From IMG/VR virus record IMGVR_UViG_3300010369_000001: a DNA stretch of 64,000 nucleotides. One strand, written 5' to 3'. Positions 1 to 64,000 of this stretch are shown one piece after another. The notes beneath the pieces were generated by a model, which ran no database searches, was not told the origin of the DNA, and saw only the letters and a program-made list of their open reading frames with translations. Each line of letters opens with the position of its first letter. Positions within the stretch are counted from its first letter, which is position 1. The position numbers and the translations under genes were made by a program. Origin of the DNA: a virus. Taxonomy: Duplodnaviria > Heunggongvirae > Uroviricota > Caudoviricetes.

Positions 1-147
1 CACCTAACTTAATAATAACTTCATTATTATCATTCGTTGGTAATGCCAGTGTATCAAGTAACGTCTTATCTTTTCCAAGCGTCAATGAATGCGTACTACT
101 ACTATTTGTTTCAAATACCCCGTATCTAATTATTTTCATTTTAATTC
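1..147 (-). CDS. partial CDS (N-terminal 49 aa, gene continues beyond window start); paralogue of 149..493
   Basis: Minus-strand translation from ATG at 145-147 gives MKIIRYGVFETNSSSTHSLTLGKDK... This shares the N-terminal motif GVFETNSSSTHSLTL with the adjacent ORF. Confidence 0.4.
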
Positions 148-148
148 C

Positions 149-493
149 TTAACCGTCCCAGCCAAAATATCCAAACGCTACGACACGGGTACCATTCTTA
201 CAAGTATGAACTTCATCAAATGTTTCCATATCAGCTTCATCAAAGAATTGTGTATAGGTTAATAGACGTTCATCCTCGTCATAATCGCAATCATCTTCAC
301 AGTCTTCCTCGTCATCATCACAGAAAGCACATTTGCCTTTCTGTTCTTCTGCCTTGATTAACTCACCTTTCCACTTGCTATAAAGCAGTTCGCCTCTTTT
401 CCACTTCTCAAAATCTTCAAAGTCTACAAGAGTCAAACTATGTGTCGAACTACTATTTGTTTCAAATACTCCCGCTCTAATTATTTTTTTCAT
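149..493 (-). CDS. hypothetical protein with conserved N-terminal motif (GVFETNSSSTHSLTL) and acidic Cys-rich segment (CAFCDDDEEDCEDDCDYDEDE)
   Basis: ORF track; N-terminal motif duplicated in the upstream partial ORF; D/E/C-rich tract. Confidence 0.5.
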   Translation of the reverse strand: MKKIIRAGVFETNSSSTHSLTLVDFEDFEKWKRGELLYSKWKGELIKAEEQKGKCAFCDDDEEDCEDDCDYDEDERLLTYTQFFDEADMETFDEVHTCKNGTRVVAFGYFGWDG

Positions 494-504
494 TTCTTTT
501 TCTT

Positions 505-870
505 TCAGATGTAGTGACCAGGGAACGCAGTTTCTAACTGATGCTCTATTCGCAACTTTCGTAAAATAGCTTCATCAGTGATAGGCTCCTCGTGACCATT
601 ACTTTCCCATACGGTATCCAAGAATTCTACAATCTCACGATTATAGTCAGGTAATCTTTCTTTAAGACGCATTAAGCTACCTAGCTGCTTTGCTTCAAAG
701 TCAGCCCTTCTTTTCTGTAGCTTAATTAATGTATTTACTATTTCTTCTGTCCTAGAATCTACTTTTGTCCGTGTAACCTCAATATGTTCCCCAGCTGCAT
801 TATTAAATACTTTACTTACCCGCACATCCATCTGCGACGGATTCCGGTGATGGCGTTTCATTTCCGACAT
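505..870 (-). CDS. hypothetical protein
   Basis: 121-aa minus-strand ORF in the gene tiling path; no recognisable motif. Confidence 0.4.
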   Translation of the reverse strand: MSEMKRHHRNPSQMDVRVSKVFNNAAGEHIEVTRTKVDSRTEEIVNTLIKLQKRRADFEAKQLGSLMRLKERLPDYNREIVEFLDTVWESNGHEEPITDEAILRKLRIEHQLETAFPGHYI

Positions 871-1300
871 TCCATTTCTCCTGAATAAATTTTTGTAAAT
901 CTTTTACATATGATTCTCGCCACTGCTGTTCAGCAGAGCCATAAGATACGAGGGCACTATGATACTGGTACAGTAACGCACCAGCTACAAACCCTTGGAA
1001 TATTAAGAAAGATATATCAGTAACTGGAATACCAATATCTGCAAACGTCTCAAAGGGTTCCTCAAAGACAGTGCAAGCTAAAATCCTATCACAGTAATCA
1101 GTATAGAACTTAATTGCTGGCTCTAATTTAGCCGGTGTAATATTATGTTCGGCCAGAAATAGATGAAACTCTGCATATTCTGGATTGGTTACAACATCAA
1201 TAGCTGTTTTAACAGCTTGTGGATATAACCCAACGATTGAATGGCTGGGCTGGTAAAAGGGGCTGCCCTCAGCCCCTTGCGGTCGCATAAATAATCCCAT
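812..1300 (-). CDS. hypothetical protein
   Basis: 162-aa ORF; its stop abuts the start of the downstream gene (1300/1301). Confidence 0.45.
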   Translation of the reverse strand: MGLFMRPQGAEGSPFYQPSHSIVGLYPQAVKTAIDVVTNPEYAEFHLFLAEHNITPAKLEPAIKFYTDYCDRILACTVFEEPFETFADIGIPVTDISFLIFQGFVAGALLYQYHSALVSYGSAEQQWRESYVKDLQKFIQEKWNVGNETPSPESVADGCAGK

Positions 1301-1795
1301 TTAAGTTCTTTTCTTTGAAGCTATAGACACTGCATCTTCAACTGACCAGCCTCTATTTATTCTTTTTTGAATAGTACCGTGAGGTACTCCTAATTTCTCA
1401 GCCCAAAACTGTAATGGTTGTTTTTCACCATTTACTTCAAGTATACGATTACTTCTTTTGTTGCGTGAATTAATTAATCGTGTAGTCCATCTACAATTAC
1501 TAGGACAATAATCACCATTATTATCAATTCTATCAATTTCTAAATTATCCGCATACTTATTAGATAAAGACCAATCACGAAAAGCAATAAAAGATTTAGA
1601 CCACTCATCACACACTTTAATTCCACGCCCGCCATAATTTGGATAAGCTTGTGAATTTATATTTTGGCATCGTTTTAAAATATCTGCCCAAATACTATAG
1701 AGTCTACTTCTTTTTCCTCGTTGACTCTCCCCATGTTGTTCCCGAGTGGAAGGCCTACCAAACTCTTCACGAGTAATATCTTTATTGATTTTCAA
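1301..1795 (-). CDS. HNH homing endonuclease (HNH_3-like) with C-terminal HTH; TTG start
   Basis: Motifs YSIWADILKRC...NYGGRGIKVCDEW...DRIDNNGDYCPSNCRWTT...N; paralogue of 2101..2748 and 45803..46456. There is no in-frame ATG, and the first start codon after the upstream stop is TTG at 1793-1795. Confidence 0.65.
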   Translation of the reverse strand: MKINKDITREEFGRPSTREQHGESQRGKRSRLYSIWADILKRCQNINSQAYPNYGGRGIKVCDEWSKSFIAFRDWSLSNKYADNLEIDRIDNNGDYCPSNCRWTTRLINSRNKRSNRILEVNGEKQPLQFWAEKLGVPHGTIQKRINRGWSVEDAVSIASKKRT

Positions 1796-1893
1796 ACGAT
1801 ATTTAAGAGTATCAATAGATAATCCAATTTCTGTGAGGCTTCTACAATACTTTCAAATTCAAAAATTTTTCGTTTATTATGAGTAGCCATTAA

Positions 1894-2094
1894 CTAACGT
1901 GTGGTCTTTTTTGCGTTATCTCTAATAATAGGTATATCCTTTGGACAAGATATACCTATTTTAACGCGTGAACCTTTAATTTCTCTAACGACAACTTCAA
2001 TGTTGTCTCCAATAAAAATCTTTTCATTAACCGCTCGTGTTAAAACTAGGAACGGTTTCTTTTCTCCTTCTTCTTGTCCTTCAAATACTGGCAT
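1894..2094 (-). CDS. csrA: carbon storage regulator CsrA/RsmA homologue with 14-aa N-terminal extension
   Basis: FLVLTRAVNEKIFIGDNIEVVVREIKGSRVKIGISCPKDIPIIRDN aligns residue-by-residue with E. coli CsrA [47 protein letters not shown]; ATG at 2092-2094. Confidence 0.75.
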   Translation of the reverse strand: MPVFEGQEEGEKKPFLVLTRAVNEKIFIGDNIEVVVREIKGSRVKIGISCPKDIPIIRDNAKKTTR

Positions 2095-2100
2095 TTTTGT

Positions 2101-2748
2101 TTAAACTTCTTCTACGTGTGTAAGAGCATGCTCCATTGACCAGCCCTTTTTTAATCTATTGAGCAATACTGCTCTTGTTATTCCATATTCCTCACACCAA
2201 TAGGCAACACAATGAGTTTCATTGTTGTACGTTAATAAACGATTTCCACGTTTATTACGTTGGTTCAACTTATGCGATACCCAACGACAATTATCTGGCA
2301 TATAATCACCATCGTTATTAGGGTACCTGTCTAACTGTAAACCTTTTTTATATCCATTATTCACAGACCATTTTTCAAACTCTTCATAAACTGCCCACTC
2401 ATTACAAATTTTTATTCCTCTTCCACCATAATTTTTATAAGCTACACAATTTGGATTTAAGCATCTTTGCCGCATACTTACCCAAATACTATATAGTTTA
2501 GGACGATTATTGTTACGTAAATGTCCATGTTTAGTATTAGCTTTAGCTCTTGCTTCAACACCAATACATCCACAACCTTGTATTCGTTTATTTTGTAATT
2601 GAGAACCTACAACATAAACAATTGTTTTAGCTACACATGAACATTGACATTTCCAATAAATACTACCACATTTATCTCGTCTAGTAGTTTCTTCAAGAAC
2701 AGTTAAACGTCCAAATGTTTTATCTTTTAAATTTATTTTTGCTGGCAC
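2101..2748 (-). CDS. HNH homing endonuclease (HNH_3-like) with N-terminal Cys-rich zinc-finger region; GTG start coupled to upstream stop
   Basis: CGSIYWKCQCSCV...CGCIG Cys cluster, then LYSIWVSMRQRC...NYGGRGIKICNEW...DRYPNNDGDYMPDNCRWVS and a C-terminal HTH. GTG at 2746-2748 overlaps the TAG of 2748..3590. Confidence 0.65.
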   Translation of the reverse strand: MPAKINLKDKTFGRLTVLEETTRRDKCGSIYWKCQCSCVAKTIVYVVGSQLQNKRIQGCGCIGVEARAKANTKHGHLRNNNRPKLYSIWVSMRQRCLNPNCVAYKNYGGRGIKICNEWAVYEEFEKWSVNNGYKKGLQLDRYPNNDGDYMPDNCRWVSHKLNQRNKRGNRLLTYNNETHCVAYWCEEYGITRAVLLNRLKKGWSMEHALTHVEEV

Positions 2749-3590
2749 TATACTTCCTCAGCATGCGATGCAATAACTGTATCCACTGTATCAGAAAGAG
2801 TGATCCCGATGTCTTTCACAAGAGCTACAAAATCATTAATACTACTTGCCGCTGCGTCCAATGCATCCACACTCATACTTTCCAATGTCTCAATCGACAC
2901 ATCATCCCTCCATTCCGTAATCTTCACACCCAACTTCTCAAACTTCTTAGTCACCGACTCAACCAGGTCATGAAGCTGGACACAAAGACTCTCAATATCG
3001 CCTTCTCCCGCTAACTCGTCAAGAGCGTCGCCATCTTTCTTACCTTTAGGCTGAGCTACAACTTCGTCATCAATATTGTGCGAAACTGTCTTACGCTCAA
3101 CCCCTAGAATAGCATCGACAGCCGCTCCTACCGCGCGAGAATAAAGAAGCTCTCCAGAAAAGATACGGTCGATAATCGATTGGCGGTCGATGGCATGCTC
3201 CTGAGAAGATAGGCGATTTAGCTCTCGAAGGTGCGCTAACGTTATTTTTACATTTTCTTTCCTGGCATCAGCTACTAATTGCACAAGATACTCATATCCC
3301 AAGATTTCACACAGCTTAGCTGCGTGATATAGGCTGCTGGTTGCTACGCCTAAAATTGAGGAAATAACCTCTACAAGATTATTGCTATATTCCTCCTTAT
3401 CCTCTGAACTAGCTAGCTGCTCTCTACGAACAGCTACGTCATTTCCTAGAGAAAGCATGTTCTCCAGCTCGGTAAAGCTATTGAAATTCTTGCCATGCTT
3501 TTCTACCAACGCTTTATCTTCTGCGTCTAAGCCCGCCAATAAGGCATCATATTTTTCAGAAACGGTGACAGATTTTTTAGTTTTTGCCAT
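2748..3590 (-). CDS. hypothetical acidic protein
   Basis: 280-aa ORF starting MAKTKKSV...; no recognisable catalytic motif. Confidence 0.5.
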   Translation of the reverse strand: MAKTKKSVTVSEKYDALLAGLDAEDKALVEKHGKNFNSFTELENMLSLGNDVAVRREQLASSEDKEEYSNNLVEVISSILGVATSSLYHAAKLCEILGYEYLVQLVADARKENVKITLAHLRELNRLSSQEHAIDRQSIIDRIFSGELLYSRAVGAAVDAILGVERKTVSHNIDDEVVAQPKGKKDGDALDELAGEGDIESLCVQLHDLVESVTKKFEKLGVKITEWRDDVSIETLESMSVDALDAAASSINDFVALVKDIGITLSDTVDTVIASHAEEV

Positions 3591-3648
3591 AAATTTTTAC
3601 TGACTAAGGGTTTGAAAGGCCCAAATATAGCAAAAATTTAGCTGATTG

Positions 3649-4035
3649 TCAAGGGGTAGGGCGGAAATTTACTTCCTGAATAAGCTTAATAAATTCGGAA
3701 TTATCTTGAATAAACCTCGTAAATATAGTGGTAAGCGCCTCAATTTCGCGTTCTTTAGGTTGTTTTAACCCGCTGTGATAATAGGCGGCGTGAACAATTT
3801 CGTGCATTAATGTTCCAACATAGGTATCTCGTTCTACCTTATCAGAAACCTCAATTAGTCCTTTGGTGTAAGAAATCGTACCACAAATCTCCCTGTCGCC
3901 CTCATTTTCAAGCCTTTTTTGCTCAACCCGGTAATTTACTGGGCCAACTCTGATGGAATTTATTAGACTCATTCCGTCAGTATACCAGAAAAGTGGACAC
4001 GTCGCCATCGAAGGCGATTCCGAAAATTGCATCAA
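3649..4035 (-). CDS. putative zinc metallopeptidase (HExxH)
   Basis: GTLMHEIVHAAYYH contains HExxH in a small protein; the true start may be an internal Met (MATCPL.. or MSLINS..). Confidence 0.4.
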   Translation of the reverse strand: MMQFSESPSMATCPLFWYTDGMSLINSIRVGPVNYRVEQKRLENEGDREICGTISYTKGLIEVSDKVERDTYVGTLMHEIVHAAYYHSGLKQPKEREIEALTTIFTRFIQDNSEFIKLIQEVNFRPTP

Positions 4036-4359
4036 ATCAAGATACTACGTGTGTATCCGAGAGAAATAAATTCAGCTACCTTCTAGCTCGGCCTAGAAAA
4101 TAACCTACACTAACCATACTTTCTTTCCTATTTCGTGGGGCTAGTACGGTAAAACAGGGCAATCTTAGTGGCGCCGGGTTTTCTCTACCAAGATTATCTC
4201 GATCAACCCGCTCGCTAAGCAGCGAGGGCGAAAGCTCTATTTTTGCCTTCTAAAATGTTTGCAGCTCGATTTTTACGCAGCCAACGAGGCCATCTGCGAC
4301 ACGCACTTTAATCTTCAGCTAATCACGTCGATCCCTTTCGTGCCCAAGATATTATTATA

Positions 4360-4485
4360 TCAAATCCCAAAAAACATGAGAACTACAATCCTTATTGTTC
4401 CCATAACCGCCAAAACCGTCATACTTAAGGCCAGTGTTGCTAAGAGTAAACACAAACTATTAAACACCATAGTACCCATATCCAT
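4360..4485 (-). CDS. possible 41-aa hydrophobic peptide (below the ORF-track length cutoff)
   Basis: My own minus-strand translation: MDMGTMVFNSLCLLLATLALSMTVLAVMGTIRIVVLMFFGI. It lies in the otherwise non-coding 4036..4502 gap. Confidence 0.2.
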   Translation of the reverse strand: MDMGTMVFNSLCLLLATLALSMTVLAVMGTIRIVVLMFFGI

Positions 4486-4502
4486 TTGCCTAAGCCAGTT
4501 CT

Positions 4503-4790
4503 TCATTTATTGTCCTTTTTACTGAATAAAAGCTTCTTAATTTCTTCCTTAGTTCCTTTGCACACATATTTACCGAACGTTGTATATAGCGTACAAGTTG
4601 ACGTATCTTTAACTACTACTTCACGTATGCCTTGAATAGAGCCATAGGGTAAACAAACAGTTTCATTACCAACTAGCTCTATGTCATACCACACATCATT
4701 CCATGTGGCGGACTTATATGTTCCAAAGGGATTACTATTACTGCTAGCACCAAATAATTGTTCAAATATGCTTTGATTTGTCACAGTCAT
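4503..4790 (-). CDS. hypothetical protein
   Basis: 95-aa ORF; its start abuts the stop of the upstream gene at 4790. Confidence 0.45.
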   Translation of the reverse strand: MTVTNQSIFEQLFGASSNSNPFGTYKSATWNDVWYDIELVGNETVCLPYGSIQGIREVVVKDTSTCTLYTTFGKYVCKGTKEEIKKLLFSKKDNK

Positions 4791-5167
4791 TACGTTGTTC
4801 CGCTGGGTGGTACCTGTTCACTAAAAATCTTTCTATATTTATCTGCATCAGGGCCCGCTGTCCAAGGCGCCGCTGATACGCGCTTCACATCTTCCCGGTG
4901 TTTTTCAAGCAATTCACGCAATTTCTTTTGCCCAGCTTCAGTGTCCAAATCTGCCGCCGTAAACTTAGCACTAGAAAGTGGCAATTCAACTCTCCCGGTA
5001 AACATATCTTGCATTGGAACTATAGCGCGATGCCCTTTATAGACAAACTCTAATAATTCATTATCACCATTTGGCGTACTGTCATATGTTGCCCCTAACT
5101 CTATCAGCGCAATAAGATTGTCACTTATATTACTAACGTATTTGAAAAATTTATCCAATTTAGTCAT
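4790..5167 (-). CDS. hypothetical protein
   Basis: 125-aa ORF, start/stop coupled to neighbours. Confidence 0.5.
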   Translation of the reverse strand: MTKLDKFFKYVSNISDNLIALIELGATYDSTPNGDNELLEFVYKGHRAIVPMQDMFTGRVELPLSSAKFTAADLDTEAGQKKLRELLEKHREDVKRVSAAPWTAGPDADKYRKIFSEQVPPSGTT

Positions 5168-5499
5168 TCTTCTGTTATCTCCACTTGTGAGTCTATGAAT
5201 TTAATTTTTTCTGCTAATTCCGTCATTAGGTAATCAACATCTACTGCCCTAGCGTTGTCAAGCCGTTTGCATAAGAGATATAAGTCTTTAGCTTGGCTCA
5301 TTAAGAAGACATTTCCCAAGGCCTGCTGCTCACCAACATCTTTACCTATTGAGACAACCAGACATAATTCTCGACCATCATCAGCTTCTGCTATAGCAAT
5401 ATGCGGAAATTCTACATAGTGACTAACTCTCCAAGGGCCGGGTGTTACTGGATATTTCTCTAATGTATCTGTCTTCTTCTTTGATCGTTTCTTCGTCAT
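5164..5499 (-). CDS. hypothetical protein
   Basis: 111-aa ORF with an ATGA-type overlap with the neighbouring gene. Confidence 0.5.
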   Translation of the reverse strand: MTKKRSKKKTDTLEKYPVTPGPWRVSHYVEFPHIAIAEADDGRELCLVVSIGKDVGEQQALGNVFLMSQAKDLYLLCKRLDNARAVDVDYLMTELAEKIKFIDSQVEITEE

Positions 5500-6001
5500 A
5501 TGGGTTTATTGGGGTTATTATTTCTCGGCCAATTATTAACCAGATCCAAAAATACCGTGTACGCTCTGTAACTAACCACAGCCGTGTATCCTCGCGCGGA
5601 TTTACTGGAAGCACATCATTCACTCGAAGTACATTTATCCCGTGAAAAAGTCGTGAGCTGCTAAGTGAAGTTGCTGCCGGAAAACTATTTCTAGCTACAA
5701 CCACGTCTATCTGCTCTCCTCTATACTCAAGTGTTTGAATAGGTAGCTCTTCTATTTTAGATATAAACTGTGAAACGCCATGTCGTTCACTAACAACTGC
5801 ATTACCTATAAAAGAGCCTACGCCGCCTAAAAGTAATAGTGTTACCCCAAAAAACCAGCACCAAGCCGTGAACCACTCATTTAACCCATAATTACGACAA
5901 GTTTTAAAGAAAACCAAAGACCAGAAACCTACATTTAACCAAAATAACCAAAATAGCTGACCGTTATGTACACTATCAAGTAACATCTGTGTTGTTATCA
6001 T
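5423..6001 (-). CDS. hypothetical membrane protein
   Basis: Hydrophobic helices WLFWLNVGFWSLVFF and WCWFFGVTLLLLGGVGSFIG; the start may be an internal Met. Confidence 0.45.
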   Translation of the reverse strand: MITTQMLLDSVHNGQLFWLFWLNVGFWSLVFFKTCRNYGLNEWFTAWCWFFGVTLLLLGGVGSFIGNAVVSERHGVSQFISKIEELPIQTLEYRGEQIDVVVARNSFPAATSLSSSRLFHGINVLRVNDVLPVNPREDTRLWLVTERTRYFWIWLIIGREIITPINPYDEETIKEEDRYIREISSNTRPLES

Positions 6002-6329
6002 TTGGAAAAGGCCCTAAGCTGGGCTGTAAAAGTTTTGGAACATAACGCAACTTCTTACGAATATTGCCTTTCTTAGTTAACTGCTGCGCCAGACATTGGT
6101 CGTCGCAGAATAGTAACAGCGCCTGTTTAGTCGTTACTGGCTGCCACCCCGTATCTAAAGCAACTTTAGCTAACTGATGACCATAAATAATTGGCTCCGA
6201 GCCGAACAGGGTTACTCGCTTTCTACACGTAACACATACTAACGTAGTTGGCTCACTCATGATGATACGTCGTGAGTTATTGGTAGAATACACTCTAACG
6301 CAGCCCACTGTGTTGCGCCCATGCTGCAA
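5976..6329 (-). CDS. hypothetical protein (CxxC pairs)
   Basis: LVCVTCRK...FCDDQC suggests a possible zinc ribbon. Confidence 0.4.
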   Translation of the reverse strand: MQHGRNTVGCVRVYSTNNSRRIIMSEPTTLVCVTCRKRVTLFGSEPIIYGHQLAKVALDTGWQPVTTKQALLLFCDDQCLAQQLTKKGNIRKKLRYVPKLLQPSLGPFPNDNNTDVT

Positions 6330-6703
6330 AATTTATAGCGGACTGGGAATAGGCTGCTTTTTATGTTGTGCTCAATTTGTTTTTTAAATATTTCCAAGGT
6401 TGTGCCTCGCTGCTTAGCCCAAGTTACACAAAGCCCTACTGGGAAATCCGGATCATCTTCATCGGCGTTCCAGAAAATATGGACAGCAAAGAGCTGTTTA
6501 ATATGTTTAAACCCAAACTGCCCTTCCCTGATTTCCTCCATAAACATTAAATAATGTCCACGATCTTCGGGCACGTCATCGTCCCAATACTGTTCATCAA
6601 TCTTGGGAAAACCACTTTTACCGTAAACCGCTGCTGACATAGCCTTAGCTACCCTATCACCACTTTGTTCTTCAGTCTTCTGGGACATCGTTTCTTCTTG
6701 CAA
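6257..6703 (-). CDS. hypothetical protein
   Basis: 148-aa ORF. Confidence 0.45.
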   Translation of the reverse strand: MQEETMSQKTEEQSGDRVAKAMSAAVYGKSGFPKIDEQYWDDDVPEDRGHYLMFMEEIREGQFGFKHIKQLFAVHIFWNADEDDPDFPVGLCVTWAKQRGTTLEIFKKQIEHNIKSSLFPVRYKFCSMGATQWAALECILPITHDVSS

Positions 6704-7208
6704 TTTTCTCTAATAAGTTTATTAACCAGCGTACTTGAGACGTCAATAATGTATACGCTCTTAGCTTATCTTCTTGATGCGAATGATAATCCATATAAAG
6801 CGTATCTATTACATTCTTCAATATTTTTCTATCGTCATACTCTAACTGAAGTCTTCCGTCCCATTCAGTAAAGAGAAACTGCTTAGATTTGTAATCAAAA
6901 TTATCTTCATTGCGCACAAGCATACAAGCAACATGCTCAGGGACATGCTGAATAAATGCCGCCATATCATCACAAAAAACTTCAATTCCAAGCTCAACAA
7001 TCGCCTTAGCTTTAGAATCATCATCTTTATTTGCGTAAATAATATCTTTATATTTGATACCTAAGCTTTCAAGCTCCGCTTCATCTCTAGCTCTATTAAC
7101 TGGGCGATAGGTAAGAATATATACATCATCCAGCCAACAGTTAGATAAATAAGCAAAAACCTTTGGATACCTAGTAATACAGCCGTCAATATCTAAAGCT
7201 ATTTTCAT
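6672..7208 (-). CDS. HAD-superfamily hydrolase (putative phosphatase/nucleotidase)
   Basis: N-terminal MKIALDIDGCIT carries the DxDGxxT motif I of HAD phosphatases; ATG at 7206-7208. Confidence 0.55.
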   Translation of the reverse strand: MKIALDIDGCITRYPKVFAYLSNCWLDDVYILTYRPVNRARDEAELESLGIKYKDIIYANKDDDSKAKAIVELGIEVFCDDMAAFIQHVPEHVACMLVRNEDNFDYKSKQFLFTEWDGRLQLEYDDRKILKNVIDTLYMDYHSHQEDKLRAYTLLTSQVRWLINLLEKIARRNDVPED

Positions 7209-7396
7209 GTCGTTACTGTCATTGCGTAATCAATTTCTTGCTGAACTACCTCATGAGGACGATTCACAAAATGAGTACAAAACGCTGTACCAATTACAGT
7301 ACCTTTTCCGCATTCGGACGGAACTACGGATTTAATGTATTTCACCGGAACCGTAACCGTGTAATCGTCCTTGTTAACATAGGAAAAACTTCTCAT
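7205..7396 (-). CDS. small hypothetical protein (start moved to ATG at 7394-7396)
   Basis: The ORF track gives 7205..7513, overlapping the Thg1-like gene by 116 nt. The ATG at 7394-7396 sits 1 nt after the Thg1 stop (TAGAATG) and gives MRSFSYVNKDDYTVTV... Confidence 0.35.
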   Translation of the reverse strand: MRSFSYVNKDDYTVTVPVKYIKSVVPSECGKGTVIGTAFCTHFVNRPHEVVQQEIDYAMTVTT

Positions 7397-7397
7397 T

Positions 7398-8219
7398 CTA
7401 CTCTCTCGTTTCTGCATGTAGTTCAGGCTCAGCGCCGTATAAAAGTACTTCTGTACGATTTTTGATTTTTGTAAGAATTGGAAAATCCATAATCTCAGTT
7501 CTGTTCCGCTCAAAGATTAAATCAGGGTTCGTTCGAGCTAAATGTTTTTCTGGTAGCTCATGTAACTCATCTGCTGTGAATTTTTCCAATACTCTAATTG
7601 TACGAATATAAGTACCTCGCTTTTGCTCATTTGAATAATCATTCCAATTAATCCCTTTTTCACTAAATAATTTCTCCTGTAACTGATTACAGCTAAGCTC
7701 CTGAAGAGATTTATGCGAGAAATTAGCTTGCGCAGCTGCTTGAATAGAATTACGGACTGCATCTAGCTCACGCCAGATAAAGTAGTTACCTACCTCTTCT
7801 TCGGGGTAGTTTGCAGCTCGGCAATCAAATATAGGCTCCATAGTCGCATGAACAGCCGGCGCTCCTGGTACAATAGCCATCGCATAATTAAATCGAACTG
7901 AGGCCATTGCAGCCAAAATAGAAACTATTTTAAACAGCTTCCCGTCAAAGAAAATCTGACTGTCATACTTTGGAGAATGAAACAATAATGAAATCTCGTC
8001 TGACTGGGTATAGCCTAGCTTAGCTCCAGTTTGTTTTACAAGATATTTCATAGTGTAAACCATAACTTGGTGAAACCCTTCATCAAAAGGTTTTCTAAAG
8101 TTCCTAGTTAATGTATGAAATGCTCTACCGTCTAATCGAGCTATTACTGGCACCATCGGTATAAGACTTTGCTGCCCTATTTGCTCATATATTTTCATTC
8201 TCTCCGCTAATGCTTCCAT
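7398..8219 (-). CDS. Thg1-like protein (tRNA-His guanylyltransferase / 3'-5' nucleotide polymerase family)
   Basis: VIARLDGRAFH, GYTQSDEISLLF and EKLFSEKGINWNDYSNEQKRGTYI match Thg1 VVRLDGRNFH, YGQSDEYSFVF and EILFSEFNINYNN..RKGTV, including the catalytic Asp and the D-E pair. Confidence 0.75.
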   Translation of the reverse strand: MEALAERMKIYEQIGQQSLIPMVPVIARLDGRAFHTLTRNFRKPFDEGFHQVMVYTMKYLVKQTGAKLGYTQSDEISLLFHSPKYDSQIFFDGKLFKIVSILAAMASVRFNYAMAIVPGAPAVHATMEPIFDCRAANYPEEEVGNYFIWRELDAVRNSIQAAAQANFSHKSLQELSCNQLQEKLFSEKGINWNDYSNEQKRGTYIRTIRVLEKFTADELHELPEKHLARTNPDLIFERNRTEIMDFPILTKIKNRTEVLLYGAEPELHAETRE

Positions 8220-8479
8220 TTTTCCTCCAATTCCTTAATTTGTACATCTAGCTCCTCTAACTGCTCGTCTGTAATCCACGGCTCATGAATTATTACAGCC
8301 CACTCAGTGCGCACTATTCCAGACATCATATATATGAGCCATCCTATTAAAATAAACACCTCATATTGCTGACCTAGCTTTAACCATGGCGATACAATCA
8401 TCATAAACAACAATATCGCTAATGCGCACAAAATAAAATGTGGATAAACTAAATCTCTACGCGGGAATAATGGGCTCAT
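8207..8479 (-). CDS. small membrane protein (two predicted TM helices)
   Basis: FILCALAILLFMMIVSPWL and VFILIGWLIYMMSGIV. Confidence 0.45.
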   Translation of the reverse strand: MSPLFPRRDLVYPHFILCALAILLFMMIVSPWLKLGQQYEVFILIGWLIYMMSGIVRTEWAVIIHEPWITDEQLEELDVQIKELEEKWKH

Positions 8480-9449
8480 CTAAATCAGGTCTAAAAGCTA
8501 CAATCCTGCCGAAACGAGGCTTATCTTTAATTCCGCCGTCCTGAAAGACAATATCAACGTGCCTCCCTAAATATTTCTTACGATTCTTCCACGTAATTTC
8601 AGTGCGAATGTCATAAGCTTCTTTAGCAAAACCTACGCCGCACTTTAATCCCTCTGGAAAACCCTGCTCAGCAATAATCTCCACAAAAACTGTCCCAACC
8701 TCATCAACTAGCTCGCGGTCAGCTTTCTTGTGCCCTCGCTTAGTCCGGCCAAGATTATCCTTAGTTGTATTAGTTTTCTTAGCTTCCTCAGTAAGAATCC
8801 CCTTCTGACCAAAATCTACAATCTTTGCAGAAATAGTAGTCCACTGCTTCATTTTCCAAAAGATGTTCTGTTTCGCTGTCGCGCGAGAATGAATATACGG
8901 CGATTTAGGGCAATGAAGCATAATCCCCTCCATGCCGCCTTTAACATTAAAGTCAAATTCGTTTTGCACAGCTTTCTCATTGTGACAAACAGTGTGATGA
9001 ACTGGAACTAATTTAACTTGATTTGGATCGTTTTTATCGCACCATTCCTGATAATCAACGACTCGTTCTTCAAAAGCTTTCGCCCCTTCTTTGTTTTTCC
9101 ATGTTATATTTTTCTTCCATTCAGCTACAGTCACCATATCAAAGACATACAGCTTCAGGTCTCCTACGTCTTCTTCGTGAGCCATAGCAGCAGTTATTTC
9201 ATGGAACTTCATCCCTTCAGCACATATCTCGCCATCAAGTATTACACCTGAGCTAGTAGCTAGCTCAACAATATCTTTAAACCGTTTAGTAACGACTGGA
9301 TGCAAAGGCTCCATTTTTTTAGATAGAAATTTTCCATCTACTATAAGAAATCGAACCCCATCAAACTTTGTACTCGTTAGGACGGGGTAGTTTATTTTTG
9401 AAAGTACAGGCTTATCATTTGCCGCCTGCATTGGTTTTAACATCGGCAT
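8457..9449 (-). CDS. ATP-dependent DNA ligase (T7-like)
   Basis: Motif I KFDGVR (KxDG), motif III ILDGEI, YVFDMV, EGIMLH and FWKMK correspond to T7 ligase KLDGIR, YDMV, EGLIVK and WWKMK. The track start at 9461 is TTG; the ATG at 9447-9449 is preceded by GGAGA. Confidence 0.75.
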   Translation of the reverse strand: MPMLKPMQAANDKPVLSKINYPVLTSTKFDGVRFLIVDGKFLSKKMEPLHPVVTKRFKDIVELATSSGVILDGEICAEGMKFHEITAAMAHEEDVGDLKLYVFDMVTVAEWKKNITWKNKEGAKAFEERVVDYQEWCDKNDPNQVKLVPVHHTVCHNEKAVQNEFDFNVKGGMEGIMLHCPKSPYIHSRATAKQNIFWKMKQWTTISAKIVDFGQKGILTEEAKKTNTTKDNLGRTKRGHKKADRELVDEVGTVFVEIIAEQGFPEGLKCGVGFAKEAYDIRTEITWKNRKKYLGRHVDIVFQDGGIKDKPRFGRIVAFRPDLDEPIIPA

Positions 9450-9745
9450 ATTGTTCTCCAATCATATGATAACTTATCTTCTTTTGTAAAACGTCCAAAC
9501 GTATATTCAGGGTAATCTGTTGATATAAATTTATTACTGCAGCGCTTCTTTTTTGGGTATTTAACTAAACAAACAAGCTTTAAAGCGCTGGTAAGACCGA
9601 TTAATACTTCTACCCCGCTTTTTCTTATGCGCCCAGAAACAAGTCCGTTATGTACTGCGTTATCATGCGCTGTTCTGAAACCGAAACGAACACCGTTATC
9701 TGGTAATTTAGCTAATGGCGTCGGAATTAAAGGCATCCACTTCAT
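9437..9745 (-). CDS. hypothetical protein
   Basis: 102-aa ORF. Confidence 0.4.
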   Translation of the reverse strand: MKWMPLIPTPLAKLPDNGVRFGFRTAHDNAVHNGLVSGRIRKSGVEVLIGLTSALKLVCLVKYPKKKRCSNKFISTDYPEYTFGRFTKEDKLSYDWRTICRC

Positions 9746-9747
9746 TT

Positions 9748-10008
9748 TTACTCTACTGATCTGTTAAAGTTGTTCCACGCGTCTACTACAAATTCACGAT
9801 TATTATGGGCAAAAGAAGTATGATGATAGTCTCCATTATCTAAGCGCCCTCCACAACTTACCTGAACATAAGTTCCATCAGCTGATCCAGATAATGAAGT
9901 TTCTTTTTTGCAATACTTACAGGGGTTCAAAATACCTAGTAAACCTACCGGGTGCTCTGGTTTTTTTAGTGTATCAGATTCGCGGTCTTTCGTTGCTGTT
10001 TTATCCAT
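9748..10008 (-). CDS. hypothetical Cys-containing protein
   Basis: CKYCKK...C; 86 aa. Confidence 0.4.
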   Translation of the reverse strand: MDKTATKDRESDTLKKPEHPVGLLGILNPCKYCKKETSLSGSADGTYVQVSCGGRLDNGDYHHTSFAHNNREFVVDAWNNFNRSVE

Positions 10009-10613
10009 TCTCGGTGACTATCCTCTAGCTTGAGCCAACCACTGCCGTAAACTTGCATTTTAAGCAAGTCATACATCTTATAAAGTGGTATCAATTTTTC
10101 TGGGTCTTTAGTAAACATCGGCCACGCCTGTAGCCCATTACGAATCTTTGGCCAATGAACTAGCTCAATTGCTGCAGCAGCTGCCACTTCGGGAGGTATA
10201 TTCTCTTCCCCACCTAACATTACAGCTGTACAATAAGCTGCTAGGGGCTCACTAGGGCGCCGTAACATTTTATCAACTGGAGCATTAGCAAAATCATAAA
10301 TTAGCTTAGCTGCGATAATGCACTTTGTACGAGCTTGCTCTTCTTCAATCTCCATGTAGTGACAATAACAATCCTCAGCTGCCCGCCCTGTAAGGTGACT
10401 GAACTTAATAGGGCCTGGAATTGACAATTTGTGCTTTTGCTCAACAAGAAACTGCGCCCTTATAAAATACTCAACGGTAGGGCAATTTGATTCTTCAGTA
10501 TACTGCGCAAATCGTTTTATGTCCTTTTTACTCAACCATTTACCGAGCTTTCGACCATGCCATTGACATTCCTGTTTCCAGGTCTCTTCAATTACTTCTT
10601 CAACATTTATCAT
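9966..10613 (-). CDS. hypothetical protein
   Basis: 215-aa ORF. Confidence 0.5.
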   Translation of the reverse strand: MINVEEVIEETWKQECQWHGRKLGKWLSKKDIKRFAQYTEESNCPTVEYFIRAQFLVEQKHKLSIPGPIKFSHLTGRAAEDCYCHYMEIEEEQARTKCIIAAKLIYDFANAPVDKMLRRPSEPLAAYCTAVMLGGEENIPPEVAAAAAIELVHWPKIRNGLQAWPMFTKDPEKLIPLYKMYDLLKMQVYGSGWLKLEDSHREWIKQQRKTANLIH

Positions 10614-10624
10614 CTCAATTCCTT

Positions 10625-11155
10625 TCAGTCTGAGTAGCGTGTTAAATAATTATGTTTCCACATAGTCAAAAATAAATCATAAGGTCGCTGTACTGCAACT
10701 TTACTAGTACCGTAATTGTCTATTGTCATACGACCAACAACTCGATCTGATTTAAATTTAACTTTGCTCTTAGCAAAAGCTAAGCCCCTATAGGAACCAA
10801 CACCGTCATCAAAAATAACAATATCTTCCGAGAACTCAGCTAAATGCTTGAGCACTTGCTGTATCGGCAAACTATGAAATTTTTCCCAAGTAAGCACCTT
10901 GTTATAAGCCAACACTATTGAATAGTCACACGACCACTCCGCCTCAGAAAAGCTGAGCAACTTATCACTGTCTCGGCGCGATTTAATCACTTCTTTCGGG
11001 TAAGACATGGCCGAATAATACTGCTCGCAAATCAAACTTTCAAACGTTTTTTCCTGCCGTTCTTTATATTCTTCTGGATTATCACCATGAACAACGCTTT
11101 GAAAAAAGGCATTTGGTGTATATATTTTTGGATCACTCTTCTGTTTCCTGCCCAT
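10625..11155 (-). CDS. hypothetical protein
   Basis: 176-aa ORF. Confidence 0.5.
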   Translation of the reverse strand: MGRKQKSDPKIYTPNAFFQSVVHGDNPEEYKERQEKTFESLICEQYYSAMSYPKEVIKSRRDSDKLLSFSEAEWSCDYSIVLAYNKVLTWEKFHSLPIQQVLKHLAEFSEDIVIFDDGVGSYRGLAFAKSKVKFKSDRVVGRMTIDNYGTSKVAVQRPYDLFLTMWKHNYLTRYSD

Positions 11156-12125
11156 TTATTTTTCCTCCGTCGATTAGCAACCTGTAAGCTGAGTCTAAAT
11201 TCTTACTGTTTGCAAAAGTGCTCGGATAGTTCAAAATCTCAAATTGAATCATCAACTTCTTCCAAATACTGTACGACAATTTTAGCTCACGTAATTCTTC
11301 AACCGTATATTTTGTATCTTTATAAATGTAATGCCAGTTTATTAAGGGCAAATCTACATCTATATCTGAAGCCAACAAATTTAAAGCTTTTTCAAAAGTT
11401 CTGCGATTATCTTTATCTCTAGCACTGTTTAAAGAAGGGCAGCAATTTAATAAAGTTTCTACGCCAAGCTTATTTCTAGCAACTTTATCCTCATTTGCGC
11501 GCAACCCATAATGAGAGACCATTTTTTTACCAATAGCATAAGCATTTACGTTTTGAGCACTTAGCTTAAATAGATCAGTAAAATACGGCAGAATAATGGA
11601 CAATTCTTTGAGATGTTTTAGTAATCCTGGCTGAATATGAACTTCAAAACAGCCATCGCCACTTATAATTTCCTTTTTTGTAACTTTCCCGTCTCTATCT
11701 CGAATATCAACGCTTACCACTAATCCAAACCACTCAGTGGACTCGCCCTGAGCTAAATGTATATAACCTAGCCGTTGTATGTCTTCTCGAATAACATCGT
11801 AATATTTGTGTCTGTTTTGCCGAGTATCTTTCAAGCCCATGACCACTAAATAGTCAGAAAGAGTGAATCTTATATCGGAATTTTTCCAATCGCCTCGATC
11901 ACCATTGTACTTGGTTACGAGAAGAAGGAGATAATCAAATAACTTCTTAGCGGACAAGCCAACTGTTAAAGCTGCCTCGGAAATATTACTGACAGCAATT
12001 TTTTTCCCACCATAGATAAGAGTTAGCTGCTCTCCCACCTTAGTGGGTAAGCTATCCAACGCTGATACTGCCTGAACAGCAGAGGTAGAAGCGATGGGGT
12101 AACAATCTCTTAAATTTTCTTTCAT
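11133..12125 (-). CDS. hypothetical protein; candidate origin-binding/replication initiator (by position only)
   Basis: 330-aa ORF immediately downstream (in its own orientation) of five 21-bp-spaced iterons and beside the DnaB-like helicase. No sequence motif supports the function. Confidence 0.5.
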   Translation of the reverse strand: MKENLRDCYPIASTSAVQAVSALDSLPTKVGEQLTLIYGGKKIAVSNISEAALTVGLSAKKLFDYLLLLVTKYNGDRGDWKNSDIRFTLSDYLVVMGLKDTRQNRHKYYDVIREDIQRLGYIHLAQGESTEWFGLVVSVDIRDRDGKVTKKEIISGDGCFEVHIQPGLLKHLKELSIILPYFTDLFKLSAQNVNAYAIGKKMVSHYGLRANEDKVARNKLGVETLLNCCPSLNSARDKDNRRTFEKALNLLASDIDVDLPLINWHYIYKDTKYTVEELRELKLSYSIWKKLMIQFEILNYPSTFANSKNLDSAYRLLIDGGKINGQETEE

Positions 12126-12158
12126 TTTGTTAAAATAGGTAAATTAATTCTTAAAAAT

Positions 12159-12264
12159 GTCCACAAGCTCTCGCCGGCCTTTTTGTCCACAAGCTCTCCC
12201 TAGATGTCCACAAGCTCTCGCCTCGCGTCCACAAGCTCTCGCCTCGCGTCCACAAGCTCTCGCC
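12159..12264. repeat. iteron array: five direct repeats of GTCCACAAGCTCTCGCC (one variant) at 21-bp spacing; candidate replication origin
   Basis: Repeat starts are at 12159, 12185, 12206, 12227 and 12248, in the 300-bp intergenic region between the DnaB-like helicase and ORF 11133..12125. Confidence 0.7.
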
Positions 12265-12320
12265 AGCCCTTTTTGTAAGTCCTTACTGTGTAAAGGTTTG
12301 CGAGCAACTCGAAATTTTCA

Positions 12321-12358
12321 TACTATAAGGTTAATACTATAAGGTTAAACTATAAAGT
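12321..12358. repeat. AT-rich 14-bp tandem repeat TACTATAAGGTTAA x2 plus a partial third copy; possible DNA-unwinding element next to the iterons
   Basis: Copies at 12321-12334 and 12335-12348, with a partial copy at 12349-12358. Confidence 0.55.
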
Positions 12359-12425
12359 CAAAACGGTAAATCTAATAGAAATTTTTCGCCGGCGCTTCGC
12401 GCCAGCTCAAATTTCTAACTGAATT

Positions 12426-13982
12426 TTAATTATCAGAACTCCGCATTTCTGAGACATGGGTTCTTTTCCCTTTTGCTGTTGTAGAATCCTTTTCCTTTTT
12501 CTGCCAACTTTTCTGCGGCACCTCAATCACCGCCCCCTTTACCTCAATCATGGTTCCAATGTCCCCGATCAACCTTAACCCCGTTGGAGCTATCTTCTTG
12601 TTTTCTCTGGCCTTGGTACAGGTTATCGTGCTTGTCATGTCTTCCTCCTTCAGCATACTGACATTGAAGCACGCTACATAATGCATAGCTAAGCTCTTAC
12701 TGCCCATTCCATCTGTGTGATCTAGTGTCTGCCCAGCTTTTTTCTTATTTCCCTCACCATTGGCCTGATTAACCACCCACACAGGGCAATCAAACTTATA
12801 GGCGATACTGTCCCTTATTCGCCAAGGAATACTTTGAACCGCCATCCAAAGATTTAGCTTTTTATCGTTAGAAAGCATGTCAAAAGCTAAGTCCGCAGTG
12901 TGGTCAACAACAGCTAAAGCACAATGAGATTTAATTCCCCTTTGCTTATCTGCATCCAAGGCACGCTGAATCATCATCACGATAACATCTATAGGGTCAG
13001 AAGCCGCGCTTCTTATTTCTGGTTTTGTAAGGTCGATAATGCGCAAATTCTTAGCTATTTCCTTCATTGCCATTGCTTCACGCTCAACTTCACCAAAAAC
13101 ACCACTAAAATACGTTTTGCTGATTTCTAAGTCTCTAGCTGTAGGAGCTCTAGACGAAGTTTTAGGAGTTGGATCCTTTCCGCTGATTTTCGCCAGCGGA
13201 ACTTTACCTATATATGACACAAAACGATTAGTAACCTTGTCCATCCCATCTTCTGTCGTTATGTAGAAAACCTTCCCAAGGGAAGCTCTCCCTAAAGAAA
13301 TTCGATACCTGTTCATCTGCAATTCTGCCCATTCAGCTGCCACTTGAACACTACAACACGTTTTTGCGGCACCAGTGGGCCCCAAAAAGCTGTACATCTC
13401 ACGGTTGGCAAATCCCCCAACATATTTATCGATGAAGGAAATTCCAGTAGGCTGAAACTGAGCTAGAGCATTCCTAGCTGCCCTCATGCTCTCTGACATC
13501 GGATTGAAATCATCATCCGTAAACTGGGTTCCAGCTCTGGCTTTGTCCAAAGCGTTGGCATAATTCCTTAACACATCGCCTACTTCTTCTGTCGGAAGCT
13601 CAGGAAGGCCCAAAATCAGCTCCTGGTGAGCAAGTTGCGAAATTAAGGTCCCAGACCAGTAGGAAAGCTCAGCGGCCGTTAGAATCGAGCTATGAGCGTT
13701 TTGGACTAAATTGTACAATTCTATCCATTCTTCTTCATCTAGCTCAGGTGTCCCATTTTGCGCAGCTTGACTCAATCTTTCTTGGATAGACAGCAGAAGA
13801 TTGTGTTTTCCTGGGACGGTTTTCAGTTTCTGTACCGCGTCTGCTACGGTCTCGTAAAGGATGGCCAGGTCACGACGCCCCAGAAAGGCCGATGAAGTGA
13901 TCTGACCTGTAAATATTTGCCAATTCTCCAGTGAGGAGATCGCTGCTTGCAGCAGCATCGTTTTTCTCTCATTTGTTATCAT
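12426..13982 (-). CDS. DnaB-like replicative DNA helicase
   Basis: QPTGISFIDKYVGGFANREMYSFLGPTGAAKT resembles the DnaB helicase-domain entry (TGF..LD....G....L.......GKT) and carries a Walker A. VVDHTADL looks like a Walker B, and VVNQANGEG like helicase motif H3. Confidence 0.65.
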   Translation of the reverse strand: MITNERKTMLLQAAISSLENWQIFTGQITSSAFLGRRDLAILYETVADAVQKLKTVPGKHNLLLSIQERLSQAAQNGTPELDEEEWIELYNLVQNAHSSILTAAELSYWSGTLISQLAHQELILGLPELPTEEVGDVLRNYANALDKARAGTQFTDDDFNPMSESMRAARNALAQFQPTGISFIDKYVGGFANREMYSFLGPTGAAKTCCSVQVAAEWAELQMNRYRISLGRASLGKVFYITTEDGMDKVTNRFVSYIGKVPLAKISGKDPTPKTSSRAPTARDLEISKTYFSGVFGEVEREAMAMKEIAKNLRIIDLTKPEIRSAASDPIDVIVMMIQRALDADKQRGIKSHCALAVVDHTADLAFDMLSNDKKLNLWMAVQSIPWRIRDSIAYKFDCPVWVVNQANGEGNKKKAGQTLDHTDGMGSKSLAMHYVACFNVSMLKEEDMTSTITCTKARENKKIAPTGLRLIGDIGTMIEVKGAVIEVPQKSWQKKEKDSTTAKGKRTHVSEMRSSDN

Positions 13983-14423
13983 TTATTTAAAAGTGACTGC
14001 TGGCATCGCGTTAGCTGAATACCCGCCGTTTTTTGGGGGTTGCCAGGAGCGACAATTGCTGGAATTGACTATCGGTATTGTTTTAAGAGGCTCGAATTTT
14101 TGCTCAATAATATTTTTTTCTATATGGTACCTAAGCCAAGCAGCTTGCCAGTAGGTGATAGGTACTGCATAGTTATTAGTTGAGTCACTAATTGTTAAAC
14201 AAGCTTGCGTTATGGCAAAAGAACGAAACCACGCCATAAGCCCTGTTACAATTTCCAGACCAATTAATCCAGTCGTTATTTTTGAAACATAGAGTTTTTT
14301 AACGCCAATTTCACCGTTATTTTCCCATCTAATTTCACCGTTAATTGTCTGGGTTATGATGGCGTTAAATAGGTCAGTTACTGTTTTGCTCATCGTTATT
14401 CCGTGTTTGATGGGTAATATCAA
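13983..14423 (-). CDS. hypothetical protein
   Basis: 146-aa ORF. Confidence 0.45.
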   Translation of the reverse strand: MILPIKHGITMSKTVTDLFNAIITQTINGEIRWENNGEIGVKKLYVSKITTGLIGLEIVTGLMAWFRSFAITQACLTISDSTNNYAVPITYWQAAWLRYHIEKNIIEQKFEPLKTIPIVNSSNCRSWQPPKNGGYSANAMPAVTFK

Positions 14424-14661
14424 CGCAATCTTTATATGTCCAGCCGCGCACTGCTAGAAATGATTGTGCATCTCGACAGCATTTAAATACTGCATAAGGT
14501 ATTAAATCGGCATAGTCACTATCGGCTACCGGATCCGGAAGTTTTTCAACAATTCCGTAAAGTGGCCCTTCCACCTTTACAATAACTACGCCCTTATTAT
14601 CTGTGGCCTTTTGCTGAAAATCAGCTGAAAAATCAAAAGCTTCTTTTGTGTCAATAAACAT
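14374..14661 (-). CDS. hypothetical protein
   Basis: 95-aa ORF. Confidence 0.45.
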   Translation of the reverse strand: MFIDTKEAFDFSADFQQKATDNKGVVIVKVEGPLYGIVEKLPDPVADSDYADLIPYAVFKCCRDAQSFLAVRGWTYKDCVDITHQTRNNDEQNSN

Positions 14662-14680
14662 TTATTTTTGGTTTTGTTAA

Positions 14681-14710
14681 ATGAAAAAGGGGAGGCAAAA
14701 ATGCCTCCCC
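14681..14710 (-). terminator. rho-independent terminator (minus strand)
   Basis: GGGGAGGCA-TTTT-TGCCTCCCC hairpin (14689-14710) is followed on the minus strand by TTTTTCATTT, 20 nt after the stop of 14732..15466. Confidence 0.6.
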
Positions 14711-14731
14711 TTAAATAGTTCATACAGTTTT

Positions 14732-15466
14732 TTAGTCTTGCGGATCAAAGACCACATACATCCCAACAAGAAGGCCATCGGCAATACCTTGATCGATAAG
14801 TTGACTGACCAGCCCTTCTCGCGTTAATTGCTTGATTAAATCTTCTATGGAGATGCCGTTGTCATTGCAGTAAGCATTAATTACCGGATTCTCACGTAAG
14901 GACTTTTCTAAGAAGTCTGTAAATGATGTAACTCGTGTAACACCAACATCATCCGTCTTTTTACATGTACGAACATCGGTGCAGCTTCGTTGTCTTACTA
15001 AACGCTTAAGCTCCTGTTTAAAAACCCTTTTATTTTCTGTTGTTGTAGCTGCAACTGCTTTCACAGGTGCTTTAGCTCGAGTTATTGAAGAGCCTTTTAT
15101 AGGTATATTATTTGGTTTAGCTGATTTCTTGACCGCAGCTCCTCCAGCTGGCGCAATCATATTCGCAATTTGTTTAGCGGTAATATGGCGTTTAAAAACT
15201 CTATAGACGTTCTTAATTACGTTGGAATCGCAATAAACTACAGCTGGGCAGGTCGTATCTTCACGATCAAGTCCCTTAAGTTTCCGTACGTAAGCTTTCA
15301 CTGCCCGATCTACAACAGCTGCCGGAAAGCATTCACGGCCCCATTTAAGAGCTTGCTGAACTTGCCTTACATGCCAGTTCATCATTAGTGAAATTTCCGT
15401 TGTGTCGTGACCTCCCAAATAGAGTTCCCATGCTTGAGTGAACTTTTCTAATCTTTCGTTTGTCAT
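14732..15466 (-). CDS. hypothetical protein, possible DNA-binding protein (N-terminal HTH-like segment, basic central region)
   Basis: DTTEISLMMNWHVRQVQQAL is helix-turn-helix-like; the middle of the protein is K/R/A-rich. Confidence 0.45.
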   Translation of the reverse strand: MTNERLEKFTQAWELYLGGHDTTEISLMMNWHVRQVQQALKWGRECFPAAVVDRAVKAYVRKLKGLDREDTTCPAVVYCDSNVIKNVYRVFKRHITAKQIANMIAPAGGAAVKKSAKPNNIPIKGSSITRAKAPVKAVAATTTENKRVFKQELKRLVRQRSCTDVRTCKKTDDVGVTRVTSFTDFLEKSLRENPVINAYCNDNGISIEDLIKQLTREGLVSQLIDQGIADGLLVGMYVVFDPQD

Positions 15467-15569
15467 AATAATTTTTGTATTGTAAAGGTGTTATAAGGGT
15501 TTTTACGGGGACACAATCCCCGCTATTAACGTTACATAATATGTTAAAAGACGCTAAGCGTCAAGATGC

Positions 15570-17288
15570 TTACGGATTCCAAGTTACGCCATCAACTTTT
15601 GTCATAAAGTCATTGACGTCTTGAGTGTTACCTGCAGCATCCAGATACGGGAAGCCGTTGATGTCAACAGCTGTCACATTATCTTCAGCTACGTAAACAT
15701 CCGAAGTCGAAGCTGGCATACGGCCAGGCGTCTCCGGCGGAACATTAACCATATCAGCAACAACTGGCGGCATTGCGTACTGCATAGGCATCTGCGGCGG
15801 AGCAACAGCCTGCATATTAGGGGCTTGCGGCTGTTGCTGGTGAGTTGCGTTTGGAATTTGTGCCAGTTGCACCATCTGCGTTGGAGGCGACGGGTGTTGC
15901 ACCATCTGCATAGGTTGACCAGGATGTGTTGTAGGAAGCACGTACGGCTGTTGCTGAACTTGCTGCTGCATCTGCGGCGGTTGAGGAGTTTGCTGCACCT
16001 GAACTGGCTGCTGAACTTGCACCGACACCGGCTCTCCCTCAAAAATCGACGTATCATAAATGAACGCCTGTGGAACGGAACCAAAAATACTAGCAATTTC
16101 CGGGTCATTAAGATGCTGTTCAAAATCAGTACGAGCGTATGCGAGCTCAAAGATAGCTTTAGCGTCAGAAAATGCCATGGCTAGTTCTTTGATCATCGTG
16201 TGATCGTCCATATAGTTGATAGTATCTCCAACGTGCATCGGAATCTTCGCATAATAATCATTAGACGGCGTTCCTTGCTGAGTAAGCAAATTACGAGGCA
16301 GCTGGAATGGTTGCCCAGGAGGCCCGAGTTGCTGACCGTTGAAATTGTACAGCGCACCAGCTACAGTGCCGCTCATGCCGTCAATATCGGTGCTACTTTT
16401 CACCCCAGGAACAGGACAGGCCGCACCACGATGTTTCCAAGCGTAGAAAACAGCTAGCTGATCGGGATTAACCGGATTCGGATAAAACCAATCACCATTA
16501 GGGCCGCGAGTATTCATGGCTTTAGTGAGATCGTTCCATATTTGTTGCGAAACAGCTACTATGCTGATCTTCTCATCCGGCCCAAGACCCTTACCGAGTG
16601 TCTGCGGGTTGTAAAAACACTCCTGCATCGGAATTCTATTACGAGTGTCACGATTGTACTCTTCTTTAGAATTAAGAAGCATGATACTGGCCATTAGATA
16701 AAAACGTCGGAGATTCGGCAAATAATTTCCGCCGGTCTTGCCGCCAGCTGACTTTTCGCGGAAATTTAATAATCCAAACCATGGCGAACTTTGAGCAAAC
16801 TTCTTTTCCCGGTTCATACTAGTAACGAAGTTATACAAAGCCATATAGGGAGACGAAATAAAATCTTCACTTCCAGTTGTTACCTCACCGTACGGGCAAA
16901 AGGTAATTGCTTTTGTGAAATCGGTTCCAGCGCGACAGACAAGCGGTGTTGCGTAAGCCCATTCATCGAATTGACTCTCATCGCCATCATACCTAGCAGG
17001 CCCAAAAATGGACGGTTCTTGAGAAGAGAACATCGGAAGCGGGCACCATGCATGAACTGCGGATTTAGGGCCACCACCGCCGCCAATAATTACAGGCTCA
17101 TAATGAGACTGCGCATCCTGACTCATCCACTTGTTAGCTCGTGCACCAAAATCGACGGATTTTTGAGCTGGCGGAACATAACGTTTCATTTTTACTTGTG
17201 GTACATTAACGGATGTGGCTTGCGGACGTTGTACTACCTGTGCTGCTGGTTTCATAGTTTGATTTAAAGTTTTTACTTGTGTTGGCAT
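15570..17288 (-). CDS. hypothetical protein with Gly5 tract and Q/P-rich low-complexity linker
   Basis: 572 aa with GGGGGPKS and VQVQQPVQVQQTPQPPQMQQQVQQQ...; an AT-rich upstream region lies at 17289-17386. Confidence 0.55.
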   Translation of the reverse strand: MPTQVKTLNQTMKPAAQVVQRPQATSVNVPQVKMKRYVPPAQKSVDFGARANKWMSQDAQSHYEPVIIGGGGGPKSAVHAWCPLPMFSSQEPSIFGPARYDGDESQFDEWAYATPLVCRAGTDFTKAITFCPYGEVTTGSEDFISSPYMALYNFVTSMNREKKFAQSSPWFGLLNFREKSAGGKTGGNYLPNLRRFYLMASIMLLNSKEEYNRDTRNRIPMQECFYNPQTLGKGLGPDEKISIVAVSQQIWNDLTKAMNTRGPNGDWFYPNPVNPDQLAVFYAWKHRGAACPVPGVKSSTDIDGMSGTVAGALYNFNGQQLGPPGQPFQLPRNLLTQQGTPSNDYYAKIPMHVGDTINYMDDHTMIKELAMAFSDAKAIFELAYARTDFEQHLNDPEIASIFGSVPQAFIYDTSIFEGEPVSVQVQQPVQVQQTPQPPQMQQQVQQQPYVLPTTHPGQPMQMVQHPSPPTQMVQLAQIPNATHQQQPQAPNMQAVAPPQMPMQYAMPPVVADMVNVPPETPGRMPASTSDVYVAEDNVTAVDINGFPYLDAAGNTQDVNDFMTKVDGVTWNP

Positions 17289-17386
17289 ATTAATTTATTT
17301 GTTTAGTATTCTTCAATAATTAAGCTAATTTCACTGTCTATTTCCTAGGTTATTATAAAATCTTTAATAATTGCACTGCTCATACT

Positions 17387-17866
17387 CTAACTCGGTTTTG
17401 TAAAAATACCTATAAATGTGCGGCTATCTCGCGCTATTGTGCGGAGAAATTTTTGCTCTAGTTGTGCTATTTCATTTACTCTAGCTGAATGTTTTTTTAA
17501 CCACCATTGCATCGCTTCCTCATATTCTTCTTGATTGTAGAACATGAGCCCTGCAAAATGATTCTTCTCATCATAGCTAGGTAGCGGTAAGCGATCATTT
17601 ACTTGCACAACAACTTCATCGGTAAAAACACCTCTTGCTTGTTGACCATAATGGTATAATCGCCAGCAGTTATAGGTGTTCTCCATTTTTCTAGCGATAT
17701 ACTGATTAAGATCCCAGCCTAGCTCACTAAGCGGTTTATTGCGAAAACATTTATGGTTTTCATCTTTAGCTAGCTCGCCGACCATATGCTGCGTTGTAGG
17801 GTACAGCGAATATCGCTCACATGGAATTATAAAAATAAAATCTTCTCGTTTTGGTCTTTCATTCAT
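17387..17866 (-). CDS. hypothetical protein
   Basis: 159-aa ORF. Confidence 0.5.
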   Translation of the reverse strand: MNERPKREDFIFIIPCERYSLYPTTQHMVGELAKDENHKCFRNKPLSELGWDLNQYIARKMENTYNCWRLYHYGQQARGVFTDEVVVQVNDRLPLPSYDEKNHFAGLMFYNQEEYEEAMQWWLKKHSARVNEIAQLEQKFLRTIARDSRTFIGIFTKPS

Positions 17867-17875
17867 ATTAATCTT

Positions 17876-18277
17876 TTATTTTTTAATGCCCCAAGCATGA
17901 CATAGTTCATGTAACATATCATGCAATTCCCGCTCTCTAATTTCTCGCGTAGATAAACCTTTATTTGCAAGCTTACGCCTAGCTAGATTCTTACTTATGG
18001 CACGCTCAAGACGCCACAACCTTACTGAATTAAGTAAGCTATCATTACTTAATACGACTTTATTATCAATAATTAAATTACGTTCACGCACATATGAGCC
18101 ACCTTCGTGCGCCCCTACAAATATATCAGCGCACTGTAACTTAACTAGGTAGCCGTAATACTGAATTTCATATGTATTTGTAGTTTCTGTTTCATCATAC
18201 TCCCACTGTGCATTCTCTTTTGCTAATCGCATCAACTGTGCGACTATTATTTTTTTAAGATACTTAATTTCACTCAT
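17876..18277 (-). CDS. SprT-like zinc metalloprotease (putative)
   Basis: The C-terminal LHDMLHELCHAW has HExxH in a SprT-like context. The start is moved to the ATG at 18275-18277, which overlaps the upstream stop as ATGA. Confidence 0.4.
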   Translation of the reverse strand: MSEIKYLKKIIVAQLMRLAKENAQWEYDETETTNTYEIQYYGYLVKLQCADIFVGAHEGGSYVRERNLIIDNKVVLSNDSLLNSVRLWRLERAISKNLARRKLANKGLSTREIRERELHDMLHELCHAWGIKK

Positions 18278-18732
18278 TGAAATTCTCCAGATGCGCACAA
18301 GAAAATTACTTCCTGGCATTGATGTATATCAAACATACTTATATGGCATTCTGCTCGTGAAATACTCATCAATCTTGAAAGTTTTTCATAGGCTTGTGAT
18401 CGTGTTAATTTTCCTCTTTTCCATTGTCGATCGAACGCATTATGCGCTGCAACCCTGGCTTGTCTAAGTATTCTATCCGCAAGAGCTACTGGTGTTGTAT
18501 TATTTGGCGGCACTTTAGCTAGTGCGTTACACTTTGGCCAATTTTCACACACAAATAATTGATTACCGTAGGTCTGGCCGTATATTAGCTTATCTTCCAC
18601 AATATTAATGTTCCCGCCGCAGTAAGAACAATTGGCGGGAACTGATACTTTACGACCAAGCAATTCTTCAAATGTTTGATCGTTAATTTCTTCGACTTCA
18701 ATATCGAGCCCTCTAAGTCTTATTCTCGGCAC
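18274..18732 (-). CDS. hypothetical zinc-finger protein (GTG start)
   Basis: CSYCGG...CENWPKC; the track start is GTG at 18730-18732. Confidence 0.45.
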   Translation of the reverse strand: MPRIRLRGLDIEVEEINDQTFEELLGRKVSVPANCSYCGGNINIVEDKLIYGQTYGNQLFVCENWPKCNALAKVPPNNTTPVALADRILRQARVAAHNAFDRQWKRGKLTRSQAYEKLSRLMSISRAECHISMFDIHQCQEVIFLCASGEFQ

Positions 18733-19460
18733 GGTATTCTTAGTATAGAAATTTCATTTTTAGGGCTAGGTATGCCTTCATCTCGATAGCTGTGTACAAT
18801 ATACTGTTGATGTTCTTCATCAAGAATATTCATGCAGCAGGGCATGGCGATTACCCAGTATTCTTTCTTTGCTTTAATATGTTTTAAGCAAGTGCTTAGT
18901 TTAGTATGCGCGTGACAGAGAACCAGAATAGCAACTTCTGGCAAACCGTGTTCATAGCATTCTTTTTCTTGATCAAATTCTTCGATCTTAGCTTCAAGGC
19001 ATCGGAGATTCTCTATTTTGCAAGATATGTGAGTATCCCAAACTTCGATACCTTCCCAGCGACAATACTGCCCAAAGAAATGCCCTCTAGATAAGTGTCC
19101 CCAGCTATTACCTATAACATATTTCTCATACATTAACGGGTCGATACTGAAGACACGATATTTACTTTTCAATGCAAACATTAATCCAGCTCTAGGACTC
19201 ACGCCGTCAGCTATTGCGTAAACATGAACATTTCGATAGATGTTACGTGGAATATCGCTGTGATATTTCCTTAATTCAGGTAATATCCAGTCCATATAGG
19301 CAATATGCATCCCAGCCGCCTCAGCTAGCTCACAGGCATTTGGATATACGCCGGATACTACGAGATCGGCACCCGTGGCTAATCTTAAGACATTATTGAT
19401 ATTTGATACGTATTTAGAAATTTCTTTCTTAGTAGTGGGCGCCTGATGACGAGGATCCAT
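18720..19460 (-). CDS. hypothetical protein
   Basis: 246-aa ORF; no motif I could assign with confidence. Confidence 0.5.
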   Translation of the reverse strand: MDPRHQAPTTKKEISKYVSNINNVLRLATGADLVVSGVYPNACELAEAAGMHIAYMDWILPELRKYHSDIPRNIYRNVHVYAIADGVSPRAGLMFALKSKYRVFSIDPLMYEKYVIGNSWGHLSRGHFFGQYCRWEGIEVWDTHISCKIENLRCLEAKIEEFDQEKECYEHGLPEVAILVLCHAHTKLSTCLKHIKAKKEYWVIAMPCCMNILDEEHQQYIVHSYRDEGIPSPKNEISILRIPCRE

Positions 19461-19473
19461 GTCTTTTCCTTTT

Positions 19474-19782
19474 TTAAGTTTCGCGCTTACCGTGCTTATT
19501 TAACCACATCGCTACAAGTCTTACTGAGTTATTAATACATGTCTCAGCCCAGTTTATCGCCTCTTTAGGTGATTTGAAAAACTTTTCAGTTACGCCCGCA
19601 TAATTCGAGAGTTGAAAAAGCTTAACTCTATAATATTTTTGTTCGCCGTAAGGCGTGTCACAAGTGTGAGGACTGATCCACGCCAAGCAGCTGCTGTCAG
19701 GAGAAGGTAGACTAATACTGTAGTTAGTCACTCCGTCTACCATCTCCTTGACAACTTGAAGTGTTATTTGCGTATTATTCAT
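19474..19782 (-). CDS. hypothetical protein
   Basis: 102-aa ORF. Confidence 0.45.
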   Translation of the reverse strand: MNNTQITLQVVKEMVDGVTNYSISLPSPDSSCLAWISPHTCDTPYGEQKYYRVKLFQLSNYAGVTEKFFKSPKEAINWAETCINNSVRLVAMWLNKHGKRET

Positions 19783-20053
19783 TAAGTTTTTGTTTTAAGA
19801 AGGATGCTACTTCTGCTATATCATATAGCCATTGATCAACCCACTCAGTTGTCTTTGTCGATTGATCTGCGAATGTTATAGTAAACATACCGTTTTTATC
19901 GCCTGAGTGTAGTACAACATTATCGCCGTTATATCGCTGCATAGAAAGAAGGTACCATTGAGCATTAGTTAGTATCATCGCACCATCATTACTATAAGTG
20001 CAAATTTCGTACTGAAATAATTTAAGACCAAACAGTGAGAAATCTTTAACCAT
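19775..20053 (-). CDS. hypothetical protein
   Basis: 92-aa ORF. Confidence 0.45.
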   Translation of the reverse strand: MVKDFSLFGLKLFQYEICTYSNDGAMILTNAQWYLLSMQRYNGDNVVLHSGDKNGMFTITFADQSTKTTEWVDQWLYDIAEVASFLKQKLNE

Positions 20054-20064
20054 CTAAATTCTCC

Positions 20065-20511
20065 TTATTGCAGATCATCTTCCTCATCATCGTCGTCGTA
20101 CGACCAATCTTCCTCATCATCCCAATCTTCCTCATCATCGTCGTCGTACGACCAATCTTCCTCATCATCATCATCATCGTCGTCGTACGACCAATCTTCC
20201 TCATCATCATCGTCCTCCTCAAGGACTTCTTTGATAATTAGATCAATGTCCGGGGACAGATCAACAGATTGAAGGTTACTTACAGCTTCCCTTCGACGAG
20301 CATATTCAGCTTTAGTGTCTTCAAGATATTTGGGATCAAAATCAGGATGTTCTTCATTGGCGTAGCGATCAGCTGTTTCGATCTTAGTTATATGACACAT
20401 AGCTTCTTCAATTACAGCCTCACGATCCCAATATAATTTGAACCGCTCATCATTTACAATACCTTTATCAATAGTAAAAACTGTATAGCCCGCGCTACTC
20501 CAATTACTCAT
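20065..20511 (-). CDS. hypothetical protein with C-terminal acidic tandem repeats (EEDWSYDDDD)n
   Basis: The track ORF 20065..20721 overlaps 20504..20923 extensively. The ATG at 20509-20511 (MSNWSSAGY...) avoids the overlap. C-terminus: EEDDDDEEDWSYDDDDDDDEEDWSYDDDDEEDWDDEEDWSYDDDDEEDD. Confidence 0.5.
   Translation of the reverse strand: MSNWSSAGYTVFTIDKGIVNDERFKLYWDREAVIEEAMCHITKIETADRYANEEHPDFDPKYLEDTKAEYARRREAVSNLQSVDLSPDIDLIIKEVLEEDDDDEEDWSYDDDDDDDEEDWSYDDDDEEDWDDEEDWSYDDDDEEDDLQ
20077..20215. repeat. intragenic tandem repeat (three imperfect copies of a ~30-bp core CGTCGTCGTACGACCAATCTTCCTCATCAT, period 39-48 bp)
   Basis: Core copies at 20091-20120, 20139-20168 and 20178-20207; they encode the acidic EEDWSYDDDD repeats. 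Confidence 0.6.
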
Positions 20512-20923
20512 TGGTCTCTTCCTCTCTCCAGTTGTAGTACATTTCATCACTCCAGTAATATGTTGAAAATCCAACCATATAATGTTTAATTCGTTCAAAA
20601 AGCCAAGCTTTCGCCTCCCTATTGGTCTTGAAGCTAGCTGATTGCTCTCCCGCGCGAGAATCACACTCACTATTAATATATTCAAAAGTAACGTACCACA
20701 CTTGGTCAGTCGGCACATCACCTGCTATATCATGATAACTAATACTACCTAATGATAGGTTAAATGGGCCTACGAGATCCCATGTAGGGCGTATATCTCT
20801 CATGGATTCTCTATATTCAAAGGCCAAGGGGAATTCAAGCTTTGTTATCAACATTTGCAATTTCCTTTTGTACGAGTTCGCGCCAATCTTTAACGCTCTC
20901 ACCATATCTAAAACCACAGCCAC
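20504..20923 (-). CDS. hypothetical protein
   Basis: 139-aa ORF; its start overlaps the 3' end of the polymerase gene. Confidence 0.45.
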   Translation of the reverse strand: MAVVLDMVRALKIGANSYKRKLQMLITKLEFPLAFEYRESMRDIRPTWDLVGPFNLSLGSISYHDIAGDVPTDQVWYVTFEYINSECDSRAGEQSASFKTNREAKAWLFERIKHYMVGFSTYYWSDEMYYNWREEETNE

Positions 20924-23900
20924 TATCTGTTCCCAGAAAATATGGGCCGCGAGATAAATCTAGCTCTCCAGTTAAACTTCTAGGCCAAACTGGAATATCT
21001 TCAACCATGCACTTAGGTATGACGTTATCTATAACTTCTTCAACGTGCTGGTAGGGAACTTCCAGCAGGATTTCATCATGGACTTGTAAATTGATGTTGT
21101 ACCAAATTTTATTTGCACCACGATAATAGTATAAATTAGTCAAACACTGCCTCACATATTCTGCAACGAAATTTTGCATTGGAAAATTCTTAAATACTCG
21201 TTCAAGATCAGCCATCTTATCGGCCGGCAAATATTCATGTTTAGGAATTCTCCTGTATCTTCCTGCTACGCCTACGATATAGCCAGTATTGAGAACCGCA
21301 TTAGCTGCATCTTGAAGAAACTCCATAGCTTTAGGATAGGTTTTCTTGACAGTATTCATAACTTGTTTAACTTCGTCTACCGTTACAAAGCATTTCTCTT
21401 CTTTAACGGCTTCAGCAATTGCTGCAGCTCCTCGCCCGTACATCAACCCAAAAATAATTGATTTAGCTACAATCCTAAGATGCTTCATCCCTACAGCCTC
21501 TAATCCAGCTTTAGTGGGGTCGCAGTCCAAGTGGAAAGCAGCGCAGCATAGTGCAGAATGGATGTCATAGAAATCGGGATCATCTTCGGGCAGTAAGTTA
21601 CGCTGGACGTGAGCTAACATCTGATTGTCGTCGGCCAAAATGGCGCAAGCCGCTAGCTCGGCCCCCTTAATGTCTGACCAAACCAGCATATGTCCCGGTG
21701 ATGCTCTCAGAATAGTCCTGAGCGGAGCGATATAGGCATCTCCCACAATGGCTTTATAGTCAGCCTCTCTCCGTTTACTAATATTCTGCAGCGCAGGACG
21801 GGCTGAGGCGGCTCTACCAGTATCAAGGGTTTGGTACAAGTGAGTTCGTAATTTCCCGTCGTCACAAATATAGGCTGCGAGTCCTTGTTCTGTGGCGTTT
21901 CCTTCATCGTCCACATCAGCTTCTTTGAGAACATAGCTAAGTACCTTTCTAAGTAATTTATAACTACGAATATTTGCTAACAACTGACTTATGAACTTAT
22001 CGGACGGCTTTTTAGACGCCTCAAATTTAACTTCATATTGATGAGATAGCATCGCAATAGAGCGAGAATCACAAGCTGGTACAGCTAAATCGCCGTCCTC
22101 TTTGACCGCTTTCTCCCAAGGCATTCCTTTTTGAGTGGAATACAGCGGAGTTAAATTTAAAGCTAACGCACCTACTGGCCTTAGCTGCCCTCCTTGTTTA
22201 GCAAAATTATATTTTTCACCAAACAATAATTCTCGTAACTGAAATGCTGAATTGAGGTTAAGTGTGCCCCACTTAGTATCTCGCTTGATCTTAGCTAGTA
22301 TTTTCTCGCATTTATCCGAATAAAGAGATGCCAGATCATTCATCCTTGCCCTATCAACAACGAGACCGGTACAGTTCATCTCCAAGAACACAGGCCATTG
22401 TTGCATTGAATTAGTAAAAGGAATCCAGCAGTCTAGACCATAGGGATCACAACTAAGGTTCTCCATATAGAATAAAGCTAACCTGCGGGTGACATCGGCA
22501 TCATAACAAGCATATGGGATCAAAATATGATCAGGACACTGTGCATACCCAGGCAATTCTTTTCTTTTAATTCCTTGTTTCTTACAATAGGCAGTTGCCC
22601 ACTCATCCATTGGTACATCATACCTGGGCACTGTTGGGCATCTTAACATAAACTGACCAGTGAGAGAATGATCATCAGTTTCGTTATAGGCATGAGCCGC
22701 CATTGCCGTATCAAACAAACAAGGCTTACCGGCAGCTATCGTAGCCTTATATTCTTCAGCAGTAGTTGGAATTGGAGGCAATGTCCAAATATTCGGAATA
22801 AAACCATTGTAAGCTAGCGTCTCAATGTCAGAATCAAGGAAATGACCGCAAACAATATAATTCATCCATAGCCAGTAGAAATTACTTTTAACTTCAGCTA
22901 AGTCTTTATCGCTAAAGCCTTTAGAGTAATCATAAAGAATTTCACCTTTTTCTTCTAAGCTTTTAGCTAGCTTATTGAAATGACTATTAGCTGCTACTCC
23001 GCCAATAGTTTCTTCCTCGGGCATAGGATACATCCTGGCAAAGTTTTCACCTAGCTCACTTTTAAGGACTATCGTAGCTGCCGTCTTATGCTTCCAGCTA
23101 ATTTGAATAGTTCTTAATTGCGCATTGTCGTTTTGAGGATGTTGTCCGCTCCATTCACCGTCTATTGCAATTATTTTGTCGGTACATTCAGTCATGATAC
23201 GGCTCATTAATTCACGCCATTCTTGAATGTTATGTACGGCAATATGTTCTATATCGTCAGTAACTGTAATACCTTGTATGGTGTTCGCGAAGAGTCCGAA
23301 AGCTGACTTGTATTTAGCCTCCTCTTCTGAGTCACTTGATCGAATTACTGCGTGCGGTGAAGTGCATGCAACACATTTAGCTGTTTTTTCGTTTCCGTTG
23401 AAGTCGACATATGTGTAGTCTAATACGGAGCCAGTAAGTTCGGTAATTTTAGCTTTATGCCCAAATACGGCTTTAACAGCTTCAGCACCAAACAAAAGTA
23501 TGTAGGAAGGTGCAACTTGTTGTATTTCATATTGCAGGATTGGGAACGATTCAGCTAACCAGCCAGCTTTTAATCTAGAGCCCTTATTTGCGTCTTCTGG
23601 GTGTAGACATTTGAACAAATAAGTAACATACCAGCTAGATGGGTCAACTCCATAGGCTTTAGAGGTGTCCAAGAAGAATTGTCCGGCTTTACTTCCGGTA
23701 TTAAACACACTTGGTATAAAGTGAGGGTCTTCAATGTCCTCTACATCAGCTGGTCGTGGCATTTTACCGACTATCATAATTGGAGCGGGTTGTGGGCCTT
23801 TGTTAACTGGCTGGCTATATATGTGTCCGCCACAAATGGGTACATTACTAAATACTTCACCTTTAGCGTCAATTTGCCAAGGCAGGCTTTCAACTGATCC

Positions 23901-24044
23901 GTCAAGTATAGCATCGAGACATTCCTGCTCACTAGCATAATTAGGAAGTATATAAGCAGCCAGTCGGGGCCCGAGAATTCGGGCCGCGATTGGTTCTTTA
24001 GCTTCTACGGTTTCATATAAACCGCATTCAAATTCGTCAGCCAT
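20835..24044 (-). CDS. family A DNA polymerase (Pol I/T7-like) with 3'-5' exonuclease domain and N-terminal uracil-DNA-glycosylase-like (family 4-like) domain
   Basis: Pol A motif A LVWSDIKGAELAA (DYSQIELR-like), motif B RIVAKSIIFGLMYGRG (R..K..NFG..YG) and motif C LQVHDEILLEV; Exo I IIAIDGEW. The N-terminal region (aa ~85-235) reads APIMIVGKMPRP...GSKAGQFFLD...YVTYLFKC...SPH, which resembles family-4 UDG blocks. Confidence 0.85.
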   Translation of the reverse strand: MADEFECGLYETVEAKEPIAARILGPRLAAYILPNYASEQECLDAILDGSVESLPWQIDAKGEVFSNVPICGGHIYSQPVNKGPQPAPIMIVGKMPRPADVEDIEDPHFIPSVFNTGSKAGQFFLDTSKAYGVDPSSWYVTYLFKCLHPEDANKGSRLKAGWLAESFPILQYEIQQVAPSYILLFGAEAVKAVFGHKAKITELTGSVLDYTYVDFNGNEKTAKCVACTSPHAVIRSSDSEEEAKYKSAFGLFANTIQGITVTDDIEHIAVHNIQEWRELMSRIMTECTDKIIAIDGEWSGQHPQNDNAQLRTIQISWKHKTAATIVLKSELGENFARMYPMPEEETIGGVAANSHFNKLAKSLEEKGEILYDYSKGFSDKDLAEVKSNFYWLWMNYIVCGHFLDSDIETLAYNGFIPNIWTLPPIPTTAEEYKATIAAGKPCLFDTAMAAHAYNETDDHSLTGQFMLRCPTVPRYDVPMDEWATAYCKKQGIKRKELPGYAQCPDHILIPYACYDADVTRRLALFYMENLSCDPYGLDCWIPFTNSMQQWPVFLEMNCTGLVVDRARMNDLASLYSDKCEKILAKIKRDTKWGTLNLNSAFQLRELLFGEKYNFAKQGGQLRPVGALALNLTPLYSTQKGMPWEKAVKEDGDLAVPACDSRSIAMLSHQYEVKFEASKKPSDKFISQLLANIRSYKLLRKVLSYVLKEADVDDEGNATEQGLAAYICDDGKLRTHLYQTLDTGRAASARPALQNISKRREADYKAIVGDAYIAPLRTILRASPGHMLVWSDIKGAELAACAILADDNQMLAHVQRNLLPEDDPDFYDIHSALCCAAFHLDCDPTKAGLEAVGMKHLRIVAKSIIFGLMYGRGAAAIAEAVKEEKCFVTVDEVKQVMNTVKKTYPKAMEFLQDAANAVLNTGYIVGVAGRYRRIPKHEYLPADKMADLERVFKNFPMQNFVAEYVRQCLTNLYYYRGANKIWYNINLQVHDEILLEVPYQHVEEVIDNVIPKCMVEDIPVWPRSLTGELDLSRGPYFLGTDSGCGFRYGESVKDWRELVQKEIANVDNKA

Positions 24045-24051
24045 TATTTAT

Positions 24052-24897
24052 TTATTTATTGCGTTTCCAAGCTGACCCGTCTCTCTTTCTGCCATTATGC
24101 GTACAACCCATACGAACAAGCCCATGATAAATCTGGGAGTAAGTGAAACCTTCAGCCATACCATCCGCATAAATTTGTTGCGAGAAAACCCATGTACCGA
24201 TCGGCATATAGTCCTCTAAATGAGCGTCAACTTCAGCAGCTTTGTTCTCTTTAGGAGTTGCAGCTTTAAACTTACCATAAGTAGGCACACCAACATGCTT
24301 ATTGTTGGTAATAACTTGATCAATCGTCCAATTACTATGATCCTCCTGACGACGAGCGAAATCTCGATAACGAGCTGCTTTATGGCGATCTTGGAGGGTA
24401 TATTCGCCAGCGCAAGTAACTGTGTTAACATTCCAAAATGTCATAAGGTCTTCGCTATTAGCCGGTGCCTCAATGTCGTACACCTTGCAAAGTTCATGAG
24501 TGACATCGGTCAGTGAACGAATCTCGTCATTATAATTAACCCAGCGTTCATCTTCAAAATATACGCATGCGTCAGCGTTTTCACAGAACGACAACCAATC
24601 GGTCTCCATATCGAATTCATACCAGTGCCACGTGCGGATAGAGTAGCTAGGAGCATTCTTAGTAAGAAGTGCGGTATCAATATACTGTGTGGCAATTGCG
24701 TTCAAACGCTCTTGCAGCGCGTCGGTATTTCCACATACAGCGATATTATCTAAAGCTGCGCACGAATCGACGCCGCCGCTCTTATCAAAACCTCTATCAT
24801 AGGCCTCGTTAACAATCAGCACGGCGGCGTCCTGTAATCCCTTCAAAAGTTCAGCTCTAATATTGTTATAATCTACTCTGGAAATGTTGTTAGTCAT
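24052..24897 (-). CDS. hypothetical protein
   Basis: 281-aa ORF. Confidence 0.5.
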   Translation of the reverse strand: MTNNISRVDYNNIRAELLKGLQDAAVLIVNEAYDRGFDKSGGVDSCAALDNIAVCGNTDALQERLNAIATQYIDTALLTKNAPSYSIRTWHWYEFDMETDWLSFCENADACVYFEDERWVNYNDEIRSLTDVTHELCKVYDIEAPANSEDLMTFWNVNTVTCAGEYTLQDRHKAARYRDFARRQEDHSNWTIDQVITNNKHVGVPTYGKFKAATPKENKAAEVDAHLEDYMPIGTWVFSQQIYADGMAEGFTYSQIYHGLVRMGCTHNGRKRDGSAWKRNK

Positions 24898-24911
24898 GTG
24901 ACTTTATGTTG

Positions 24912-25334
24912 TTAGATTAACTGTTTCTTATTAAATGCCGCATTGGCGTCTTTACATATTTGGGATTTTCCATCAACATAGAATATTCGATATTGTTTAC
25001 CAGAATCAGGATGTATGACATCCAGTTGAAATAATAGTGTTTTTAACGTATATGAAAGCCTAATACAATCAGCGTGGTAAGTAAACCAGCGAGAAGTTGT
25101 TCTCGTTCGATCGATTACCTTACTCCGTGGATCCTGCTTTTCGCGCGCCTCAGCGACATCATCATTTAGGTCAAATTCGGGATGGGCATAAAAAGCATAT
25201 TCCGGGAAAACACCGTGCTCACCGTCATGCCCAAGCGCTCTCCAAATATATTTAAGATTTTCTTCAATTTCCGCTTTGGATTCTTTTTTACTTAAGGGGG
25301 CCAAAGTCAAGGTTACTGTTTCCTTTAATTCCAT
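24912..25334 (-). CDS. hypothetical protein
   Basis: 140-aa ORF. Confidence 0.5.
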   Translation of the reverse strand: MELKETVTLTLAPLSKKESKAEIEENLKYIWRALGHDGEHGVFPEYAFYAHPEFDLNDDVAEAREKQDPRSKVIDRTRTTSRWFTYHADCIRLSYTLKTLLFQLDVIHPDSGKQYRIFYVDGKSQICKDANAAFNKKQLI

Positions 25335-25908
25335 TTCTTCTTTTCAATTCACTAATCGTAACATAAAGCCCGCTTAAGGCTTTTTGATAATACTCAAGTT
25401 CAAGTTCAGTAAGTTCAGATTTTTCCATAAGGCGCATATAGGTGCAAGCAACTTCCGGCAGAATAGAAATAGTGGCGGCAATATGCTCTAGCTTAGTAGT
25501 AGCTACTTCTTTTCCTTCACTATCTGTTATCACATAATCATTTTGTATTTTTTCAACTACCCAAGGCCCTCTAAGCTCGACAAATGACTGTCGCATCCAT
25601 TTGTCAAATGCTTTATTACTTTCATCTGGCTTAGTTTTGGCCTTAGCGGGGTCGTTATAAATCTTCTGTGAAGGCTCAGTCTTCGACGATGTTGCATCGA
25701 CAGTCTTGTCCGTCGCAGCCACAGGTTCTCTTCTTGGTCTTCCTCTTTTTCTTTGAGTTACAGAAGCAGTGGGGAGGGATGCAGGTTCCGTATTTATCCG
25801 TGCAGCTATGCGCGCTGCGGCAGCTTTCTTTTTCTCCTCGAAGCTCATCCGAGGTCTTCCTCGTTTCCTTTTTTTCATTTCCGTGATCCTTTCGACCATC
25901 GTAACCAT
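25288..25908 (-). CDS. AT-hook DNA-binding protein (two KRGRPR motifs)
   Basis: KRKRGRPRM and RKRGRPRRE; ATG at 25906-25908 directly preceded by an in-frame TAA. It overlaps the alternative-frame ORF 25676..26044. Confidence 0.5.
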   Translation of the reverse strand: MVTMVERITEMKKRKRGRPRMSFEEKKKAAAARIAARINTEPASLPTASVTQRKRGRPRREPVAATDKTVDATSSKTEPSQKIYNDPAKAKTKPDESNKAFDKWMRQSFVELRGPWVVEKIQNDYVITDSEGKEVATTKLEHIAATISILPEVACTYMRLMEKSELTELELEYYQKALSGLYVTISELKRRNGIKGNSNLDFGPLK

Positions 25909-26040
25909 TTACTTCACTTAGCTTAGTAATTGCTTCATAAGCTGACTGCATATAATCTCTGATAATTGCACGAGCTTGGTGTATGCCGGAATCAAATCCG
26001 GCTTGATACCCTCGCTTCCATTTATCAAGGTCTTCATCGC

Positions 26041-26598
26041 TCATTTATTTAATGGTGTTCTTTCTATTTCTGACATAAAATCTTTAAATGCCTCAAAGAG
26101 CCTAGCTTCATTCGGGGATAATTCATCTGGCAATTTAGCCTCTGCAAGAATAGGGCGGGTTTTTTGCTTAGCTAAATTCATGAAGTCTACGAAATCCATA
26201 GCATCTTTATCTTGCTTAGGTCTATATTCTTCAATATTAATACACGTAACTTCAATGTTATCAGGGGCATACATCACATACGTTGCATTATCAAGATTGA
26301 GTGTGATAATGTCCGTATCAGGGTTAAGCGACGGATAATCACTAATTGACTGAGAGAAACACGTATTAATCCCGCTATGTGCTAGGCGATAACCAGAAAC
26401 TAACCAATTAGGTTTAGTAGGCCAGTACTGAGTATTTTCGGTATAATCGACCTCAATTAATCTATACCCGGCTGGCACATAATCCGCCCAAAGACTATTA
26501 TTTTGAAAAACCAGTACAACGTCCGTTCTGGGGTCATAATTAGTCGTTATCTGAATCGTTTCCGTCAATCTCCGCGCTGCTTTCGTTGGCATCGTCAT
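26041..26598 (-). CDS. hypothetical protein
   Basis: 185-aa ORF. Confidence 0.5.
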   Translation of the reverse strand: MTMPTKAARRLTETIQITTNYDPRTDVVLVFQNNSLWADYVPAGYRLIEVDYTENTQYWPTKPNWLVSGYRLAHSGINTCFSQSISDYPSLNPDTDIITLNLDNATYVMYAPDNIEVTCINIEEYRPKQDKDAMDFVDFMNLAKQKTRPILAEAKLPDELSPNEARLFEAFKDFMSEIERTPLNK

Positions 26599-27952
26599 TT
26601 AGTGTTTGAAATTGTTGATCTAAAGCTTTATCAATATCCTCAGTGTTATCCATAAGCTCTTCATCAGATGATCTCCTAGAAAGAATAATACTGCGCTGTA
26701 ACGCCTTTAATTCATCAAAATTTCCACCCGCCACAAACTCCTGCCCAATACGAATATTAAATGCAGCCCGGAGCTGAGCTAATATTTTCGCATTATCAGG
26801 ATGGTATAGTGCCGCGTGCAGCTCTTCAGCAGGAGCAGCTACAGTCAAGCCCAGTGGCTTACATATAGCTTTACCAGCATTTGCGCTCATCGGCCCAAGC
26901 ACGTCTTTAAAGGCCTTAATAATCCTCGTTGGTACTTTACATTTCTCTGGTGCTGTGAACAGATTAAAGGCTGCTCTAGTCCAATTAAACCAGATATGAC
27001 GACGAGATTCTACTCCATTAATAATCGTATCTTTCCATTGCATTGGAACACTGATACGAATACCTTCACCTGTACCTTTCTTAAGATGAATTCTTACATT
27101 TCTTCCGCCGCCATTCGCTAGATTAATGTCCGCGCCTTCTTTCTCCAGGTAAAAGGTTGCAAATGCGTGAAATGACCACTCGTTAGCCCCTTTAGGTTCA
27201 TTAGTTTTAATGCCTTGCCCTAAATCAACTATTCTTGAGTGTCGAACACCTACAAGAGTTATCGGAAGTTTCGATAGCTTACTTGTAATATGTGGAAGAT
27301 ATTTAGAAGCTAGTAAAGTATTTAGCGGGAAACTACGTTGAGCAGTACCTTCTTTATCGATCTTCTCACTATCTGAAGCAGCGGTAGCGCCATTAGTCGA
27401 GTCTAGTCCAATAAGAACTGGAACTGACTTAACACCAGTCTTTTCTGTCGCCTTGGCATACCCGTTAACCGTGTGCGTAATTAACTGCAAAGCCTCTTCA
27501 AAATTTTCCGGAGAATTAAATTGGATTTTAGGCCAATGATCATAACCGATTAAAGCTTGCCCTAAATTCTCAGTGGCCTTCTGCTCCGTATCAATAACCT
27601 GGGCTGCACCGCCCGCCCTGTCCATTACTCGACATAAATCCCACATTAGGCTGGACTTACAGCTAGCTTGTAGCCCATCTAAGCAAATTACCCTACCCAG
27701 CCCTAAAACTGACTCACTGAACATCACTTCTAACGCAAAGTGACCCAGTGGAACTCCTACTAGTGCGGAGCGTAATCCTCCATCAAAATCGCTGATACTT
27801 TTTTCACTTTGTTTAGCTACTTTAGCTACCGCCGCAGAAAATATATCGCCTATATCAAATGTTGCGCCTTTTGTTTTAGGTGCGTCTTCAATCCCTAAAG
27901 CTTCAAGATCGACCACTTTCTTGGGCCGTCCTCTGTTTGTCGCTTTTGCCAT
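26540..27952 (-). CDS. RecA/UvsX-like recombinase (divergent P-loop) with N-terminal AT-hook
   Basis: LGRVICLDGLQASCKSS...GGAAQVIDTEQKAT...PVLIGLDS... follows the RecA order GRIVEIYGPESSGKTT...FIDAEHAL...VIVVDS, with the second P-loop Gly replaced by Cys. The N-terminus has NRGRPKK. Confidence 0.5.
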   Translation of the reverse strand: MAKATNRGRPKKVVDLEALGIEDAPKTKGATFDIGDIFSAAVAKVAKQSEKSISDFDGGLRSALVGVPLGHFALEVMFSESVLGLGRVICLDGLQASCKSSLMWDLCRVMDRAGGAAQVIDTEQKATENLGQALIGYDHWPKIQFNSPENFEEALQLITHTVNGYAKATEKTGVKSVPVLIGLDSTNGATAASDSEKIDKEGTAQRSFPLNTLLASKYLPHITSKLSKLPITLVGVRHSRIVDLGQGIKTNEPKGANEWSFHAFATFYLEKEGADINLANGGGRNVRIHLKKGTGEGIRISVPMQWKDTIINGVESRRHIWFNWTRAAFNLFTAPEKCKVPTRIIKAFKDVLGPMSANAGKAICKPLGLTVAAPAEELHAALYHPDNAKILAQLRAAFNIRIGQEFVAGGNFDELKALQRSIILSRRSSDEELMDNTEDIDKALDQQFQTLNDDANESSAEIDGNDSDND

Positions 27953-27955
27953 AAA

Positions 27956-28654
27956 TTATAATGTGTTTGTTAATTTTCCAAATCTTTTTAAATTATCAAT
28001 GATTTCTTCTAATCGCTTTCCTCCATGTAGCTTAGCTGGTGCCGTTCTATAATTTATTCCTTGTAAGAATTCTATGGTTGCCTGCATATATTCTGGCCAC
28101 GGCGTACGCTTAAATAATTCATTCTTAATGCCAATAACATCACCCAGCATCAATGCATTGGTATGTCGCATCATATCTGCATCGCATAATATGTCGACAC
28201 ATATCATGAAATGCGGGAATGCTGACTTTGCTTTTGATTCGCTAACAGGCTCTAAAGGATATTTAGTGGCACGAATTAATTCGAGCACGGTATACTCAAA
28301 CACCATTGCCTTATCGCCCAGGGCACCAGTTGTTTCACAATTATCTTCAAGTAGAAATTTATAAGCACCGTCAATAGCTGCATCTACATTTCTATTGTCG
28401 TCAACATGAAAACCGCCAGAATGGTTAAAATCGTGAAATAATGCAGCTATTAGTAAGTACTTAGGGCATGGCCCCAATTTAGCTGAATAACCTTCAGTCC
28501 ATATAAGATAGGAAGTATACGCAACTTGGAAACAATGGGCTAGGCCGTGATATGGCAAAGCCTGAGCGGCATTATGCTCAAGCAAAAATTTAACACATGC
28601 TCCCAAGTTATATTCTTCTAGTACACTTAAAAGTTCTCCAAATCTACGTTTCAT
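27956..28654 (-). CDS. HD-domain phosphohydrolase (putative)
   Basis: H...HD pattern in GLAHCFQVAY...AALFHDFNHSGG. Confidence 0.5.
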   Translation of the reverse strand: MKRRFGELLSVLEEYNLGACVKFLLEHNAAQALPYHGLAHCFQVAYTSYLIWTEGYSAKLGPCPKYLLIAALFHDFNHSGGFHVDDNRNVDAAIDGAYKFLLEDNCETTGALGDKAMVFEYTVLELIRATKYPLEPVSESKAKSAFPHFMICVDILCDADMMRHTNALMLGDVIGIKNELFKRTPWPEYMQATIEFLQGINYRTAPAKLHGGKRLEEIIDNLKRFGKLTNTL

Positions 28655-29327
28655 TTGTTGCCGAGCTCATTATAGTTTCATTAAATAGCACGTTCCCTGC
28701 CGCCCAAAGAGCTTCCCTTGCTTTCTCGTTTAACATTGTTCTAAAAGAGCTAGCCTCTAGCTGTCCAAAAATAGTTCGATTCCAGTCCAACATGATCATA
28801 GGCGCAGGTTGTAGTGTAATTACAAAGCCAGTATATCTTCGCGCATTGTCCATTGCGTATTTAATATTGTGCATCCAATATACATCGCTTCTTAAATAAT
28901 CCAGCACTGTCCATTGCTTGACGTATTCAAGTTCAATTAATTTAGCTAGAATATCGCAAGTATCGCCATTGATCGTATTGATAAGGATTTTATGCAGTTC
29001 AGACTCTGACACCTCATCAGCTCTTACTTGTCGCTCAAATTCATCATCTTCCCAGCAATCGATAATTTTTAAGATGAAGTTTTTATTGGCTTTAACTTCC
29101 GGACAATTGGATTGCTCATTATCCCAAATATTTATGATGGCATCTAATACGCTTAATTGATCACCTATTAGGTATTTGGTTTGATATTTATTTCCCGCTG
29201 CGATCTCTTCAAATTTATGTGCCCAACTAATAACTGCGTCTTGCATTTCATTGTTTGCAGTTGTTGGGCACATTTTATTTGTGCCTTCAGCAGAAACGAC
29301 ATTTATTTCTACTGTTTTCTCTGCCAC
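28644..29327 (-). CDS. hypothetical protein
   Basis: 227-aa ORF. Confidence 0.5.
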   Translation of the reverse strand: MAEKTVEINVVSAEGTNKMCPTTANNEMQDAVISWAHKFEEIAAGNKYQTKYLIGDQLSVLDAIINIWDNEQSNCPEVKANKNFILKIIDCWEDDEFERQVRADEVSESELHKILINTINGDTCDILAKLIELEYVKQWTVLDYLRSDVYWMHNIKYAMDNARRYTGFVITLQPAPMIMLDWNRTIFGQLEASSFRTMLNEKAREALWAAGNVLFNETIMSSATNET

Positions 29328-29887
29328 TCTACGCGCTTCCTTTCGAGCGTGTTTAAGGCGGCTAAATGTTGGTCAAAGGTTAGCTCTTCCCAGGCCGCTC
29401 TACTCATAGTATCTAATTTATTAATATTCTCAGTAGAGCAGCAACGAGCTACGGCTTCACAATAATATTGATAGGTAATTTTATAATCATTTTGCCAATA
29501 CTTACAAGCATTAGTTGCGTTATAAACATTCGCATAACCACTATTTTGCGGATGCGTACATTTAATACCTTGTTTAAACTTACAAAACATGCACACGCTC
29601 TCTTTGTCTACAACTCGAACATTGTTTTCACAGCACCAATCATAGCATGCCCCCGCTGACGGATCAGTAAACCACGCACCGCGATATAAATGCGTATGCG
29701 TTACTGGGATAATTCGAAAGAGCTGTCCATTAGAAGATTTTTCTATGAAAGCGATTACAGGATAATCTCCGTATGATCGAAGCTCATTTTGTAATTCTGC
29801 AAGTGTTTCAAACTTTGGTTTAGTCATTTCTATTGTTTGCCCAATACCTACACTCATCCTCGTCATCTTCCATATCGTCGCACTCAA
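29309..29887 (-). CDS. hypothetical Cys-rich protein
   Basis: Multiple Cys pairs (CYDWCC, CMFCKF, CC). Confidence 0.45.
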   Translation of the reverse strand: MSATIWKMTRMSVGIGQTIEMTKPKFETLAELQNELRSYGDYPVIAFIEKSSNGQLFRIIPVTHTHLYRGAWFTDPSAGACYDWCCENNVRVVDKESVCMFCKFKQGIKCTHPQNSGYANVYNATNACKYWQNDYKITYQYYCEAVARCCSTENINKLDTMSRAAWEELTFDQHLAALNTLERKRVEWQRKQ

Positions 29888-30383
29888 GACACCCTATGCC
29901 TCCGCATTCTGGGCAATCCGTATAGTCGTCGTCATAATCAAAATAATCTTCATCATCCACATCAAACTCAGGATCAAAATATTCTTCATCGTCTCCTTCA
30001 AGAAAAATCTCACGACTATCCGCAGCCAACATCTCTGAAGTTTCTTCAAGCTCATCTTCATTAACCCACGTACGATTAACTGTAAGAATGTAGCGCAAAT
30101 AGAAAAGATCTTTTGGGTCGTTAAAGACAACTTTAGGCATAACGTCTATAAAGCCCTCTTCAAAACTTACTTCAGTTCTATAACGAACCCATATTTCTCT
30201 ACAATCGAGAGGCAGTAGGTATACAGCTACGCTATTAGGTAGTTGGCCCGCCTCAGCTAATTCTCCTAAAGCCTTCTTAACGCTGCGCTGAGGTAAGATA
30301 TTATAAGTTCCGTTGTCAAAAAATTCCTCTGCGGCATCAAATTGAATAAGTAGATAAGAGTTTTCAGTCCAGTCTGATTCCAT
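29820..30383 (-). CDS. hypothetical protein with acidic Cys-rich C-terminus
   Basis: DDEDYFDYDDDYTDCPECGGIGCLECDDMEDDEDEC. Confidence 0.45.
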   Translation of the reverse strand: MESDWTENSYLLIQFDAAEEFFDNGTYNILPQRSVKKALGELAEAGQLPNSVAVYLLPLDCREIWVRYRTEVSFEEGFIDVMPKVVFNDPKDLFYLRYILTVNRTWVNEDELEETSEMLAADSREIFLEGDDEEYFDPEFDVDDEDYFDYDDDYTDCPECGGIGCLECDDMEDDEDECRYWANNRND

Positions 30384-30384
30384 A

Positions 30385-30729
30385 TTAATCTGTGTATCCG
30401 TCGTTTAAGCACATGTGTTCATTATTCCAGAATAAAGGTGTTTTGAATCTGAGTTGCGTATCCCATTCGAGATCACTTTCAGTTTCACCCCTAGATATAA
30501 ATTTTCCATTAGTTACGAAAGTATCCGCCATATCAACAGCTGCAGCAACATCTTGCCCAGCATACTGTTTAGCTGCCCACTCAACAAATTCCTCTATTAA
30601 ACAGGCAGCCGCATGATTGTAATATTCGGTCTCATCAGGATTAAACTTCTCAGAAAGATGTGACCATAGCTCTCTTGCCCAACATTTGAGGTTAATTTTT
30701 ACAAATGTCGGTCGTTCTTCTTTTTGCAT
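30385..30729 (-). CDS. hypothetical protein
   Basis: 114-aa ORF. Confidence 0.45.
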   Translation of the reverse strand: MQKEERPTFVKINLKCWARELWSHLSEKFNPDETEYYNHAAACLIEEFVEWAAKQYAGQDVAAAVDMADTFVTNGKFISRGETESDLEWDTQLRFKTPLFWNNEHMCLNDGYTD

Positions 30730-30938
30730 TAAGTCGTAACAGCTAGTCGATCAGAGGCATGACAATCCTCTAGCTTAGCCCTATTAGCCGCCGATAATGT
30801 ACGTATATCAACTGAATAGTGCTTAATGAGCATGTCTGCCGTATTAAAGATACCTCCCATAGGTTTATCAGGCACTGTTAAACAGTTCCTGACCTCAAAT
30901 TCCGTCATAGGAGAAATGTCGCTGAATATATTGCTCAT
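30729..30938 (-). CDS. hypothetical protein
   Basis: 69-aa ORF. Confidence 0.35.
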   Translation of the reverse strand: MSNIFSDISPMTEFEVRNCLTVPDKPMGGIFNTADMLIKHYSVDIRTLSAANRAKLEDCHASDRLAVTT

Positions 30939-30945
30939 ACTATAA

Positions 30946-31350
30946 TTATAGCTGACTATTTATGATTTGGTTCATGCAAGCCTGTTTAATGGCCTGCGCG
31001 CAACGCCAATCCACCCAGTAACGCGCTAACTGTACGTCTTCAAACAACTTATGCTCCTGCCCTAATTGGCAAACTGCAAGATATTTTGGCGGAGACTCTG
31101 AAGAAAATTCGTCACAGTACAGCTTTAAATCCAGCGGATCTAACTGTTTAATATAGCCCATTTCTCTGTTCCAGATCGGGCAGGTTAAGCTGAAGTAGTC
31201 GCTCTTATATCCCCACTCATCCAGTAGCTCATATCTCCATTTAACTGTGAACTTAAATTCATGTACTATAGGAGTTTGCGCTATTTCCATTAATTTGTCT
31301 TCCATGTTACGGTAGTGGTTGAAGCATTCCTTTAACGCACAGTGCGTCAA
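30946..31350 (-). CDS. hypothetical protein
   Basis: 134-aa ORF. Confidence 0.45.
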   Translation of the reverse strand: MTHCALKECFNHYRNMEDKLMEIAQTPIVHEFKFTVKWRYELLDEWGYKSDYFSLTCPIWNREMGYIKQLDPLDLKLYCDEFSSESPPKYLAVCQLGQEHKLFEDVQLARYWVDWRCAQAIKQACMNQIINSQL

Positions 31351-31810
31351 TTTCGTTAATAAATCGAATCAATTCTTTACCTGCACAGTGTGGGCATAAC
31401 GAAATATAGTTTTTAGCTTTATTTACACAGCAAGGCTGTTTTGCCTGAACAAAATCCCACGGACGGCTGTCATCTTCCCACCTGTCCTTTTGCCTAGACT
31501 TGTGCTTGAAAAAGACGCGAATTTCTTCGTCTTCTCCATCAGTCCATACAACTAAGCGATAACGAGTATCTCTAATGCCTGGTACTGCCATCGGGATAGT
31601 TAATTCAATATATAGCGTCAGCTGATGCGCATACGGGCTGTGCGTAATGTCAAAACACCAGCTAGCCTCAGTATCAAGTTTGTGTAATATTTCTGTGTAC
31701 CGCGCTAAGGCAGCCTTCTGAATTTGCTCTAATTTTTGCATTTCTTTATCTCCCCATATGCGCCGCACATGTCCTCGAAAAATACCGGTAACTTTTGCCT
31801 GAAGCAACAA
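31307..31810 (-). CDS. hypothetical protein
   Basis: 167-aa ORF; the start may be an internal Met. Confidence 0.45.
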   Translation of the reverse strand: MLLQAKVTGIFRGHVRRIWGDKEMQKLEQIQKAALARYTEILHKLDTEASWCFDITHSPYAHQLTLYIELTIPMAVPGIRDTRYRLVVWTDGEDEEIRVFFKHKSRQKDRWEDDSRPWDFVQAKQPCCVNKAKNYISLCPHCAGKELIRFINEIDALCVKGMLQPLP

Positions 31811-32469
31811 AGTAACGGATCCATTAATAAAACAATATCAGGGTGCGCCGGCCCCGTATCTCCTATACTAGAGCGTAAAGACAAAATATGTCGCCATTCC
31901 CTTAAGTTTGCAGTGCATATAATATCTGTTTTTAAGCCTAGCGGTAAATTATCTCGAGCATCTTGAGGGGATAAACCATTGTCTTCTATCTGCGCCTTAT
32001 ACATCTGGAATGCATGAATGATGCCTTGCAGCCAAGTAAAAACTGCACGCATCTGATGAATACTGTCTAGCTGACAATCATAAGTCTCGTTCCCCTGCCG
32101 GTTAAACTGTTCTTGCAGCCTTTTTATATTATTCATGTCTGCCCAATGCGGCCTAATAACTTCCATTTCAGCGGCTTTAGCGTAATTAACATATCTAGTG
32201 CTTTCTACATGAAAAGTGCAAAGCCTGTGACGAGTTAGCTCCGCTAACACACTTCTAGACGTAATAAACCTGACGGTAACTGATACGTGCTCAAGAAGAC
32301 TCGCGTGCTTACGTTTGATACATTTACGGATAAACTGTTCAGTTTGATGGCGCCCAGCGGCTTTATCTTCACTTTTATAGCAATTCCTGCCAGCCAGTTC
32401 TACGATTTTTAATGCATCATCGTATGATGGTATATTTAATATTTTAAAGTGAGGTTCGACAATTTTCAT
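31729..32469 (-). CDS. thyX: flavin-dependent thymidylate synthase ThyX
   Basis: ThyX signature RHRLCTFHVESTRY (RHR..S.S.RY), preceded by HASLLEHVSVTVRFITSRSV. Confidence 0.85.
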   Translation of the reverse strand: MKIVEPHFKILNIPSYDDALKIVELAGRNCYKSEDKAAGRHQTEQFIRKCIKRKHASLLEHVSVTVRFITSRSVLAELTRHRLCTFHVESTRYVNYAKAAEMEVIRPHWADMNNIKRLQEQFNRQGNETYDCQLDSIHQMRAVFTWLQGIIHAFQMYKAQIEDNGLSPQDARDNLPLGLKTDIICTANLREWRHILSLRSSIGDTGPAHPDIVLLMDPLLCCFRQKLPVFFEDMCGAYGEIKKCKN

Positions 32470-32628
32470 AGTACAAACAGTCTAAGTAACGTTGTCATTA
32501 GCAATCCTATTAGAAAAGCGACAGCTAGAGTAATGTATTGAATAAGCGCCATTAATATCCCCTTTTAAAGTAAGCGTAATATGTGTCCATAAAATGATCG
32601 TGTTTTCCTTTCGAAAACGGAGGAGCTG

Positions 32629-32682
32629 GGTAGCTACGGCTGTTTAACCATGGCAGCTTCTATGCCAGTGCCCAGCTCCTCC
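32629..32682 (-). terminator. putative rho-independent terminator downstream of purC (12-bp GC-rich stem, 30-nt structured loop)
   Basis: GGAGGAGCTGGG (32629-32640) pairs with CCCAGCTCCTCC (32671-32682). On the minus strand it is followed by GUUUUC, 10 nt after the purC stop. Confidence 0.4.
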
Positions 32683-32692
32683 TAATCGTTTG

Positions 32693-33382
32693 TTAACCGC
32701 AAATAATTTTTGCTAGCTCAATCGGATCTACCGAATTACCTTCTTTATCTATTACCCGAATCACATTGCCCGATATTTCATCGGCCAGCATCAGCTTACC
32801 TTGATCGTCTGTGCCAAACTCTAGCTTAAAGTCAATCAACTCCAAACCTTTCTCTCGAATAATACTAGCTAGCAAATTGCCAACTTGACGAGTATAACCG
32901 TCGCAAAGATCATATTGTTCTTCTGTTAGCTTACCTAGTGCAATAGCTGCCTCAGCGTTAATTCGCGGATCACCTAGTGCATCGTCCTTAAGCGTAGCTT
33001 CAATCAAGCCATGTAACTCAAGTCCTTTCTCCACACCATACATCTTACAGAATGATCCCCAAGCTTTATCTCGCCAGATAAACTCGACCGGAATAATTTT
33101 TACGTGCTTTACGGTCAAGATGCGAGCTTCATCAACACCATTTACACGCATACCACCAGCACAAATAAAGTGTGTTGGTATTCCTTCTTTCTCAATCAGA
33201 GGAAAGAAGTAAGCACTTAGCTTCGCTGCTGCAATCCCGGACTCGTGCATTTGCAAGCCAGTTTGATTGGCTCCAGGGTCAAATTTACCAGTTGTAGCAT
33301 CAGTGCATACATCATCTTTAAAGCATAAATGACATCTTTCCGTATTATCTGCCGGAATGGCAATTTCTTTTGTTTTTCCCAT
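32693..33382 (-). CDS. purC: phosphoribosylaminoimidazole-succinocarboxamide (SAICAR) synthase PurC-like
   Basis: GIPTHF..., ELIDFKLEFG and LADEISGNVIRVIDKE are colinear with E. coli PurC GIPTQM..., LVDFKLEFG and LGDEFSPDGSRLWDKE. Confidence 0.75.
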   Translation of the reverse strand: MGKTKEIAIPADNTERCHLCFKDDVCTDATTGKFDPGANQTGLQMHESGIAAAKLSAYFFPLIEKEGIPTHFICAGGMRVNGVDEARILTVKHVKIIPVEFIWRDKAWGSFCKMYGVEKGLELHGLIEATLKDDALGDPRINAEAAIALGKLTEEQYDLCDGYTRQVGNLLASIIREKGLELIDFKLEFGTDDQGKLMLADEISGNVIRVIDKEGNSVDPIELAKIICG

Positions 33383-33417
33383 CTTTTCTTTTTGTTAAAT
33401 TTTGTTAAAATTATAAT

Positions 33418-34155
33418 ATGATTGGTTTTATTTATAAACATACTTCTCCCTCAGGTAAAAGTTATATCGGCCAAACTACTTTAGTACCTAAAATACGCTG
33501 GAAGAAAGGCAGTAACTATAAAGGCTGCACTGCTTTTTATAGCGCAATTAAAAAGTATGGTTGGGAAAATTTTATAAGTGAAATTTTAGAAGAAATCGAA
33601 TTTGATGATATTGCTGTTTTAAATAAACTTGAAGAAAAATATGTAATTCAATTTAATACATTAGCTCCGTATGGTTATAATTTAAAAGCTGTTGGCGAAA
33701 ACACCTTAACAGCTGAAATAACTAAAGTACGAAAAACTAAACATTATGTTTTACATAAAGAAAAACAAGTTTCAGTTGCATCATTAGCTAAAGAGTACGG
33801 AATAAACCCACAAACATTATTTAATCGTGTGTTTAAATTTAATTGGGCATTAGAGAGGGCCTTAACTGAGCCAGCTACCGGACGTAAAGGTAAAAAGCAC
33901 ACAGATGAAAGTAAGAAGAAACAAAGTGACGCAAAGAAAGGAAAGAAAATGTCTAAAGAGTTTAAAGAAAAACAACGTACTATACACATCAAACACATTA
34001 TTGAATATAAGGGAAAACGACAACCAATAGTTGATTTTGCAAAACAATACGGAATTACACCGTCTACCCTTAGAGATCGTATTTTAAAATTTAATTGGCC
34101 AGTTGCAAAAGCAATAGAAACACCAATACGAAAGAAAATAAACTCTAAACTTTGA
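33418..34155 (+). CDS. GIY-YIG homing endonuclease with tandem C-terminal DNA-binding repeats
   Basis: The N-terminus IGFIYKHTSPSGKSYIGQT carries the GIY...YIG motif. Two C-terminal repeats follow: AKEYGINPQTLFNRVFKFNWALERAL and AKQYGITPSTLRDRILKFNWPVAKAI. It lies on the plus strand between purC and sbcC and overlaps the sbcC stop. Confidence 0.8.
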   Translation: MIGFIYKHTSPSGKSYIGQTTLVPKIRWKKGSNYKGCTAFYSAIKKYGWENFISEILEEIEFDDIAVLNKLEEKYVIQFNTLAPYGYNLKAVGENTLTAEITKVRKTKHYVLHKEKQVSVASLAKEYGINPQTLFNRVFKFNWALERALTEPATGRKGKKHTDESKKKQSDAKKGKKMSKEFKEKQRTIHIKHIIEYKGKRQPIVDFAKQYGITPSTLRDRILKFNWPVAKAIETPIRKKINSKL

Positions 34156-36223
34156 TAGTATAGAACAGATCTATAATACTTTCATCATGCGTAACTATTA
34201 ATGCTTGCTGCCCTGCTTTTCGAAACACCGCATCTACTTTAGTTAATACTTCATTAAAAATCTTACGATTATCTACAGATAGCCCATCGCCAGGCTCATC
34301 TAGACATAATAACCCAAACTTACTTGCGTTAGTCTGAAACGTACTTAACCAAAATGAAGTTGCAAGCATACACTGTTGACCACCAGATAGTGCCCTGGCA
34401 TCAACAGCAGCTCCACTTTTCATGGCGGCTCTAAATTCAAGATTTTCACCTAAACTAACTTTAAAAGGAGCATCAAACTCTAACAAATACGCATTTATAC
34501 TCAGTAGAAGTTGTTGTAGCAATTTTCGACTGATATTGTGTGGAATATTATTTCTATGAACTAAAGACCTAACCTCATTCAACAAATCCACATATTTAAT
34601 CAGCTTCTTCTGATTCTTTTTCTGTTTGACCTGCTTTAACAGTTCATTAAGAGATGCCCAATGCTCTCGTTTAGCTTTTAAATCAGCTTCGAGACCGGCC
34701 ATATTTATTTTAAGAGTTTGGAGCGTATCCAGTGCCAAACGTGCATTTCTGGCATTTTCTTCAATTATTGGTGCCTGTGCAACGATCTTCCGACTATTTT
34801 CTAATAATTTTTGTATTTCTGCTTCGCGGGCCTCTAAATCTACTAGCCCTCTACTTGCTGCGTCTAATGTTCGTCTTGCTTGTTCTACGTGCGGAAGTAA
34901 ATCTATTTGTTGCTGATACCTTGCACTCAGGTCTTCATAATATTGCGTATTGCTGCCAATATTTGTAACTTGCGTAGCTGCTAGTTTTTGTTTTAATTCA
35001 TAAATTCTAGCTGTCTTATTATCATTCAAGCTAATGTTACTAATATTAGTATTTAGCTGCTGTTCCAGTTTGAGCCGGTCATTAGCTAATTTATTGAGAG
35101 TATTAGCCAATACTATAGGATTACCTTTAAACTGATGCTCTGCTGCCGCGCCACAGACTTCACAATCTTCTCCAGCTTTCTCCGCAATTTTCTCTGCAAT
35201 TTTTAACTGAAGCTTGTGCTTAGCCTGCCTTTCAGCTATTGCTTGAATTTGCTCTGTTAACTGCTTATTAATTGCCTGTATCTCGTCTCTATTCCAATCT
35301 TTCAGCTGAAACTCTAGATTATCTAGGTCTTGTTTCATACCTACAATCAAAGAATAATTCATAAGATACTGTTTATAGGCATCTACCTCAGCTATCTCGT
35401 TTTGGTTTAGCTGAATTTCAGCATATTTCTCAGTAATTGCTTTATGTTCAACTTCAGCATAATTTTGCGCCTGTTTAGCCCCGGGAATGGAATTAACCAA
35501 CTTATGTATTTCCGCAGTGTAACTATCAACTAATGTTTGCTCAGTTTTAAGTTGTTGTGCGTAATCTAACGCCGATTGAAGTGCTTGCTCATTATACAGC
35601 GCAATTTCTGCCGTAACTCCAATAACTTTACACTCAGCCTCTTTTAGCTGAGTTGTCATCTCCTCAAGTTGAGCGGTTATTGATTGCTCATCAAAAGTTG
35701 GCCCGCTAGACATCACTGCTTCGTGAATTTTAATCGTGTCCGCTAACTTCTTCCAAAGTACCTCAAAATACTCAACATTTGATAAATGAGCTATTGTTTT
35801 AGCCCTATCAGCATCAGACAAGCTGAGAATATTGGTAAATTCCCCTTGTCGGATAAATACAAACTTATCTAACACATGTTTGACAATATTAAATCTGGAC
35901 GCTAGTATATTTTCTATATCTTTAGCCGCTCTAACAGTTTCATCATCAATAACTAATGTGTGTTTATTTTTCTCTCCGATTTCCCTAGTTACCTTAAAGT
36001 CATCGAACTCCACAACAATTTGCGCTTTATCGGATCCTTGCCGGATTACACCTTTCATTCCTTCTGGATGTTCGTATGCGTTAGTAAGGCCCCCGTATAG
36101 AGCTGAAACCAAGCTCGATTTACCGGATCCGTTACTTCCTACAATACAATTAACCCCAGCTTGGAACTCAGCTGTGAAATCTTTATGACAACAATAATTT
36201 TTAAGTTTTATACTTTTTAACAT
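34145..36223 (-). CDS. sbcC: SbcC/Rad50-like recombination ATPase (T4 gp46-like)
   Basis: Walker A GSNGSGKSS near the N-terminus, a long coiled-coil middle, and C-terminal LSGGQQ signature followed by LCLDEP (Walker B). Confidence 0.8.
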   Translation of the reverse strand: MLKSIKLKNYCCHKDFTAEFQAGVNCIVGSNGSGKSSLVSALYGGLTNAYEHPEGMKGVIRQGSDKAQIVVEFDDFKVTREIGEKNKHTLVIDDETVRAAKDIENILASRFNIVKHVLDKFVFIRQGEFTNILSLSDADRAKTIAHLSNVEYFEVLWKKLADTIKIHEAVMSSGPTFDEQSITAQLEEMTTQLKEAECKVIGVTAEIALYNEQALQSALDYAQQLKTEQTLVDSYTAEIHKLVNSIPGAKQAQNYAEVEHKAITEKYAEIQLNQNEIAEVDAYKQYLMNYSLIVGMKQDLDNLEFQLKDWNRDEIQAINKQLTEQIQAIAERQAKHKLQLKIAEKIAEKAGEDCEVCGAAAEHQFKGNPIVLANTLNKLANDRLKLEQQLNTNISNISLNDNKTARIYELKQKLAATQVTNIGSNTQYYEDLSARYQQQIDLLPHVEQARRTLDAASRGLVDLEAREAEIQKLLENSRKIVAQAPIIEENARNARLALDTLQTLKINMAGLEADLKAKREHWASLNELLKQVKQKKNQKKLIKYVDLLNEVRSLVHRNNIPHNISRKLLQQLLLSINAYLLEFDAPFKVSLGENLEFRAAMKSGAAVDARALSGGQQCMLATSFWLSTFQTNASKFGLLCLDEPGDGLSVDNRKIFNEVLTKVDAVFRKAGQQALIVTHDESIIDLFYTIKV

Positions 36224-37440
36224 TATTTCTTCACCATTGCTTTATAGTATGAGTCCAAAACCTCGTCAGCACTATCGCCACTGATTAAGTCCGTAAGTAA
36301 CTGTTTAGCCTCTATTGTTGCATCAGCCTCATTTATTGCGGTAGAAATTAGTACATCAAGCGTATCAGTTGGCGATCCAAAGAGCTCATTCTCCAGCTCC
36401 TCTACTTCATTTTTGACGGTGTCAATAAACGGAAAACATTTACCTTCGCAGGCCTTTATTAATTGCTCTTTTCTATCTGCATCGTTCTCATAAAGACTAA
36501 AGCGAATTATGGGGCGATCAAAATGAGAGGTCACGGGAGCTTTAATCCAATTACGAATTGTCTTATCAAACTCTACTGGATTTTCAATATTTCGTTCCTC
36601 ATAAGGCCGCCTGTAAAGTGTCTGACTATAAATCTTAGGCTCCCATTCATTTGACCACTCAAGAACAAAGCATTGTCCCGTATTAGTCTCTGCGACGGTT
36701 TGCATAGCTAAGCTGCCGGGAGAGTAACAAGTATTAAGATAGCCTTCTTTATCTATCAGCTCAAAGATTGCATGCTGATGCGTATCGCCACAAACAATAC
36801 AGTCGAATCCGTGCGGAATCATCCCATCATTTAATTCACAGGCGCGAAAATTGAAGAACTCCAGTTTAGCTGCCCGCGCATCACCTGTCCCAGCCATCAC
36901 TGCATTACAGGTCTGATGTAGCATCAGGATATTGTAAGCATTTGGATATTTCTTTTTATCTCGTTTTAATGCCGCACCTATTTCATCTAATCGATCTTGT
37001 AAATGAAGAGAAATACACCAATCCATTGCATAAACATGAATATCCATGCCGCCTAAATCGAGAGTGAAATGATAACGTTCAAAGCGCTCATCTGATTTCC
37101 TAAGCTTATCAAAATTTGCATGTGTACCTTTGGTTAGCTCCATCCAAGGTACGCCGACATCCGAGCGTTCATGCTGTCCTTGAATATAGGCAAATCGAAA
37201 ATTTTTGGAGGCCAATAATTTATTTGCCATAACAACTGCATCAGACGAAGGATTCTTCATGTCGAACAAGTCGCCAGCTCCTAGAATAACATCATAATTT
37301 GGTTTATCATCACCAGTATGCGTAACTATATCCATTAAATGTTTTAATGAATTTAATGCATCTCCGTGTATTTCCGGCCTATTTTTCCAGGCGCTTCTAG
37401 CTATGTGCCAGTCAGCCGTTAAGAATATTCGTCTGCTCAT
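36223..37440 (-). CDS. sbcD: SbcD/Mre11-like nuclease (T4 gp47-like)
   Basis: Calcineurin-like phosphoesterase motifs LTADWH, GDLFD and GQHE; immediately upstream of sbcC. Confidence 0.8.
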   Translation of the reverse strand: MSRRIFLTADWHIARSAWKNRPEIHGDALNSLKHLMDIVTHTGDDKPNYDVILGAGDLFDMKNPSSDAVVMANKLLASKNFRFAYIQGQHERSDVGVPWMELTKGTHANFDKLRKSDERFERYHFTLDLGGMDIHVYAMDWCISLHLQDRLDEIGAALKRDKKKYPNAYNILMLHQTCNAVMAGTGDARAAKLEFFNFRACELNDGMIPHGFDCIVCGDTHQHAIFELIDKEGYLNTCYSPGSLAMQTVAETNTGQCFVLEWSNEWEPKIYSQTLYRRPYEERNIENPVEFDKTIRNWIKAPVTSHFDRPIIRFSLYENDADRKEQLIKACEGKCFPFIDTVKNEVEELENELFGSPTDTLDVLISTAINEADATIEAKQLLTDLISGDSADEVLDSYYKAMVKK

Positions 37441-37772
37441 TTTATTGTCATTTTATTAACGGGCATTGCGACGTCGGGAAAATTACTAAAGTATTTAAAT
37501 ACATCTTCTTTAAGTGTATCTGCCCTACTAGCGGTTATCTGCCCTGAATCCTGATTAAAAATCACAAGATTAAGATCATGCGGCACTTCATAGTGTTTTA
37601 CAATACCGTTATTATCAATTAAGACAATCACAGTCTCATCCATATCAATAAAATTTAATTCTTGCCCGTTTCTAAGTGCTGTCCCCATCCTGTAACCTCT
37701 CCATTTCTTCAATTGCCCCGTCCAGTTTTTCTGCCAACATTTCTTTTGAGACAAGCCCTTGAAACATTTCAA
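37437..37772 (-). CDS. hypothetical protein
   Basis: 111-aa ORF. Confidence 0.45.
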   Translation of the reverse strand: MKCFKGLSQKKCWQKNWTGQLKKWRGYRMGTALRNGQELNFIDMDETVIVLIDNNGIVKHYEVPHDLNLVIFNQDSGQITASRADTLKEDVFKYFSNFPDVAMPVNKMTIK

Positions 37773-38019
37773 ATGTTGAGCCCATACAATTAATTGTCAA
37801 AAAAGGCACTGAGCTAATAGGGAAATTTCCAAGATATTCATCTGCCCTCATCGAACCGAAAATAGCTCTATTTTTATAATCTTCGGACAGCTCCTCTAAT
37901 ATCGTCTTCAAATGTATGCACGGAATGCATTTTGGCATTGTAAAGAGAACAATTACTGGAACTTTTTTAGTATTTAAATTCGCTTTCATTTGGTCATACG
38001 ACCATGCTGATACCGTCAT
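37672..38019 (-). CDS. thioredoxin/glutaredoxin-like protein (CxxC)
   Basis: LFTMPKCIPCIHLK has a CIPC redox motif in a thioredoxin-fold-like context. Confidence 0.45.
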   Translation of the reverse strand: MTVSAWSYDQMKANLNTKKVPVIVLFTMPKCIPCIHLKTILEELSEDYKNRAIFGSMRADEYLGNFPISSVPFLTINCMGSTFEMFQGLVSKEMLAEKLDGAIEEMERLQDGDST

Positions 38020-38051
38020 ATTTCATTTTGGTAAAGGCGCGACCTTGCGCA

Positions 38052-38198
38052 AAGTTTTTAATTTGTTTTTATGTATGGTAAACTGCACAGTACTACTAGT
38101 CCAGCTGTAATAAACCCCATAACATAATACCCGGATATGATTGCTAGCGTTACCACAATTATGGTCGCTCCTATAATGTCGCTTCTAGTATTTTTCAT
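38052..38198 (-). CDS. possible 48-aa hydrophobic peptide (below the ORF-track cutoff)
   Basis: My own minus-strand translation: MKNTRSDIIGATIIVVTLAIISGYYVMGFITAGLVVLCSLPYIKTN. Confidence 0.2.
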
Positions 38199-38259
38199 AA
38201 AATGTGATTATATAAAAAGGTTATAAGAGGGCAGCTAACTAGCTACCCTCTTGAAATAC

Positions 38260-39120
38260 TTATGTCGCAATAAATGCAGCGTCGTGATGCCACGGGGATT
38301 TCCAGGCGTCAATGCCAATGCTATTATGGGCAGCGCTGATGGCTTGGATAGTTGCCATCACTGCCCGAGAGCTAGCACCAGTTGGTGACAATGCTACGCG
38401 CTGTGATGGATGATCATCATCAAAATAGACAATTCCCGCACGATAAGGCGCATTCGTTTCAACCAGAATAAGGTACATCTTGCTATCGACCAAACCAAGC
38501 TTGGAAAATACCAAACGATTGAAAGATAGCTTGAATATGGCCTCATTAACCAAAGAATCTAGTCCAGAACGACTATCTCGATCAAGAGTTGGAGTGCAGA
38601 CTAGTTGGCAGACACAACCACCGGCTGAAATATAGTCAACATGCGCATAGCAATTATTATTGTCAATGTTAGCTGTCCCGTGAATACTAAATTGCCCGCC
38701 TGGTTTCACCAAATGGGCTAAAGTCGTAGAAAATCCTCCGTCGACCTGCTGCTTAAGCCCCGCATAAATAGCTTTTGCTTTCTCTATGTGGTCTTTATGA
38801 ACCGGCGTAAGACCTTGTGCCCTAGCACCTCTCGCCCAATCCTCATATTTCTGGGTATCAGCCCCAAAAGGTTTATGAGTCTTCGGATTTATAGGTGAAC
38901 TACCATCTAGCTTAAGTGTGGCATCCTCGCCACCAAAGAACAAACCTTTAAGAATCATTTCAACCGGATGTTTAATTACCGGCGGTTTCTCGTAGACTTC
39001 CTTGATATATGTCCAATAAAAGGTATAAGGACATTTATAAAAAGCTAGAACAGAATTAGCGTTGAGATGATAATTAGGATATTGAATATCCGACGTAAAA
39101 TCAATTGTTTCAAATGCCAT
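38260..39120 (-). CDS. hypothetical protein, possible PD-(D/E)xK-type nuclease
   Basis: GLVDSKMYLILVETNAPY loosely resembles RecB/Cas4-like motifs II and III plus QxxxY. This is weak. Confidence 0.35.
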   Translation of the reverse strand: MAFETIDFTSDIQYPNYHLNANSVLAFYKCPYTFYWTYIKEVYEKPPVIKHPVEMILKGLFFGGEDATLKLDGSSPINPKTHKPFGADTQKYEDWARGARAQGLTPVHKDHIEKAKAIYAGLKQQVDGGFSTTLAHLVKPGGQFSIHGTANIDNNNCYAHVDYISAGGCVCQLVCTPTLDRDSRSGLDSLVNEAIFKLSFNRLVFSKLGLVDSKMYLILVETNAPYRAGIVYFDDDHPSQRVALSPTGASSRAVMATIQAISAAHNSIGIDAWKSPWHHDAAFIAT

Positions 39121-39512
39121 TAATGAGTTGCTCGAAGCCTATTGGTTAGCTGGGTCTTTGCATTAGCTTCCTTGCGAACAGCATTGCAACACGGACACCG
39201 GCGTTGAGTTACTTTATATAGCAGCCACTTACAGCCTGAATAGGTGCGAGAAAATTGATCAATGTCAGTTTCATTAACATCATCATCTTCTGCGCCCATG
39301 TCAAGAAGCTGACCTGCAAACCAGTTGAAATATCGCATACGCCCTTCATTCTGGTTGAGTAATAATTTAGCTTCACAGTATAGTCCTGTGCCCACTAAAT
39401 AATCTAATAATTCATCCGTTGTAACATAAACTTCTTCAATAGTTTCATTACCCACGTCGGTAGCAGAAATTCCTTTTTCGCACGCTGTGGTGCTATTTTT
39501 TTTGTTTGTCAT
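39120..39512 (-). CDS. hypothetical protein
   Basis: 130-aa ORF. Confidence 0.45.
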   Translation of the reverse strand: MTNKKNSTTACEKGISATDVGNETIEEVYVTTDELLDYLVGTGLYCEAKLLLNQNEGRMRYFNWFAGQLLDMGAEDDDVNETDIDQFSRTYSGCKWLLYKVTQRRCPCCNAVRKEANAKTQLTNRLRATH

Positions 39513-39961
39513 CTTCTACGAAAAAGTCCGCGTCTTACTTGTTGCGGCGTACCGGAGTAAGATAATCCAGTATTGCCCCTAAACGTCCAATATGTTTCTC
39601 CGTTTTTCTCAGCCGCACCTAAGCCTGCACTAGTCAAAGTCGGACTTAATAATAATCGTCGGTGCCCAGGAGAATCTCTCCACTGCTCAAATACTCGTAG
39701 CGCGCTAGCAACTCCCTTAAGTGTATTTGTTGCAATATTCTCACGATAATGACAGCCGTGCCTAAAGCCTGTTTTTGTCATAGTATTTGACCAGCTGCTG
39801 GCATCGAAAGTTAGACATTCATCGTATTCTAGTTTCGGTAGATTATTTGCGGTACGAAAAGCATTGATTTGTTCAAACGCAATCAATTCTATTTCTTCAG
39901 CTAAAACAGCAGTCGAAAGAATGAATACTGGAACAACAAGAATAGCTCTGAGTCTTTTCAT
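39509..39961 (-). CDS. secreted CAP/SCP (PR-1-like) domain protein with Sec signal peptide
   Basis: Signal peptide MKRLRAILVVPVFILSTAVLA. CAP motifs: INAFRTANNLPKLEYDECL, GFRHG, ENIA and WRDSPGHRRLLL. Confidence 0.6.
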   Translation of the reverse strand: MKRLRAILVVPVFILSTAVLAEEIELIAFEQINAFRTANNLPKLEYDECLTFDASSWSNTMTKTGFRHGCHYRENIATNTLKGVASALRVFEQWRDSPGHRRLLLSPTLTSAGLGAAEKNGETYWTFRGNTGLSYSGTPQQVRRGLFRRR

Positions 39962-40033
39962 TTTTATTTAAGTTGAATGCAAAGAGGGGCCAGGAAAATT
40001 CCCAGCCCCTCAATCAAATGTTTCTAAATATGT

Positions 40034-41050
40034 TTAGACCGCCTCAATTTCTGACCCACATGCCGGGCAGAAAGAAATGCACCCAATTGAGTCTTCAACA
40101 GCCCGAACGCTTTCTTCCCAGCAACAATTACTGCATACGTAATTCTCAAACTCTAGTTCATCATCGTCACAGTCTTCATACTCATCATAGTCACAGTCTT
40201 CGTCACAATCATCCACCGGCGCTACATATTTAGCTCGGCAGCGGCGATATTTGGAATCTCCGTAAAGGTCAGCAAAGAAATTCTCAGTCTTATATCTAAG
40301 ACCTTCAGTGCTATACACAATGTCAATATTGAGTAATCCGTCAACCTCGCCCACAACTGTATACTCGCTACAGCGTAGCTTTGCATGGTTATAATCATTA
40401 GGTACGGAAACAACGTGAGCTGGGTTGACTTTCACGAGCACATATTTGGAATCGGCCCGCCCGAAGTCCTGAGCATACGCATAAGTACCGACGTGAAGTC
40501 CAGCGGAGCATGCAATTTTCGGATCGAAAGTGACATCTTTACGTGGCATGACAACACGCTTACCGACGCTGTTATCCATAGTGCCGGAATGCAGGTCGAG
40601 GAAGTCGGGTCGAACGGCTTTATAACCTAAGAAGCAACCATCTTCGGTAAGCGGGAAATTCCCGTGCTTCAAGAACGAGCCTAGCTGCTTGATTGATTCC
40701 CAGTGCGGATTCAAGAACATATTGTCAAGAAACAGCTTAAGCGCATCACACGAAGTGTTGTAGCTGTTAATAACAGCCACAAGAACTGGGTCATCAATAG
40801 TGCGCCCACGATATTCAACCGACTCTTTAGTGCGGGTAAGCATTTCTTGATTATCGTATGTCTCAGTTGCCGCAAATCGGACTTCAAAAGCCTTATAAAT
40901 CCGCAAAAACTCGTCAGCCTCGCCATCCATCGCGGCTTGCTTTAATTCATTATAATTTGGATGCTTATTGGAAACCTGAAAGAATTCATCTCCAACATAA
41001 GCGTTAATATTACCGGCGGCGTTAATGTGAACTGTAAAGTTAGTCTTCAT
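40034..41050 (-). CDS. hypothetical protein with acidic Cys-rich C-terminus
   Basis: DDCDEDCDYDEYEDCDDDELEFENYVCSNCCWEE...CPACGSE. Confidence 0.5.
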   Translation of the reverse strand: MKTNFTVHINAAGNINAYVGDEFFQVSNKHPNYNELKQAAMDGEADEFLRIYKAFEVRFAATETYDNQEMLTRTKESVEYRGRTIDDPVLVAVINSYNTSCDALKLFLDNMFLNPHWESIKQLGSFLKHGNFPLTEDGCFLGYKAVRPDFLDLHSGTMDNSVGKRVVMPRKDVTFDPKIACSAGLHVGTYAYAQDFGRADSKYVLVKVNPAHVVSVPNDYNHAKLRCSEYTVVGEVDGLLNIDIVYSTEGLRYKTENFFADLYGDSKYRRCRAKYVAPVDDCDEDCDYDEYEDCDDDELEFENYVCSNCCWEESVRAVEDSIGCISFCPACGSEIEAV

Positions 41051-43487
41051 CGTAATCTTCTCTCTCTTCTTCTGTAGGTATGTTTACTAATGTTTTTGCA
41101 CAGGCTAAATTATGTCGACCTTGCAAAATTGTTGCGTTAAATATTAATTGATCTTGACTTTTAAATAGATACGGATGTGTCCGTAAAAGCGACCTTACTT
41201 CTTCATTGAACCTGTCAATCCATGGCCGGTATATTTCGACAAATTTACTAACCGGAAACATCCACCTGGTTAGTACATTATATTGGTCTACTATTAGCGT
41301 AGCTTCATCACTGCGTTTACCGCTGTAATATTTTGTGTGACAGCTGTTAATCGGACTGTCGTAGAACGTGTCCACTTTATTCCACCTATGTGTCACCATA
41401 GTGTCCATTATACGAGAAATAAACGGATAGGTGACATAGTCACCTAACCAAATTTGACGCTGCTGGCGCATCCAAGAAAACATTAATGCAGCTTCTCGTG
41501 TAAATGGGTCACTTATTCTATGCCTGGCATAACTATTAGCGCGACAATCATTATATCGATGATTGCCTGAATCCTCATAAAACCTGTAGTCTGTCATCAT
41601 GTAGGCCATAAAGCCCATCCAATTATCAACAAATTTCTTCTCAAGCGCTTTAGTCCAGGCCGGCAATAATTCTGTTAATTGCTTGTCATAATTTTTGACA
41701 AATCGTGGCCGAATAAAACAAATCCGCTGAGCAATATCTTTATGATTTTTTAGTCCTAAAGCACTAGCAATTTTCTCAAAAGAAGTATCAGTTAACTTAT
41801 TATCAATTTCACGAATAGAATCACTCCATTTTCTAACCTTACAAGAACCGTTAAAGAATTCTGTTATGTTAAATGTATTTTCTTCCTCAAACGGAATATA
41901 ATACTCAAATGGTGAAATATCTTCAATGCGGATAAAATTGTGTTTAAACTCAAATATGCCCGTGACTCTAGGCGCGGCAGGTAAACTGGATACCGGGGCG
42001 GCTGAAGTGCTGCGAGCTTTCTTTGGGACTGTTTTAAGGAAATTACTAAGCGTATCAGTTTTAACCGGTACTTTTTGCTTAATTAATTCATCTTCAAGAA
42101 GCTTGATGTCAGCTGCATTAGTTTTACTATCATATCTACCAATTATGACGGTGTTAGCTGGAAAATGCTCAGCTGCCGTTTTAACGCCCTTAGCGTCGTA
42201 AGAAACAAGATTAACTGGTGTTGTCGGTGTGACATTTTTAGCGGCTATAATTGCCCCGCCAAATTTACCCATACCTCGCTGACCAGTATTTTTACCTATG
42301 ATGGCATTTCCAGTACCTATTGAACTAGTATAGCACGCCTGTACTTCAATTGCACTTGATTGAATCCAGAGCGATTGTTGCGAAAAAGAAATACGATAAC
42401 TTAGGGCATCGTCAAGAATGTGATGCGTTGTGTGAAAGTTATGTATATCGTTGGCTACTTTAGCTACATATGAGTCGTCGTACTTGTTATATGCGGCATA
42501 AACTTCCCACTGCCCCAGGCCTTTAATCTCTGCGTTAAATCGTTCAGCAATCCGTTTCTTAGCTAGCGCGTGCATTCCTTTGAATTTCTTAATATCGTCG
42601 TCTGACCAGGTCAAACTTTCACGAGACGGAGTCGGCTCAAACGTATCAATTTCAACAAAGAAATCAATTGCACTATCGAAATCATGAGCTAGAGAATTTA
42701 ATAGGGGGTAACGATTGCAACCCATGATAATATAAGATTTTCGATCTTGACTCCCGTAATATGATGAGAAATTTTTAGCTCGCCGAGCTTTCCACTTGAA
42801 AATCTTTTCGTCACCCTCCATCACATATTCTGGTTTCTCAATTTCTGGAACCGTCGTTCCGACAAAATTAATTGGCACGTCAAAATATGGGTAGGCTTCT
42901 TTAGCTGCTTCCATAAACTTTGACACATCTTTAGGGTCAATCGCAAACTGAACCTTTAAGCCATTAGGTTCGTCAGTTTTAACTGGATTGCCGTCAAATA
43001 ACAGCTCAGGAATTTCTTCATCGTTCAATGCCACAATATATTGTGAACGCATCCCATTATAGAAAGACGTAACACCAAATGAATTTACATAGGAAAGCGG
43101 AGATTTAGAACCTAGTCCGAATTTACCGGTACATTGATTGGTCTCTCTTTTAGTAGACGCACCATAAGTCTGATACACCGTTTCAATTGTCTCTGTGGAC
43201 ATTCCGGTACCATAGTCCCGAATGTAGAAGATTGGCGTATCTGTACGAGGCAAATGAATATCAAAAGCTTTATCTTTAGTGCCCGCTTCTGCCTGCGCAT
43301 CCTTTGCATTTGTTGAAAGTTCCCTAATAATTGCTAATACTTGATTCGAGTATAGCCCAGCACTAAACATTCTAAAGGTCTCAGCCCCAATAGCTATTTG
43401 GAACGTGCCCTTACTCTTAAAGTAATTTACATTATGATTTTCTGTCATATTTTTCCTTGCGTCAGGTAATTTTATACGTCTCGACAT
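41040..43487 (-). CDS. GHKL-family ATPase (Hsp90/MORC/HATPase_c_3-like N-terminal domain), 815 aa
   Basis: N-box IIRELSTNAKDA (E..N..DA), G1 box IRDYGTGMS (D.G.GM) and G2 box GKFGLGSKS in order, within the first ~130 aa. Confidence 0.6.
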   Translation of the reverse strand: MSRRIKLPDARKNMTENHNVNYFKSKGTFQIAIGAETFRMFSAGLYSNQVLAIIRELSTNAKDAQAEAGTKDKAFDIHLPRTDTPIFYIRDYGTGMSTETIETVYQTYGASTKRETNQCTGKFGLGSKSPLSYVNSFGVTSFYNGMRSQYIVALNDEEIPELLFDGNPVKTDEPNGLKVQFAIDPKDVSKFMEAAKEAYPYFDVPINFVGTTVPEIEKPEYVMEGDEKIFKWKARRAKNFSSYYGSQDRKSYIIMGCNRYPLLNSLAHDFDSAIDFFVEIDTFEPTPSRESLTWSDDDIKKFKGMHALAKKRIAERFNAEIKGLGQWEVYAAYNKYDDSYVAKVANDIHNFHTTHHILDDALSYRISFSQQSLWIQSSAIEVQACYTSSIGTGNAIIGKNTGQRGMGKFGGAIIAAKNVTPTTPVNLVSYDAKGVKTAAEHFPANTVIIGRYDSKTNAADIKLLEDELIKQKVPVKTDTLSNFLKTVPKKARSTSAAPVSSLPAAPRVTGIFEFKHNFIRIEDISPFEYYIPFEEENTFNITEFFNGSCKVRKWSDSIREIDNKLTDTSFEKIASALGLKNHKDIAQRICFIRPRFVKNYDKQLTELLPAWTKALEKKFVDNWMGFMAYMMTDYRFYEDSGNHRYNDCRANSYARHRISDPFTREAALMFSWMRQQRQIWLGDYVTYPFISRIMDTMVTHRWNKVDTFYDSPINSCHTKYYSGKRSDEATLIVDQYNVLTRWMFPVSKFVEIYRPWIDRFNEEVRSLLRTHPYLFKSQDQLIFNATILQGRHNLACAKTLVNIPTEEEREDYDED

Positions 43488-43548
43488 CAGTTAAATTTCA
43501 AAGTTGTTTTAGGGTTTCGGGGGCCAGGGCCCCCAAAAAAGAAGATGT

Positions 43549-44148
43549 TTAAGATCCAATATAGGTAGCGAGATCAACAGCTAACACGTCACAGCATGCC
43601 CCATTGCGCGGATCGAAAATTTGAAGTGTCTTGCCGTCAGGATAACGTCGAATTTCCCGACGACCAGTAGACGTCTCAATCCAGCCCGCATGTACTGCCT
43701 TAGGTTTTGGAGCTGGGACAATTTCATACGCATAAATGTGGTCATAGCTGGCTCGCATCTCAGGGTACATGCCCACTGCGCTGAACGCATCATTAGCGCC
43801 CTCTTTATCAAGATCCCAGCGCCTACCTTGACAGCACGCTTCTTCGCCAACGGTGATAAGATAACGACTTAAACAGATTTGACGGAGCGGTTTTTCAGCG
43901 TACATGCGAATCTTGCCACAATCATTAACTGCATCACTAATTAAATAAGCGCCGCGGCATCCATTAGCCGGGTTAGTAAACAAGATGTTAGCTCTAAGAA
44001 GCTCACGATCCCGACAAGGAACAGTGGTGTCCTCGATTTCACAAGTATAAATTTTTGTATAGTCTTGAATTTTTACAGGATTACTAATCATTTTTGAATG
44101 CTTTAATAAAATTAATTGTTGTTTTTGTCGATTCAGGTAATAACTCAA
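43549..44148 (-). CDS. hypothetical protein
   Basis: 199-aa ORF; probable real start at the internal Met (MISNPV..). Confidence 0.45.
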   Translation of the reverse strand: MSYYLNRQKQQLILLKHSKMISNPVKIQDYTKIYTCEIEDTTVPCRDRELLRANILFTNPANGCRGAYLISDAVNDCGKIRMYAEKPLRQICLSRYLITVGEEACCQGRRWDLDKEGANDAFSAVGMYPEMRASYDHIYAYEIVPAPKPKAVHAGWIETSTGRREIRRYPDGKTLQIFDPRNGACCDVLAVDLATYIGS

Positions 44149-44740
44149 ACTGCTCGACAGTACAGTTATTCGTTAACCAGGCGAACATTGCGCCTATCAC
44201 TTTACTTCTTGGCTCTGCATGTACGATTCTAATTATGCTGTGAACTGGCATGTAATGATAGTCATAGCTATCTAATAGCTCATTACATAAGCTTTCATCG
44301 TCCCCTTCATGCCGCTGAAAGAGCCATTTATCTACATGTGTTCTAAATCTATTTGTTACTGTATGCCGTATCCAGGCAATCGAACAAAGTATTTTCAAAG
44401 ACACTAGCGGTCTTGCACACTTAGGCTCATCTATAACAGCTGAAAAATCCTCAAACTCAACAGCATGAGGAAATATTGTGTCTTTAGTGTATGCGTACGC
44501 AAGACACCAAAGCTTCAAATGTGTTCCTACCTCTTCATGAATTAACCGCAATAAAACATGCTTATTAGCGCAAAAAAGCAGCTCACACAGTTTTTCATAG
44601 CTATGCGGATGTCTCACATAGCCCGTATCATTAAAGAGAAGATTAGAGTGCTTAAAATCTAATAATTTAAGATATATTGATTCTTGGTCTAAAGGTTTGC
44701 TGTTGTAGGCGAATGCCTGAGCAGGTAGTCTTGGCCCCAT
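44084..44740 (-). CDS. hypothetical protein
   Basis: 218-aa ORF. Confidence 0.45.
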   Translation of the reverse strand: MGPRLPAQAFAYNSKPLDQESIYLKLLDFKHSNLLFNDTGYVRHPHSYEKLCELLFCANKHVLLRLIHEEVGTHLKLWCLAYAYTKDTIFPHAVEFEDFSAVIDEPKCARPLVSLKILCSIAWIRHTVTNRFRTHVDKWLFQRHEGDDESLCNELLDSYDYHYMPVHSIIRIVHAEPRSKVIGAMFAWLTNNCTVEQFELLPESTKTTINFIKAFKND

Positions 44741-44742
44741 AT

Positions 44743-45813
44743 TTAAATTTTTGAAAAATCCAATTCAACGTTTTGTTCGTTTGCAGATTGAAAAAGCAAT
44801 TGTTTGAAAAGATCTCGAGATATGCCGCCAGGGTCAGTATTAGAGGGCAGGTAAAAAGGCATCACTTTTGTATACTGTCGACGTATTTTGTCCGCAGTTA
44901 CTTCAATGTGGTGCTTACTCTGTCTATCAGCTAGGGCTTTATCTGGATCTAATGCTATTACTATTAAAATATTATTACGCGAAACATGCGATATAAGTCT
45001 ATCGAGATTATACGGGCTGATGGATTTACCCATTAAGCCAATAGCTGGTGGTCCGATATTTATGCAATCAAAAGCGCCTTCAACAAGAATAACTGTTTTA
45101 TATTGTTTGGCGCTATCGTAATTGAATAAATATCTTTCAGTTTTCGAGCCGGGCATATTGTAGTATTTAGGTATTTTTTGCCCTTGCTCATTAACAAACT
45201 CCCTTTTATATGGAAGTCTAGCCATCCAGCTAATCTCTTTCTTATTTTCAATTACTGGGATAATTATTCGCGAGCGTGCTGTGCTGAGGTCGGAATAGTC
45301 ACACCACTTCACACCATAAGAGTGACTTAGGATGTTTATATCAAAATTTCTTTCATTACGGAGATATTGAATTGCAATATGGCCAGGATTTAGCTTATGT
45401 AGCGGTACACAAAATCCTGGAGCGACATATTCGCCAGCTACTCTAGTTGTACCTTGCTTCAAAAAAGCCTTAAGAACAGGTCGTCCAAATAGGACTTCAA
45501 AGAAAAGAATAGACTTTCGTTCAGGCACGTGTGCAAAACAGCTTTCATTATAGCAATTCACTAGATTCAAATTAGTGTGGCCAGTCAATGTGTCTGTAAC
45601 ACCCCATTCATAAGAGATATAAAGGCGCTGTCTTGTATCATTACAGTAGGGACAATTAACGCGAAAATTTTGTCCGCGTGAAATCAATTCACGTTCCTTT
45701 ATACGGCCGTTATAGGTTATACGCCATTCATTTTTAATGCCTTCATTTGCAATTTGAACATGACCGTTAAATTTACGTTTAAGAGCCGCACATAATTGTG
45801 GATTAAGATCCAT
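44743..45813 (-). CDS. DNA primase (zinc-ribbon + TOPRIM; DnaG/T7 gp4-like)
   Basis: Zinc ribbon NCPYCND...CYNESC; TOPRIM VILVEGAFDCINIG (Glu) and IVIALDPD (DxD). Confidence 0.8.
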   Translation of the reverse strand: MDLNPQLCAALKRKFNGHVQIANEGIKNEWRITYNGRIKERELISRGQNFRVNCPYCNDTRQRLYISYEWGVTDTLTGHTNLNLVNCYNESCFAHVPERKSILFFEVLFGRPVLKAFLKQGTTRVAGEYVAPGFCVPLHKLNPGHIAIQYLRNERNFDINILSHSYGVKWCDYSDLSTARSRIIIPVIENKKEISWMARLPYKREFVNEQGQKIPKYYNMPGSKTERYLFNYDSAKQYKTVILVEGAFDCINIGPPAIGLMGKSISPYNLDRLISHVSRNNILIVIALDPDKALADRQSKHHIEVTADKIRRQYTKVMPFYLPSNTDPGGISRDLFKQLLFQSANEQNVELDFSKI

Positions 45814-46456
45814 TAAAACCTCCTCTCTTATTAGATGGAGTTGTTAAGGCTTTTTCCGCATCCCAGCCTAATGTTAATCGCTTATGTGCACATTTATAAT
45901 TAATATTAAAATGTTCGCACCACTCAACTAATGTTTTTGTAGCATTATTAATCGTTAGGTTTACAGAATTTCGTCGATTTCTACAATTTTGTTTTTTTGT
46001 AACCCATCTACAATTATTAGGACTATACCCCGCATCATTATTAATACGATCTATTTCTAATACTATGCTATATCCGTTAATTTGTGCCCACTGCTGAAAA
46101 TTTTCAAAAGAATTACACCAGTCTTCACATATTGTAATGCCTCGACCGCCATAATGACAATAACCGAGATTATTTGGATTAAGACAACGTTCCTTTATAT
46201 CCGCCCAGATACCGTATAATCTCGTACGAGACACGCCATGTGTTTTATTTATCGTTTTTCGTGTTTCCTTATAAATACAGCCACAGCTATTTGTGTCACC
46301 AGATAGCAAATATTGCGATTTTACAATCGTTTCAGCGTTATTACACGAACAAACGCAACGCCAAAGAGCATTATTATGTGCATCTGTACCCGCAAACTCA
46401 ATTACAGTAAGCCGGCCAAATTTTTGACCAATTAAATTTTTAATTCGTTTGTTCAT
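45803..46456 (-). CDS. HNH homing endonuclease (HNH_3-like), third paralogue
   Basis: LYGIWADIKERC...HYGGRGITICEDW...DRINNDAGYSPNNCRWVT...N plus an N-terminal Cys cluster; overlaps the primase start by 11 nt. Confidence 0.7.
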   Translation of the reverse strand: MNKRIKNLIGQKFGRLTVIEFAGTDAHNNALWRCVCSCNNAETIVKSQYLLSGDTNSCGCIYKETRKTINKTHGVSRTRLYGIWADIKERCLNPNNLGYCHYGGRGITICEDWCNSFENFQQWAQINGYSIVLEIDRINNDAGYSPNNCRWVTKKQNCRNRRNSVNLTINNATKTLVEWCEHFNINYKCAHKRLTLGWDAEKALTTPSNKRGGFNGS

Positions 46457-46482
46457 ATAGTGTTTTCCTATAAAATAATTGT

Positions 46483-46740
46483 TTAAGTATTTAGCTCTCT
46501 AATTACATTGCCAATAGCTGTTTTTGCGTTTTGAATCAACATCAAGGCATAGTCAACACATTCAAGCGTCTTAATTTCGCCAGTCTCAGTCGGAGGGGCA
46601 AAACACATTGCGCCAGCTAAATTTAGCTCCCTCACGGCCGTCTCACATTTAGAAATTATAGCGCTTTTAAGTGTGGCTAGCGCGTCTTCACGCGTCTGTT
46701 GGGTTGTACTCATGTCCTTCGGATAAATAATGTAGAACAA
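46483..46740 (-). CDS. hypothetical protein
   Basis: 85-aa ORF. Confidence 0.4.
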   Translation of the reverse strand: MFYIIYPKDMSTTQQTREDALATLKSAIISKCETAVRELNLAGAMCFAPPTETGEIKTLECVDYALMLIQNAKTAIGNVIRELNT

Positions 46741-47158
46741 ACAATAAATTACACGATGCGTTAGCTAAATGATCACACTCTTTGCCGTCTTGATCTAGTT
46801 CTTTATCGCCCTCCAAGAATAAATAAATATGTCGAAGGGCGTGATTCAAACAGCCAGCAATAGGTAAGCCGCGGCGCCAATTATGCGCCCCATAGCGGTC
46901 TGCCCCAGTTTTTAACACGGCAGCTATGCGATGTAATGATTTTTGAGGAATTAAATCGTAACGAACATCATCAGCGTCCTTTGAACGTTGTGCGCCCGTC
47001 GCAAACTGCCGCATATCTTCAGGCTCAGTGGTATTAAGTATTTTTTCCTTTTTCTCAAGACTTTCTTTTTTATTCGCGGGCTTAAGTGTATCAGAAGACC
47101 TATTTTCAGAATGAGTTAAATATTCATCAGTATTTGCGCTGGATCTATGATTCGCCAC
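46688..47158 (-). CDS. hypothetical protein; possible dATP/dGTP pyrophosphohydrolase-like domain
   Basis: RYDLIPQKSLHRIAAVLKTGADRYGAHNWRRG resembles, from memory, the conserved core of phage NTP-pyrophosphohydrolase domains. Low certainty. Confidence 0.3.
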   Translation of the reverse strand: MANHRSSANTDEYLTHSENRSSDTLKPANKKESLEKKEKILNTTEPEDMRQFATGAQRSKDADDVRYDLIPQKSLHRIAAVLKTGADRYGAHNWRRGLPIAGCLNHALRHIYLFLEGDKELDQDGKECDHLANASCNLLFVLHYLSEGHEYNPTDA

Positions 47159-47426
47159 TGGTATCTATTACGTAAGTGCGTAGAAGTTGGACTGTATATG
47201 GCTCAGTATTATCTGGCCTAGCAGCGTTAAATGTTACATATTTATTAGGGCCAAATAATTCTTCTAAATCAGCTGGCGTTAAGTCATAATTAGTATAATT
47301 TTTAACTAAACCTGTTACATATTCTGCAAAGTACTCATCTTCGGGCAATTCCGTTTTAGCAAAAACTTCACGAAAAATTACACGATTAAAAGCTACTAGC
47401 ACGACTACGGTAACATAGACTTTCAT
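47145..47426 (-). CDS. hypothetical protein with N-terminal signal/anchor
   Basis: MKVYVTVVVLVAFNRVIF... Confidence 0.4.
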   Translation of the reverse strand: MKVYVTVVVLVAFNRVIFREVFAKTELPEDEYFAEYVTGLVKNYTNYDLTPADLEELFGPNKYVTFNAARPDNTEPYTVQLLRTYVIDTSGES

Positions 47427-47875
47427 TATTCTGCTCCCCCGAAAACTGAAGTTGCTGGATTAAAAGGCTCATAATGTTGCTCGGCAGCTGATTGCTCGGC
47501 AAACAGTTTATCCATCTGCATCGACCGGCTGTTTTCATTAACATTGGGTGTTCGTATCCAGCCAAAACTTGCTAATAGGTCATTTGCCATATTCGCCGCC
47601 CTAGCCGCCGCTAAGCCGCCAACAATTGCAACAGCCATTGCAAAGAATGGATTAAACATTACACAAGCGCCAATGCCTACAAAGAAAATACCCAAATAAT
47701 TAGAATAGCAGAAAGGGCAGCTCATTAGCTCGCCCAACCATTTTGTTGCCTTATTTTTCTCAAAATATTTACCAAGTGACCGCCACCAATTGCCAGCAGC
47801 TGAGTGGTGTAAGATTTCTGTTAGCTGCCATACGGCGGCACAGGATATGATGAACCAAAGCCCAAATGTGATCAT
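47426..47875 (-). CDS. hypothetical membrane protein (3-4 TM helices)
   Basis: FGLWFIISCAAVW, YLGIFFVGIGACVMF and FAMAVAIVGGLAAA. Confidence 0.45.
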   Translation of the reverse strand: MITFGLWFIISCAAVWQLTEILHHSAAGNWWRSLGKYFEKNKATKWLGELMSCPFCYSNYLGIFFVGIGACVMFNPFFAMAVAIVGGLAAARAANMANDLLASFGWIRTPNVNENSRSMQMDKLFAEQSAAEQHYEPFNPATSVFGGAE

Positions 47876-50241
47876 AGATTTTTAAGTAATTCAGCAGCGC
47901 TTATTTCAGTCTGCTCGTAACCTTGTTTTTCATATAATTTCTTCCGTTCAGCGGAAAAATGTTTAAATTCTGTACTCCAATAATCATAAAAGTCGTGAAC
48001 TACTCCATAAGGCTTATCGTCCCCCAGCCTAGCCACTCTGCCAGTTAGCTGAATATTGGCCACCTCTGATTTCAGCCCGCAGGCATTAATTAACACAGCT
48101 AAATTAGGGAAATCTACGCCCTCTCGCCATATGGCTGTGGCAATTACTCGTTTCAAGGTGCCTTTCTTAAACGCACCTCTAGCGCGATCTAAATCTGGCG
48201 TTTCCGAGCTAACTACTAGATAATTTGGTAAAAGCTGCCTTAAAGCCATCGCGTGCTTTATTGTTTCCACAATAATCAGCACCTGTGTATCTTCGTCGTA
48301 AGACTTAGCCGCCGCTGCAATTAAATTATTTCTGGGGGCATTGTACCAGATACCTCTGTGCTTCTTGTAAGCTGAATGGCATTTACCTACCGGATTATAT
48401 TGCAGATGAACTGGTACCCATTTTACCTTCACAGGAGCAACCATACCTTGCTTTGTAGCTTCTTTGGTATCAACTGTAATTAATTTTGGCCCCATCAAGC
48501 CTAGAAGACGGAATTGGGCCCCATCGCTTCTGTTAAAGCTACCTGTCAGCCCAAATATCCTTGGTTTGACCATCGTGGAGATAGTCTTAAAAGTATCAGG
48601 CGCTGCAGCTAAATGGCAATTGCCGCTTATGAAAGAAAAGCCTTCTGACCTTACTACAATATTGCCGCTCGGCACCTCCACACAATAAACGTTGCCTGAA
48701 TACTTCTCTAATTCATGTGTAACGTTTTTAAACGTATTGTGCTCTTTTTTCGACATGAATAATCTGTGCATATCTTGATAAGATTCTTTTCGATAATCTT
48801 TTTGTATGCTTTGAACACAACTAAAACCTCCCTGAATAGCAATGGCTGACACTAAATCTACATTTTCTTTTACACTGCTGCTGTAGTATTGGTAGTCTTT
48901 TTTTAGAATATATCCGTCCCACAATGATACCTCATTTACAAAATCAACTGCGTAAGCACGAGTTACCGCTACATTATTAAACCAAGTTATTAAATTTTTA
49001 GTTATTTCGAGTGGTGTTTTGATCACAAATCGAACATACCCTTCCCTGTCTATAGGTATTTCTTTAAATTCAACGCCTGACTCCAATAATATTTCTTTTA
49101 AGCGTAAAATTTTACGCTCTTTGACCAAGGATATAGACCAATATGCATAATCTCTTTTAACATAATTTCTAGTGCCGTCCGCCTGCAATGCAATAGCTAA
49201 TCGATCTATGGCCGCTAATGTAGCTATTTCATTAACGCCTATGCCTGACACAGGGTACTTATTGTATTGCGCACGAACTATATCAAGTATTGGTTTTTTG
49301 CAGACATTATCTTGCCTATCCAAATAAGTCTGATTATGTCCAACCGTCATTCGAACACTTCTTCCCTTATACAGAGTTAACTTAACTAAATCACCTGAAA
49401 ACTCTTTCTTAATATGTCGAAGTGGTTTTACAAACTGTATCGACCTATCTGCACTCCACTGCGCAATTAATTCTGTACCATCTAGCGAATCAAAACGTTT
49501 ATAACCTTTATTGGTTAATACCTCAGTATCTCCAGTAAAACATTCATCGCAAATATAAAAGTCATAGTCTTCTCCGAAACTAAGTATTTTAGTAAGGGAT
49601 TTATTTCCACATACCACGACCCTAGCTTGCTTAACTTGAGCTTGTGTAATAGACTTACCAGCTTGTTGTATAAAATACTTAGTGCCCGGCATATTATATT
49701 TGCGGATACGTTCACCTATAGTTGAATAAACTTGAGCTCGATAACTGCTTATAAGAATACGCGCTTTAGGGAACACTAGTGGCATTATACCAACAAGCTC
49801 ACTTTTACCAAAAGCAACAGAGCAAACTATAATACCGCCGGCATTTTTAGCCATTAGCTCCAAGACTTCTTTTTGTTTATAACGGAACTCAAAGTCAGCT
49901 GGGATTTTGTCCCATACGGGTACATAATTTTCAGCGGGTGATAGCTCAGTTATTTTATGCTCTACCTTTATTTTATGCTTAAGACAAAACGCTAAAATTG
50001 CGGGTAGGTACCCGTGAAAAGTCACAATCTGAGCGGGGATGGCTGTTGTACTTAAATCAACTGTTTGACCGTTAGTGTCATAACCGCTGCCGAGTATCTC
50101 TGGCGTAAGAGTTCTTTTATTAGCCTCTCTATCAAACCCTACAAGTGTGTACGAGAAGCATTTCTTTAGCTCGTAATACAAATGTAAGGGGAAGGAGCGA
50201 ATAATTAAAAGATTTCCATAAGTTTCAATGTCAATTATCAT
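47872..50241 (-). CDS. SF2 DExH-box helicase precursor interrupted by an intein (predicted mature helicase 481 aa)
   Basis: Walker A AFGKSE; motif II reconstituted across the intein as FYICDE|CHLAAAP (DECH); motif VI QLTGRVARLG. Confidence 0.75.
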   Translation of the reverse strand: MIIDIETYGNLLIIRSFPLHLYYELKKCFSYTLVGFDREANKRTLTPEILGSGYDTNGQTVDLSTTAIPAQIVTFHGYLPAILAFCLKHKIKVEHKITELSPAENYVPVWDKIPADFEFRYKQKEVLELMAKNAGGIIVCSVAFGKSELVGIMPLVFPKARILISSYRAQVYSTIGERIRKYNMPGTKYFIQQAGKSITQAQVKQARVVVCGNKSLTKILSFGEDYDFYICDECFTGDTEVLTNKGYKRFDSLDGTELIAQWSADRSIQFVKPLRHIKKEFSGDLVKLTLYKGRSVRMTVGHNQTYLDRQDNVCKKPILDIVRAQYNKYPVSGIGVNEIATLAAIDRLAIALQADGTRNYVKRDYAYWSISLVKERKILRLKEILLESGVEFKEIPIDREGYVRFVIKTPLEITKNLITWFNNVAVTRAYAVDFVNEVSLWDGYILKKDYQYYSSSVKENVDLVSAIAIQGGFSCVQSIQKDYRKESYQDMHRLFMSKKEHNTFKNVTHELEKYSGNVYCVEVPSGNIVVRSEGFSFISGNCHLAAAPDTFKTISTMVKPRIFGLTGSFNRSDGAQFRLLGLMGPKLITVDTKEATKQGMVAPVKVKWVPVHLQYNPVGKCHSAYKKHRGIWYNAPRNNLIAAAAKSYDEDTQVLIIVETIKHAMALRQLLPNYLVVSSETPDLDRARGAFKKGTLKRVIATAIWREGVDFPNLAVLINACGLKSEVANIQLTGRVARLGDDKPYGVVHDFYDYWSTEFKHFSAERKKLYEKQGYEQTEISAAELLKNL
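48619..49542 (-). mobile_element. intein (308 aa) with LAGLIDADG-like homing-endonuclease region, inserted between DE and CH of helicase motif II
   Basis: N-terminal CFTGDTEVLT; block B RMTVGHNQTY (T..H); LAIALQADGT (LAGLIDADG-like); C-terminal NVYCVEVPSGNIVV...FSFISGN followed by +1 Cys (CHLAAAP). Splicing gives ...ICDECHLAAAP. Confidence 0.65.
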
Positions 50242-50437
50242 CTTTCATTTCGCAAATATCCGACAAGTGTTTTACACCGTCTTTAAACCCTCTTTCATAT
50301 TCTTCTAAAACTATGCGCTCAAGCCACTCACTTGCGCTATCAACAATAGTAGTCGACCCGTGGCTCGCTAAATTGATTGCTTCTTTCACACTATCTTTAA
50401 TACGTTTCTTCGTATATCCGGTTAATTCTTTGTTCAT
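50231..50437 (-). CDS. hypothetical protein
   Basis: 68-aa ORF. Confidence 0.35.
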   Translation of the reverse strand: MNKELTGYTKKRIKDSVKEAINLASHGSTTIVDSASEWLERIVLEEYERGFKDGVKHLSDICEMKDDN

Positions 50438-50808
50438 GGGTTAGGTTTAGCAGGTTTTATAATAGGTAACCACCGCAATTTATCAATTACAAAGTCCAGC
50501 TTGTCTAGTCGGTGCCACATGCTTGATGGATTCCTAATTTCAATAAGATGCGAGAATGCATCTCTAACAATTTGCAACTCTACAATTATCGGCCCTGCGT
50601 CAGGGGTATTTAGATCATAAAGCCAATAAAAACCTGCCTTTACTGGTACCAGGTGTGCCCAGCAATCATTGGCTTCGACCGACGCCGGCTCGTCACATAA
50701 CAGCTCACTAGCAGGCATTGTTGGCGTATTTGCCTCTATTACGCTAGTATAAAATGCTTGGGCTGCCGATACGCTTATTGCTGCCCCGAGGAAAGTTCTT
50801 CTTCTCAT
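50434..50808 (-). CDS. secreted protein with twin-arginine (Tat) signal peptide
   Basis: MRRRTFLGAAISVSAAQAF matches a Tat-type motif RRxFLG followed by a hydrophobic region and AxA. Confidence 0.45.
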   Translation of the reverse strand: MRRRTFLGAAISVSAAQAFYTSVIEANTPTMPASELLCDEPASVEANDCWAHLVPVKAGFYWLYDLNTPDAGPIIVELQIVRDAFSHLIEIRNPSSMWHRLDKLDFVIDKLRWLPIIKPAKPNP

Positions 50809-51386
50809 TTGTTCAAGTACTCCTGTGTGATCTGTCTATCCGCTTCAATGCGTTTTTCTTCAGCGCATTCTTCGCGGTATTTTAATGTTTCTTCAATAGT
50901 TTCTCTATAATGCTCCGCCTCGGCAGCTAGGCAAGAATTATAGATTTCCGCCTCTAATGAGCCGTAATATTCTGTGCGTTCTTTATCTGGCGCCACCCAA
51001 GCTAGTGCCAAATCTTTTTGACATACTTCAGGCGGATCTAGGCTGTTCCACAGTGCGATAATGCGTCGAAGCCCTAATCCTTTAAGAGTGAAATCGCAAT
51101 CTGAACACCTTATCTGCGTACGCTCATAATGATCATGCCATAAGCCGCCCCAGGACACATTAAGCCGACCACCATTAATGTCAGCTCCGCATTCAGGGCA
51201 CGGTTTGATAGTACACGTAAAAGTATCGCCTTCACGTTTTAATTGAAGAATTATTTCATGCATGACTACTTTTCTGGCGTTATTATTTGCGCTGACTATT
51301 GCCCAAAATACAATAAAACAGAAAATATAGGTGAACATAAGAAACAATAGTCCAGCTAGTGCCTGATCGTCTGCAAAATATTTCAT
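50805..51386 (-). CDS. membrane-anchored zinc-ribbon protein
   Basis: N-terminal TM LLFLMFTYIFCFIVFWAIV; CPECG...CSDCDF. Confidence 0.45.
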   Translation of the reverse strand: MKYFADDQALAGLLFLMFTYIFCFIVFWAIVSANNNARKVVMHEIILQLKREGDTFTCTIKPCPECGADINGGRLNVSWGGLWHDHYERTQIRCSDCDFTLKGLGLRRIIALWNSLDPPEVCQKDLALAWVAPDKERTEYYGSLEAEIYNSCLAAEAEHYRETIEETLKYREECAEEKRIEADRQITQEYLNK

Positions 51387-51676
51387 GACAATACGGGTGG
51401 CCCAATTACTGCCACATGAATAGGAACACCTTCTAATTCATACGGTATGCTAATTTCTGGGGCACTATTACAGTAAACATAAAGACATCCCTCTCCTACA
51501 CCAACACACTGAAACCAACCATCCGTTGAATGAATGTCGCCGCGAATACAGTGTTCATATAAGGTTTGAACTAAGCTATAAGCTTTTTCTTGAAGCAGTA
51601 CCTTCTCTTCAATATATATTTCTTTTAGTCGAGCTTTAAGCTTCCTCTTCTCTTTTGATAGAACTGTTTGCATCAT
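51383..51676 (-). CDS. hypothetical protein
   Basis: 97-aa ORF. Confidence 0.4.
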   Translation of the reverse strand: MMQTVLSKEKRKLKARLKEIYIEEKVLLQEKAYSLVQTLYEHCIRGDIHSTDGWFQCVGVGEGCLYVYCNSAPEISIPYELEGVPIHVAVIGPPVLS

Positions 51677-52352
51677 AAATTTTCCAATCGTTAGCTAACA
51701 TGTGGCGCGTTTGCGGTTCATATACTACTACTCTATCATTAAGATCGCAGCGCATAATAGGACGACAATCACCTGCTGAATATAGGTATTTCGGGCAGGC
51801 ATACGGGCATTGCTCGGTTATGCCTTGCTTTTCCCAAAATTCACGAACTACTTGCCATCCGTTGTTCATGGCCTGACAAGCCTCTAACCAGTTCATATGC
51901 TCGACTTCATGATTATTTATTTGATCAACAGTCGTGCTTTCCTGTAATTCATGCATAACCGTCGCAGCTATGCTACTTGATTGTGCCATGAGGGCGCGCA
52001 GTAAAGCATATGTGTCCACGTATGAGCCTCTAGATAACATTTCTCTAAGCGCTACCTCTAGTGCTAGTTTTACTCTTGGGGTTAAAGTCGGGCTTGCCTC
52101 CTCACAGCACGCGGACTCATTATTCGAAAAGCCAATGTATTTTTCGACACTTTTACGAAGTTGCGATTCAGTAACGTCTGCAGTGGCGCACACCTTATTT
52201 AACGCATGTAGCGCAGGGCCCCCCACCTTAGCGACTGCGAGTAAGATATGCTCCGTACCGATGTAGTTACAATTTCGCCGCTGAACTTCCTCTTTAGCGG
52301 CCATCATGATCTCATTAACTATAGGTGTGTAATTATTACTTGTAATCATCAT
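51636..52352 (-). CDS. Clp N-terminal-domain (Clp_N repeat) protein
   Basis: Two Clp_N-type repeats: AAKEEVQRRNCNYIGTEHILLAVAKVGGPALHALNKV and RVKLALEVALREMLSRGSYVDTYALLRALMAQ. Compare ClpA/ClpB N-domain ..TVEHLLLALL... Confidence 0.65.
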   Translation of the reverse strand: MMITSNNYTPIVNEIMMAAKEEVQRRNCNYIGTEHILLAVAKVGGPALHALNKVCATADVTESQLRKSVEKYIGFSNNESACCEEASPTLTPRVKLALEVALREMLSRGSYVDTYALLRALMAQSSSIAATVMHELQESTTVDQINNHEVEHMNWLEACQAMNNGWQVVREFWEKQGITEQCPYACPKYLYSAGDCRPIMRCDLNDRVVVYEPQTRHMLANDWKIYDANSSIKREEEA

Positions 52353-53326
52353 CCTAACTCCTTCATTTTGTATCTTTGCAGCTTATCAGCTAAGGCTTTA
52401 TAAAACGACTGATGAGGTGGTGCAATATGATCCATACTTAGGTCGTTCCATTTAACACGAACTAACCCAGTAATATCGTCGTGAGCCTCAGGCGTACCTC
52501 CACAAACCTGTCCCAAATATAAAATCGAAATAATTTTATTGATTTCAGCTCTGTAGCGGTAATCATCTATTTGCATGGAAGTAACGTAGCTAAGATTTGT
52601 AATGTCCAGCCCGGCTTCTTCTTTGACTTCACGCTTAGCAGTATACTCATACGAAGTATCGCCAGGATCAGCAAAACCTCCAATAAACAGATACTGCTGC
52701 TGATATGTTTTGCTTTTTTGTCCAAGCCAGATATAAAGATTATCAAAATTAGGCGGAATTAATTCACCTTCAAAAATAGCTACGTCCACGCAAGGGTAAA
52801 CCGCATCAAATTGATTTTGAGTTGCCCATATTACGCCTTCGCGCCACCATTTATTACCTACTACTCGCTTACCGCACTCAGCTCGATCTTCCGTAGCTGA
52901 AGTTTGGTAAAGCTGCAAAGGTTTATACTCATGTGTACTAAATTTACCTTCGTAAGCCCATAGAAAGCTATCACGACTGCCGTAGAGCACAGCTGCCCTG
53001 TTGCCAGCTAGCTCCGCTATGATTTTATCTAATTTAGCTGACCATTCAGCATTATCGCCTGGAATGTCCTCTATTACGGCAAAAGATACCTTTCTTTCAA
53101 AGCCAAACTTTAGATCGTAGACATAGTCTTGAAGCATCCTAATCCTAGAATCTACATCAAGAGGATGACGTTTAGTTGCTGTGCCAAGTAATGATTTACC
53201 CAAAACAATAATGGTGAGATTATGATTTTGCCCTAATACATAGTTAATTAAATCTTTTTGACCGTCATGAGGCTCAGCACATTGCCATCGTCCCACAATG
53301 ACCCCAACATCCGTTCTAGTTGTCAT
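52349..53326 (-). CDS. natV: bifunctional NMN adenylyltransferase / Nudix hydrolase (NatV/NadM-Nudix-like)
   Basis: N-terminal nucleotidyltransferase motif VIVGRWQCAEPHDGQ (GRFQP.H.GH-like). C-terminal Nudix box GGFADPGDTSYEYTAKREVKEEAGL. Confidence 0.8.
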   Translation of the reverse strand: MTTRTDVGVIVGRWQCAEPHDGQKDLINYVLGQNHNLTIIVLGKSLLGTATKRHPLDVDSRIRMLQDYVYDLKFGFERKVSFAVIEDIPGDNAEWSAKLDKIIAELAGNRAAVLYGSRDSFLWAYEGKFSTHEYKPLQLYQTSATEDRAECGKRVVGNKWWREGVIWATQNQFDAVYPCVDVAIFEGELIPPNFDNLYIWLGQKSKTYQQQYLFIGGFADPGDTSYEYTAKREVKEEAGLDITNLSYVTSMQIDDYRYRAEINKIISILYLGQVCGGTPEAHDDITGLVRVKWNDLSMDHIAPPHQSFYKALADKLQRYKMKELG

Positions 53327-53436
53327 AGTAATTCCTTTAAGGGTTAAAGTCTCCGTCGGAAATATAATAAAGTATCGCCATGAGCAGAACTAAAATTATA
53401 AATGTAAGTAAAAGGTGCATTAAATGTATTTCTAAA

Positions 53437-54177
53437 TTAAGCATCAATTTTTTGAACTATTTCATGCATATCGGCTACAATTCGGGCATATTCCGGGAGA
53501 TGGCTATAGCGAGAATATTTACGAATAATCTGCCTCGGACAGTAGCCGTATATGTTAGTCACTGAATCTTTAACAGGTTTTTTCCTGGGATGCTTAACTA
53601 GAGTAGTCTCAACATTCCAAAGTTTACACACCGGGCAAGCATCTCCTGCCTGATACACTGCTTGAGTCTCCGGACAGCACATAGAGTCAATCCCGTCACC
53701 GCTACTAAAACCTTCCGTATTCATTCTAAGAATTCCATCATATTTCCATGCCTCTGGCGGAAGATTCTTACCTTGACAATGGCTTACGTCATAGACGTGA
53801 AATAATGTCGCGGCTGGATTAGCCATTAAACAATCCACAAATTTACCATCAGGGGTAACTCTAAGAGAGTGACTAAAACCACTAACAACATATTCCCAGC
53901 CCGCACTATCTTTAACAATTACTGGCAGTTGACCTATTTCTAATTGCTCGCTAAAGTTTACTATGACTTGATTAAGATGATCGTTATACTCGCCAATCGG
54001 GTAAAGATGTAGCTCATCGTGAAACCGTGACCAACCTTTTATATTTTTTTCTTCAACAAACTTATCAAGAACGCTAATCATTCTAGGATCGACCGTACTT
54101 AATAAAGTTTCTATAGCCTCTCTTGTCGCATATTTTTTAGGCATGTGTAATTTTTGGTGAAAGATTAAGTGGGCCAC
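53437..54177 (-). CDS. hypothetical protein embedded between natV and nadV
   Basis: 246-aa ORF with a C-terminal Cys cluster CCPETQ...CPVC; no recognisable family. Confidence 0.5.
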   Translation of the reverse strand: MAHLIFHQKLHMPKKYATREAIETLLSTVDPRMISVLDKFVEEKNIKGWSRFHDELHLYPIGEYNDHLNQVIVNFSEQLEIGQLPVIVKDSAGWEYVVSGFSHSLRVTPDGKFVDCLMANPAATLFHVYDVSHCQGKNLPPEAWKYDGILRMNTEGFSSGDGIDSMCCPETQAVYQAGDACPVCKLWNVETTLVKHPRKKPVKDSVTNIYGYCPRQIIRKYSRYSHLPEYARIVADMHEIVQKIDA

Positions 54178-54205
54178 AGGTTAGTTGCGACCCCACTTAA
54201 TAAAT

Positions 54206-55633
54206 TTAGTACGCGTTAGCTCTTACTTCATCAAAAGTATATTCTTTCATAATTTTTCCATCACGAAAGACTTCAACCATAGCTGGCTTCCACGTACGGG
54301 TTTGATCGTCATCTTTACCGCGACCCATAAAACTAGTTTCATTAACAGTATAAAACCCGCCGGTATCAGATTTAAACGTGGTAACAAGACCTCGTTTAGA
54401 CTGTTTACCGTGATCCGTAATTGGATCTTTGAACACTTCTTGCCAGCGGCCATCTCGCTCAATGGCGCTGCACTTAAAGGCCATTTTCTGGGTGTCTCTG
54501 TTAAGCTGTTGAAGTAACGCTCCGCCAGAACCGAAAGCGATGTTTTCAGCTGAATAGCCGCGCTGTTGCATTGCATACAAGATAGCATCTATACTTTCAA
54601 TATTAACGCCGTCGCCTTGAATAACGCGGATTTTGTTATTTAGCAGCTTGTAACCTTTATCGCTGATCGTTCCGCCAAACTCGCCCCAAAGAATATCCAT
54701 TACATTCTCATTACCCGTAACCAGTACTTGAATTGGATCACCAGAGTCAGGGCGGATGACCAACGTTCCATCTCGTTCAAGAATCATATCTCGTAATGGA
54801 TAACGACCCCACATTCGACAAGCTTCAAAAATATTGAAAGAATCAGATACACAGGCTACGATACCAGTCGGATAGGCTTCTAGCATATTCTTATAAGCTA
54901 ATATCTCGTCCTCGCGACCCCAGCTTGTTATTGTAGAATGCTCGCTAGCTGGAATACTAAAACCTGCCATATCTGCACCATAGTAATAGCTAGCATATTC
55001 TATAGCTGCCATTGTGTCAGTTCCCTTGAAATTAATCAAGTGAGCCATTCCGCCAAGGCCAGCACTCTCGCAAGAGCTAACTCCTCGAAAACCGAAATCA
55101 TGAAGCTTAAAATCAATACTATCAGCATTACCTTGTGTCTTCATTAGATACTTAGTAATGAGATGTTTCATTTCACGAGACTGTGTCGCAACAGTGCACG
55201 GATACCAAAGCTGCATTAACAATGTTTCAAGATAATTAGTTAACCAGTAACATTTCGGATCCGTATTACAAATAACTACCAACGGATGCCCAGTTGGGAC
55301 AGGAGTTCCTTCTGGAATTGCCCAAATAGAAACGGGTAACCTGCCATCATGTTTATCGTAAATATACTCCCAGCCTTCTTTATTAAACAATCCTGGGCCG
55401 AGATGCTGTTCCATGCGTTGTGCAGCATAGTCAATATTGCCTTTCGTGAAAAGCGGATTATACGGATGATGCAAATACTCTTTTAAAATATATTGCAATC
55501 CAAAGAAAACTGTGTCAGACCATTTGCCGCCGCGTGATTCAAGATAGGAATAAATAGTCTGCGTATTTGGCGGATATTGTCGCCAATGTGATACTTTATA
55601 TGAGTCAGTTAGTAACAGCAGGTTCGGTCTCAT
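54206..55633 (-). CDS. nadV: nicotinamide phosphoribosyltransferase (NadV/NAMPT)
   Basis: LHDFGFRGVSSCESAGLGGMAHLINFKGTDTM; length is consistent with NAMPT. Confidence 0.85.
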   Translation of the reverse strand: MRPNLLLLTDSYKVSHWRQYPPNTQTIYSYLESRGGKWSDTVFFGLQYILKEYLHHPYNPLFTKGNIDYAAQRMEQHLGPGLFNKEGWEYIYDKHDGRLPVSIWAIPEGTPVPTGHPLVVICNTDPKCYWLTNYLETLLMQLWYPCTVATQSREMKHLITKYLMKTQGNADSIDFKLHDFGFRGVSSCESAGLGGMAHLINFKGTDTMAAIEYASYYYGADMAGFSIPASEHSTITSWGREDEILAYKNMLEAYPTGIVACVSDSFNIFEACRMWGRYPLRDMILERDGTLVIRPDSGDPIQVLVTGNENVMDILWGEFGGTISDKGYKLLNNKIRVIQGDGVNIESIDAILYAMQQRGYSAENIAFGSGGALLQQLNRDTQKMAFKCSAIERDGRWQEVFKDPITDHGKQSKRGLVTTFKSDTGGFYTVNETSFMGRGKDDDQTRTWKPAMVEVFRDGKIMKEYTFDEVRANAY

Positions 55634-55994
55634 TTATGGTTTTTTGCTCCCGTTCTTTGAATTTCTTTAATAAGTTCTGTTCATAACTTAGCAATACTGC
55701 ACAATAAAGCTGCTCTAAACCTCCGCCAGGCCCTTGTTCGATTACTCTATTTTCTACAGTTAGCTCATAGAAGTAGTGCGGAATATCGCCATTCCAGTCC
55801 CAAAACCACGTAGCTTGATACCGGCGTTTTTTAGCTATGGCAATTTTAATATCCGTACCGAAACAAGCTTTAAAGCCGCCTGTTTCGCAGATAGTGTTGT
55901 AACCAGCACACCAGATAATATCTTCTACTTTATCTTGAAGCTCAATAAGAATTTCTTCTATTGGCTTACTCAAATCAAATTTTAATTCGCTCAT
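55605..55994 (-). CDS. hypothetical protein
   Basis: 129-aa ORF. Confidence 0.45.
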   Translation of the reverse strand: MSELKFDLSKPIEEILIELQDKVEDIIWCAGYNTICETGGFKACFGTDIKIAIAKKRRYQATWFWDWNGDIPHYFYELTVENRVIEQGPGGGLEQLYCAVLLSYEQNLLKKFKEREQKTINETEPAVTN

Positions 55995-56899
55995 TAGTCT
56001 TTAATGTTAAACATGGGCATTACACCGCCCTCTCCGATAAGTAATGTTTGTGGTACGTCTCCATTCCAGCGATTAATAGCTTCCCACAGTGCCAGCTGAG
56101 GTTTAGCATATTCGAGACGCATACGCATTGATTCAGCTTCCGCTTCAGCTTTAGCTAAAATCGCGCCCGCTTCTCCCTCCGCCTTAGCAATCGCCTGCTT
56201 AGCTTCAACCTCGACTCGTAGAAGCTCATTTTCTGCACGCAAGAACGCCTGCTCAGCTACTACTTTTTGTTCAATTGCTGCATCAAACTCTCGACTGAAA
56301 TTAAAACTCACCACGTTTACCTGAGTTACGATAATTCCGTAATCTGCCAATCGCGTCTCAAGAATTTCCCTCATTTGCTGTGAAACTTCTTGTCGCTGCG
56401 TAATAAGTTCCTCAGCTGTAAATCTAGCAGTCACTGCTTTAAATACTTCAGCTGTGCCCGGCATAATTACAATTGATTCATAACGAATTCCAATATTTCG
56501 GAATAAATCTACAACTTGTGTGCGCTCCAGGTGATAATTTATGATGATCGACGAAGTGACGGTTTGCAAATCTCTTGAAGCAGCTTCGTTACCAGTAACC
56601 TCAGCTTTCTGAATTCGAGTATCAATACTATGCACTTGTGTCAAGAAGGGTGCTACAAAATGAATTCCTTCTGTTAACTCTGAATCACGCGCAGTGCCTA
56701 AAAACACACTAACGCCTACATAACCGGGCTGTACAATACGGATAGACTTAAACGTTCCTATTACAATAAGCAGAATAAAAATAGTTAAAATTGTCCATTT
56801 AATAATAGGTTTTGCTTCCTCCCATTCACGTTGCGACATTGCGATCTCCTCTAATTGTTTAAGGTTATTAAAAAATTCTATTTGTTTATTTTTTCTCAT
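55994..56899 (-). CDS. SPFH/band-7 (stomatin/prohibitin/HflKC-like) membrane protein
   Basis: N-terminal TM ILTIFILLIVIGTF, then an SPFH core IVQPGYVGVSVFLGT...GIHFVAPFL...IDTRIQ and a coiled-coil/Ala-rich C-terminus. Confidence 0.7.
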   Translation of the reverse strand: MRKNKQIEFFNNLKQLEEIAMSQREWEEAKPIIKWTILTIFILLIVIGTFKSIRIVQPGYVGVSVFLGTARDSELTEGIHFVAPFLTQVHSIDTRIQKAEVTGNEAASRDLQTVTSSIIINYHLERTQVVDLFRNIGIRYESIVIMPGTAEVFKAVTARFTAEELITQRQEVSQQMREILETRLADYGIIVTQVNVVSFNFSREFDAAIEQKVVAEQAFLRAENELLRVEVEAKQAIAKAEGEAGAILAKAEAEAESMRMRLEYAKPQLALWEAINRWNGDVPQTLLIGEGGVMPMFNIKD

Positions 56900-57279
56900 T
56901 TAGGGTCAGATAATTCGCAGCAAAAATATAACGGGATGCTGCCGTCCTCATTAGTAGTTACTGGATTGTGATGAGACGGCATATACATGTCCCACGTATA
57001 ACCCCTAACTAACCATTCTTTAACGTGCTCAACTATGCGCACAGCATCTAGATCATCTTTTTCATATGCTTTCTTTAAACTACCATTAAAACTTTCACCA
57101 CCATATTCAAAAATAAATTTTATGACTGTATAAAGATGTGTTTCGCGCACTGCACGGTACGCTTCTTCTTGCGACGCATACCCGCCGGATTCCCAGCGCA
57201 CAACATTTTCTTCTTTTGGGCCAGGAATGCATAACTTAAAAGTATACTTAAGCGGCTTGTTAGGGCTTTTTAACGACAT
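56896..57279 (-). CDS. hypothetical protein
   Basis: 127-aa ORF. Confidence 0.45.
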   Translation of the reverse strand: MSLKSPNKPLKYTFKLCIPGPKEENVVRWESGGYASQEEAYRAVRETHLYTVIKFIFEYGGESFNGSLKKAYEKDDLDAVRIVEHVKEWLVRGYTWDMYMPSHHNPVTTNEDGSIPLYFCCELSDPK

Positions 57280-58012
57280 TAGCTAATCTCTCCTTGTTGC
57301 TCTCAAGAAATTGCATTATTTCCGCAAGTAACTGATCCTTCTTTGCTGCTGTGCGCGTCGTTTCCCAGCCGCCCTGGTTATGAACATAGTTAATGAGCCG
57401 ATACATAGACACAAACTTATCTATACCATTGACTATCCGTTCATTTTGACTGCGCAACTGTTCTTCAGCGACCGCTATCTCTTCAAGTTCAGATAAATTG
57501 ACAACAATTTTAAATTCCTTACAAAAAGCTTTAAGGTTATTTAATTGCTGATAATTTGAGAAAGTATATCCTTCACGCGGGCCTATAACAATGGTAGTAT
57601 AAGGTTTTATATTTCCTCCCGAAGTATATATGTACCTAACGCGCAATATATTACCGCCCTCAAGAATTAAATCGTGCCCGTACAACGAAGATGGCATCAC
57701 AGCTGATGTCCGGTAATTTGTAAAATCATTTATATCAGGTGACATAAATTTTAATACAAATTTACCGCTATCTTTTTCCATAAAAACTGTGTGCGGTAAA
57801 GAGAGAACATAACGCAACAAAATTACTTTTATCTCGTCCTGTTCAACAAACTTATGCAACTCCTTATTTTTTGCAAAATATTCGGCAGCACTATTTTCAT
57901 AATCAACTTCAAGACGCGCTAGTTCAAAAGTTCTATCTATATATTTTCGAACAACAGCGTCAGCTTGTTTTCGAGCCCCATCGCATTGCAACCCAACTAA
58001 AAAATCAGACAT
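57260..58012 (-). CDS. hypothetical protein
   Basis: 250-aa ORF. Confidence 0.5.
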   Translation of the reverse strand: MSDFLVGLQCDGARKQADAVVRKYIDRTFELARLEVDYENSAAEYFAKNKELHKFVEQDEIKVILLRYVLSLPHTVFMEKDSGKFVLKFMSPDINDFTNYRTSAVMPSSLYGHDLILEGGNILRVRYIYTSGGNIKPYTTIVIGPREGYTFSNYQQLNNLKAFCKEFKIVVNLSELEEIAVAEEQLRSQNERIVNGIDKFVSMYRLINYVHNQGGWETTRTAAKKDQLLAEIMQFLESNKERLANVVKKP

Positions 58013-59972
58013 TTATTTCAGTTCCTTCAATTTGGTCAATAAGCTCTTGCTTAAGTTCCTTAATATTTGAATAAGATAAGTATTGTATTTCAGGGTACTT
58101 TCCCCTTAATACGTGAGTATAAAAGTAATGAACCCCGTAACAGCAGCAAGCAGTAAAGTCATCGGGCTGTTGAGAAGTGGCGCTACGAATAATAGTATAT
58201 ACATCAGAGGCGAAATTCGTACTATGCTTGTCCTCAACAAGCGACAAGAAATCATCCACCAATCCAAGCTTACCTCCTTCAACTGTGTCATACTGAAAAA
58301 ACCTAACATATCCTTGCTTTATGAAAGAAATCAACCACATCAAGCCCCTAGCTTTATCTAAATTATAGCCTGACCTGTCCCCCGTGCGCATGTCACCAGC
58401 TACCCACTGGGCAATAGCTCCTCGACGTATTCGACAATAATATATACGACAAAAGACATCGTCTGGAACTCCGAGCATACGCAACTGTGTCTCACGAGCT
58501 GACCCGCTGCCCTGTCCGTCATGAACAATCTTAGTAGCTAAGAACATTTTTTTGATGTTCAAGATGGTACCTATTTCTTTTTCATGATCATGCGGAGTAA
58601 GAGAACGATAACCAAAAGGAATATCAATCTTACCGTCATAACGCAAACAACAAACCGCAATAGTGGTGAAGGAAACTTCGTTAGCTCCTCCACCGCCCCA
58701 GTCTACGCTAATTATTACATCTTGGTAAATACCGGTTTTAAATTGTTTCTTAACGTGCTCAGCTGCCTCTTGGATACGATTGACACTTGTGGGCAGCTTA
58801 CACGCCTCCTTTAATTCAGTAAGTGTAATAAGTCGGGAACTGCCGTCATAAGATACGCCGCATATTTCGTTATAAAATTTAGCAGGAGTCGTATTATCCG
58901 CACCTTCCCGATAACCCAATAATTTATTCCAAGAAGCGCTGTCTTCACAGTGCTGAGGCAAGACTAGCTGAGGTACATGGTAGCCTACATTTTCCCATCT
59001 CTTTTCTGGGTGCGCATGTACCCACATACCTTGTCTAGTATCCAGCGGTTTACCGCATCTTTTCTTTTGCCCGGCCAGTAGGCCAGCACAGACAATACCA
59101 GGAGTTTCTCGACTTACTTTCCACCTAGGCACACGAGGCCCAATCATCGCATCCAAATCTGCATCAAGGCTAGGATTATTCCAATGACCGCAACTAGCGC
59201 AGCGAATGCACCATTCAGCTTTGCTGCTAATAGCCCAGTATTGCTCCATAGTGTTGTCCATGGTTTTGGGTGTACCGAAACGTCGTATAAAACGTAAATG
59301 GCGAGGAGCAGAAGCTGCGCACTGATTAATAATAGGAGGATATTCAGGATCAAAGTCACCGATTTCGTCGTAGAAAATTGCGTATGTTGAAATACCTCGA
59401 CATCTAGTTACAGAAGTAAAGGCGTATGAGAAATATAAAATTGATCGATTTATGAAATCGCGTTGAAGGATCGAATCAGAACATTGTGCATTTACCATGA
59501 GACCTCTAATCGGCGACTCATGAATAAAAGGCTTCACATAGTTCTGAGATAATCTTCGCACCTGCTCAAACAGCGGCGTCACTGTTAATATTCTCATGTG
59601 AGGTATTAACATAGCTAGTCCCACCGCCGATGCCGCTATTGTCATGCTCTTTCCCACCTGACGGCCGGCACATATCACAGCATTGGACGCAATTTGGGTT
59701 GAGAAAATAGGCTCAAAGAAAAAATGGCGATCTAACGTGTAAGGCTTCTGGTCGAGATTAAACATCAATGGCAAAACATTTACCATCGATAAATTTACGC
59801 CCTCTAGAATATTAGAAATATTCTGTAAAATTGTTTTAGCGTTATCATAATTAACTTCACCAGTTTTTATGGCCTTAGCTAATGTACTGAGCTGCTTTCC
59901 TTCTATTGAGCTGGTGCTTTCACCAGCTCGAACCGTCCTGACTTCAGGTGACGGTAATTTTATGCGCGTCAT
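58005..59972 (-). CDS. terL: terminase large subunit
   Basis: Walker A-like ICAGRQVGKSM (compare T4 gp17 SRQLGKT), a downstream acidic Walker B-like YAIFYDEIGDF, and 655 aa length. Those three features are the whole basis for this call. Confidence 0.7.
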   Translation of the reverse strand: MTRIKLPSPEVRTVRAGESTSSIEGKQLSTLAKAIKTGEVNYDNAKTILQNISNILEGVNLSMVNVLPLMFNLDQKPYTLDRHFFFEPIFSTQIASNAVICAGRQVGKSMTIAASAVGLAMLIPHMRILTVTPLFEQVRRLSQNYVKPFIHESPIRGLMVNAQCSDSILQRDFINRSILYFSYAFTSVTRCRGISTYAIFYDEIGDFDPEYPPIINQCAASAPRHLRFIRRFGTPKTMDNTMEQYWAISSKAEWCIRCASCGHWNNPSLDADLDAMIGPRVPRWKVSRETPGIVCAGLLAGQKKRCGKPLDTRQGMWVHAHPEKRWENVGYHVPQLVLPQHCEDSASWNKLLGYREGADNTTPAKFYNEICGVSYDGSSRLITLTELKEACKLPTSVNRIQEAAEHVKKQFKTGIYQDVIISVDWGGGGANEVSFTTIAVCCLRYDGKIDIPFGYRSLTPHDHEKEIGTILNIKKMFLATKIVHDGQGSGSARETQLRMLGVPDDVFCRIYYCRIRRGAIAQWVAGDMRTGDRSGYNLDKARGLMWLISFIKQGYVRFFQYDTVEGGKLGLVDDFLSLVEDKHSTNFASDVYTIIRSATSQQPDDFTACCCYGVHYFYTHVLRGKYPEIQYLSYSNIKELKQELIDQIEGTEINV

Positions 59973-59987
59973 AGCCTATATTATAAG

Positions 59988-60233
59988 CTAATCCTCGTCC
60001 TTAGCTACTGGACTTATCGCAACTATCTTTTGCTCAGCTGTAGAATCAAAATCCCAGTAAAAGTTACCGACCTTTAATTCGTCTCTCGTCGGATCAACAT
60101 GAAATCCAGACGACGTATTCATATAAAAATAGTTTTTAACCAAGTCGGCAGCTTGTGCCCTGCCTTCTGCCTTAATATATACTTCGCCGCCAAATGTGAA
60201 TTGAACATCTAGCTTAAATGTCTGTGTACTCAT
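59988..60233 (-). CDS. small hypothetical protein (start moved from TTG at 60251 to ATG at 60231-60233)
   Basis: MSTQTFKLDVQFTFGGEVYIK...; a terminator hairpin lies about 30 nt upstream. Confidence 0.35.
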   Translation of the reverse strand: MSTQTFKLDVQFTFGGEVYIKAEGRAQAADLVKNYFYMNTSSGFHVDPTRDELKVGNFYWDFDSTAEQKIVAISPVAKDED

Positions 60234-60252
60234 GTGTAAAAGAGAGGTCAAT

Positions 60253-60283
60253 GGTAAAAAGGGGCTCCAAGTTCTTTGGAGCC
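60253..60283 (-). terminator. rho-independent terminator (minus strand)
   Basis: GGCTCCAA-AGAAC-TTGGAGCC hairpin (60263-60283) followed on the minus strand by CCUUUUUACC. Confidence 0.45.
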
Positions 60284-60436
60284 GTATATTCAGAAGAAAT
60301 CGCAGTATGCACAGCTAACTAGATGACTTACCGCAAGGAAAAAATTCTTGTTTTATATTCAAAAAGTTGTATCAGTTACCCAATACGCATAATCAAACTA
60401 TAAACAAGAAATCTTCCTTGCAGTAAAGTCACCTAG

Positions 60437-61789
60437 CTAGGCGCATACCGCGATTTCTTCTGATGGGACGTTGACGGTTACTGTTTGACCGCCCAACGTT
60501 AAATCTTTTTCTCCTTTGAGAGCTTTTGCCGCTTCTTCATAGCTTTGAATCACCATGTCAGCGTCAATCCACTGTTGCCAGACTTCAAGCGTCTTTCCAA
60601 TCTTGGAAAGATCTTTCCAACGCTTTGAACCTTCTTCCAGTGTATCCCGTTGAGTCATTAACTCATCATAAAGGGTTGGAGCATAAGAAAAGAATCGCTC
60701 CATGTCGTGACAGCGTAACGCGGCCTGTACTCCCTTTGGGATATGGTTATCGCCGGTTGGTTGATAACCTGTCAGGTAGCCTTTATCAAAAGCTTCCTGT
60801 AGTTCGCTCTCAGGTACGTATTGCCTGTACTTCTTCTGAAGAGTGACCCTTATGACACTGCCTATGAAAAGCGCACTGTCACGGGTTTCATCCACAAAGC
60901 CCAGGTATACATGCCTACCATCACTGATCTCTTGGCGAATGAAGCTGTACACCAGCCGAGTGATAACATTGTACAGCGCGGGCTTGAGAACCCCGCGAAT
61001 GTTGTGCAAAGTTTCCCTTGCGACGTAAATGTTACATCCGGTAGAATCTTGGATGAATTGCAACATGGCGAGGTAAACCTCTTTCTTGGTATTCAAGAAA
61101 TCCAAAATACATCGGCCTTGTATCCTGTTACCATCTTGATCCACACGGTAGTCGCAGAGAAGCTCACCATAGCGTGCTTCTATACCGTCTGTGAACTCCA
61201 CCAACTGTTCTTCAACGGAATTTACTCCGTCGGGATACCAGCATTCATTCAGCGATTCAAGCCCGTGCATCGACAAAAGTCGAATGGAATGCACGCCTTC
61301 GATGTACGAAGGTCTGCCGTCTTTGTCCTTATCCTTGATCTCTCTGGTAGAGAAGATCACTGTCCTTTTACGGAACAGTTCGAACTGGCCGGCAAAGAGT
61401 TCCTGAAATCGCCCGATCTCATACACATCCCTGTCATAGCCGTTTCCAGCATGAGCCTGAACATGTGTATACCGTTTATCGTATGCGTATTTCTCAGAAC
61501 GCATAGGAGAGCGTTGATAGCGCTTTTTCTCGTCAGCCACGGTTTTCGGCTGAGAGCTAGGTTGCCCTTTGGGGGGATTGGTGGGTGTCACCACAGCAGC
61601 CTGAATCTCCTGTTCGCTACTGGTAATGGACTGACTCCCACTGTCGGGTAGTCCATTTGTGTTGGTCTCTGTATCACCCTCCTGGGCAATGACATCGGAG
61701 GAGACCGATTGTTGTGTGTTGAGGTGTTCCTCATCATTATAAACTCCTTCTAAATAATTTACGTTAGTGGTTTCTGCTGATGTAATCAT
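60437..61789 (-). CDS. hypothetical protein
   Basis: 450-aa ORF with an acidic/Q-rich N-terminus; no motif assigned. Confidence 0.5.
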   Translation of the reverse strand: MITSAETTNVNYLEGVYNDEEHLNTQQSVSSDVIAQEGDTETNTNGLPDSGSQSITSSEQEIQAAVVTPTNPPKGQPSSQPKTVADEKKRYQRSPMRSEKYAYDKRYTHVQAHAGNGYDRDVYEIGRFQELFAGQFELFRKRTVIFSTREIKDKDKDGRPSYIEGVHSIRLLSMHGLESLNECWYPDGVNSVEEQLVEFTDGIEARYGELLCDYRVDQDGNRIQGRCILDFLNTKKEVYLAMLQFIQDSTGCNIYVARETLHNIRGVLKPALYNVITRLVYSFIRQEISDGRHVYLGFVDETRDSALFIGSVIRVTLQKKYRQYVPESELQEAFDKGYLTGYQPTGDNHIPKGVQAALRCHDMERFFSYAPTLYDELMTQRDTLEEGSKRWKDLSKIGKTLEVWQQWIDADMVIQSYEEAAKALKGEKDLTLGGQTVTVNVPSEEIAVCA

Positions 61790-61909
61790 TCAGTATTCCA
61801 AGCTAACTATTTGCCCTTTTTGCCCGCCAACCGTGACGCCACAAAAATCATAAAAAGCATCGTGCTTATATGAACTAAGAGAGCTTAACAACTATATATG
61901 CCATAAACT

Positions 61910-62518
61910 CTAAGAAGATTTAAGAATCAGCTTATTTTTAGCTGCCTTTTTGCGAGACGCTTTTTTCACCGGTTTTGTGTCTGTTGACTTAATTACTGTC
62001 TTAACTACACCCGCCTCCTCAGCTGCTTCCCTAGCTAACTTATTTTCAAAATGAGCTGGATTAATAAAGATTTGAGATTTCTTAGCCAATTCCTTTTGTT
62101 TTTCAGCCTCAATCGCCATTTCCTTACGCCACTCTTTTTTAGCTTCTTTTAATTCCTTATCCGTTTTGCGAATTAGTCCGCCACCCTGTTCGTCTTGTAA
62201 ACAAGCTACGTCGTAAACTTTAGTGCGAAATTCATTAAGAAAATTCCAGATAACAGTTTTCGTAACGTGATAATCCTTAGGATTTTTCTCCATATCCCTA
62301 AGAAATAGTTTTAAAGCTTGAGCTACCCTCAAGAGAACTTCCTGAGGATGACCGTAGCTAGGTTTACTGTCAGGCTTATTTGGATCGGCACACATTATCA
62401 GCCCGCCTTCGGCCCAATATTTTAGAGGTTTCTGCCCAGACTTAATCATAGCTGGAAATTCGACCGTATTATTTTGAGTATGATGCCGCTGACCAGCGTA
62501 TGAAATTATCTTTGACAT
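61910..62518 (-). CDS. hypothetical protein with Lys-rich C-terminus
   Basis: 202 aa ending in KKASRKKAAKNKLILKSS; its start diverges from the plus-strand ORF at 62500. Confidence 0.45.
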   Translation of the reverse strand: MSKIISYAGQRHHTQNNTVEFPAMIKSGQKPLKYWAEGGLIMCADPNKPDSKPSYGHPQEVLLRVAQALKLFLRDMEKNPKDYHVTKTVIWNFLNEFRTKVYDVACLQDEQGGGLIRKTDKELKEAKKEWRKEMAIEAEKQKELAKKSQIFINPAHFENKLAREAAEEAGVVKTVIKSTDTKPVKKASRKKAAKNKLILKSS

Positions 62519-63639
62519 ATTCTGTTTTTAAGGTTCTTTTCATCGATTATAATAGGAATAGTCATAGAAGCCAAGTCTCCGCGATAGAATTTTCGATGAA
62601 TTTCCCCACTTCTGAACTTATTTCATTTGGTAAGCAATTTGGCCTACCGTCTTACATTAAGGCAGCTTCCACAAAGAACTTTGAAGAAATAAGCGATCCG
62701 CAAACCAAGGTCGGTTGCTATCTTGCAAAATTCGCTTCCCTCAACGGCACACAGCATATTTCTACTTCGGAGCTAAATAAAAGAGCACAAATCCTAAATA
62801 TTTCTGAAGATATTGCACAATTAGATCACGATTACAGGGCATTTCAAAACCCAGCCCCTATAAAAACAGCAGCCCCAACCGAAAAGTATCCAATCAGAAA
62901 CGCCAATGAGTACATAGCGGCGCTTGAATGGCTAAAAAAGAATGCATATGCCATTCCTTTACCGGAGCGACGAGAACTGGCGGAAAACCTGCTCGAGAAA
63001 GCAGCTTCTTTTGATGTTGAAGCCGATGAATGTCTAACTATGTACGCCGGCCAGCGGATTGGAGATATAAAACAAATAATTCCTAATTTGTTGAAGAGAG
63101 CTGAATTAATACGAAATAGCCGACTTCATCCAGTTAGCGTAAGGGAAAAAACGGCAAGTGAATTGGAAGCGGTAGCTGAGCTAGCTAACCTCCAGCCAAA
63201 TAACACTTTACAGCAAGACAATTTAGATAAAATTGCTGCCACTTTGCAATTTATCGACAATGAGTACGGACTACAAGGTCATTACTCTAATGGCTTCATC
63301 AATGAGCCTGACGCAGTTTTTGTTCACGGCACGAAAGTAGCTGAAGATATTCTCGAATATGGCTATCAGTATCACGATGCTGTATACGACATGCGAGACT
63401 TTGAGCAAATTAAAGTAGCTGCCATCATTGAAACTTTAGGAGAAGACTTCGCCAGTGTAATGACTGATGGATTGTCACTTGATCATCAAAAGATCGGAAC
63501 AGTTCTTAGCGTAATGACTGACCTAGAAAAAACTATGTTTAATGACTTAATTAAAGAAGCGGGTATTAGACCAAAGTTTTATCATAGAGAAACAGTCAAT
63601 CTTAAAGAGTTGGGCAAAGAGTTAGCTAATTTGGCATAA
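62500..63639 (+). CDS. hypothetical protein (only long plus-strand gene apart from the GIY-YIG endonuclease)
   Basis: 379-aa ORF. The ATG at 62500 overlaps the divergent minus-strand start. A TATAAT at about 62549 and an internal Met (MNFPTSE, about 62596) make the true start uncertain. Confidence 0.45.
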   Translation: MKLSLTYSVFKVLFIDYNRNSHRSQVSAIEFSMNFPTSELISFGKQFGLPSYIKAASTKNFEEISDPQTKVGCYLAKFASLNGTQHISTSELNKRAQILNISEDIAQLDHDYRAFQNPAPIKTAAPTEKYPIRNANEYIAALEWLKKNAYAIPLPERRELAENLLEKAASFDVEADECLTMYAGQRIGDIKQIIPNLLKRAELIRNSRLHPVSVREKTASELEAVAELANLQPNNTLQQDNLDKIAATLQFIDNEYGLQGHYSNGFINEPDAVFVHGTKVAEDILEYGYQYHDAVYDMRDFEQIKVAAIIETLGEDFASVMTDGLSLDHQKIGTVLSVMTDLEKTMFNDLIKEAGIRPKFYHRETVNLKELGKELANLA

Positions 63640-63807
63640 CTTTTAAAATTTTTCTAGAAATTGCGTAAAGTGGCAACATAGCTAGCTACTTTGCGCTATA
63701 ATTACGTATAGTCAGGTTCACGACATTAACTGCCCGCGTGCCCCGCGTCAACATTGGGTTATGTATTCGCCATGCTAGCCGGTAACTCATGGCGATTTTT
63801 TACGTCT

Positions 63808-63847
63808 AAAAAAAACGGGAGCTAGTAGCTAGCTCCCTTCTTTTCAG
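63808..63847. terminator. bidirectional rho-independent terminator between convergent genes
   Basis: An A-run (63808-63815) precedes the 8-bp stem GGGAGCTA/TAGCTCCC (63817-63837, loop GTAGC), which is followed by TTCTTTTC (63838-63845). Confidence 0.5.
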
Positions 63848-63999
63848 TTCTCACCAGGCAGCTTCGGTACATTAATAGTTCCGATGTTGGTTAGATCTAT
63901 AGTGTACTGTCGTTTCTGACAAGTTCCGCACTCGTAGCATCCGCCCCCTGTTATGAAGGTATCGCACCGATGCTTATATGATGGCGGCTGAATAGATTT
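63845..63999 (-). CDS. partial CDS (C-terminal 51 aa of a gene entering from beyond the window end), Cys-rich
   Basis: My own translation: ...KHRCDTFITGGGCYECGTCQKRQYTIDLTNIGTINVPKLPGEN, stop at 63845-63847. Confidence 0.3.
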
Positions 64000-64000
64000 A

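Follow-up and report, generated by a model that had tools for sequence, protein, structure and literature searches.

A divergent CsrA-like gene in a conserved three-gene block of an uncultured jumbo-phage lineage, flanked in one phage by two HNH-like genes

Bacterial CsrA, RsmA, and RsmE proteins, such as Escherichia coli CsrA (1Y00) and Pseudomonas fluorescens RsmE (2JPP), share a five-strand core. RNA binding by CsrA has been reported to depend critically on residues L4 and R44 (PMC7652899), and the segment that follows R44, where helix H1 begins (EEIY in E. coli), helps to form the RNA site (PMC7366521). The protein antagonist FliW acts on CsrA at a near-equimolar ratio (PMC7652899). Phage-encoded CsrA homologues are present in about 1.2% of phage genomes (PMC7366521). 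Phage RsmA homologues have been proposed as anti-CRISPR proteins or host manipulators (PMC8450108), and both the retuning of host programmes and the repression of mRNAs have already been put forward for phage CsrA homologues (PMC8450108, PMC11879866). Knock-down of one of them, PTXU04_00028, shrinks plaques (PMC11879866); this is the sole functional test in the literature that we searched, and the function of phage-borne CsrA is barely known. Campa et al. (PMC8450108) called phage homologues and bacterial CsrA “highly similar,” whereas the subfamily reported here carries an N-terminal extension and appears to lack the C-terminal helix. It also differs from earlier phage CsrAs in its setting, a conserved trio of genes in an uncultured jumbo-phage lineage.

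The csrA-like gene lies at 1894..2094 on the minus strand of the window, by which we mean the whole 64,000-nucleotide stretch that was analyzed, and encodes 66 aa from an ATG start. A preliminary description had read it as a CsrA/RsmA homologue along the whole core, with an Arg at the position of E. coli R44, and had suggested a CsrA-family HMM search; this reading is well supported. Pfam CsrA (PF02599) matched the ORF with 62.3 bits (E = 4e-17), far over the gathering cutoff of 27, aligning residues 16 to 63 with profile positions 2 to 49 of 53, and the ORF also matched PHROG 9500, “CsrA-like regulator” (E = 2e-13). Using phmmer against PDB sequences, residues 16 to 60 aligned without a gap to residues 2 to 46 of CsrA/RsmA/RsmE from E. 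coli, Yersinia, and Pseudomonas (E = 5e-9 to 7e-8), with L16, L18, R20, A21, and R58 of the phage protein equivalent to L2, L4, R6, R7, and R44 of E. coli CsrA. An alignment of five lineage members with the E. coli protein revealed L2, L4, R6, G15, I32, P37, and R44 to be invariant; L2, L4, R6, G15, P37, and R44 are likewise conserved relative to the bacterial CsrA/RsmA/RsmE proteins. The window protein thus keeps the RNA-binding residues of β1 and β5 (the equivalents of L2, L4, R6, and R44), while the R7 position is Ala, Ser, or Thr across the whole phage lineage and the equivalents of E46 and I47 differ from E. coli. Identity to E. coli CsrA is 40% over the 47-aa core, and the NCBIfam CsrA equivalog models TIGR00202 and NF002469 gave 54.7 and 55.4 bits, under their cutoffs of 70.1 and 73. 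Matches were found by tblastn in 52 phage records, many of them annotated as CsrA-like, with all cultured-phage matches below 60% identity. As judged from these alignments, the ORF encodes a genuine, divergent CsrA-family protein of a phage.

The protein differs from bacterial CsrA in carrying 14 residues, MPVFEGQEEGEKKP, before the canonical Met1 position, which is Phe and where the codons ATG, GTG, and TTG are all absent. Both this extension and the Ala in place of R7 (A21) had been pointed out before, and the same PDB sequence alignment confirms them. Every lineage member has a charged N-terminal extension of 10 to 25 aa and F, Y, or S at the Met1 position. Solved CsrA chains bear N-terminal tags of 8 to 17 residues according to their coordinates, so such extensions are compatible with the CsrA fold. 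At the C terminus, RDNAKKTTR stands where the helix usually lies; only the eight residues DNAKKTTR follow the R44 equivalent, that is, DNAK at the position of EEIY and four more in the place of helix H1. Lineage relatives have 8 to 13 basic residues past the R44 equivalent, with Pro in some, on a gapless β core. Six divergent phages, at 44 to 57% identity, have intact ORFs with the same combination of extension, aromatic or small residue 1, and RDNAK tail. In our data this subfamily is found in phage-like contigs only, and two peptide patterns detected no RDNAK-type CsrA in 185,579 species genomes.

The window belongs to a jumbo phage: its sequence recurs in contigs as long as 225 kb, and its genes include rIIA, DNA polymerase, large terminase, and NAMPT; no tRNA genes were found in the window. 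A megablast search with 8 kb detected no close relative among cultured phages, and IMG/VR scans with the CsrA protein, the 280-aa protein introduced below, and an alignment of the latter found nothing. Related metagenomic phage contigs were more informative. In five distinct contigs (L008, L010, L011, which equals L014, L013, and L015), the csrA-like gene is immediately flanked by genes for homologues of two other window proteins, one on each side. The upstream partner gene (2748..3590, minus strand), the first of the trio, encodes an all-helical 280-aa protein, whose homologues flanking csrA in the relatives share 33 to 46% identity (E = 1e-51 to 1e-82) and were found through the contexts of CsrA matches and a metagenome scan. 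The downstream partner gene (812..1300, minus strand) encodes a 162-aa protein with BLASTP and tblastn homologues of 31 to 41% identity (E = 1e-17 to 1e-38). In the five relatives, the genes of the trio overlap or are spaced by 2 to 118 nt. Among relatives, the gene for the 162-aa-protein homologue often starts within the csrA stop, and csrA is kept in translational coupling with both neighbours. Other shared genes, for a DnaB-like helicase (52% identity), RNA ligase, radical SAM, and metallophosphoesterase proteins, occur in different orders, so the trio has been kept intact in this lineage while the surrounding genes were rearranged. Profile searches against Pfam, PHROG, PADLOC, and PDB were empty for both partner proteins, and an AF2 model of the 162-aa protein from its single sequence was all-helical with a pLDDT of 43.5, a confidence too low for use. 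The phage gene also differs from bacterial csrA in that its conserved partners are protein coding and correspond neither to a known Csr sRNA nor to FliW.

A sigma-70-like promoter candidate (3624..3652, minus strand; TTGACA-17 nt-(TG)TATATT, 11/12, a match to consensus only) precedes the 280-aa gene by ~30 nt and was the best in a consensus scan of positions 1..5000. We found no convincing minus-strand terminator between 3590 and 812. A phage tmRNA gene (3991..4345, minus strand; tag ANILEGKNRAFALAA; Rfam RF00023, 69.7 bits, E = 5e-25) is placed one gene upstream of the trio in the window, whereas its counterpart in L010 and L011/L014 directly precedes the trio; the tmRNA genes of relatives score 98.7 and 51.1 bits. 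A Shine-Dalgarno-like motif precedes 22 of the 84 predicted starts, which are longest-ORF calls and possibly wrong in some cases, and thus the classic mode of occluding a GGA-containing Shine-Dalgarno sequence may not be general in this phage. A GGA density scan and Rfam revealed no CsrB/RsmY/RsmZ-like sponge RNA in the 64-kb window. Nor was any hairpin with GGA in its loop conserved among the regions 5′ of csrA in five phages, and we detected neither a conserved GGA hairpin upstream of the trio nor GGA enrichment in the phage tmRNAs.

In the window, both junctions of the trio are occupied by HNH-like genes. HNH1 (2101..2748, minus strand; 215 aa, GTG start) is of the I-HmuI-like free-standing type and has a Cys-rich N-terminal region; the GTG overlaps the 280-aa gene at its stop codon, and HNH1 itself ends 6 nt ahead of the csrA ATG. 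HNH2 (1301..1795, minus strand; 164 aa, TTG start) ends directly against the start codon of the 162-aa gene (ATG at 1300). Both ORFs match the PHROG “HNH endonuclease” families 374 and 3377 (E = 1e-45 to 1e-57; 1e-54 for HNH2 with 3377) and share 43% identity over 146 aa (E = 2e-46). The paralogous HNH neighbours of the preliminary description are therefore real, with the caveats that neither reaches a Pfam or NCBIfam model and that the general-base His of the HNH motif is replaced. I-HmuI (1U3E) aligns to HNH1 residues 131 to 172 (E = 0.0027), and its D74-H75 is D-R in HNH1, HNH2, a third paralogue (HNH3), and a homologue from Enterococcus phage EFDG1, with the motif Asp and both Asn kept. 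HNH3 (45803..46456, minus strand; 217 aa; PHROG 374, E = 3e-67) adjoins the DNA primase gene and is 43 to 44% identical to the other two by tblastn, so the family has spread within this genome; across phages, it is represented in 751 records from unrelated hosts. These genes resemble the free-standing HNH and GIY-YIG genes of T4-like and SPO1-like phages in their C-terminal helix-turn-helix-like modules (with an additional N-terminal one in HNH2), intergenic insertion, patchy presence, and several paralogues per genome. They differ from I-HmuI in the Arg for H75 and the lack of a Pfam HNH match, and nuclease activity and homing are predicted functions.

HNH2 matches the PADLOC homing endonuclease (E = 0.0016) and appears to be a frameshifted, decaying endonuclease gene. 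Three-frame translation revealed a 32-codon ORF (1792..1890, minus strand) that begins 3 nt past the csrA stop, and a one-frame shift near 1818-1833 fuses it with HNH2, which thereby regains a helix-turn-helix N terminus. The frame-repaired protein has weak helix-turn-helix matches straddling the shift (HTH_30, E = 2.8e-4; NUMOD1, 0.07; I-TevI DNA-binding, 0.07), and the frameshift sequence is identical in five independent assemblies. The frameshift would account for the apparent 98-nt “intergenic” gap after csrA. At the other junction, the VEEV end of HNH1, immediately before its stop codon, echoes the (A/S)EV conserved at the C terminus of the 280-aa protein family, which fits insertion at the last codons of the 280-aa gene.

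The arrangement of csrA between two HNH genes had led to the suggestion that it rides on a mobile cassette, as cargo moved by homing endonucleases. HNH1, csrA, and HNH2 are indeed packed without spacers between two conserved genes and are low in GC (0.33 to 0.35) and GC3 (0.17 to 0.22, against a window mean GC3 of 0.35). With a GC3 of 0.224, csrA ranks fourth from the bottom among 84 genes, close to the endonuclease genes; HNH1, HNH2, HNH3, and a GIY-YIG gene are among the lowest, and the csrA counterparts of the relatives have GC3 just slightly under that of their neighbours. Moreover, the core of the window CsrA shares 51 to 57% identity with its syntenic counterparts and up to 66% with phage CsrAs outside this synteny, and is thus no closer to the former. 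The cassette is nevertheless very improbable, since all five relatives have the csrA-like gene at the exact site with no HNH gene at either junction. HNH neighbours are likewise absent from the closest CsrA homologues outside the lineage (L006, L009, L012, and L016), HNH3 carries no csrA, and the window protein retains the N-terminal extension typical of the lineage. It is the HNH-like gene that appears to be mobile, present in three copies in the window and missing from both junctions in the relatives. From synteny we infer that csrA is a vertically conserved resident of a 280-aa/CsrA-like/~155-aa block in this jumbo-phage lineage and that the HNH genes are insertions at its two junctions. 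Given the core identities, in which 47 positions are too few to resolve an allele replacement, the resident csrA could still have hitch-hiked by co-conversion during endonuclease homing, and this would fit its low GC3.

Two other explanations concern the protein itself. The substitution of Phe for Met1, the short C terminus, the NCBIfam scores under cutoff, and the apparent frameshift in neighbouring HNH2 might suggest a functionless, decaying remnant, left amid selfish genes with its start lost and its helix truncated. Such a remnant is scarcely credible when the same architecture is intact in the six divergent phages, with the RNA-binding residues invariant, and when the relatives keep csrA translationally coupled to the genes on either side. 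Alternatively, the phage CsrA may be a decoy or antagonist that titrates away the sRNAs with which the host sequesters CsrA, or the host's protein antagonists, or that forms inactive heterodimers with host CsrA, and so shifts host CsrA activity. The dimer core residues are conserved while the equivalents of R7 and E46/I47 differ, with the C-terminal helix apparently missing, FliW-type control via a C-terminal extension (PMC7652899) could not act, and phage-borne CsrA has been reported to correlate with host CsrA (PMC8450108). However, a pure protein decoy would have no need of the RNA-critical L4 and R44 or of their neighbours L2 and R6, all invariant in the lineage, and we regard this explanation as distinctly unlikely. 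An sRNA decoy would still need these four residues.

Taken together, the locus is probably best explained by a phage-specific CsrA, resident in the trio, that acts as a GGA-binding early regulator, with HNH genes inserted later at the junctions. The two paralogous, selfish HNH-like genes would have entered precisely at both junctions in the window phage, and the trio would be transcribed early, as one unit, from a host-type promoter. The CsrA-like protein would form the usual strand-swapped dimer, whose conserved β1 and β5 residues may bind GGA-containing single-stranded sites in mRNA leaders and so, in the infected cell, change how messages of the host, the phage, or both are translated or how stable they are. 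Considering the translational coupling to two conserved partners and the lack of a CsrB-like sponge in the window, control of its activity by protein partners is more probable than control by a decoy RNA. Phage T4 encodes RegA, a translational repressor of early mRNAs. If the targets were phage mRNAs, the CsrA-like protein would act much as RegA does, as a small RNA-binding protein of the phage that occludes ribosome binding sites, although the two are unrelated in fold and family.

The gene order in the relatives, where the csrA-like gene is closely followed by, and often overlaps, a gene encoding a ~150-aa protein, may also be likened to the FliW-CsrA and CesT-CsrA pairs. Unlike those antagonists, the 162-aa partner has no sequence similarity to either family in Pfam or PDB searches, and the window CsrA is without the C-terminal extension that FliW binds. 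It is tempting, if unlikely to prove correct, to extend the favored reading of a resident early regulator and to view the trio as a self-contained post-transcriptional switch of the phage. An N-extended, helix-less CsrA would then be set by one or both coupled partners, the ~155-aa protein being a FliW/CesT-like antagonist of a different fold and the 280-aa protein a KorB-like DNA or nucleic-acid binder, and the switch would work early, beside the tmRNA, on non-Shine-Dalgarno targets. If true, this would be a new CsrA partner system confined to phages.

Phage CsrA homologues are already known. The N-terminal extension and the RDNAK tail, apparently without a helix, provide a signature by which the subfamily can be recognized. 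The window also offers a textbook case of a tightly coupled operon whose two junctions have each been invaded by a homing-endonuclease-like gene, and it cautions that a gene between two HNH genes should not be read as cargo. Conservation of the trio through extensive rearrangement argues for a phage-intrinsic function of this CsrA and names two candidate partners.

Three ORFs are tightly packed on the minus strand of positions 1301..2748: an HNH-like gene (HNH1, 2101..2748; 215 aa, GTG start), the csrA-like gene (1894..2094; 66 aa, ATG start), and a second HNH-like gene (HNH2, 1301..1795; 164 aa, TTG start). The 66-aa product matches the Pfam CsrA profile (PF02599; gathering cutoff, 27 bits) with 62.3 bits (E = 4e-17), residues 16 to 63 covering profile positions 2 to 49 of 53, and also matches PHROG 9500, “CsrA-like regulator.” In a phmmer search against PDB sequences, residues 16 to 60 aligned without gaps to residues 2 to 46 of the Escherichia coli, Yersinia, and Pseudomonas CsrA/RsmA/RsmE proteins (E = 5e-9 to 7e-8); L16, L18, R20, and R58 correspond to L2, L4, R6, and R44, and A21 stands at the position of R7. 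The N-terminal extension comprises 14 residues (MPVFEGQEEGEKKP) ahead of the Met1 position, which is occupied by Phe; since the codons there read TTC CTA GTT TTA, no alternative start exists at the canonical Met1 position. The profile match, the alignment, and these codons bear out the preliminary description in all its residue-level claims about a CsrA homologue with an N-terminal extension and Ala in place of R7. Against the NCBI CsrA equivalog models the product scores ~55 bits, below the cutoffs of 70 to 73. By sequence, it belongs to the CsrA family without being typical of the bacterial CsrA proteins.

HMMER, run in full over 1.84 billion representatives, yielded 8,614 CsrA-family matches. 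Like the window protein, several of the nearest single-domain matches have a charged N-terminal extension of 10 to 25 aa, with F, Y, C, or S replacing Met1, and end in RD(N/D)AK and a short basic tail instead of the usual REEIY and helix. Residues L2, L4, R6, G15, I32, P37, and R44 do not vary among E. coli CsrA and the five members of the lineage, L4 and R44 having been highlighted as critical to CsrA RNA binding (PMC7652899); all lineage members have Ala, Ser, or Thr at position 7. Positions 45 to 48 are DNAK or DDAK rather than EEIY and are followed by only 8 to 13 mostly basic residues, which argues that helix H1, the N-terminal part of which contributes to the CsrA RNA site (PMC7366521), is absent or vestigial in this lineage. 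An N-terminal extension is compatible with the fold, as solved CsrA chains carry N-terminal tags of 8 to 17 residues. Every RD(N/D)AK-type homologue with a readable context lies in a phage-like contig, and a narrow test with two peptide patterns did not find this type in 185,579 species-representative genomes. Homologues of this type outside the lineage adjoin a divergently transcribed HTH_3 gene in a siphovirus-like contig (L006) or occur with a T4-like portal (L009), with a sigma factor, methylase, and helicases (L012), or with early small ORFs and thymidylate synthase (L016). Most top-scoring HMMER matches (among P0009 to P0043 and others) are 100 to 300 aa long and contain two to four CsrA domains in tandem on a single chain, such as P0009 (159 aa), P0011 (141 aa), and P0016 (121 aa); proteins of this kind would amount to “single-chain dimers” of CsrA.

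That paralogous HNH-type genes flank csrA, as had been claimed, is confirmed: HNH1 and HNH2 both match the PHROG “HNH endonuclease” families 374 and 3377 (E = 1e-45 to 1e-57) and are 43% identical over 146 aa. A third paralogue, HNH3 (45803..46456, minus strand), lies beside a primase gene. This HNH-like family recurs in phages whose hosts are unrelated (751 records; e.g., Staphylococcus, Vibrio, Bacillus, and Enterococcus; best match, 42% identity). By sequence, its sole solved relative is I-HmuI (1U3E, E = 0.0027), a homing endonuclease, and the alignment spans the HNH motif. All three window paralogues retain the metal-binding Asp of I-HmuI and its two Asn residues but have Arg in place of its general base, His75. 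Enterococcus phage EFDG1 encodes an annotated HNH endonuclease with the same replacement, and Asp-Arg in place of Asp-His marks the HNH-like family as a whole (window paralogues and L018 1312..2274). Because of this replacement, and because neither HNH1 nor HNH2 reaches the Pfam or NCBIfam HNH models, “HNH homing endonuclease” is a fair label at the family level only, putative as to catalysis. The “HNH endonuclease” annotation of the large PHROG 374/3377 family may hide a noncanonical or inactive catalytic site.

The 98 nt that separate csrA from HNH2 only look intergenic: a 32-codon ORF (1792..1890, minus strand) begins 3 nt past the csrA stop, and a one-frame shift near 1818 to 1833 fuses it with HNH2 (MATHNKRKIFEFESIVEASQKL joined to GLSIDTLKYRLK). 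The frame-repaired product has weak helix-turn-helix matches straddling the shift (HTH_30, E = 2.8e-4; NUMOD1, 0.07; I-TevI DNA-binding, 0.07). The shift is not an assembly error, since five independent assemblies have the same sequence here. Together, the joined frames, the straddling matches, and the identical assemblies make HNH2 look like an endonuclease gene whose N-terminal DNA-binding module was lost through a 1-nt frameshift; it could be a decaying gene, a programmed shift being less likely. A GIY-YIG-type homing endonuclease gene (33418..34155; PHROG 314, E = 3e-31) lies on the plus strand, where the window has only one other sizeable gene, and the C-terminal helix-turn-helix of its product resembles that of the HNH-like family.

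The preliminary description was right about CsrA itself, but its main interpretation, that the gene rides on a mobile cassette, has to be corrected. In the related metagenomic phage contigs L008, L010, and L011, genes encoding 282 to 327 aa and 152 to 178 aa directly flank the csrA-like gene, one on each side. By BLASTP, the upstream gene is homologous to the 280-aa gene of the window (2748..3590, minus strand; 33 to 46% identity, E = 1e-56 to 1e-82) and the downstream one to its 162-aa gene (812..1300, minus strand; 33 to 41% identity, E = 1e-22 to 1e-38). A metagenome scan with an alignment of the 280-aa family extended the set to L013 (65.7 kb), L015, and L014, which represents the phage of L011 again; in all three the trio is arranged identically. 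In the five distinct relatives (L008, L010, L011/L014, L013, and L015), the trio genes overlap or are 2 to 118 nt apart, and no HNH gene was found within the trio. The HNH-free trio of these relatives argues that the CsrA-like gene is a long-standing resident and that HNH1 and HNH2 are later insertions at both trio junctions in the window phage. The window csrA is thus not cassette-borne; it belongs to a conserved three-gene block invaded on both sides by HNH-like selfish genes. HNH1 ends in VEEV* (GAAGAAGTTTAA), repeating the (A/S)EV* terminus that is conserved in the 280-aa family (GAGGAAGTATAG in the window), which fits, over 12 nt, an insertion at the last codons of the 280-aa gene. A DnaB-like helicase (52% identity), an RNA ligase (40 to 48%), and radical SAM and metallophosphoesterase genes also have homologues in the relatives, in differing order, and the window genes immediately downstream of the trio have none in the relatives' contigs. 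A word-indexed protein search had returned the 280-aa protein as an orphan, which is rejected given the homologues at 33 to 46% identity in the same collections; such verdicts need checking by gene context or pattern scans.

HNH1, csrA, and HNH2 share a low GC content (GC3 of 0.171, 0.224, and 0.182, respectively), and with the GIY-YIG gene (0.195, third lowest) and HNH3 they are the five genes of lowest GC3 out of 84; csrA in the relatives is only slightly below its neighbours, except in L013. The 47-aa core of the window CsrA is 51 to 57% identical to its syntenic counterparts and up to 66% identical to nonsyntenic phage CsrAs, but with 66 codons and 47 aligned positions neither the GC3 nor the identity differences are significant. 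The csrA allele may nevertheless have been co-converted from another phage during endonuclease homing; even so, csrA would be a resident gene hitch-hiking, not cargo.

The best sigma-70-like match in positions 1..5000, TTGACA-17-(TG)TATATT (3652..3624), precedes the 280-aa gene by ~30 nt, the next best (4382..4354) lies just upstream of a tmRNA gene, and no convincing minus-strand terminator was found inside the trio block. These consensus matches suggest that the trio is transcribed early, as one unit, by the host RNA polymerase. The full-length tmRNA gene (3991..4345, minus strand; Rfam, 69.7 bits), missed by ARAGORN, encodes the tag ANILEGKNRAFALAA. Rfam also detects full-length tmRNA genes in L010 (2758..3103, 98.7 bits), L011 (6750..7107, 51.1 bits), and L014 (1121..1478, 51.1 bits), whose tags likewise end in FALAA, and none at the gathering threshold in L008 or L013. 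The tmRNA gene is immediately upstream of the trio in L010 and L011/L014 and one gene away in the window. tmRNAs have already been reported in huge phages (PMC7162821).

Given its place in the CsrA family and the residues kept in beta1 and beta5, the window protein most likely acts as a CsrA-type dimer, which would bind GGA-containing single-stranded mRNA sites and alter the translation or stability of the bound mRNAs. The search for particular targets gave no evidence: the window has no CsrB-like GGA-dense RNA, the phage tmRNAs are not enriched in GGA, and neither the csrA leaders nor the region ahead of the trio holds a conserved GGA hairpin. A Shine-Dalgarno-like 4-mer at −22 to −4 precedes 22 of 84 predicted starts, a lower bound because starts were called by the longest-ORF rule, and the 12 nt upstream of starts (−12 to −1) are A-rich (~50% A). 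Translation initiation in the window thus seems mostly not to rely on Shine-Dalgarno pairing, a trait that may hint at the host. With the motif at so few starts, occlusion of a GGA-bearing Shine-Dalgarno sequence may not be the general mode for this CsrA.

The source of the window is an uncultured jumbo phage. Megablast gave no match to cultured phages, the large terminase is only 21 to 26% identical to that of any cultured phage, and several public metagenome assemblies contain the identical sequence, on contigs as long as 225 kb. The minus strand carries nearly all of the genes, among them those for rIIA, DNA polymerase, an SbcC-like protein, DnaB-like helicase, large terminase, and NAMPT. 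The phage has an RNA/nucleotide toolkit of Thg1-like tRNA-His guanylyltransferase, DNA ligase, NAMPT, RNA ligase, and radical SAM/SPASM and metallophosphoesterase genes (window 7398..8219, 8457..9461, and 54206..55633; L001 15005..19784), so that, with tmRNA and CsrA, functions in RNA repair and RNA control are notably concentrated. Within intergenic positions 12126..12425, five tandem copies of about GAGAGCTTGTGGAC (~12160..12270, minus strand) closely follow the DnaB-like helicase gene (12426..13982) on its downstream side and are preceded by a GC-rich hairpin and a T-run; the repeats look like iterons, i.e., an origin or regulator-binding array. Relatives encode a tubulin-family protein, and L008 also encodes, among otherwise unannotated ORFs, products with FliG_N/FliG_M and FliM Pfam matches (loci L008 10867..14240 and L013 9125..10285 together), flagellar switch-like genes being unexpected in a phage-like contig that has a CsrA homologue.

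About 1.2% of phage genomes encode a CsrA homologue (PMC7366521). Such proteins have been proposed to manipulate host physiology and CRISPR-Cas (PMC8450108), and knockdown of one led to smaller plaques (PMC11879866). The window protein matches 52 cultured-phage records, all with <60% identity. Since phage-borne CsrA is already documented, the interest of the window protein is moderate; what we describe here is a divergent phage-associated variant within a conserved three-gene block.

What the first reader, a model, noticed from the sequence alone, without database searches (positions are those of the whole stretch)
7398..8219. Phage-encoded Thg1-like 3'-5' nucleotide polymerase
The ORF carries the diagnostic Thg1/TLP blocks (IARLDGRAFH, TQSDEISLLF, LFSEKGINWNDYSNEQKRGTYI), and the catalytic carboxylates are in place. 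Established knowledge: Thg1 adds G-1 to tRNA-His, and bacterial Thg1-like proteins repair 5'-truncated tRNAs by templated 3'-5' addition. A virulent phage carrying one suggests it repairs tRNA 5' ends, its own or the host's, perhaps as a counter-measure to host tRNA-directed nucleases. That would be analogous in logic to T4 Pnk/Rnl1 but act on the opposite end. I am not aware of this being a described phage counter-defence.
Basis: partly seen in the sequence, partly recalled or inferred. Interest (0 to 1): 0.75.

Follow-up and report, generated by a model that had tools for sequence, protein, structure and literature searches.

The report
Phage Thg1-like 3'-5' RNA polymerase gene
The ORF is a genuine, apparently active Thg1-like reverse (3'-5') RNA polymerase in an uncultivated jumbo phage, but such genes are common and routinely annotated in large phages, and the idea that they repair tRNA against host defences was published in 2010 and 2021 and, as far as my searches show, never tested.

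Summary
Observation confirmed. Window 7398..8219 (-) encodes a 273-aa Thg1-family protein (Pfam PF04446 E=1.9e-29; PHROG 4717 E=3.9e-82). The closest solved structure is the Bacillus thuringiensis Thg1-like protein BtTLP (E=2.3e-46; AlphaFold pLDDT 95.5; Foldseek TM up to 0.90).

All catalytic residues align (D30, D74, E75, plus K43, S73, N157, R28, K97, R134). The eukaryotic HINNLYN motif is absent, so it is a TLP-type templated 5'-end repair enzyme, not a tRNA-His G-1 adding enzyme.

Repair is plausible. Around viral homologues the commonest neighbours are RlaP, CCA-adding enzyme and RNA ligases, with one RtcB, plus tRNA arrays. This phage carries a tmRNA 3 kb downstream of the gene, and two RNA ligases and a phosphoesterase 10-17 kb downstream.

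It is not new. 162 GenBank phage records and at least 592 IMG/VR contigs carry homologues. The counter-defence idea is in Anantharaman et al. 2010 and Iyer et al. 2021. BtTLP itself is 75-77% identical to Bacillus phage TLPs.

I found no defence system that truncates tRNA 5' ends, so the physiological substrate remains unknown. Verdict: new member of a known kind; modest interest.

The parts
7398..8219 (-). Thg1-like protein (TLP) gene, 273 aa
   Evidence: ORF. Pfam PF04446 E=1.9e-29. PHROG 4717 E=3.9e-82. PDB 4kgk E=2.3e-46. AF2 pLDDT 95.5. Foldseek best matches are BtTLP 4kgm/4kgk.
7803..8204 (-). Palm (catalytic) domain, residues 6-139
   Evidence: Extent of the Pfam Thg1 match. It contains R28, D30, K43, S73, D74, E75, K97 and R134, which align with residues shown by mutagenesis or structure to act in activation and nucleotidyl transfer in Thg1/BtTLP.
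7398..7802 (-). Fingers / C-terminal region, residues 140-273. It includes the WRELDAVRNS segment (N157) and the conserved LPxKH...R238 motif.
   Evidence: Weak Thg1C match for residues 145-209. Foldseek aligns about 260 columns to BtTLP and CaThg1. W149, R150, D153, N157, S158, L222, P223, H226 and R238 are invariant in 102 homologues. The query reads DAVRNSIQ where CaThg1 has DCHINNLYN.
8130..8132 (-). Codon of D30 (metal-binding carboxylate)
   Evidence: GAC read on the minus strand. Aligns with BtTLP D30 / human D29.
7995..8000 (-). Codons of D74 and E75 (second and third carboxylates)
   Evidence: GAC GAG read on the minus strand. Align with BtTLP D75/E76. Invariant in alignment A2.
3991..4345 (-). 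Phage-encoded tmRNA, 3.1 kb downstream on the same strand. It is a tRNA-like RNA and a possible, unproven, substrate; listed here as context.
   Evidence: Rfam RF00023, 69.7 bits against gathering score 47, E=4.6e-25, full length. The acceptor stem is 5'-GGGCACG / CGUGUCC-A with G3.U70. The tag reading frame ends ...ALAA*. ARAGORN missed it.
8457..9461 (-). Upstream neighbour: ATP-dependent DNA ligase (context; not shown to work with the TLP)
   Evidence: PF01068 E=1.1e-10. PHROG 114 E=4.1e-38. PBCV-1 DNA ligase 1p8l E=4e-23. No homologue lies next to the TLP in 75 viral loci.
6672..7208 (-). Downstream neighbour: small HAD-like protein with DIDGC / DD motifs (context; substrate unknown)
   Evidence: Only 6 homologues, which carry DxDGT...DD motifs. 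No Pfam hit. The AF2 model is poor (pLDDT 65.8). Foldseek gives only weak matches to capless HAD phosphatases (E>=4.5e-3).

Best explanation
The gene encodes an active bacterial-type Thg1-like protein (TLP).

Mechanism, inferred from close homology to characterised enzymes: the enzyme activates a 5'-monophosphate RNA end with ATP or GTP, giving an App/Gpp-RNA intermediate. It then uses two Mg2+ ions held by D30 and D74 to join the 3'-OH of an incoming NTP to that end. The NTP is chosen by Watson-Crick pairing with the 3' strand of the acceptor stem. Finally it removes pyrophosphate. The net result is that missing 5' nucleotides of a tRNA-like acceptor stem are rebuilt in the 3'-5' direction.

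Physiological role, inferred from context: during infection it helps keep the translation RNAs usable, meaning host and/or phage tRNAs and possibly the phage's own tmRNA. It would do this alongside the phage's other RNA-repair enzymes: two RNA ligases and a metallophosphoesterase 10-17 kb downstream on the same strand.

Shown here: family, fold, intact catalytic residues, TLP rather than Thg1 type, and genomic associations. Inferred: activity, substrate and benefit to the phage.
For: Family and fold.

Catalytic, activation and transfer residues are conserved, matched to functional data in PMC3701042.

TLP type: the best match is BtTLP, the HINNLYN motif is absent, and full-length relatives occur in Myxococcota and Planctomycetota. 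BtTLP prefers 5'-truncated tRNAs, shows no bias toward adding G on those substrates, and is not restricted to tRNA-His (PMC3061083). BtTLP is 75-77% identical to the TLPs of 47 Bacillus phage records, so a phage-type orthologue has the repair activity in vitro.

Context in relatives: 149 proteins of at least 195 aa lying within 3 kb of the TLP were scanned in 52 dereplicated IMG/VR loci. The most frequent Pfam families were RNA_ligase (5) and RlaP (5), then PolyA_pol/CCA-adding, tRNA_NucTran2_2, Metallophos, HD, Cas12f1-like_TNB and HNH_3 (3 each), with one RtcB. Unbiased clustering over +-10 kb gave RlaP in 7 loci, CCA-adding enzyme in 5, HAD_SAK_2 in 4 and Rnl1 in 3. At least 22 of 52 loci have a tRNA gene and/or an RNA-repair enzyme within 10 kb. 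In several loci the TLP sits inside a tRNA array on the same strand.

Context in this phage: tmRNA at 3991..4345. Left of the window, in sequence 100% identical over the 10.5-kb overlap, lie a PF09414 RNA ligase, a Metallophos protein and a PF09511 Rnl1-like ligase. A tRNA-Met lies just right of the window.
Against: No assay exists for this protein or, as far as my searches show, for any phage-encoded TLP.

None of the tRNA-targeting defence systems in the papers I read removes 5' nucleotides. They report anticodon-arm cuts, D-loop cuts, a nick in the 3' strand of the acceptor stem, CCA-tail clipping or acceptor-stem modification.

The immediate neighbours in the window are a DNA ligase, small unknown proteins and an unassigned HAD-like protein. 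None is a recognised RNA-repair gene, and none recurs next to the TLP elsewhere.

No polynucleotide kinase was detected.

The neighbourhood census has no background control, and about 58% of loci show no RNA-related neighbour.
Confidence: 0.6

Rival explanations
1. It is a tRNA-His maturation enzyme. It adds G-1 to a phage-encoded (or host) tRNA-His so that HisRS can charge it, as the usual database name 'tRNA-His guanylyltransferase' implies.
For: Bacterial TLPs can add G-1 opposite C73 in vitro (PMC3061083, section list). tRNA-His genes lie 4-10 kb from the TLP in L011, L019 and L065/L066.
Against: The HINNLYN anticodon-recognition motif of true Thg1 is absent (PMC6471195). In L011 and L019 the phage tRNA-His genes already encode G at -1 opposite C73, as in bacteria. 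L012 and L017 carry 23 and 28 tRNA genes around the TLP but no tRNA-His. Homologues occur in phages of Caulobacter, Sinorhizobium and Brevundimonas. From my own knowledge, unverified here, tRNA-His in such alphaproteobacterial hosts lacks G-1. No tRNA-His gene is visible in the roughly 93 kb of this phage that I could read.
Confidence: 0.12
2. It matures the phage's own tRNA-like RNAs rather than countering defence. It would rebuild or 'edit' 5' ends of tRNAs from densely packed arrays, or of the phage tmRNA, by analogy with mitochondrial tRNA 5'-editing by DdiTLP3.
For: The TLP lies inside or beside tRNA arrays on the same strand in L012, L014, L017 and L018. In L012, L017 and L018, 23 of 62 tRNA genes have an unusual G1.U72 top pair followed by A73, against 6 of 95 in the other loci. 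A tmRNA lies near the TLP in the window, in L020 and in L038. The DdiTLP3 precedent is in PMC6471195.
Against: Apart from initiator-type 1:72 mismatches, the first three acceptor pairs of 149 tRNAs are not enriched in true mismatches. The G1.U72 pattern is confined to one lineage. Most TLP loci, and this window, have no tRNA array nearby.
Confidence: 0.15
3. It acts on something other than tRNA-like RNA. Candidates are 5' ends of other RNAs or of nucleic acids at the replication fork, or it adenylylates 5' ends to feed a ligase. This is suggested by its position between a DNA ligase and replication genes.
For: The gene sits in a tightly packed co-directional block with a DNA ligase, a Rep-like protein, a DnaB-like helicase and a DNA polymerase. 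Anantharaman et al. raised ligation through a 5'-App intermediate and noted yeast Thg1-Orc2 links.
Against: DNA-ligase adjacency is not conserved in 75 viral loci. The recurrent neighbours are RNA-repair and tRNA genes. All characterised family members act on tRNA-like acceptor stems.
Confidence: 0.08
4. It is a dispensable passenger gene with no selected role in this phage.
For: Its distribution among phages is sporadic and its neighbourhood is variable.
Against: The full-length ORF keeps every invariant residue of a 102-member alignment. The identical protein occurs on contigs from several independent samples.
Confidence: 0.05

Closest known systems
Bacillus thuringiensis TLP (BtTLP; PDB 4KGK/4KGM) and its 75-77% identical orthologues in Bacillus Herelleviridae phages (e.g. 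Bc431v3 orf143, Hobo gp168)
   Same: Same family, fold and catalytic residues: E=2.3e-46, 36-38% identity in the structural alignment, TM up to 0.90. Bacterial/TLP type without HINNLYN. Templated repair of 5'-truncated tRNAs is shown in vitro for BtTLP.
   Different: The window protein is 28 residues longer, and its sequence aligns to BtTLP only up to residue 205. Its C-terminal region (LPxKH...R motif) resembles the roughly 270-aa TLPs of Myxococcota, Planctomycetota and jumbo phages instead. It has not been characterised.
Pseudomonas phage 201phi2-1 gp319 and other jumbo-phage 'tRNA-His guanylyltransferases' (PHROG 4717)
   Same: Full-length homologues at 39-46% identity over more than 93% of the protein. 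Phage-encoded. Already proposed as RNA repair against host defence.
   Different: Different phage lineage: TerL of this phage is at most 25% identical to any isolate. Neighbouring genes differ.
Eukaryotic Thg1 (yeast, human, C. albicans)
   Same: Same superfamily, two-metal active site and three-step chemistry.
   Different: Eukaryotic Thg1 adds a single non-templated G-1 to tRNA-His and reads the GUG anticodon through the HINNLYN motif. That motif is absent here.
Dictyostelium DdiTLP3 / mitochondrial tRNA 5'-editing
   Same: A TLP with a proven physiological role: rebuilding tRNA 5' ends using the 3' strand as template.
   Different: In that system an unidentified nuclease first removes encoded mismatches. 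No equivalent mismatches or nuclease are evident here.
T4 Pnkp/Rnl1 tRNA repair pathway
   Same: The same logic of restoring tRNAs damaged during infection. This phage also has an Rnl1-like and a second RNA ligase plus a phosphoesterase nearby.
   Different: T4 heals and seals an anticodon-loop break. The TLP adds nucleotides to a 5' end, needs a template strand, and has no known matching host nuclease. No polynucleotide kinase was found here.

Membership tests
Thg1 superfamily (PF04446) | Significant match to the Thg1 catalytic-domain profile | tested here: met
   102.6 bits against gathering score 29.2, E=1.9e-29. PHROG 4717 E=3.9e-82.
Thg1 superfamily (PF04446) | Three conserved carboxylates of the two-metal site (human D29/D76/E77; BtTLP D30/D75/E76) | tested here: met
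   D30, D74 and E75 align and are invariant in 102 homologues. Numbering from PMC3701042.
Thg1 superfamily (PF04446) | Activation-step residues (human K43/S74/N158) and nucleotidyl-transfer residues (R27/K95/R130) | tested here: met
   K43, S73 and N157, and R28, K97 and R134, align with the CaThg1 and BtTLP residues. All except K43 are invariant; position 43 is K or R in relatives.
Thg1 superfamily (PF04446) | Polymerase-like palm plus fingers fold | tested here: met
   AF2 pLDDT 95.5. The top 32 PDB matches are all Thg1/TLP, E down to 4e-23.
Thg1 superfamily (PF04446) | 3'-5' nucleotide addition activity | not testable with these tools
   Requires an enzyme assay.
TLP subgroup (bacterial/archaeal-type, repair enzymes) | Lacks the eukaryote-specific HINNLYN motif | tested here: met
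   The query reads DAVRNSIQ where CaThg1 has DCHINNLYN. Role of the motif: PMC6471195.
TLP subgroup (bacterial/archaeal-type, repair enzymes) | Closer to characterised TLPs than to Thg1 | tested here: met
   BtTLP E=2.3e-46 against CaThg1 3.6e-17 and human 6e-8. Foldseek ranks BtTLP chains first.
TLP subgroup (bacterial/archaeal-type, repair enzymes) | Kinetic preference for 5'-truncated tRNA and strict Watson-Crick templating | not testable with these tools
   Known for BtTLP and MaTLP. Not measurable here.
Bona fide tRNA-His guanylyltransferase (Thg1 sensu stricto) | HINNLYN motif / anticodon-dependent, non-templated G-1 addition | tested here: not met
   The motif is absent. Nearby phage tRNA-His genes in relatives encode G-1.
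Phage tRNA healing-and-sealing pathway (T4 Pnkp + Rnl1 type) | RNA ligase encoded by the phage | tested here: met
   A PF09414 ligase (536 aa) and a PF09511 Rnl1-like ligase (372 aa) lie 10-17 kb downstream, outside the window, on sequence 100% identical over the overlap.
Phage tRNA healing-and-sealing pathway (T4 Pnkp + Rnl1 type) | Polynucleotide 5'-kinase / 3'-phosphatase | tested here: inconclusive
   No kinase family appeared among 82 window ORFs or in the precomputed Pfam labels of the genes read left of the window. A Metallophos protein and an unassigned HAD-like protein could supply end-healing, but this is unproven.
Phage tRNA healing-and-sealing pathway (T4 Pnkp + Rnl1 type) | A cognate host nuclease that creates the lesion | not tested
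   The host is unknown. The literature I searched lists no 5'-truncating tRNA nuclease among defence systems.

The most novel reading that the evidence does not exclude
Phage TLPs, including this one, form the 5'-end arm of a phage kit that maintains the translation RNAs: tRNA arrays, tmRNA, CCA-adding enzyme, RlaP and RNA ligases. They would counter a still undiscovered class of host defence, or host 5'-3' exonucleolytic decay, that removes 5' nucleotides from tRNA or tmRNA acceptor stems. If so, the wide spread of these genes in large phages would predict a new kind of tRNA-directed immunity.
Probability: 0.2. Interest if true: 0.7.

Novelty: new member of a known kind. Interest (0 to 1): 0.3.

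Why it matters
The physiological role of bacterial and phage Thg1-like proteins is still open. They are the only polymerases known to work 3'-5', yet outside eukaryotes and protist mitochondria nobody knows which RNA they repair in vivo.

Their recurrent placement next to tRNA arrays, tmRNA, CCA-adding enzymes, RlaP and RNA ligases in large phages makes phage infection a sensible setting for finding the natural substrate. It might also reveal a host activity that attacks tRNA 5' ends.

This particular gene adds one more divergent example from an uncultivated jumbo phage. It does not make the question more testable than the homologues in cultured phages already do (201phi2-1, Bastille-like Bacillus phages, GAP32).

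Tried and rejected
(1) TLP and the adjacent ligase as an RNA-repair pair: rejected. The ligase is a Chlorella-virus-type DNA ligase (1p8l, E=4e-23), and no homologue lies near the TLP in 75 viral loci.

(2) The HAD-like downstream gene as an RNA end-healing phosphatase: inconclusive. There is no Pfam hit. Only six homologues exist. There is no significant similarity to HAD_SAK_2. The model is poor (pLDDT 65.8) and the fold matches are weak.

(3) tRNA genes in the window: ARAGORN finds none. However, Rfam finds a tmRNA that ARAGORN missed.

(4) tRNA-His lacking G-1 in TLP-linked arrays: not seen.

(5) A 5'-editing signature (mismatches at acceptor pairs 1-3): not seen beyond initiator-type tRNAs. 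My first parse was off by one for tRNAs with an unpaired 1:72 and was corrected.

(6) A conserved operon around the TLP: none. The commonest neighbour family is present in only 7 of 52 loci.

(7) Promoter and terminator scan of 1..13000: counts do not exceed the shuffles.

(8) Nucleotide-level relatives among isolate phages: none. TerL is at most 25% identical.

(9) tmRNA as a general partner of TLP: found in only 3 loci. These are the window, L020, and L038; L038 was the only hit among 24 further loci scanned with Rfam. nhmmer with the two standard tmRNAs (window and L020) found nothing more.

(10) Literature search for an experimental study of a phage TLP: none found in five searches. The Burroughs and Aravind 2016 RNA-repair paper was not available.
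Full report
THE OBSERVATION

Window 7398..8219 on the minus strand is an ATG-initiated ORF of 273 codons. It matches Pfam Thg1 (PF04446) at 102.6 bits against a gathering score of 29.2 (E=1.9e-29, residues 6-139). It matches PHROG 4717, 'tRNA-His guanylyltransferase', at E=3.9e-82 over residues 2-264. NCBIfam has no model for it.

Against PDB sequences the best match is the Bacillus thuringiensis Thg1-like protein BtTLP (4kgk, E=2.3e-46). This is far ahead of Candida albicans Thg1 (3.6e-17), Methanosarcina TLP (4.3e-13) and human THG1 (6e-8). An AlphaFold2 model built on 102 homologues has mean pLDDT 95.5. Its 32 significant PDB matches are all Thg1/TLP chains, with BtTLP first (TM up to 0.90 on the target).

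ACTIVE SITE AND SUBTYPE

BtTLP's metal-binding carboxylates are D30, D75 and E76, equivalent to human D29, D76 and E77 (PMC3701042). They align with D30, D74 and E75 of the query. The codons are at window 8130-8132 and 7995-8000.

Residues assigned to 5'-end activation (human K43, S74, N158) correspond to K43, S73 and N157. Residues assigned to nucleotidyl transfer (R27, K95, R130) correspond to R28, K97 and R134. E12 corresponds to E12. All but K43 are invariant in the 102-sequence alignment; position 43 is K or R.

Where eukaryotic Thg1 carries the HINNLYN motif that stacks on the tRNA-His anticodon (PMC6471195), the query has AVRNSIQ. The protein is therefore a TLP, the subgroup whose characterised members rebuild 5'-truncated tRNAs by Watson-Crick templated 3'-5' addition and are not restricted to tRNA-His (PMC3061083).

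Residues 206-273 do not align to BtTLP by sequence. They are nevertheless conserved (LPxKH...R238). They are shared with the roughly 270-aa TLPs of Myxococcota, Planctomycetota and other bacteria at 38-52% identity, so they are not a phage novelty.

THE GENOME IT SITS IN

The identical protein occurs on metagenomic contigs of up to 225 kb from several samples. The window carries the following:
- a family-A DNA polymerase, a DnaB-like helicase and an SbcC-like protein
- an RIIA-like protein and a large terminase
- NAMPT, a NUDIX protein and ThyX
- a protein with a Tad2-like domain.

A tubulin homologue lies just outside the window. There is no nucleotide match to any isolate phage, and TerL is at most 25% identical to any. 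This is an uncultivated jumbo-size phage. Its lifestyle cannot be judged from 64 kb.

IMMEDIATE NEIGHBOURS

The gene lies in a tightly packed, co-directional run with overlapping stops and starts. In order these are: ligase (8457..9461), a 90-aa membrane-like protein, the TLP, a 63-aa protein, and a 178-aa HAD-like protein (6672..7208).
- The ligase is a Chlorella-virus-type DNA ligase.
- The HAD-like protein could not be assigned.
- None of these neighbours recurs next to the TLP in 75 viral loci.
- Promoter and terminator scans are uninformative.

I therefore do not treat these neighbours as part of a system.

WIDER CONTEXT IN THIS PHAGE

Rfam detects a full-length tmRNA at 3991..4345 on the same strand, 3.1 kb downstream (69.7 bits against 47; E=4.6e-25). 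It has a G3.U70 acceptor stem and a tag frame ending ALAA. ARAGORN had missed it.

Sequence 100% identical to window 1..10493 continues to the left. It carries a 536-aa PF09414 RNA ligase, a metallophosphoesterase, a radical-SAM/SPASM pair and a 372-aa Rnl1-like ligase. These lie 10-17 kb downstream of the TLP on the same strand. A tRNA-Met lies about 400 bp beyond the right edge. No polynucleotide kinase, CCA-adding enzyme, RlaP or RtcB was seen in the window scan or in the labels of the flanking genes I could read.

CONTEXT IN RELATIVES

IMG/VR holds at least 592 contigs with a relative. GenBank phages hold 162 records. The family has 5,779 representatives at 50% clustering.

In 80 viral loci with +-10 kb flanks, roughly a quarter have tRNA genes nearby. 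All the tRNA genes listed are on the TLP strand, and in L012, L014, L017 and L018 the TLP lies inside or against an array.

I scanned 149 proteins of at least 195 aa lying within 3 kb of the TLP in 52 dereplicated loci. The most frequent Pfam families were RNA_ligase (5) and RlaP (5). Six families followed at 3 each: PolyA_pol/CCA-adding, tRNA_NucTran2_2, Metallophos, HD, Cas12f1-like_TNB and HNH_3. There was one RtcB.

Unbiased clustering over +-10 kb gave these counts:
- RlaP: 7 loci
- CCA-adding enzyme: 5
- Metallophos_2: 5
- MazF-like toxin: 5
- TnpB: 4
- NAMPT: 4
- HAD_SAK_2: 4
- Rnl1: 3

At least 22 of 52 loci have a tRNA gene and/or an RNA-repair enzyme within 10 kb. In L005 and L028 an RNA ligase gene ends exactly where the TLP gene begins. 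A tmRNA lies near the TLP in two further loci, L020 and L038, but in none of 23 others scanned.

Two caveats apply. My gene calling was a simple longest-ORF heuristic. I had no whole genomes from which to compute a background rate. The association is consistent and suggestive, not statistically established.

MECHANISM AND ROLE

The chemistry can be inferred with good confidence from BtTLP and other family members: 5'-phosphate activation by ATP or GTP, two-metal templated nucleotidyl transfer, then pyrophosphate release.

BtTLP, on which 'bacterial' TLP biochemistry rests, is 75-77% identical over 238 residues to the TLPs of 47 Bacillus phage records, the listed ones being Herelleviridae-sized genomes such as Bc431v3. 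In effect, a phage-type orthologue has already been shown to repair 5'-truncated tRNAs in vitro.

The physiological role is inferred only from context: maintenance of tRNA-like RNAs during infection.

Against tRNA-His maturation:
- The HINNLYN motif is absent.
- tRNA-His genes near the TLP in L011 and L019 encode G-1 opposite C73.
- Large TLP-associated arrays contain no tRNA-His.

Against a 5'-editing role:
- Acceptor pairs 1-3 are not enriched in mismatches beyond initiator-type tRNAs.
- However, one lineage (L012, L017, L018) has G1.U72 in 23 of 62 tRNA genes, which I cannot explain.

Against the counter-defence reading as stated: the tRNA-directed defence mechanisms described in the two papers I read are anticodon-arm cuts, D-loop cuts, a nick in the 3' strand of the acceptor stem, CCA-tail clipping and acceptor-stem modification. 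None leaves a 5'-truncated tRNA. The lesion the TLP would mend has no known source.

COMPARISON WITH WHAT IS KNOWN

[quoted passage not shown] They were listed among jumbo-phage RNA-repair functions in 2021 (PMC7824862). They have their own PHROG and are annotated in most of the 162 GenBank records. I found no experimental study of any phage TLP.

VERDICT

This is a real, intact, TLP-type 3'-5' polymerase gene and a new, divergent member of a known and widespread kind. It is at most 65% identical to anything in the large protein collection and below 46% identical to any GenBank phage. Interest is modest (0.3).

The most novel reading still open is that these enzymes answer an undiscovered host activity that removes tRNA or tmRNA 5' nucleotides. 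I give that about 0.2 probability. It is best tested in cultured phages that carry homologues.

Noticed in passing
window 3991..4345 (-): A full-length phage-encoded tmRNA: Rfam RF00023, 69.7 bits, E=4.6e-25. The tag frame reads GKNRAFALAA* and the acceptor stem has G3.U70. ARAGORN did not find it. Gene callers left a gap of about 350 nt here.
   Followed up: partly
L012, L017, L018 (IMG/VR loci; tRNA arrays flanking the TLP at about 10001-10800): 23 of 62 tRNA genes have a G1.U72 wobble at the top of the acceptor stem followed by A73, and none has an encoded CCA. In the other loci the figure is 6 of 95 tRNA genes. The pattern is lineage-specific and unexplained. It could bear on 5'-end processing or TLP templating.
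   Followed up: partly
left of the window: L091 13404-20345 / L095 5232-13797 (same phage; 100% identical over the 10.5-kb overlap): A gene run reading: RNA ligase (PF09414, 536 aa), p179, metallophosphoesterase, radical-SAM (609 aa), SPASM (304 aa), p78, Rnl1-like ligase (372 aa), p138 with a weak RNA_pol_A_CTD hit, then a tubulin homologue (381 aa). A radical-SAM/SPASM pair sandwiched between two RNA ligases is unusual.
   Followed up: no
window 54206..55633 (-), 52349..53326 (-), 55994..56899 (-): NAMPT (475 aa), a NUDIX-domain protein (325 aa) and a Band_7/SPFH protein. This looks like an NAD+ salvage set of the kind proposed to counter NAD-depleting defences. NAMPT, and separately Band_7, also recur within 10 kb of the TLP in other viral loci.
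   Followed up: no
window, position not mapped (Pfam census of 82 ORFs): One ORF carries a Tad2-like (Thoeris anti-defence 2) domain, E=8e-6. Others match dATP/dGTP diphosphohydrolase N-terminal domain, SAICAR synthetase, ThyX, UDG, DUF3268, CAP, Clp_N and thioredoxin.
   Followed up: no
window about 1895..2095 (-) (L001 16126-16326): A 66-aa CsrA homologue (PF02599) encoded by the phage.
   Followed up: no
L059, L060, L082, L085, L086 (IMG/VR loci): PemK/MazF-like endoribonuclease toxin genes lie within 10 kb of the TLP in 5 of 52 dereplicated viral loci. Two of these loci (L059, L085) also hold both RlaP and a CCA-adding enzyme, and L060 holds a CCA-adding enzyme.
   Followed up: no
PDB 4kgk versus L177:6001-6735 (Bacillus phage Bc431v3 orf143) and 46 other Bacillus phage records: BtTLP, the structurally and biochemically characterised 'bacterial' enzyme, is 75-77% identical over 238 residues to TLPs of Bacillus phages. 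The model enzyme may itself be of phage origin.
   Followed up: partly
L043 (IMG/VR 3300038299_000184): One 20-kb stretch holds the TLP together with RlaP, an Rnl1-like ligase, a PF09414 ligase, HAD_SAK_2, two metallophosphoesterases and NAMPT. It is a compact RNA-repair island and a good candidate for study.
   Followed up: no
L093 11920-11992 (-), about window 64419..64491, just outside the window: A tRNA with CAT anticodon, a U1-A72 top pair and no encoded CCA. It is the only tRNA gene seen in the roughly 93 kb of this phage that could be read.
   Followed up: no

Follow-up and report, generated by a model that had tools for sequence, protein, structure and literature searches.

The 64,000 bp stretch of phage DNA analysed here (the window) contains a 300 bp non-coding gap (12126-12425) between two minus strand ORFs, a DnaB-like helicase gene and a gene (rep) for a putative replication initiator. 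Read as transcribed, the region runs from the helicase gene through a hairpin, an AT-rich repeat, a spacer and five iterons, and 34 bp further on comes the ATG of ORF 11133-12125. The features of this region are as follows.

12426..13982, minus strand: gene for a DnaB-like (RecA-fold) replicative helicase, 518 aa, immediately upstream of the proposed origin along transcription
12377..12416, minus strand: GC-rich hairpin between the helicase stop codon and the proposed origin (RNA fold)
12320..12364, no strand assigned: AT-rich 14 bp tandem repeat, proposed DNA-unwinding element (TRF, stability and conservation)
12265..12319, no strand assigned: conserved spacer from the AT-rich repeat to the iterons (MAFFT alignment of 8 loci)
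12159..12264, minus strand: array of five directly repeated iterons, with GGCGAGAGCTTGTGGAC as the unit in the sense of rep and 4-9 bp of spacer added to it
11133..12125, minus strand: rep, predicted WH1-WH2 winged-helix Rep_3/pi-like replication initiator, 330 aa (Pfam and structural model)
10625..11155, minus strand: conserved partner ORF, 176 aa, overlapping the rep stop codon by 23 nt

The two flanking ORFs named in a preliminary description of this DNA are both present, and since both lie on the minus strand the iterons are upstream of the start codon of 11133-12125. The same description took the gap for the only sizeable intergenic region of the module; it is indeed among the larger ones, but other gaps of 220-380 bp appear on a crude ORF map, on which not all gaps are real and a spurious plus strand ORF masks the iteron gap. 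That ORF (12157-12342, 61 aa) was rejected as a gene, since it arises from reading the repeats as coding sequence. The N-terminal extension called for the related protein P0004 (GDLWATFGDPWETLGDLWATFG, GDLWATFG...; L012 471-608) is likewise spurious and is translated iteron array.

Gene content of the window

The window comes from a large phage and covers a block of genes for replication and nucleotide metabolism, almost all of them on one strand (about 80 of 86 ORFs). A protein identical to its Rep is found on a 225,445 bp contig, and the phage lineage is apparently virulent, with a genome of about 225 kb. A blastn search of positions 9000-16000 against GenBank phages gave no match, and a scan of IMG/VR found no relative. 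Profile searches identified genes for an ATP-dependent ligase, SbcCD, RIIA, ThyX and the large terminase, as well as the following.

20835-24044, minus strand: family-A DNA polymerase, 1069 aa, with an N-terminal uracil-DNA-glycosylase-superfamily domain
54206-55633, minus strand: nicotinamide phosphoribosyltransferase (NAMPT), one member of an NAD salvage pair
52349-53326, minus strand: NUDIX protein, the other member of this pair
7398-8219, minus strand: Thg1-like tRNA-His guanylyltransferase (Pfam 1.9e-29, phrog_4717 3.9e-82)

The fusion of a UDG-type domain to a family-A polymerase is also present in two relatives (L001 and L008). No tRNA genes were found within the 64 kb window, in spite of the Thg1-like enzyme. 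Clp_N and Tad2-like (Thoeris anti-defence 2) domains occur together in one protein (51636-52352, minus strand), and a Tad2-like match also lies close to the rep cassette of the relative L010. A gene for a CsrA-family small RNA-binding regulator (1894-2094, minus strand) has a counterpart in the distant relative L021 (8278-8502), a few kb downstream of rep. ORF 20065-20721 contains an internal 39/48 bp tandem repeat (20076-20221), which is translated into an acidic low-complexity stretch. The least stable duplex of the entire window lies at 33382-33440, at the divergent junction of a SAICAR-synthetase gene (32693-33382, minus strand) and a helix-turn-helix gene (33418-34155, plus strand) that is the only sizeable plus strand gene in mid-window; this junction might serve as a hub for promoters or represent another AT-rich element. 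A Shine-Dalgarno 4-mer core is present at -20 to -5 of only 16 of the 58 window gene starts, which suggests a host lineage sparing in Shine-Dalgarno use, perhaps a Bacteroidota-like one; an A-rich TTAACAAA-like sequence precedes several gene starts.

The iterons and their flanking elements

The sequence GTCCACAAGCTCTCGCC occurs in four exact copies that start at 12159, 12206, 12227 and 12248, all on the plus strand, and a fifth copy at 12185 (GTCCACAAGCTCTCCCT) differs from it by two mismatches. Start-to-start spacings are 26, 21, 21 and 21 bp, the 26 bp interval belonging to the rep-proximal copy, so the five copies of the preliminary description stand (one of them imperfect) but its uniform spacing of exactly 21 bp does not. 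The sequence has no other copies in the 64 kb; the expected number by chance is 0.08 at up to three mismatches, and none of 100 shuffles reaches five. No reversed copies were found at the same three-mismatch limit. The iterons are all oriented alike relative to rep, at distances of 34-139 bp upstream from its ATG, and are proposed to be the binding sites of Rep. In a nearest-neighbour scan they are the most stable duplex part of the gap.

The AT-rich repeat, by contrast, is the least stable part of the interval; its least stable 40 bp and 60 bp segments start at 12314 and 12320, respectively, and the same scan places 12314-12379 among the lowest 0.08-0.11% of window segments. TRF reports this repeat at 12320-12355 with a period of 14 bp, 2.6 copies and 95% matches, in agreement with the 2.6 copies described before, and it can be followed to 12364 (2.6-3.2 copies). 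Its units, read in the sense of rep, are TTTATAGTTTAACC, TTATAGTATTAACC and TTATAGTATGAAAA, and it lies about 55 bp from the iteron array. The AGTTAT/TAGTAT motif does not recur in other intergenic parts of the window, which argues against its being a general phage promoter. The spacer contains two rep-sense blocks, GCTCGCAAAC (12296-12309) and CTTACAAAAAGGGCT (12265-12280), and when 8 loci are aligned with MAFFT, CG.AA and TTA.AAAAtGGgCT prove to be kept immediately before the first iteron in spite of the divergence of the iterons themselves; TTACAAAA[AT]GG occurs once in the window. On the far side of the AT-rich repeat, the GC hairpin has a predicted folding energy of -24 kcal/mol (z = -5.2; equalled by 0 of 200 shuffles). 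It resembles a terminator and may insulate the origin, and it was not called by a consensus terminator scan.

Consensus promoter and terminator scans gave matches at the level of chance, and the single sigma-70-like site of the gap falls inside the AT-rich repeat; given the scarcity of Shine-Dalgarno-like cores (above), the host may not use promoters of the sigma-70 type. The sole match to the DnaA box (TTATCCACA) in the origin region is an 8/9 match, TTGTCCACA at 12183-12191, that is formed by the edge of an iteron, and DnaA-box-like matches in the whole window (22, with 17 expected) are at chance level. The GTCCACA core of the iterons was also considered as a DnaA box and rejected, as it matches at only 6-8 of 9 positions, such matches occur at chance frequency, and the iterons of related phages do not resemble it. 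No inverted repeat or half-iteron operator was found in 11900-12600 at a seed of 8. Cumulative GC skew decreases monotonically from one end of the window to the other and does not change course at 12.2 kb; it is a weak test here because about 80 of the 86 ORFs share a strand.

The Rep protein

Rep matches Pfam PF01051 (Rep3_N) over residues 48-175 with 23.0 bits (E 1.2e-4), a marginal match that is 0.6 bit over the gathering score of 22.4. An exhaustive HMMER search returned 282 homologues, and 21 of the 60 that were aligned match Rep3_N independently, the best of them at 4.8e-9. A structural model made with the 60-sequence alignment (pLDDT 91.6; a single-sequence AF2 model, at pLDDT 36, was useless) has the tandem WH1-WH2 winged-helix fold with an extra N-terminal beta segment. 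The top Foldseek matches of this model are RctB domains 2-3 (E 4.5e-6), and 212 of the 330 residues superpose on pi. By tblastn against plasmids, Rep matches the RepB-family initiator of Streptococcus thermophilus plasmid pSMQ-316 (25% identity, E 3e-6), and homologues are present on two plasmids of a cockroach-gut deltaproteobacterium.

Other searches returned little. No member of the 60-sequence family matches NCBIfam; PHROGs contains no match for this Rep, with phrog_775 weakly matched by 7 of the 60 relatives (best 1.4e-4); PDB sequence searches with Rep and with the family profile gave nothing meaningful; tblastn against GenBank phages found no match; and a word-indexed protein search returned Rep itself only. 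Neither Pfam nor PHROGs matches Rep to an initiator of the λ O type. Rep_3-like folds are rare in viral databases yet present there, as two metagenomic phage proteins in BFVD show. The assignment of Rep as a predicted Rep_3-type initiator is supported by its sequence and strongly by its modelled fold; the preliminary description had called it an initiator from its position, and the Rep3_N match, the winged-helix fold and the pSMQ-316 RepB homologue now give that call a footing of its own.

Related loci

Loci with Rep proteins 30-47% identical to this one were compared (L006/7, L008/18, L010, L012, L013, L014, L015/16 and L021). One cassette order is common to nine distinct related phage loci and is shown by every locus with upstream sequence: a DnaB-like helicase gene, a GC hairpin, AGTTAT-type tandem repeats, the conserved spacer, two to five iterons, and rep. 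The hairpin is at the equivalent place in L008, L010, L012, L013, L015/16 and L021, and a gene of about 500 aa occupies the matching position before the origin in L008, L010, L014, L015/16 and L021. In every phage relative the cassette lies within the replication gene block, near the helicase and polymerase genes. The AT-rich repeats of the relatives consist of 2-4 tandem 13-15 bp units with a (C)TAGT(T)AT core, the last of which ends in ...GGAAATTTT, and their spacers keep the blocks CG.AA and TTACAAAAtGGGC. Their iterons are 2-5 direct repeats of uniform orientation with a basic spacing of 21 bp (22-23 bp in L021), and have the following units.

L006: CCTACCTCTGGGTGACG
L008: CCCACCCCTGGTGGACG
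L010: GATGTGAGGTTGGTAACAC
L014: ATCAGGTACCTTCGCCAA
L015/16: GGTTAGGGTCGTCATGTGC
L021: TTTACTACACCCTTGTTAA

The iteron sequence therefore varies from phage to phage, whereas the AT-rich repeats and spacer are constant. This is the pattern expected of a cognate initiator-site pair placed beside a shared unwinding or loading element, and such a conserved arrangement is hard to reconcile with chance repeats. That the iteron sequence shifts between phages along with Rep would give indirect support to specific binding of the one by the other; the rank correlation between Rep identity and iteron identity (Spearman 0.28, p 0.16) is unfit as evidence, the iteron register being uncertain. Outside these loci, a more distant, plasmid-like relative (L022), whose genes include ParA, a tyrosine recombinase and a toxin of the ParE type, has four 22 bp iterons beside rep. 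Scans of genomes and metagenomes yielded one MAG contig binned as planctomycete and two metagenome contigs. The MAG contig (JBEBTM010000253.1; L013 / L017) is 6.6 kb long and carries a phage-type rep cassette. Its MAG is labelled Thermogutta terrifontis, and mis-binning of phage DNA into this planctomycete genome is the probable reason for its presence there.

The number of iterons also varies among assemblies. In the same phage, the 225 kb contig has four copies, and the window and another contig have five; between the related loci L015 and L016 the count is two versus three. Three k-mer assemblies (Logan contigs) end inside the perfect 21 bp tandem, and L011 probably ends inside or near it in the same way. 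The sites of copy-number change or assembly break are 12227-12264 in the window, 9883-9967 in L001, and position 1 in L002, L003 and L005. The contig ends at the tandem are likely k-mer assembly breaks, and true iteron copy-number polymorphism between samples is possible. This variation and the breaking of k-mer assemblers at the array are what one would expect if the repeats had no sequence-specific function and were the product of slippage, an assembly artefact or part of a non-coding RNA. That explanation is hardly credible, however, and the comparative data effectively refute it, since analogous arrays of other sequence lie at the same position in the nine distinct related loci. The array was moreover recovered in independent assemblies from several samples, the region matches no Rfam family, and its single-strand fold is no better than those of shuffles, the terminator-like hairpin excepted.

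The helicase and the partner ORF

The product of 12426-13982 matches phrog_19, "DnaB-like replicative helicase", at 3.5e-14, and its translation contains a Walker-A-like GPTGAAKT and a Walker-B-like LAVVDH, so the earlier assignment as a DnaB-like helicase is borne out at modest strength. A gene caller run on the same phage favours a start that gives a protein of 510 aa. The window's copy has no Pfam match, its orthologues in L014, L015 and L016 have weak or faint matches to DnaB_C/AAA_25, and a PDB sequence search with the helicase gave nothing meaningful.

A separate GGAGG, located within the 3′ end of rep, precedes the ATG of the overlapping 176 aa ORF. Homologues of this ORF lie directly after rep in L006, L008, L010, L011 and L014, and in two proteins the partner is fused in frame to Rep (P0007, E 8e-13; P0009, 50% identity, E 3e-50). 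It has no match in Pfam, PHROGs or, by profile, the PDB. The partner ORF is a candidate co-factor of Rep, and one might guess that it is an adaptor or loader between Rep and the helicase.

These gene associations bear on an alternative with no origin at this site, in which the Rep-like protein has been domesticated as a winged-helix transcription factor and uses the repeats merely as its operator, for autoregulation or for a switch in the helicase-rep operon. In its favour, the iterons do occupy the 5′ leader or promoter region of rep, autorepression is known from Rep_3 proteins, and a DnaA box and a GC-skew signal are both absent. Yet the operators of Rep_3 dimers are inverted repeats, of which there are none here; five helically phased direct repeats beside a conserved AT-rich tandem of extremely low stability have the architecture of an origin; and the steady linkage to a helicase gene and the fusion or coupling of the partner ORF to rep fit replication better than regulation. 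An operator without an origin therefore seems improbable.

Comparison with known replication origins

By predicted fold and by layout, the putative origin is supported as belonging with the iteron replicons of the Rep_3/pi/RepE/RepA group (class-A theta). R6K pi, F RepE and pPS10 RepA have two winged-helix domains, as does the modelled phage Rep, although similarity in sequence to the R6K gamma/pi, F RepE-ori2, pPS10 RepA-oriV and pSC101 RepA systems is at the limit of detection. The phage differs from the R6K-type plasmids in having a period of 21 rather than 22 bp, in having no recognised DnaA box, IHF-like site or inverted-repeat operator, and in its carrier, a phage of about 225 kb that encodes its own DnaB-like helicase beside the origin. 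The absence of a recognised DnaA box also sets it apart from origins of the oriC type and from the DnaA-assisted iteron origins of pSC101, pPS10, RK2, F and P1.

A class-A theta replicon consists of an AT-rich region followed by 3.5 iterons of 22 bp, upstream of rep (PMC4490491), and pSMQ-316, whose RepB is matched by the phage Rep, is listed in this review as theta-replicating. The order of AT-rich repeat, direct repeats of about 21 bp and rep in the phage is that of these class-A replicons of lactic acid bacteria (pCI305/pWV02 type; pSMQ-316 RepB), which agrees with the theta-type layout given in the preliminary description. The lactic replicons differ in having two small inverted repeats over the rep RBS and -35, which were not found in the phage, and in being plasmids.

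Among phages, λ O acting at ori-λ and SPP1 G38P acting at oriL are initiators that bind a direct-repeat array by an AT-rich stretch and recruit a DnaB-type helicase, and in SPP1 the helicase, G40P, is encoded by the phage and works with a loader. In λ and SPP1, however, the repeats lie inside the initiator gene, whereas the iterons here are intergenic, and λ O and SPP1 G38P belong to other initiator families than the plasmid Rep_3 fold predicted here. RctB of Vibrio cholerae chromosome 2, acting at ori2, is likewise a plasmid-derived iteron initiator that serves a large replicon, but it is much larger, with four domains, 11/12-mers, 39-mers and Dam control, none of which is seen here. P1 oriR, with RepA, is likewise an iteron origin of a phage genome with a winged-helix-type Rep; it serves maintenance of the plasmid prophage and is flanked by par and incA, and no such genes or control locus are seen in the window.

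The P1 example raises the question of whether the phage origin might similarly serve plasmid-like maintenance, with copy control by handcuffing, and lytic replication start elsewhere. Iterons with an initiator of the Rep_3 type are a typical plasmid feature, distant relatives of this Rep are plasmid-like (L022 with its ParA, toxin-antitoxin pair and recombinase, and the two deltaproteobacterial plasmids), and iteron copy number differs among samples. The set of genes is nevertheless one that large virulent phages carry (PolA, ligase, SbcCD, RIIA, ThyX and NAD salvage), and no partition, integrase or repressor gene is present among about 50 ORFs scanned in 64 of the roughly 225 kb; the sole, weak candidate for such a gene is the sub-threshold helix-turn-helix ORF 33418-34155 (plus strand). 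All phage relatives, in addition, have the cassette embedded in the replication block, beside the genes for helicase and polymerase. A role confined to a phage-plasmid state is accordingly considered unlikely.

Proposed mechanism and implications

It seems quite probable that the repeats are a Rep-dependent iteron-type replication origin of this apparently virulent phage of about 225 kb. In the mechanism proposed, Rep monomers would bind the five 17 bp iterons, one each, with a phasing of about two helical turns, and the resulting nucleoprotein array would bend and stress the DNA. The 14 bp AT-rich tandem repeat about 55 bp away, as the least stable duplex of the region, would then melt, and the phage's own DnaB-like helicase would be loaded onto the opened strands, a step in which the small ORF overlapping the end of rep may aid. 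Rep bound at the iterons probably represses rep as well, since the only promoter-like site is on one side of them and the start codon of rep on the other. The analysis itself shows the repeats, the modelled Rep fold, the shared architecture with iterons particular to each phage, and the low duplex stability; the steps from Rep binding and melting to the loading of the helicase, like autoregulation and the theta mode of replication, are inferred. Since large phages commonly change over to recombination-dependent replication, the origin may matter only early in infection, and as the window covers 64 of about 225 kb, other origins may exist.

A more speculative reading, put forward tentatively as possible rather than probable, is that this clade of large or jumbo phages acquired an initiator of the plasmid Rep_3 type and assembled a two-part origin around it, in which fast-evolving, phage-specific iterons are combined with a clade-wide (C)TAGT(T)AT/TTACAAAAtGGGC loading site and initiation is independent of host DnaA and DnaC. 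The loading site would then be more than generic AT-rich DNA and would be read in a sequence-specific manner by the helicase, by the 176 aa partner, which some relatives have as a fusion with Rep, or by Rep itself bound to single-stranded DNA, for which RK2 TrfA and F RepE are precedents.

The design of such an origin is already known, indeed textbook, and the conceptual surprise is thus modest; what is unusual is the carrier, a large phage with its own helicase and a small partner ORF. It is very rare for the replication origin of a large uncultivated phage to be known, and this locus offers a concrete candidate origin together with its candidate initiator. The helicase gene, origin, rep and partner ORF, about 3.4 kb in all, make up a compact candidate mini-replicon or vector cassette for a host that seems to make little use of Shine-Dalgarno sites. 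With variable iterons beside conserved AGTTAT-type repeats, natural variation can be used to ask which origin parts confer specificity, and a plasmid-type Rep/iteron module presumably works here inside the replication block of a virulent-looking phage.
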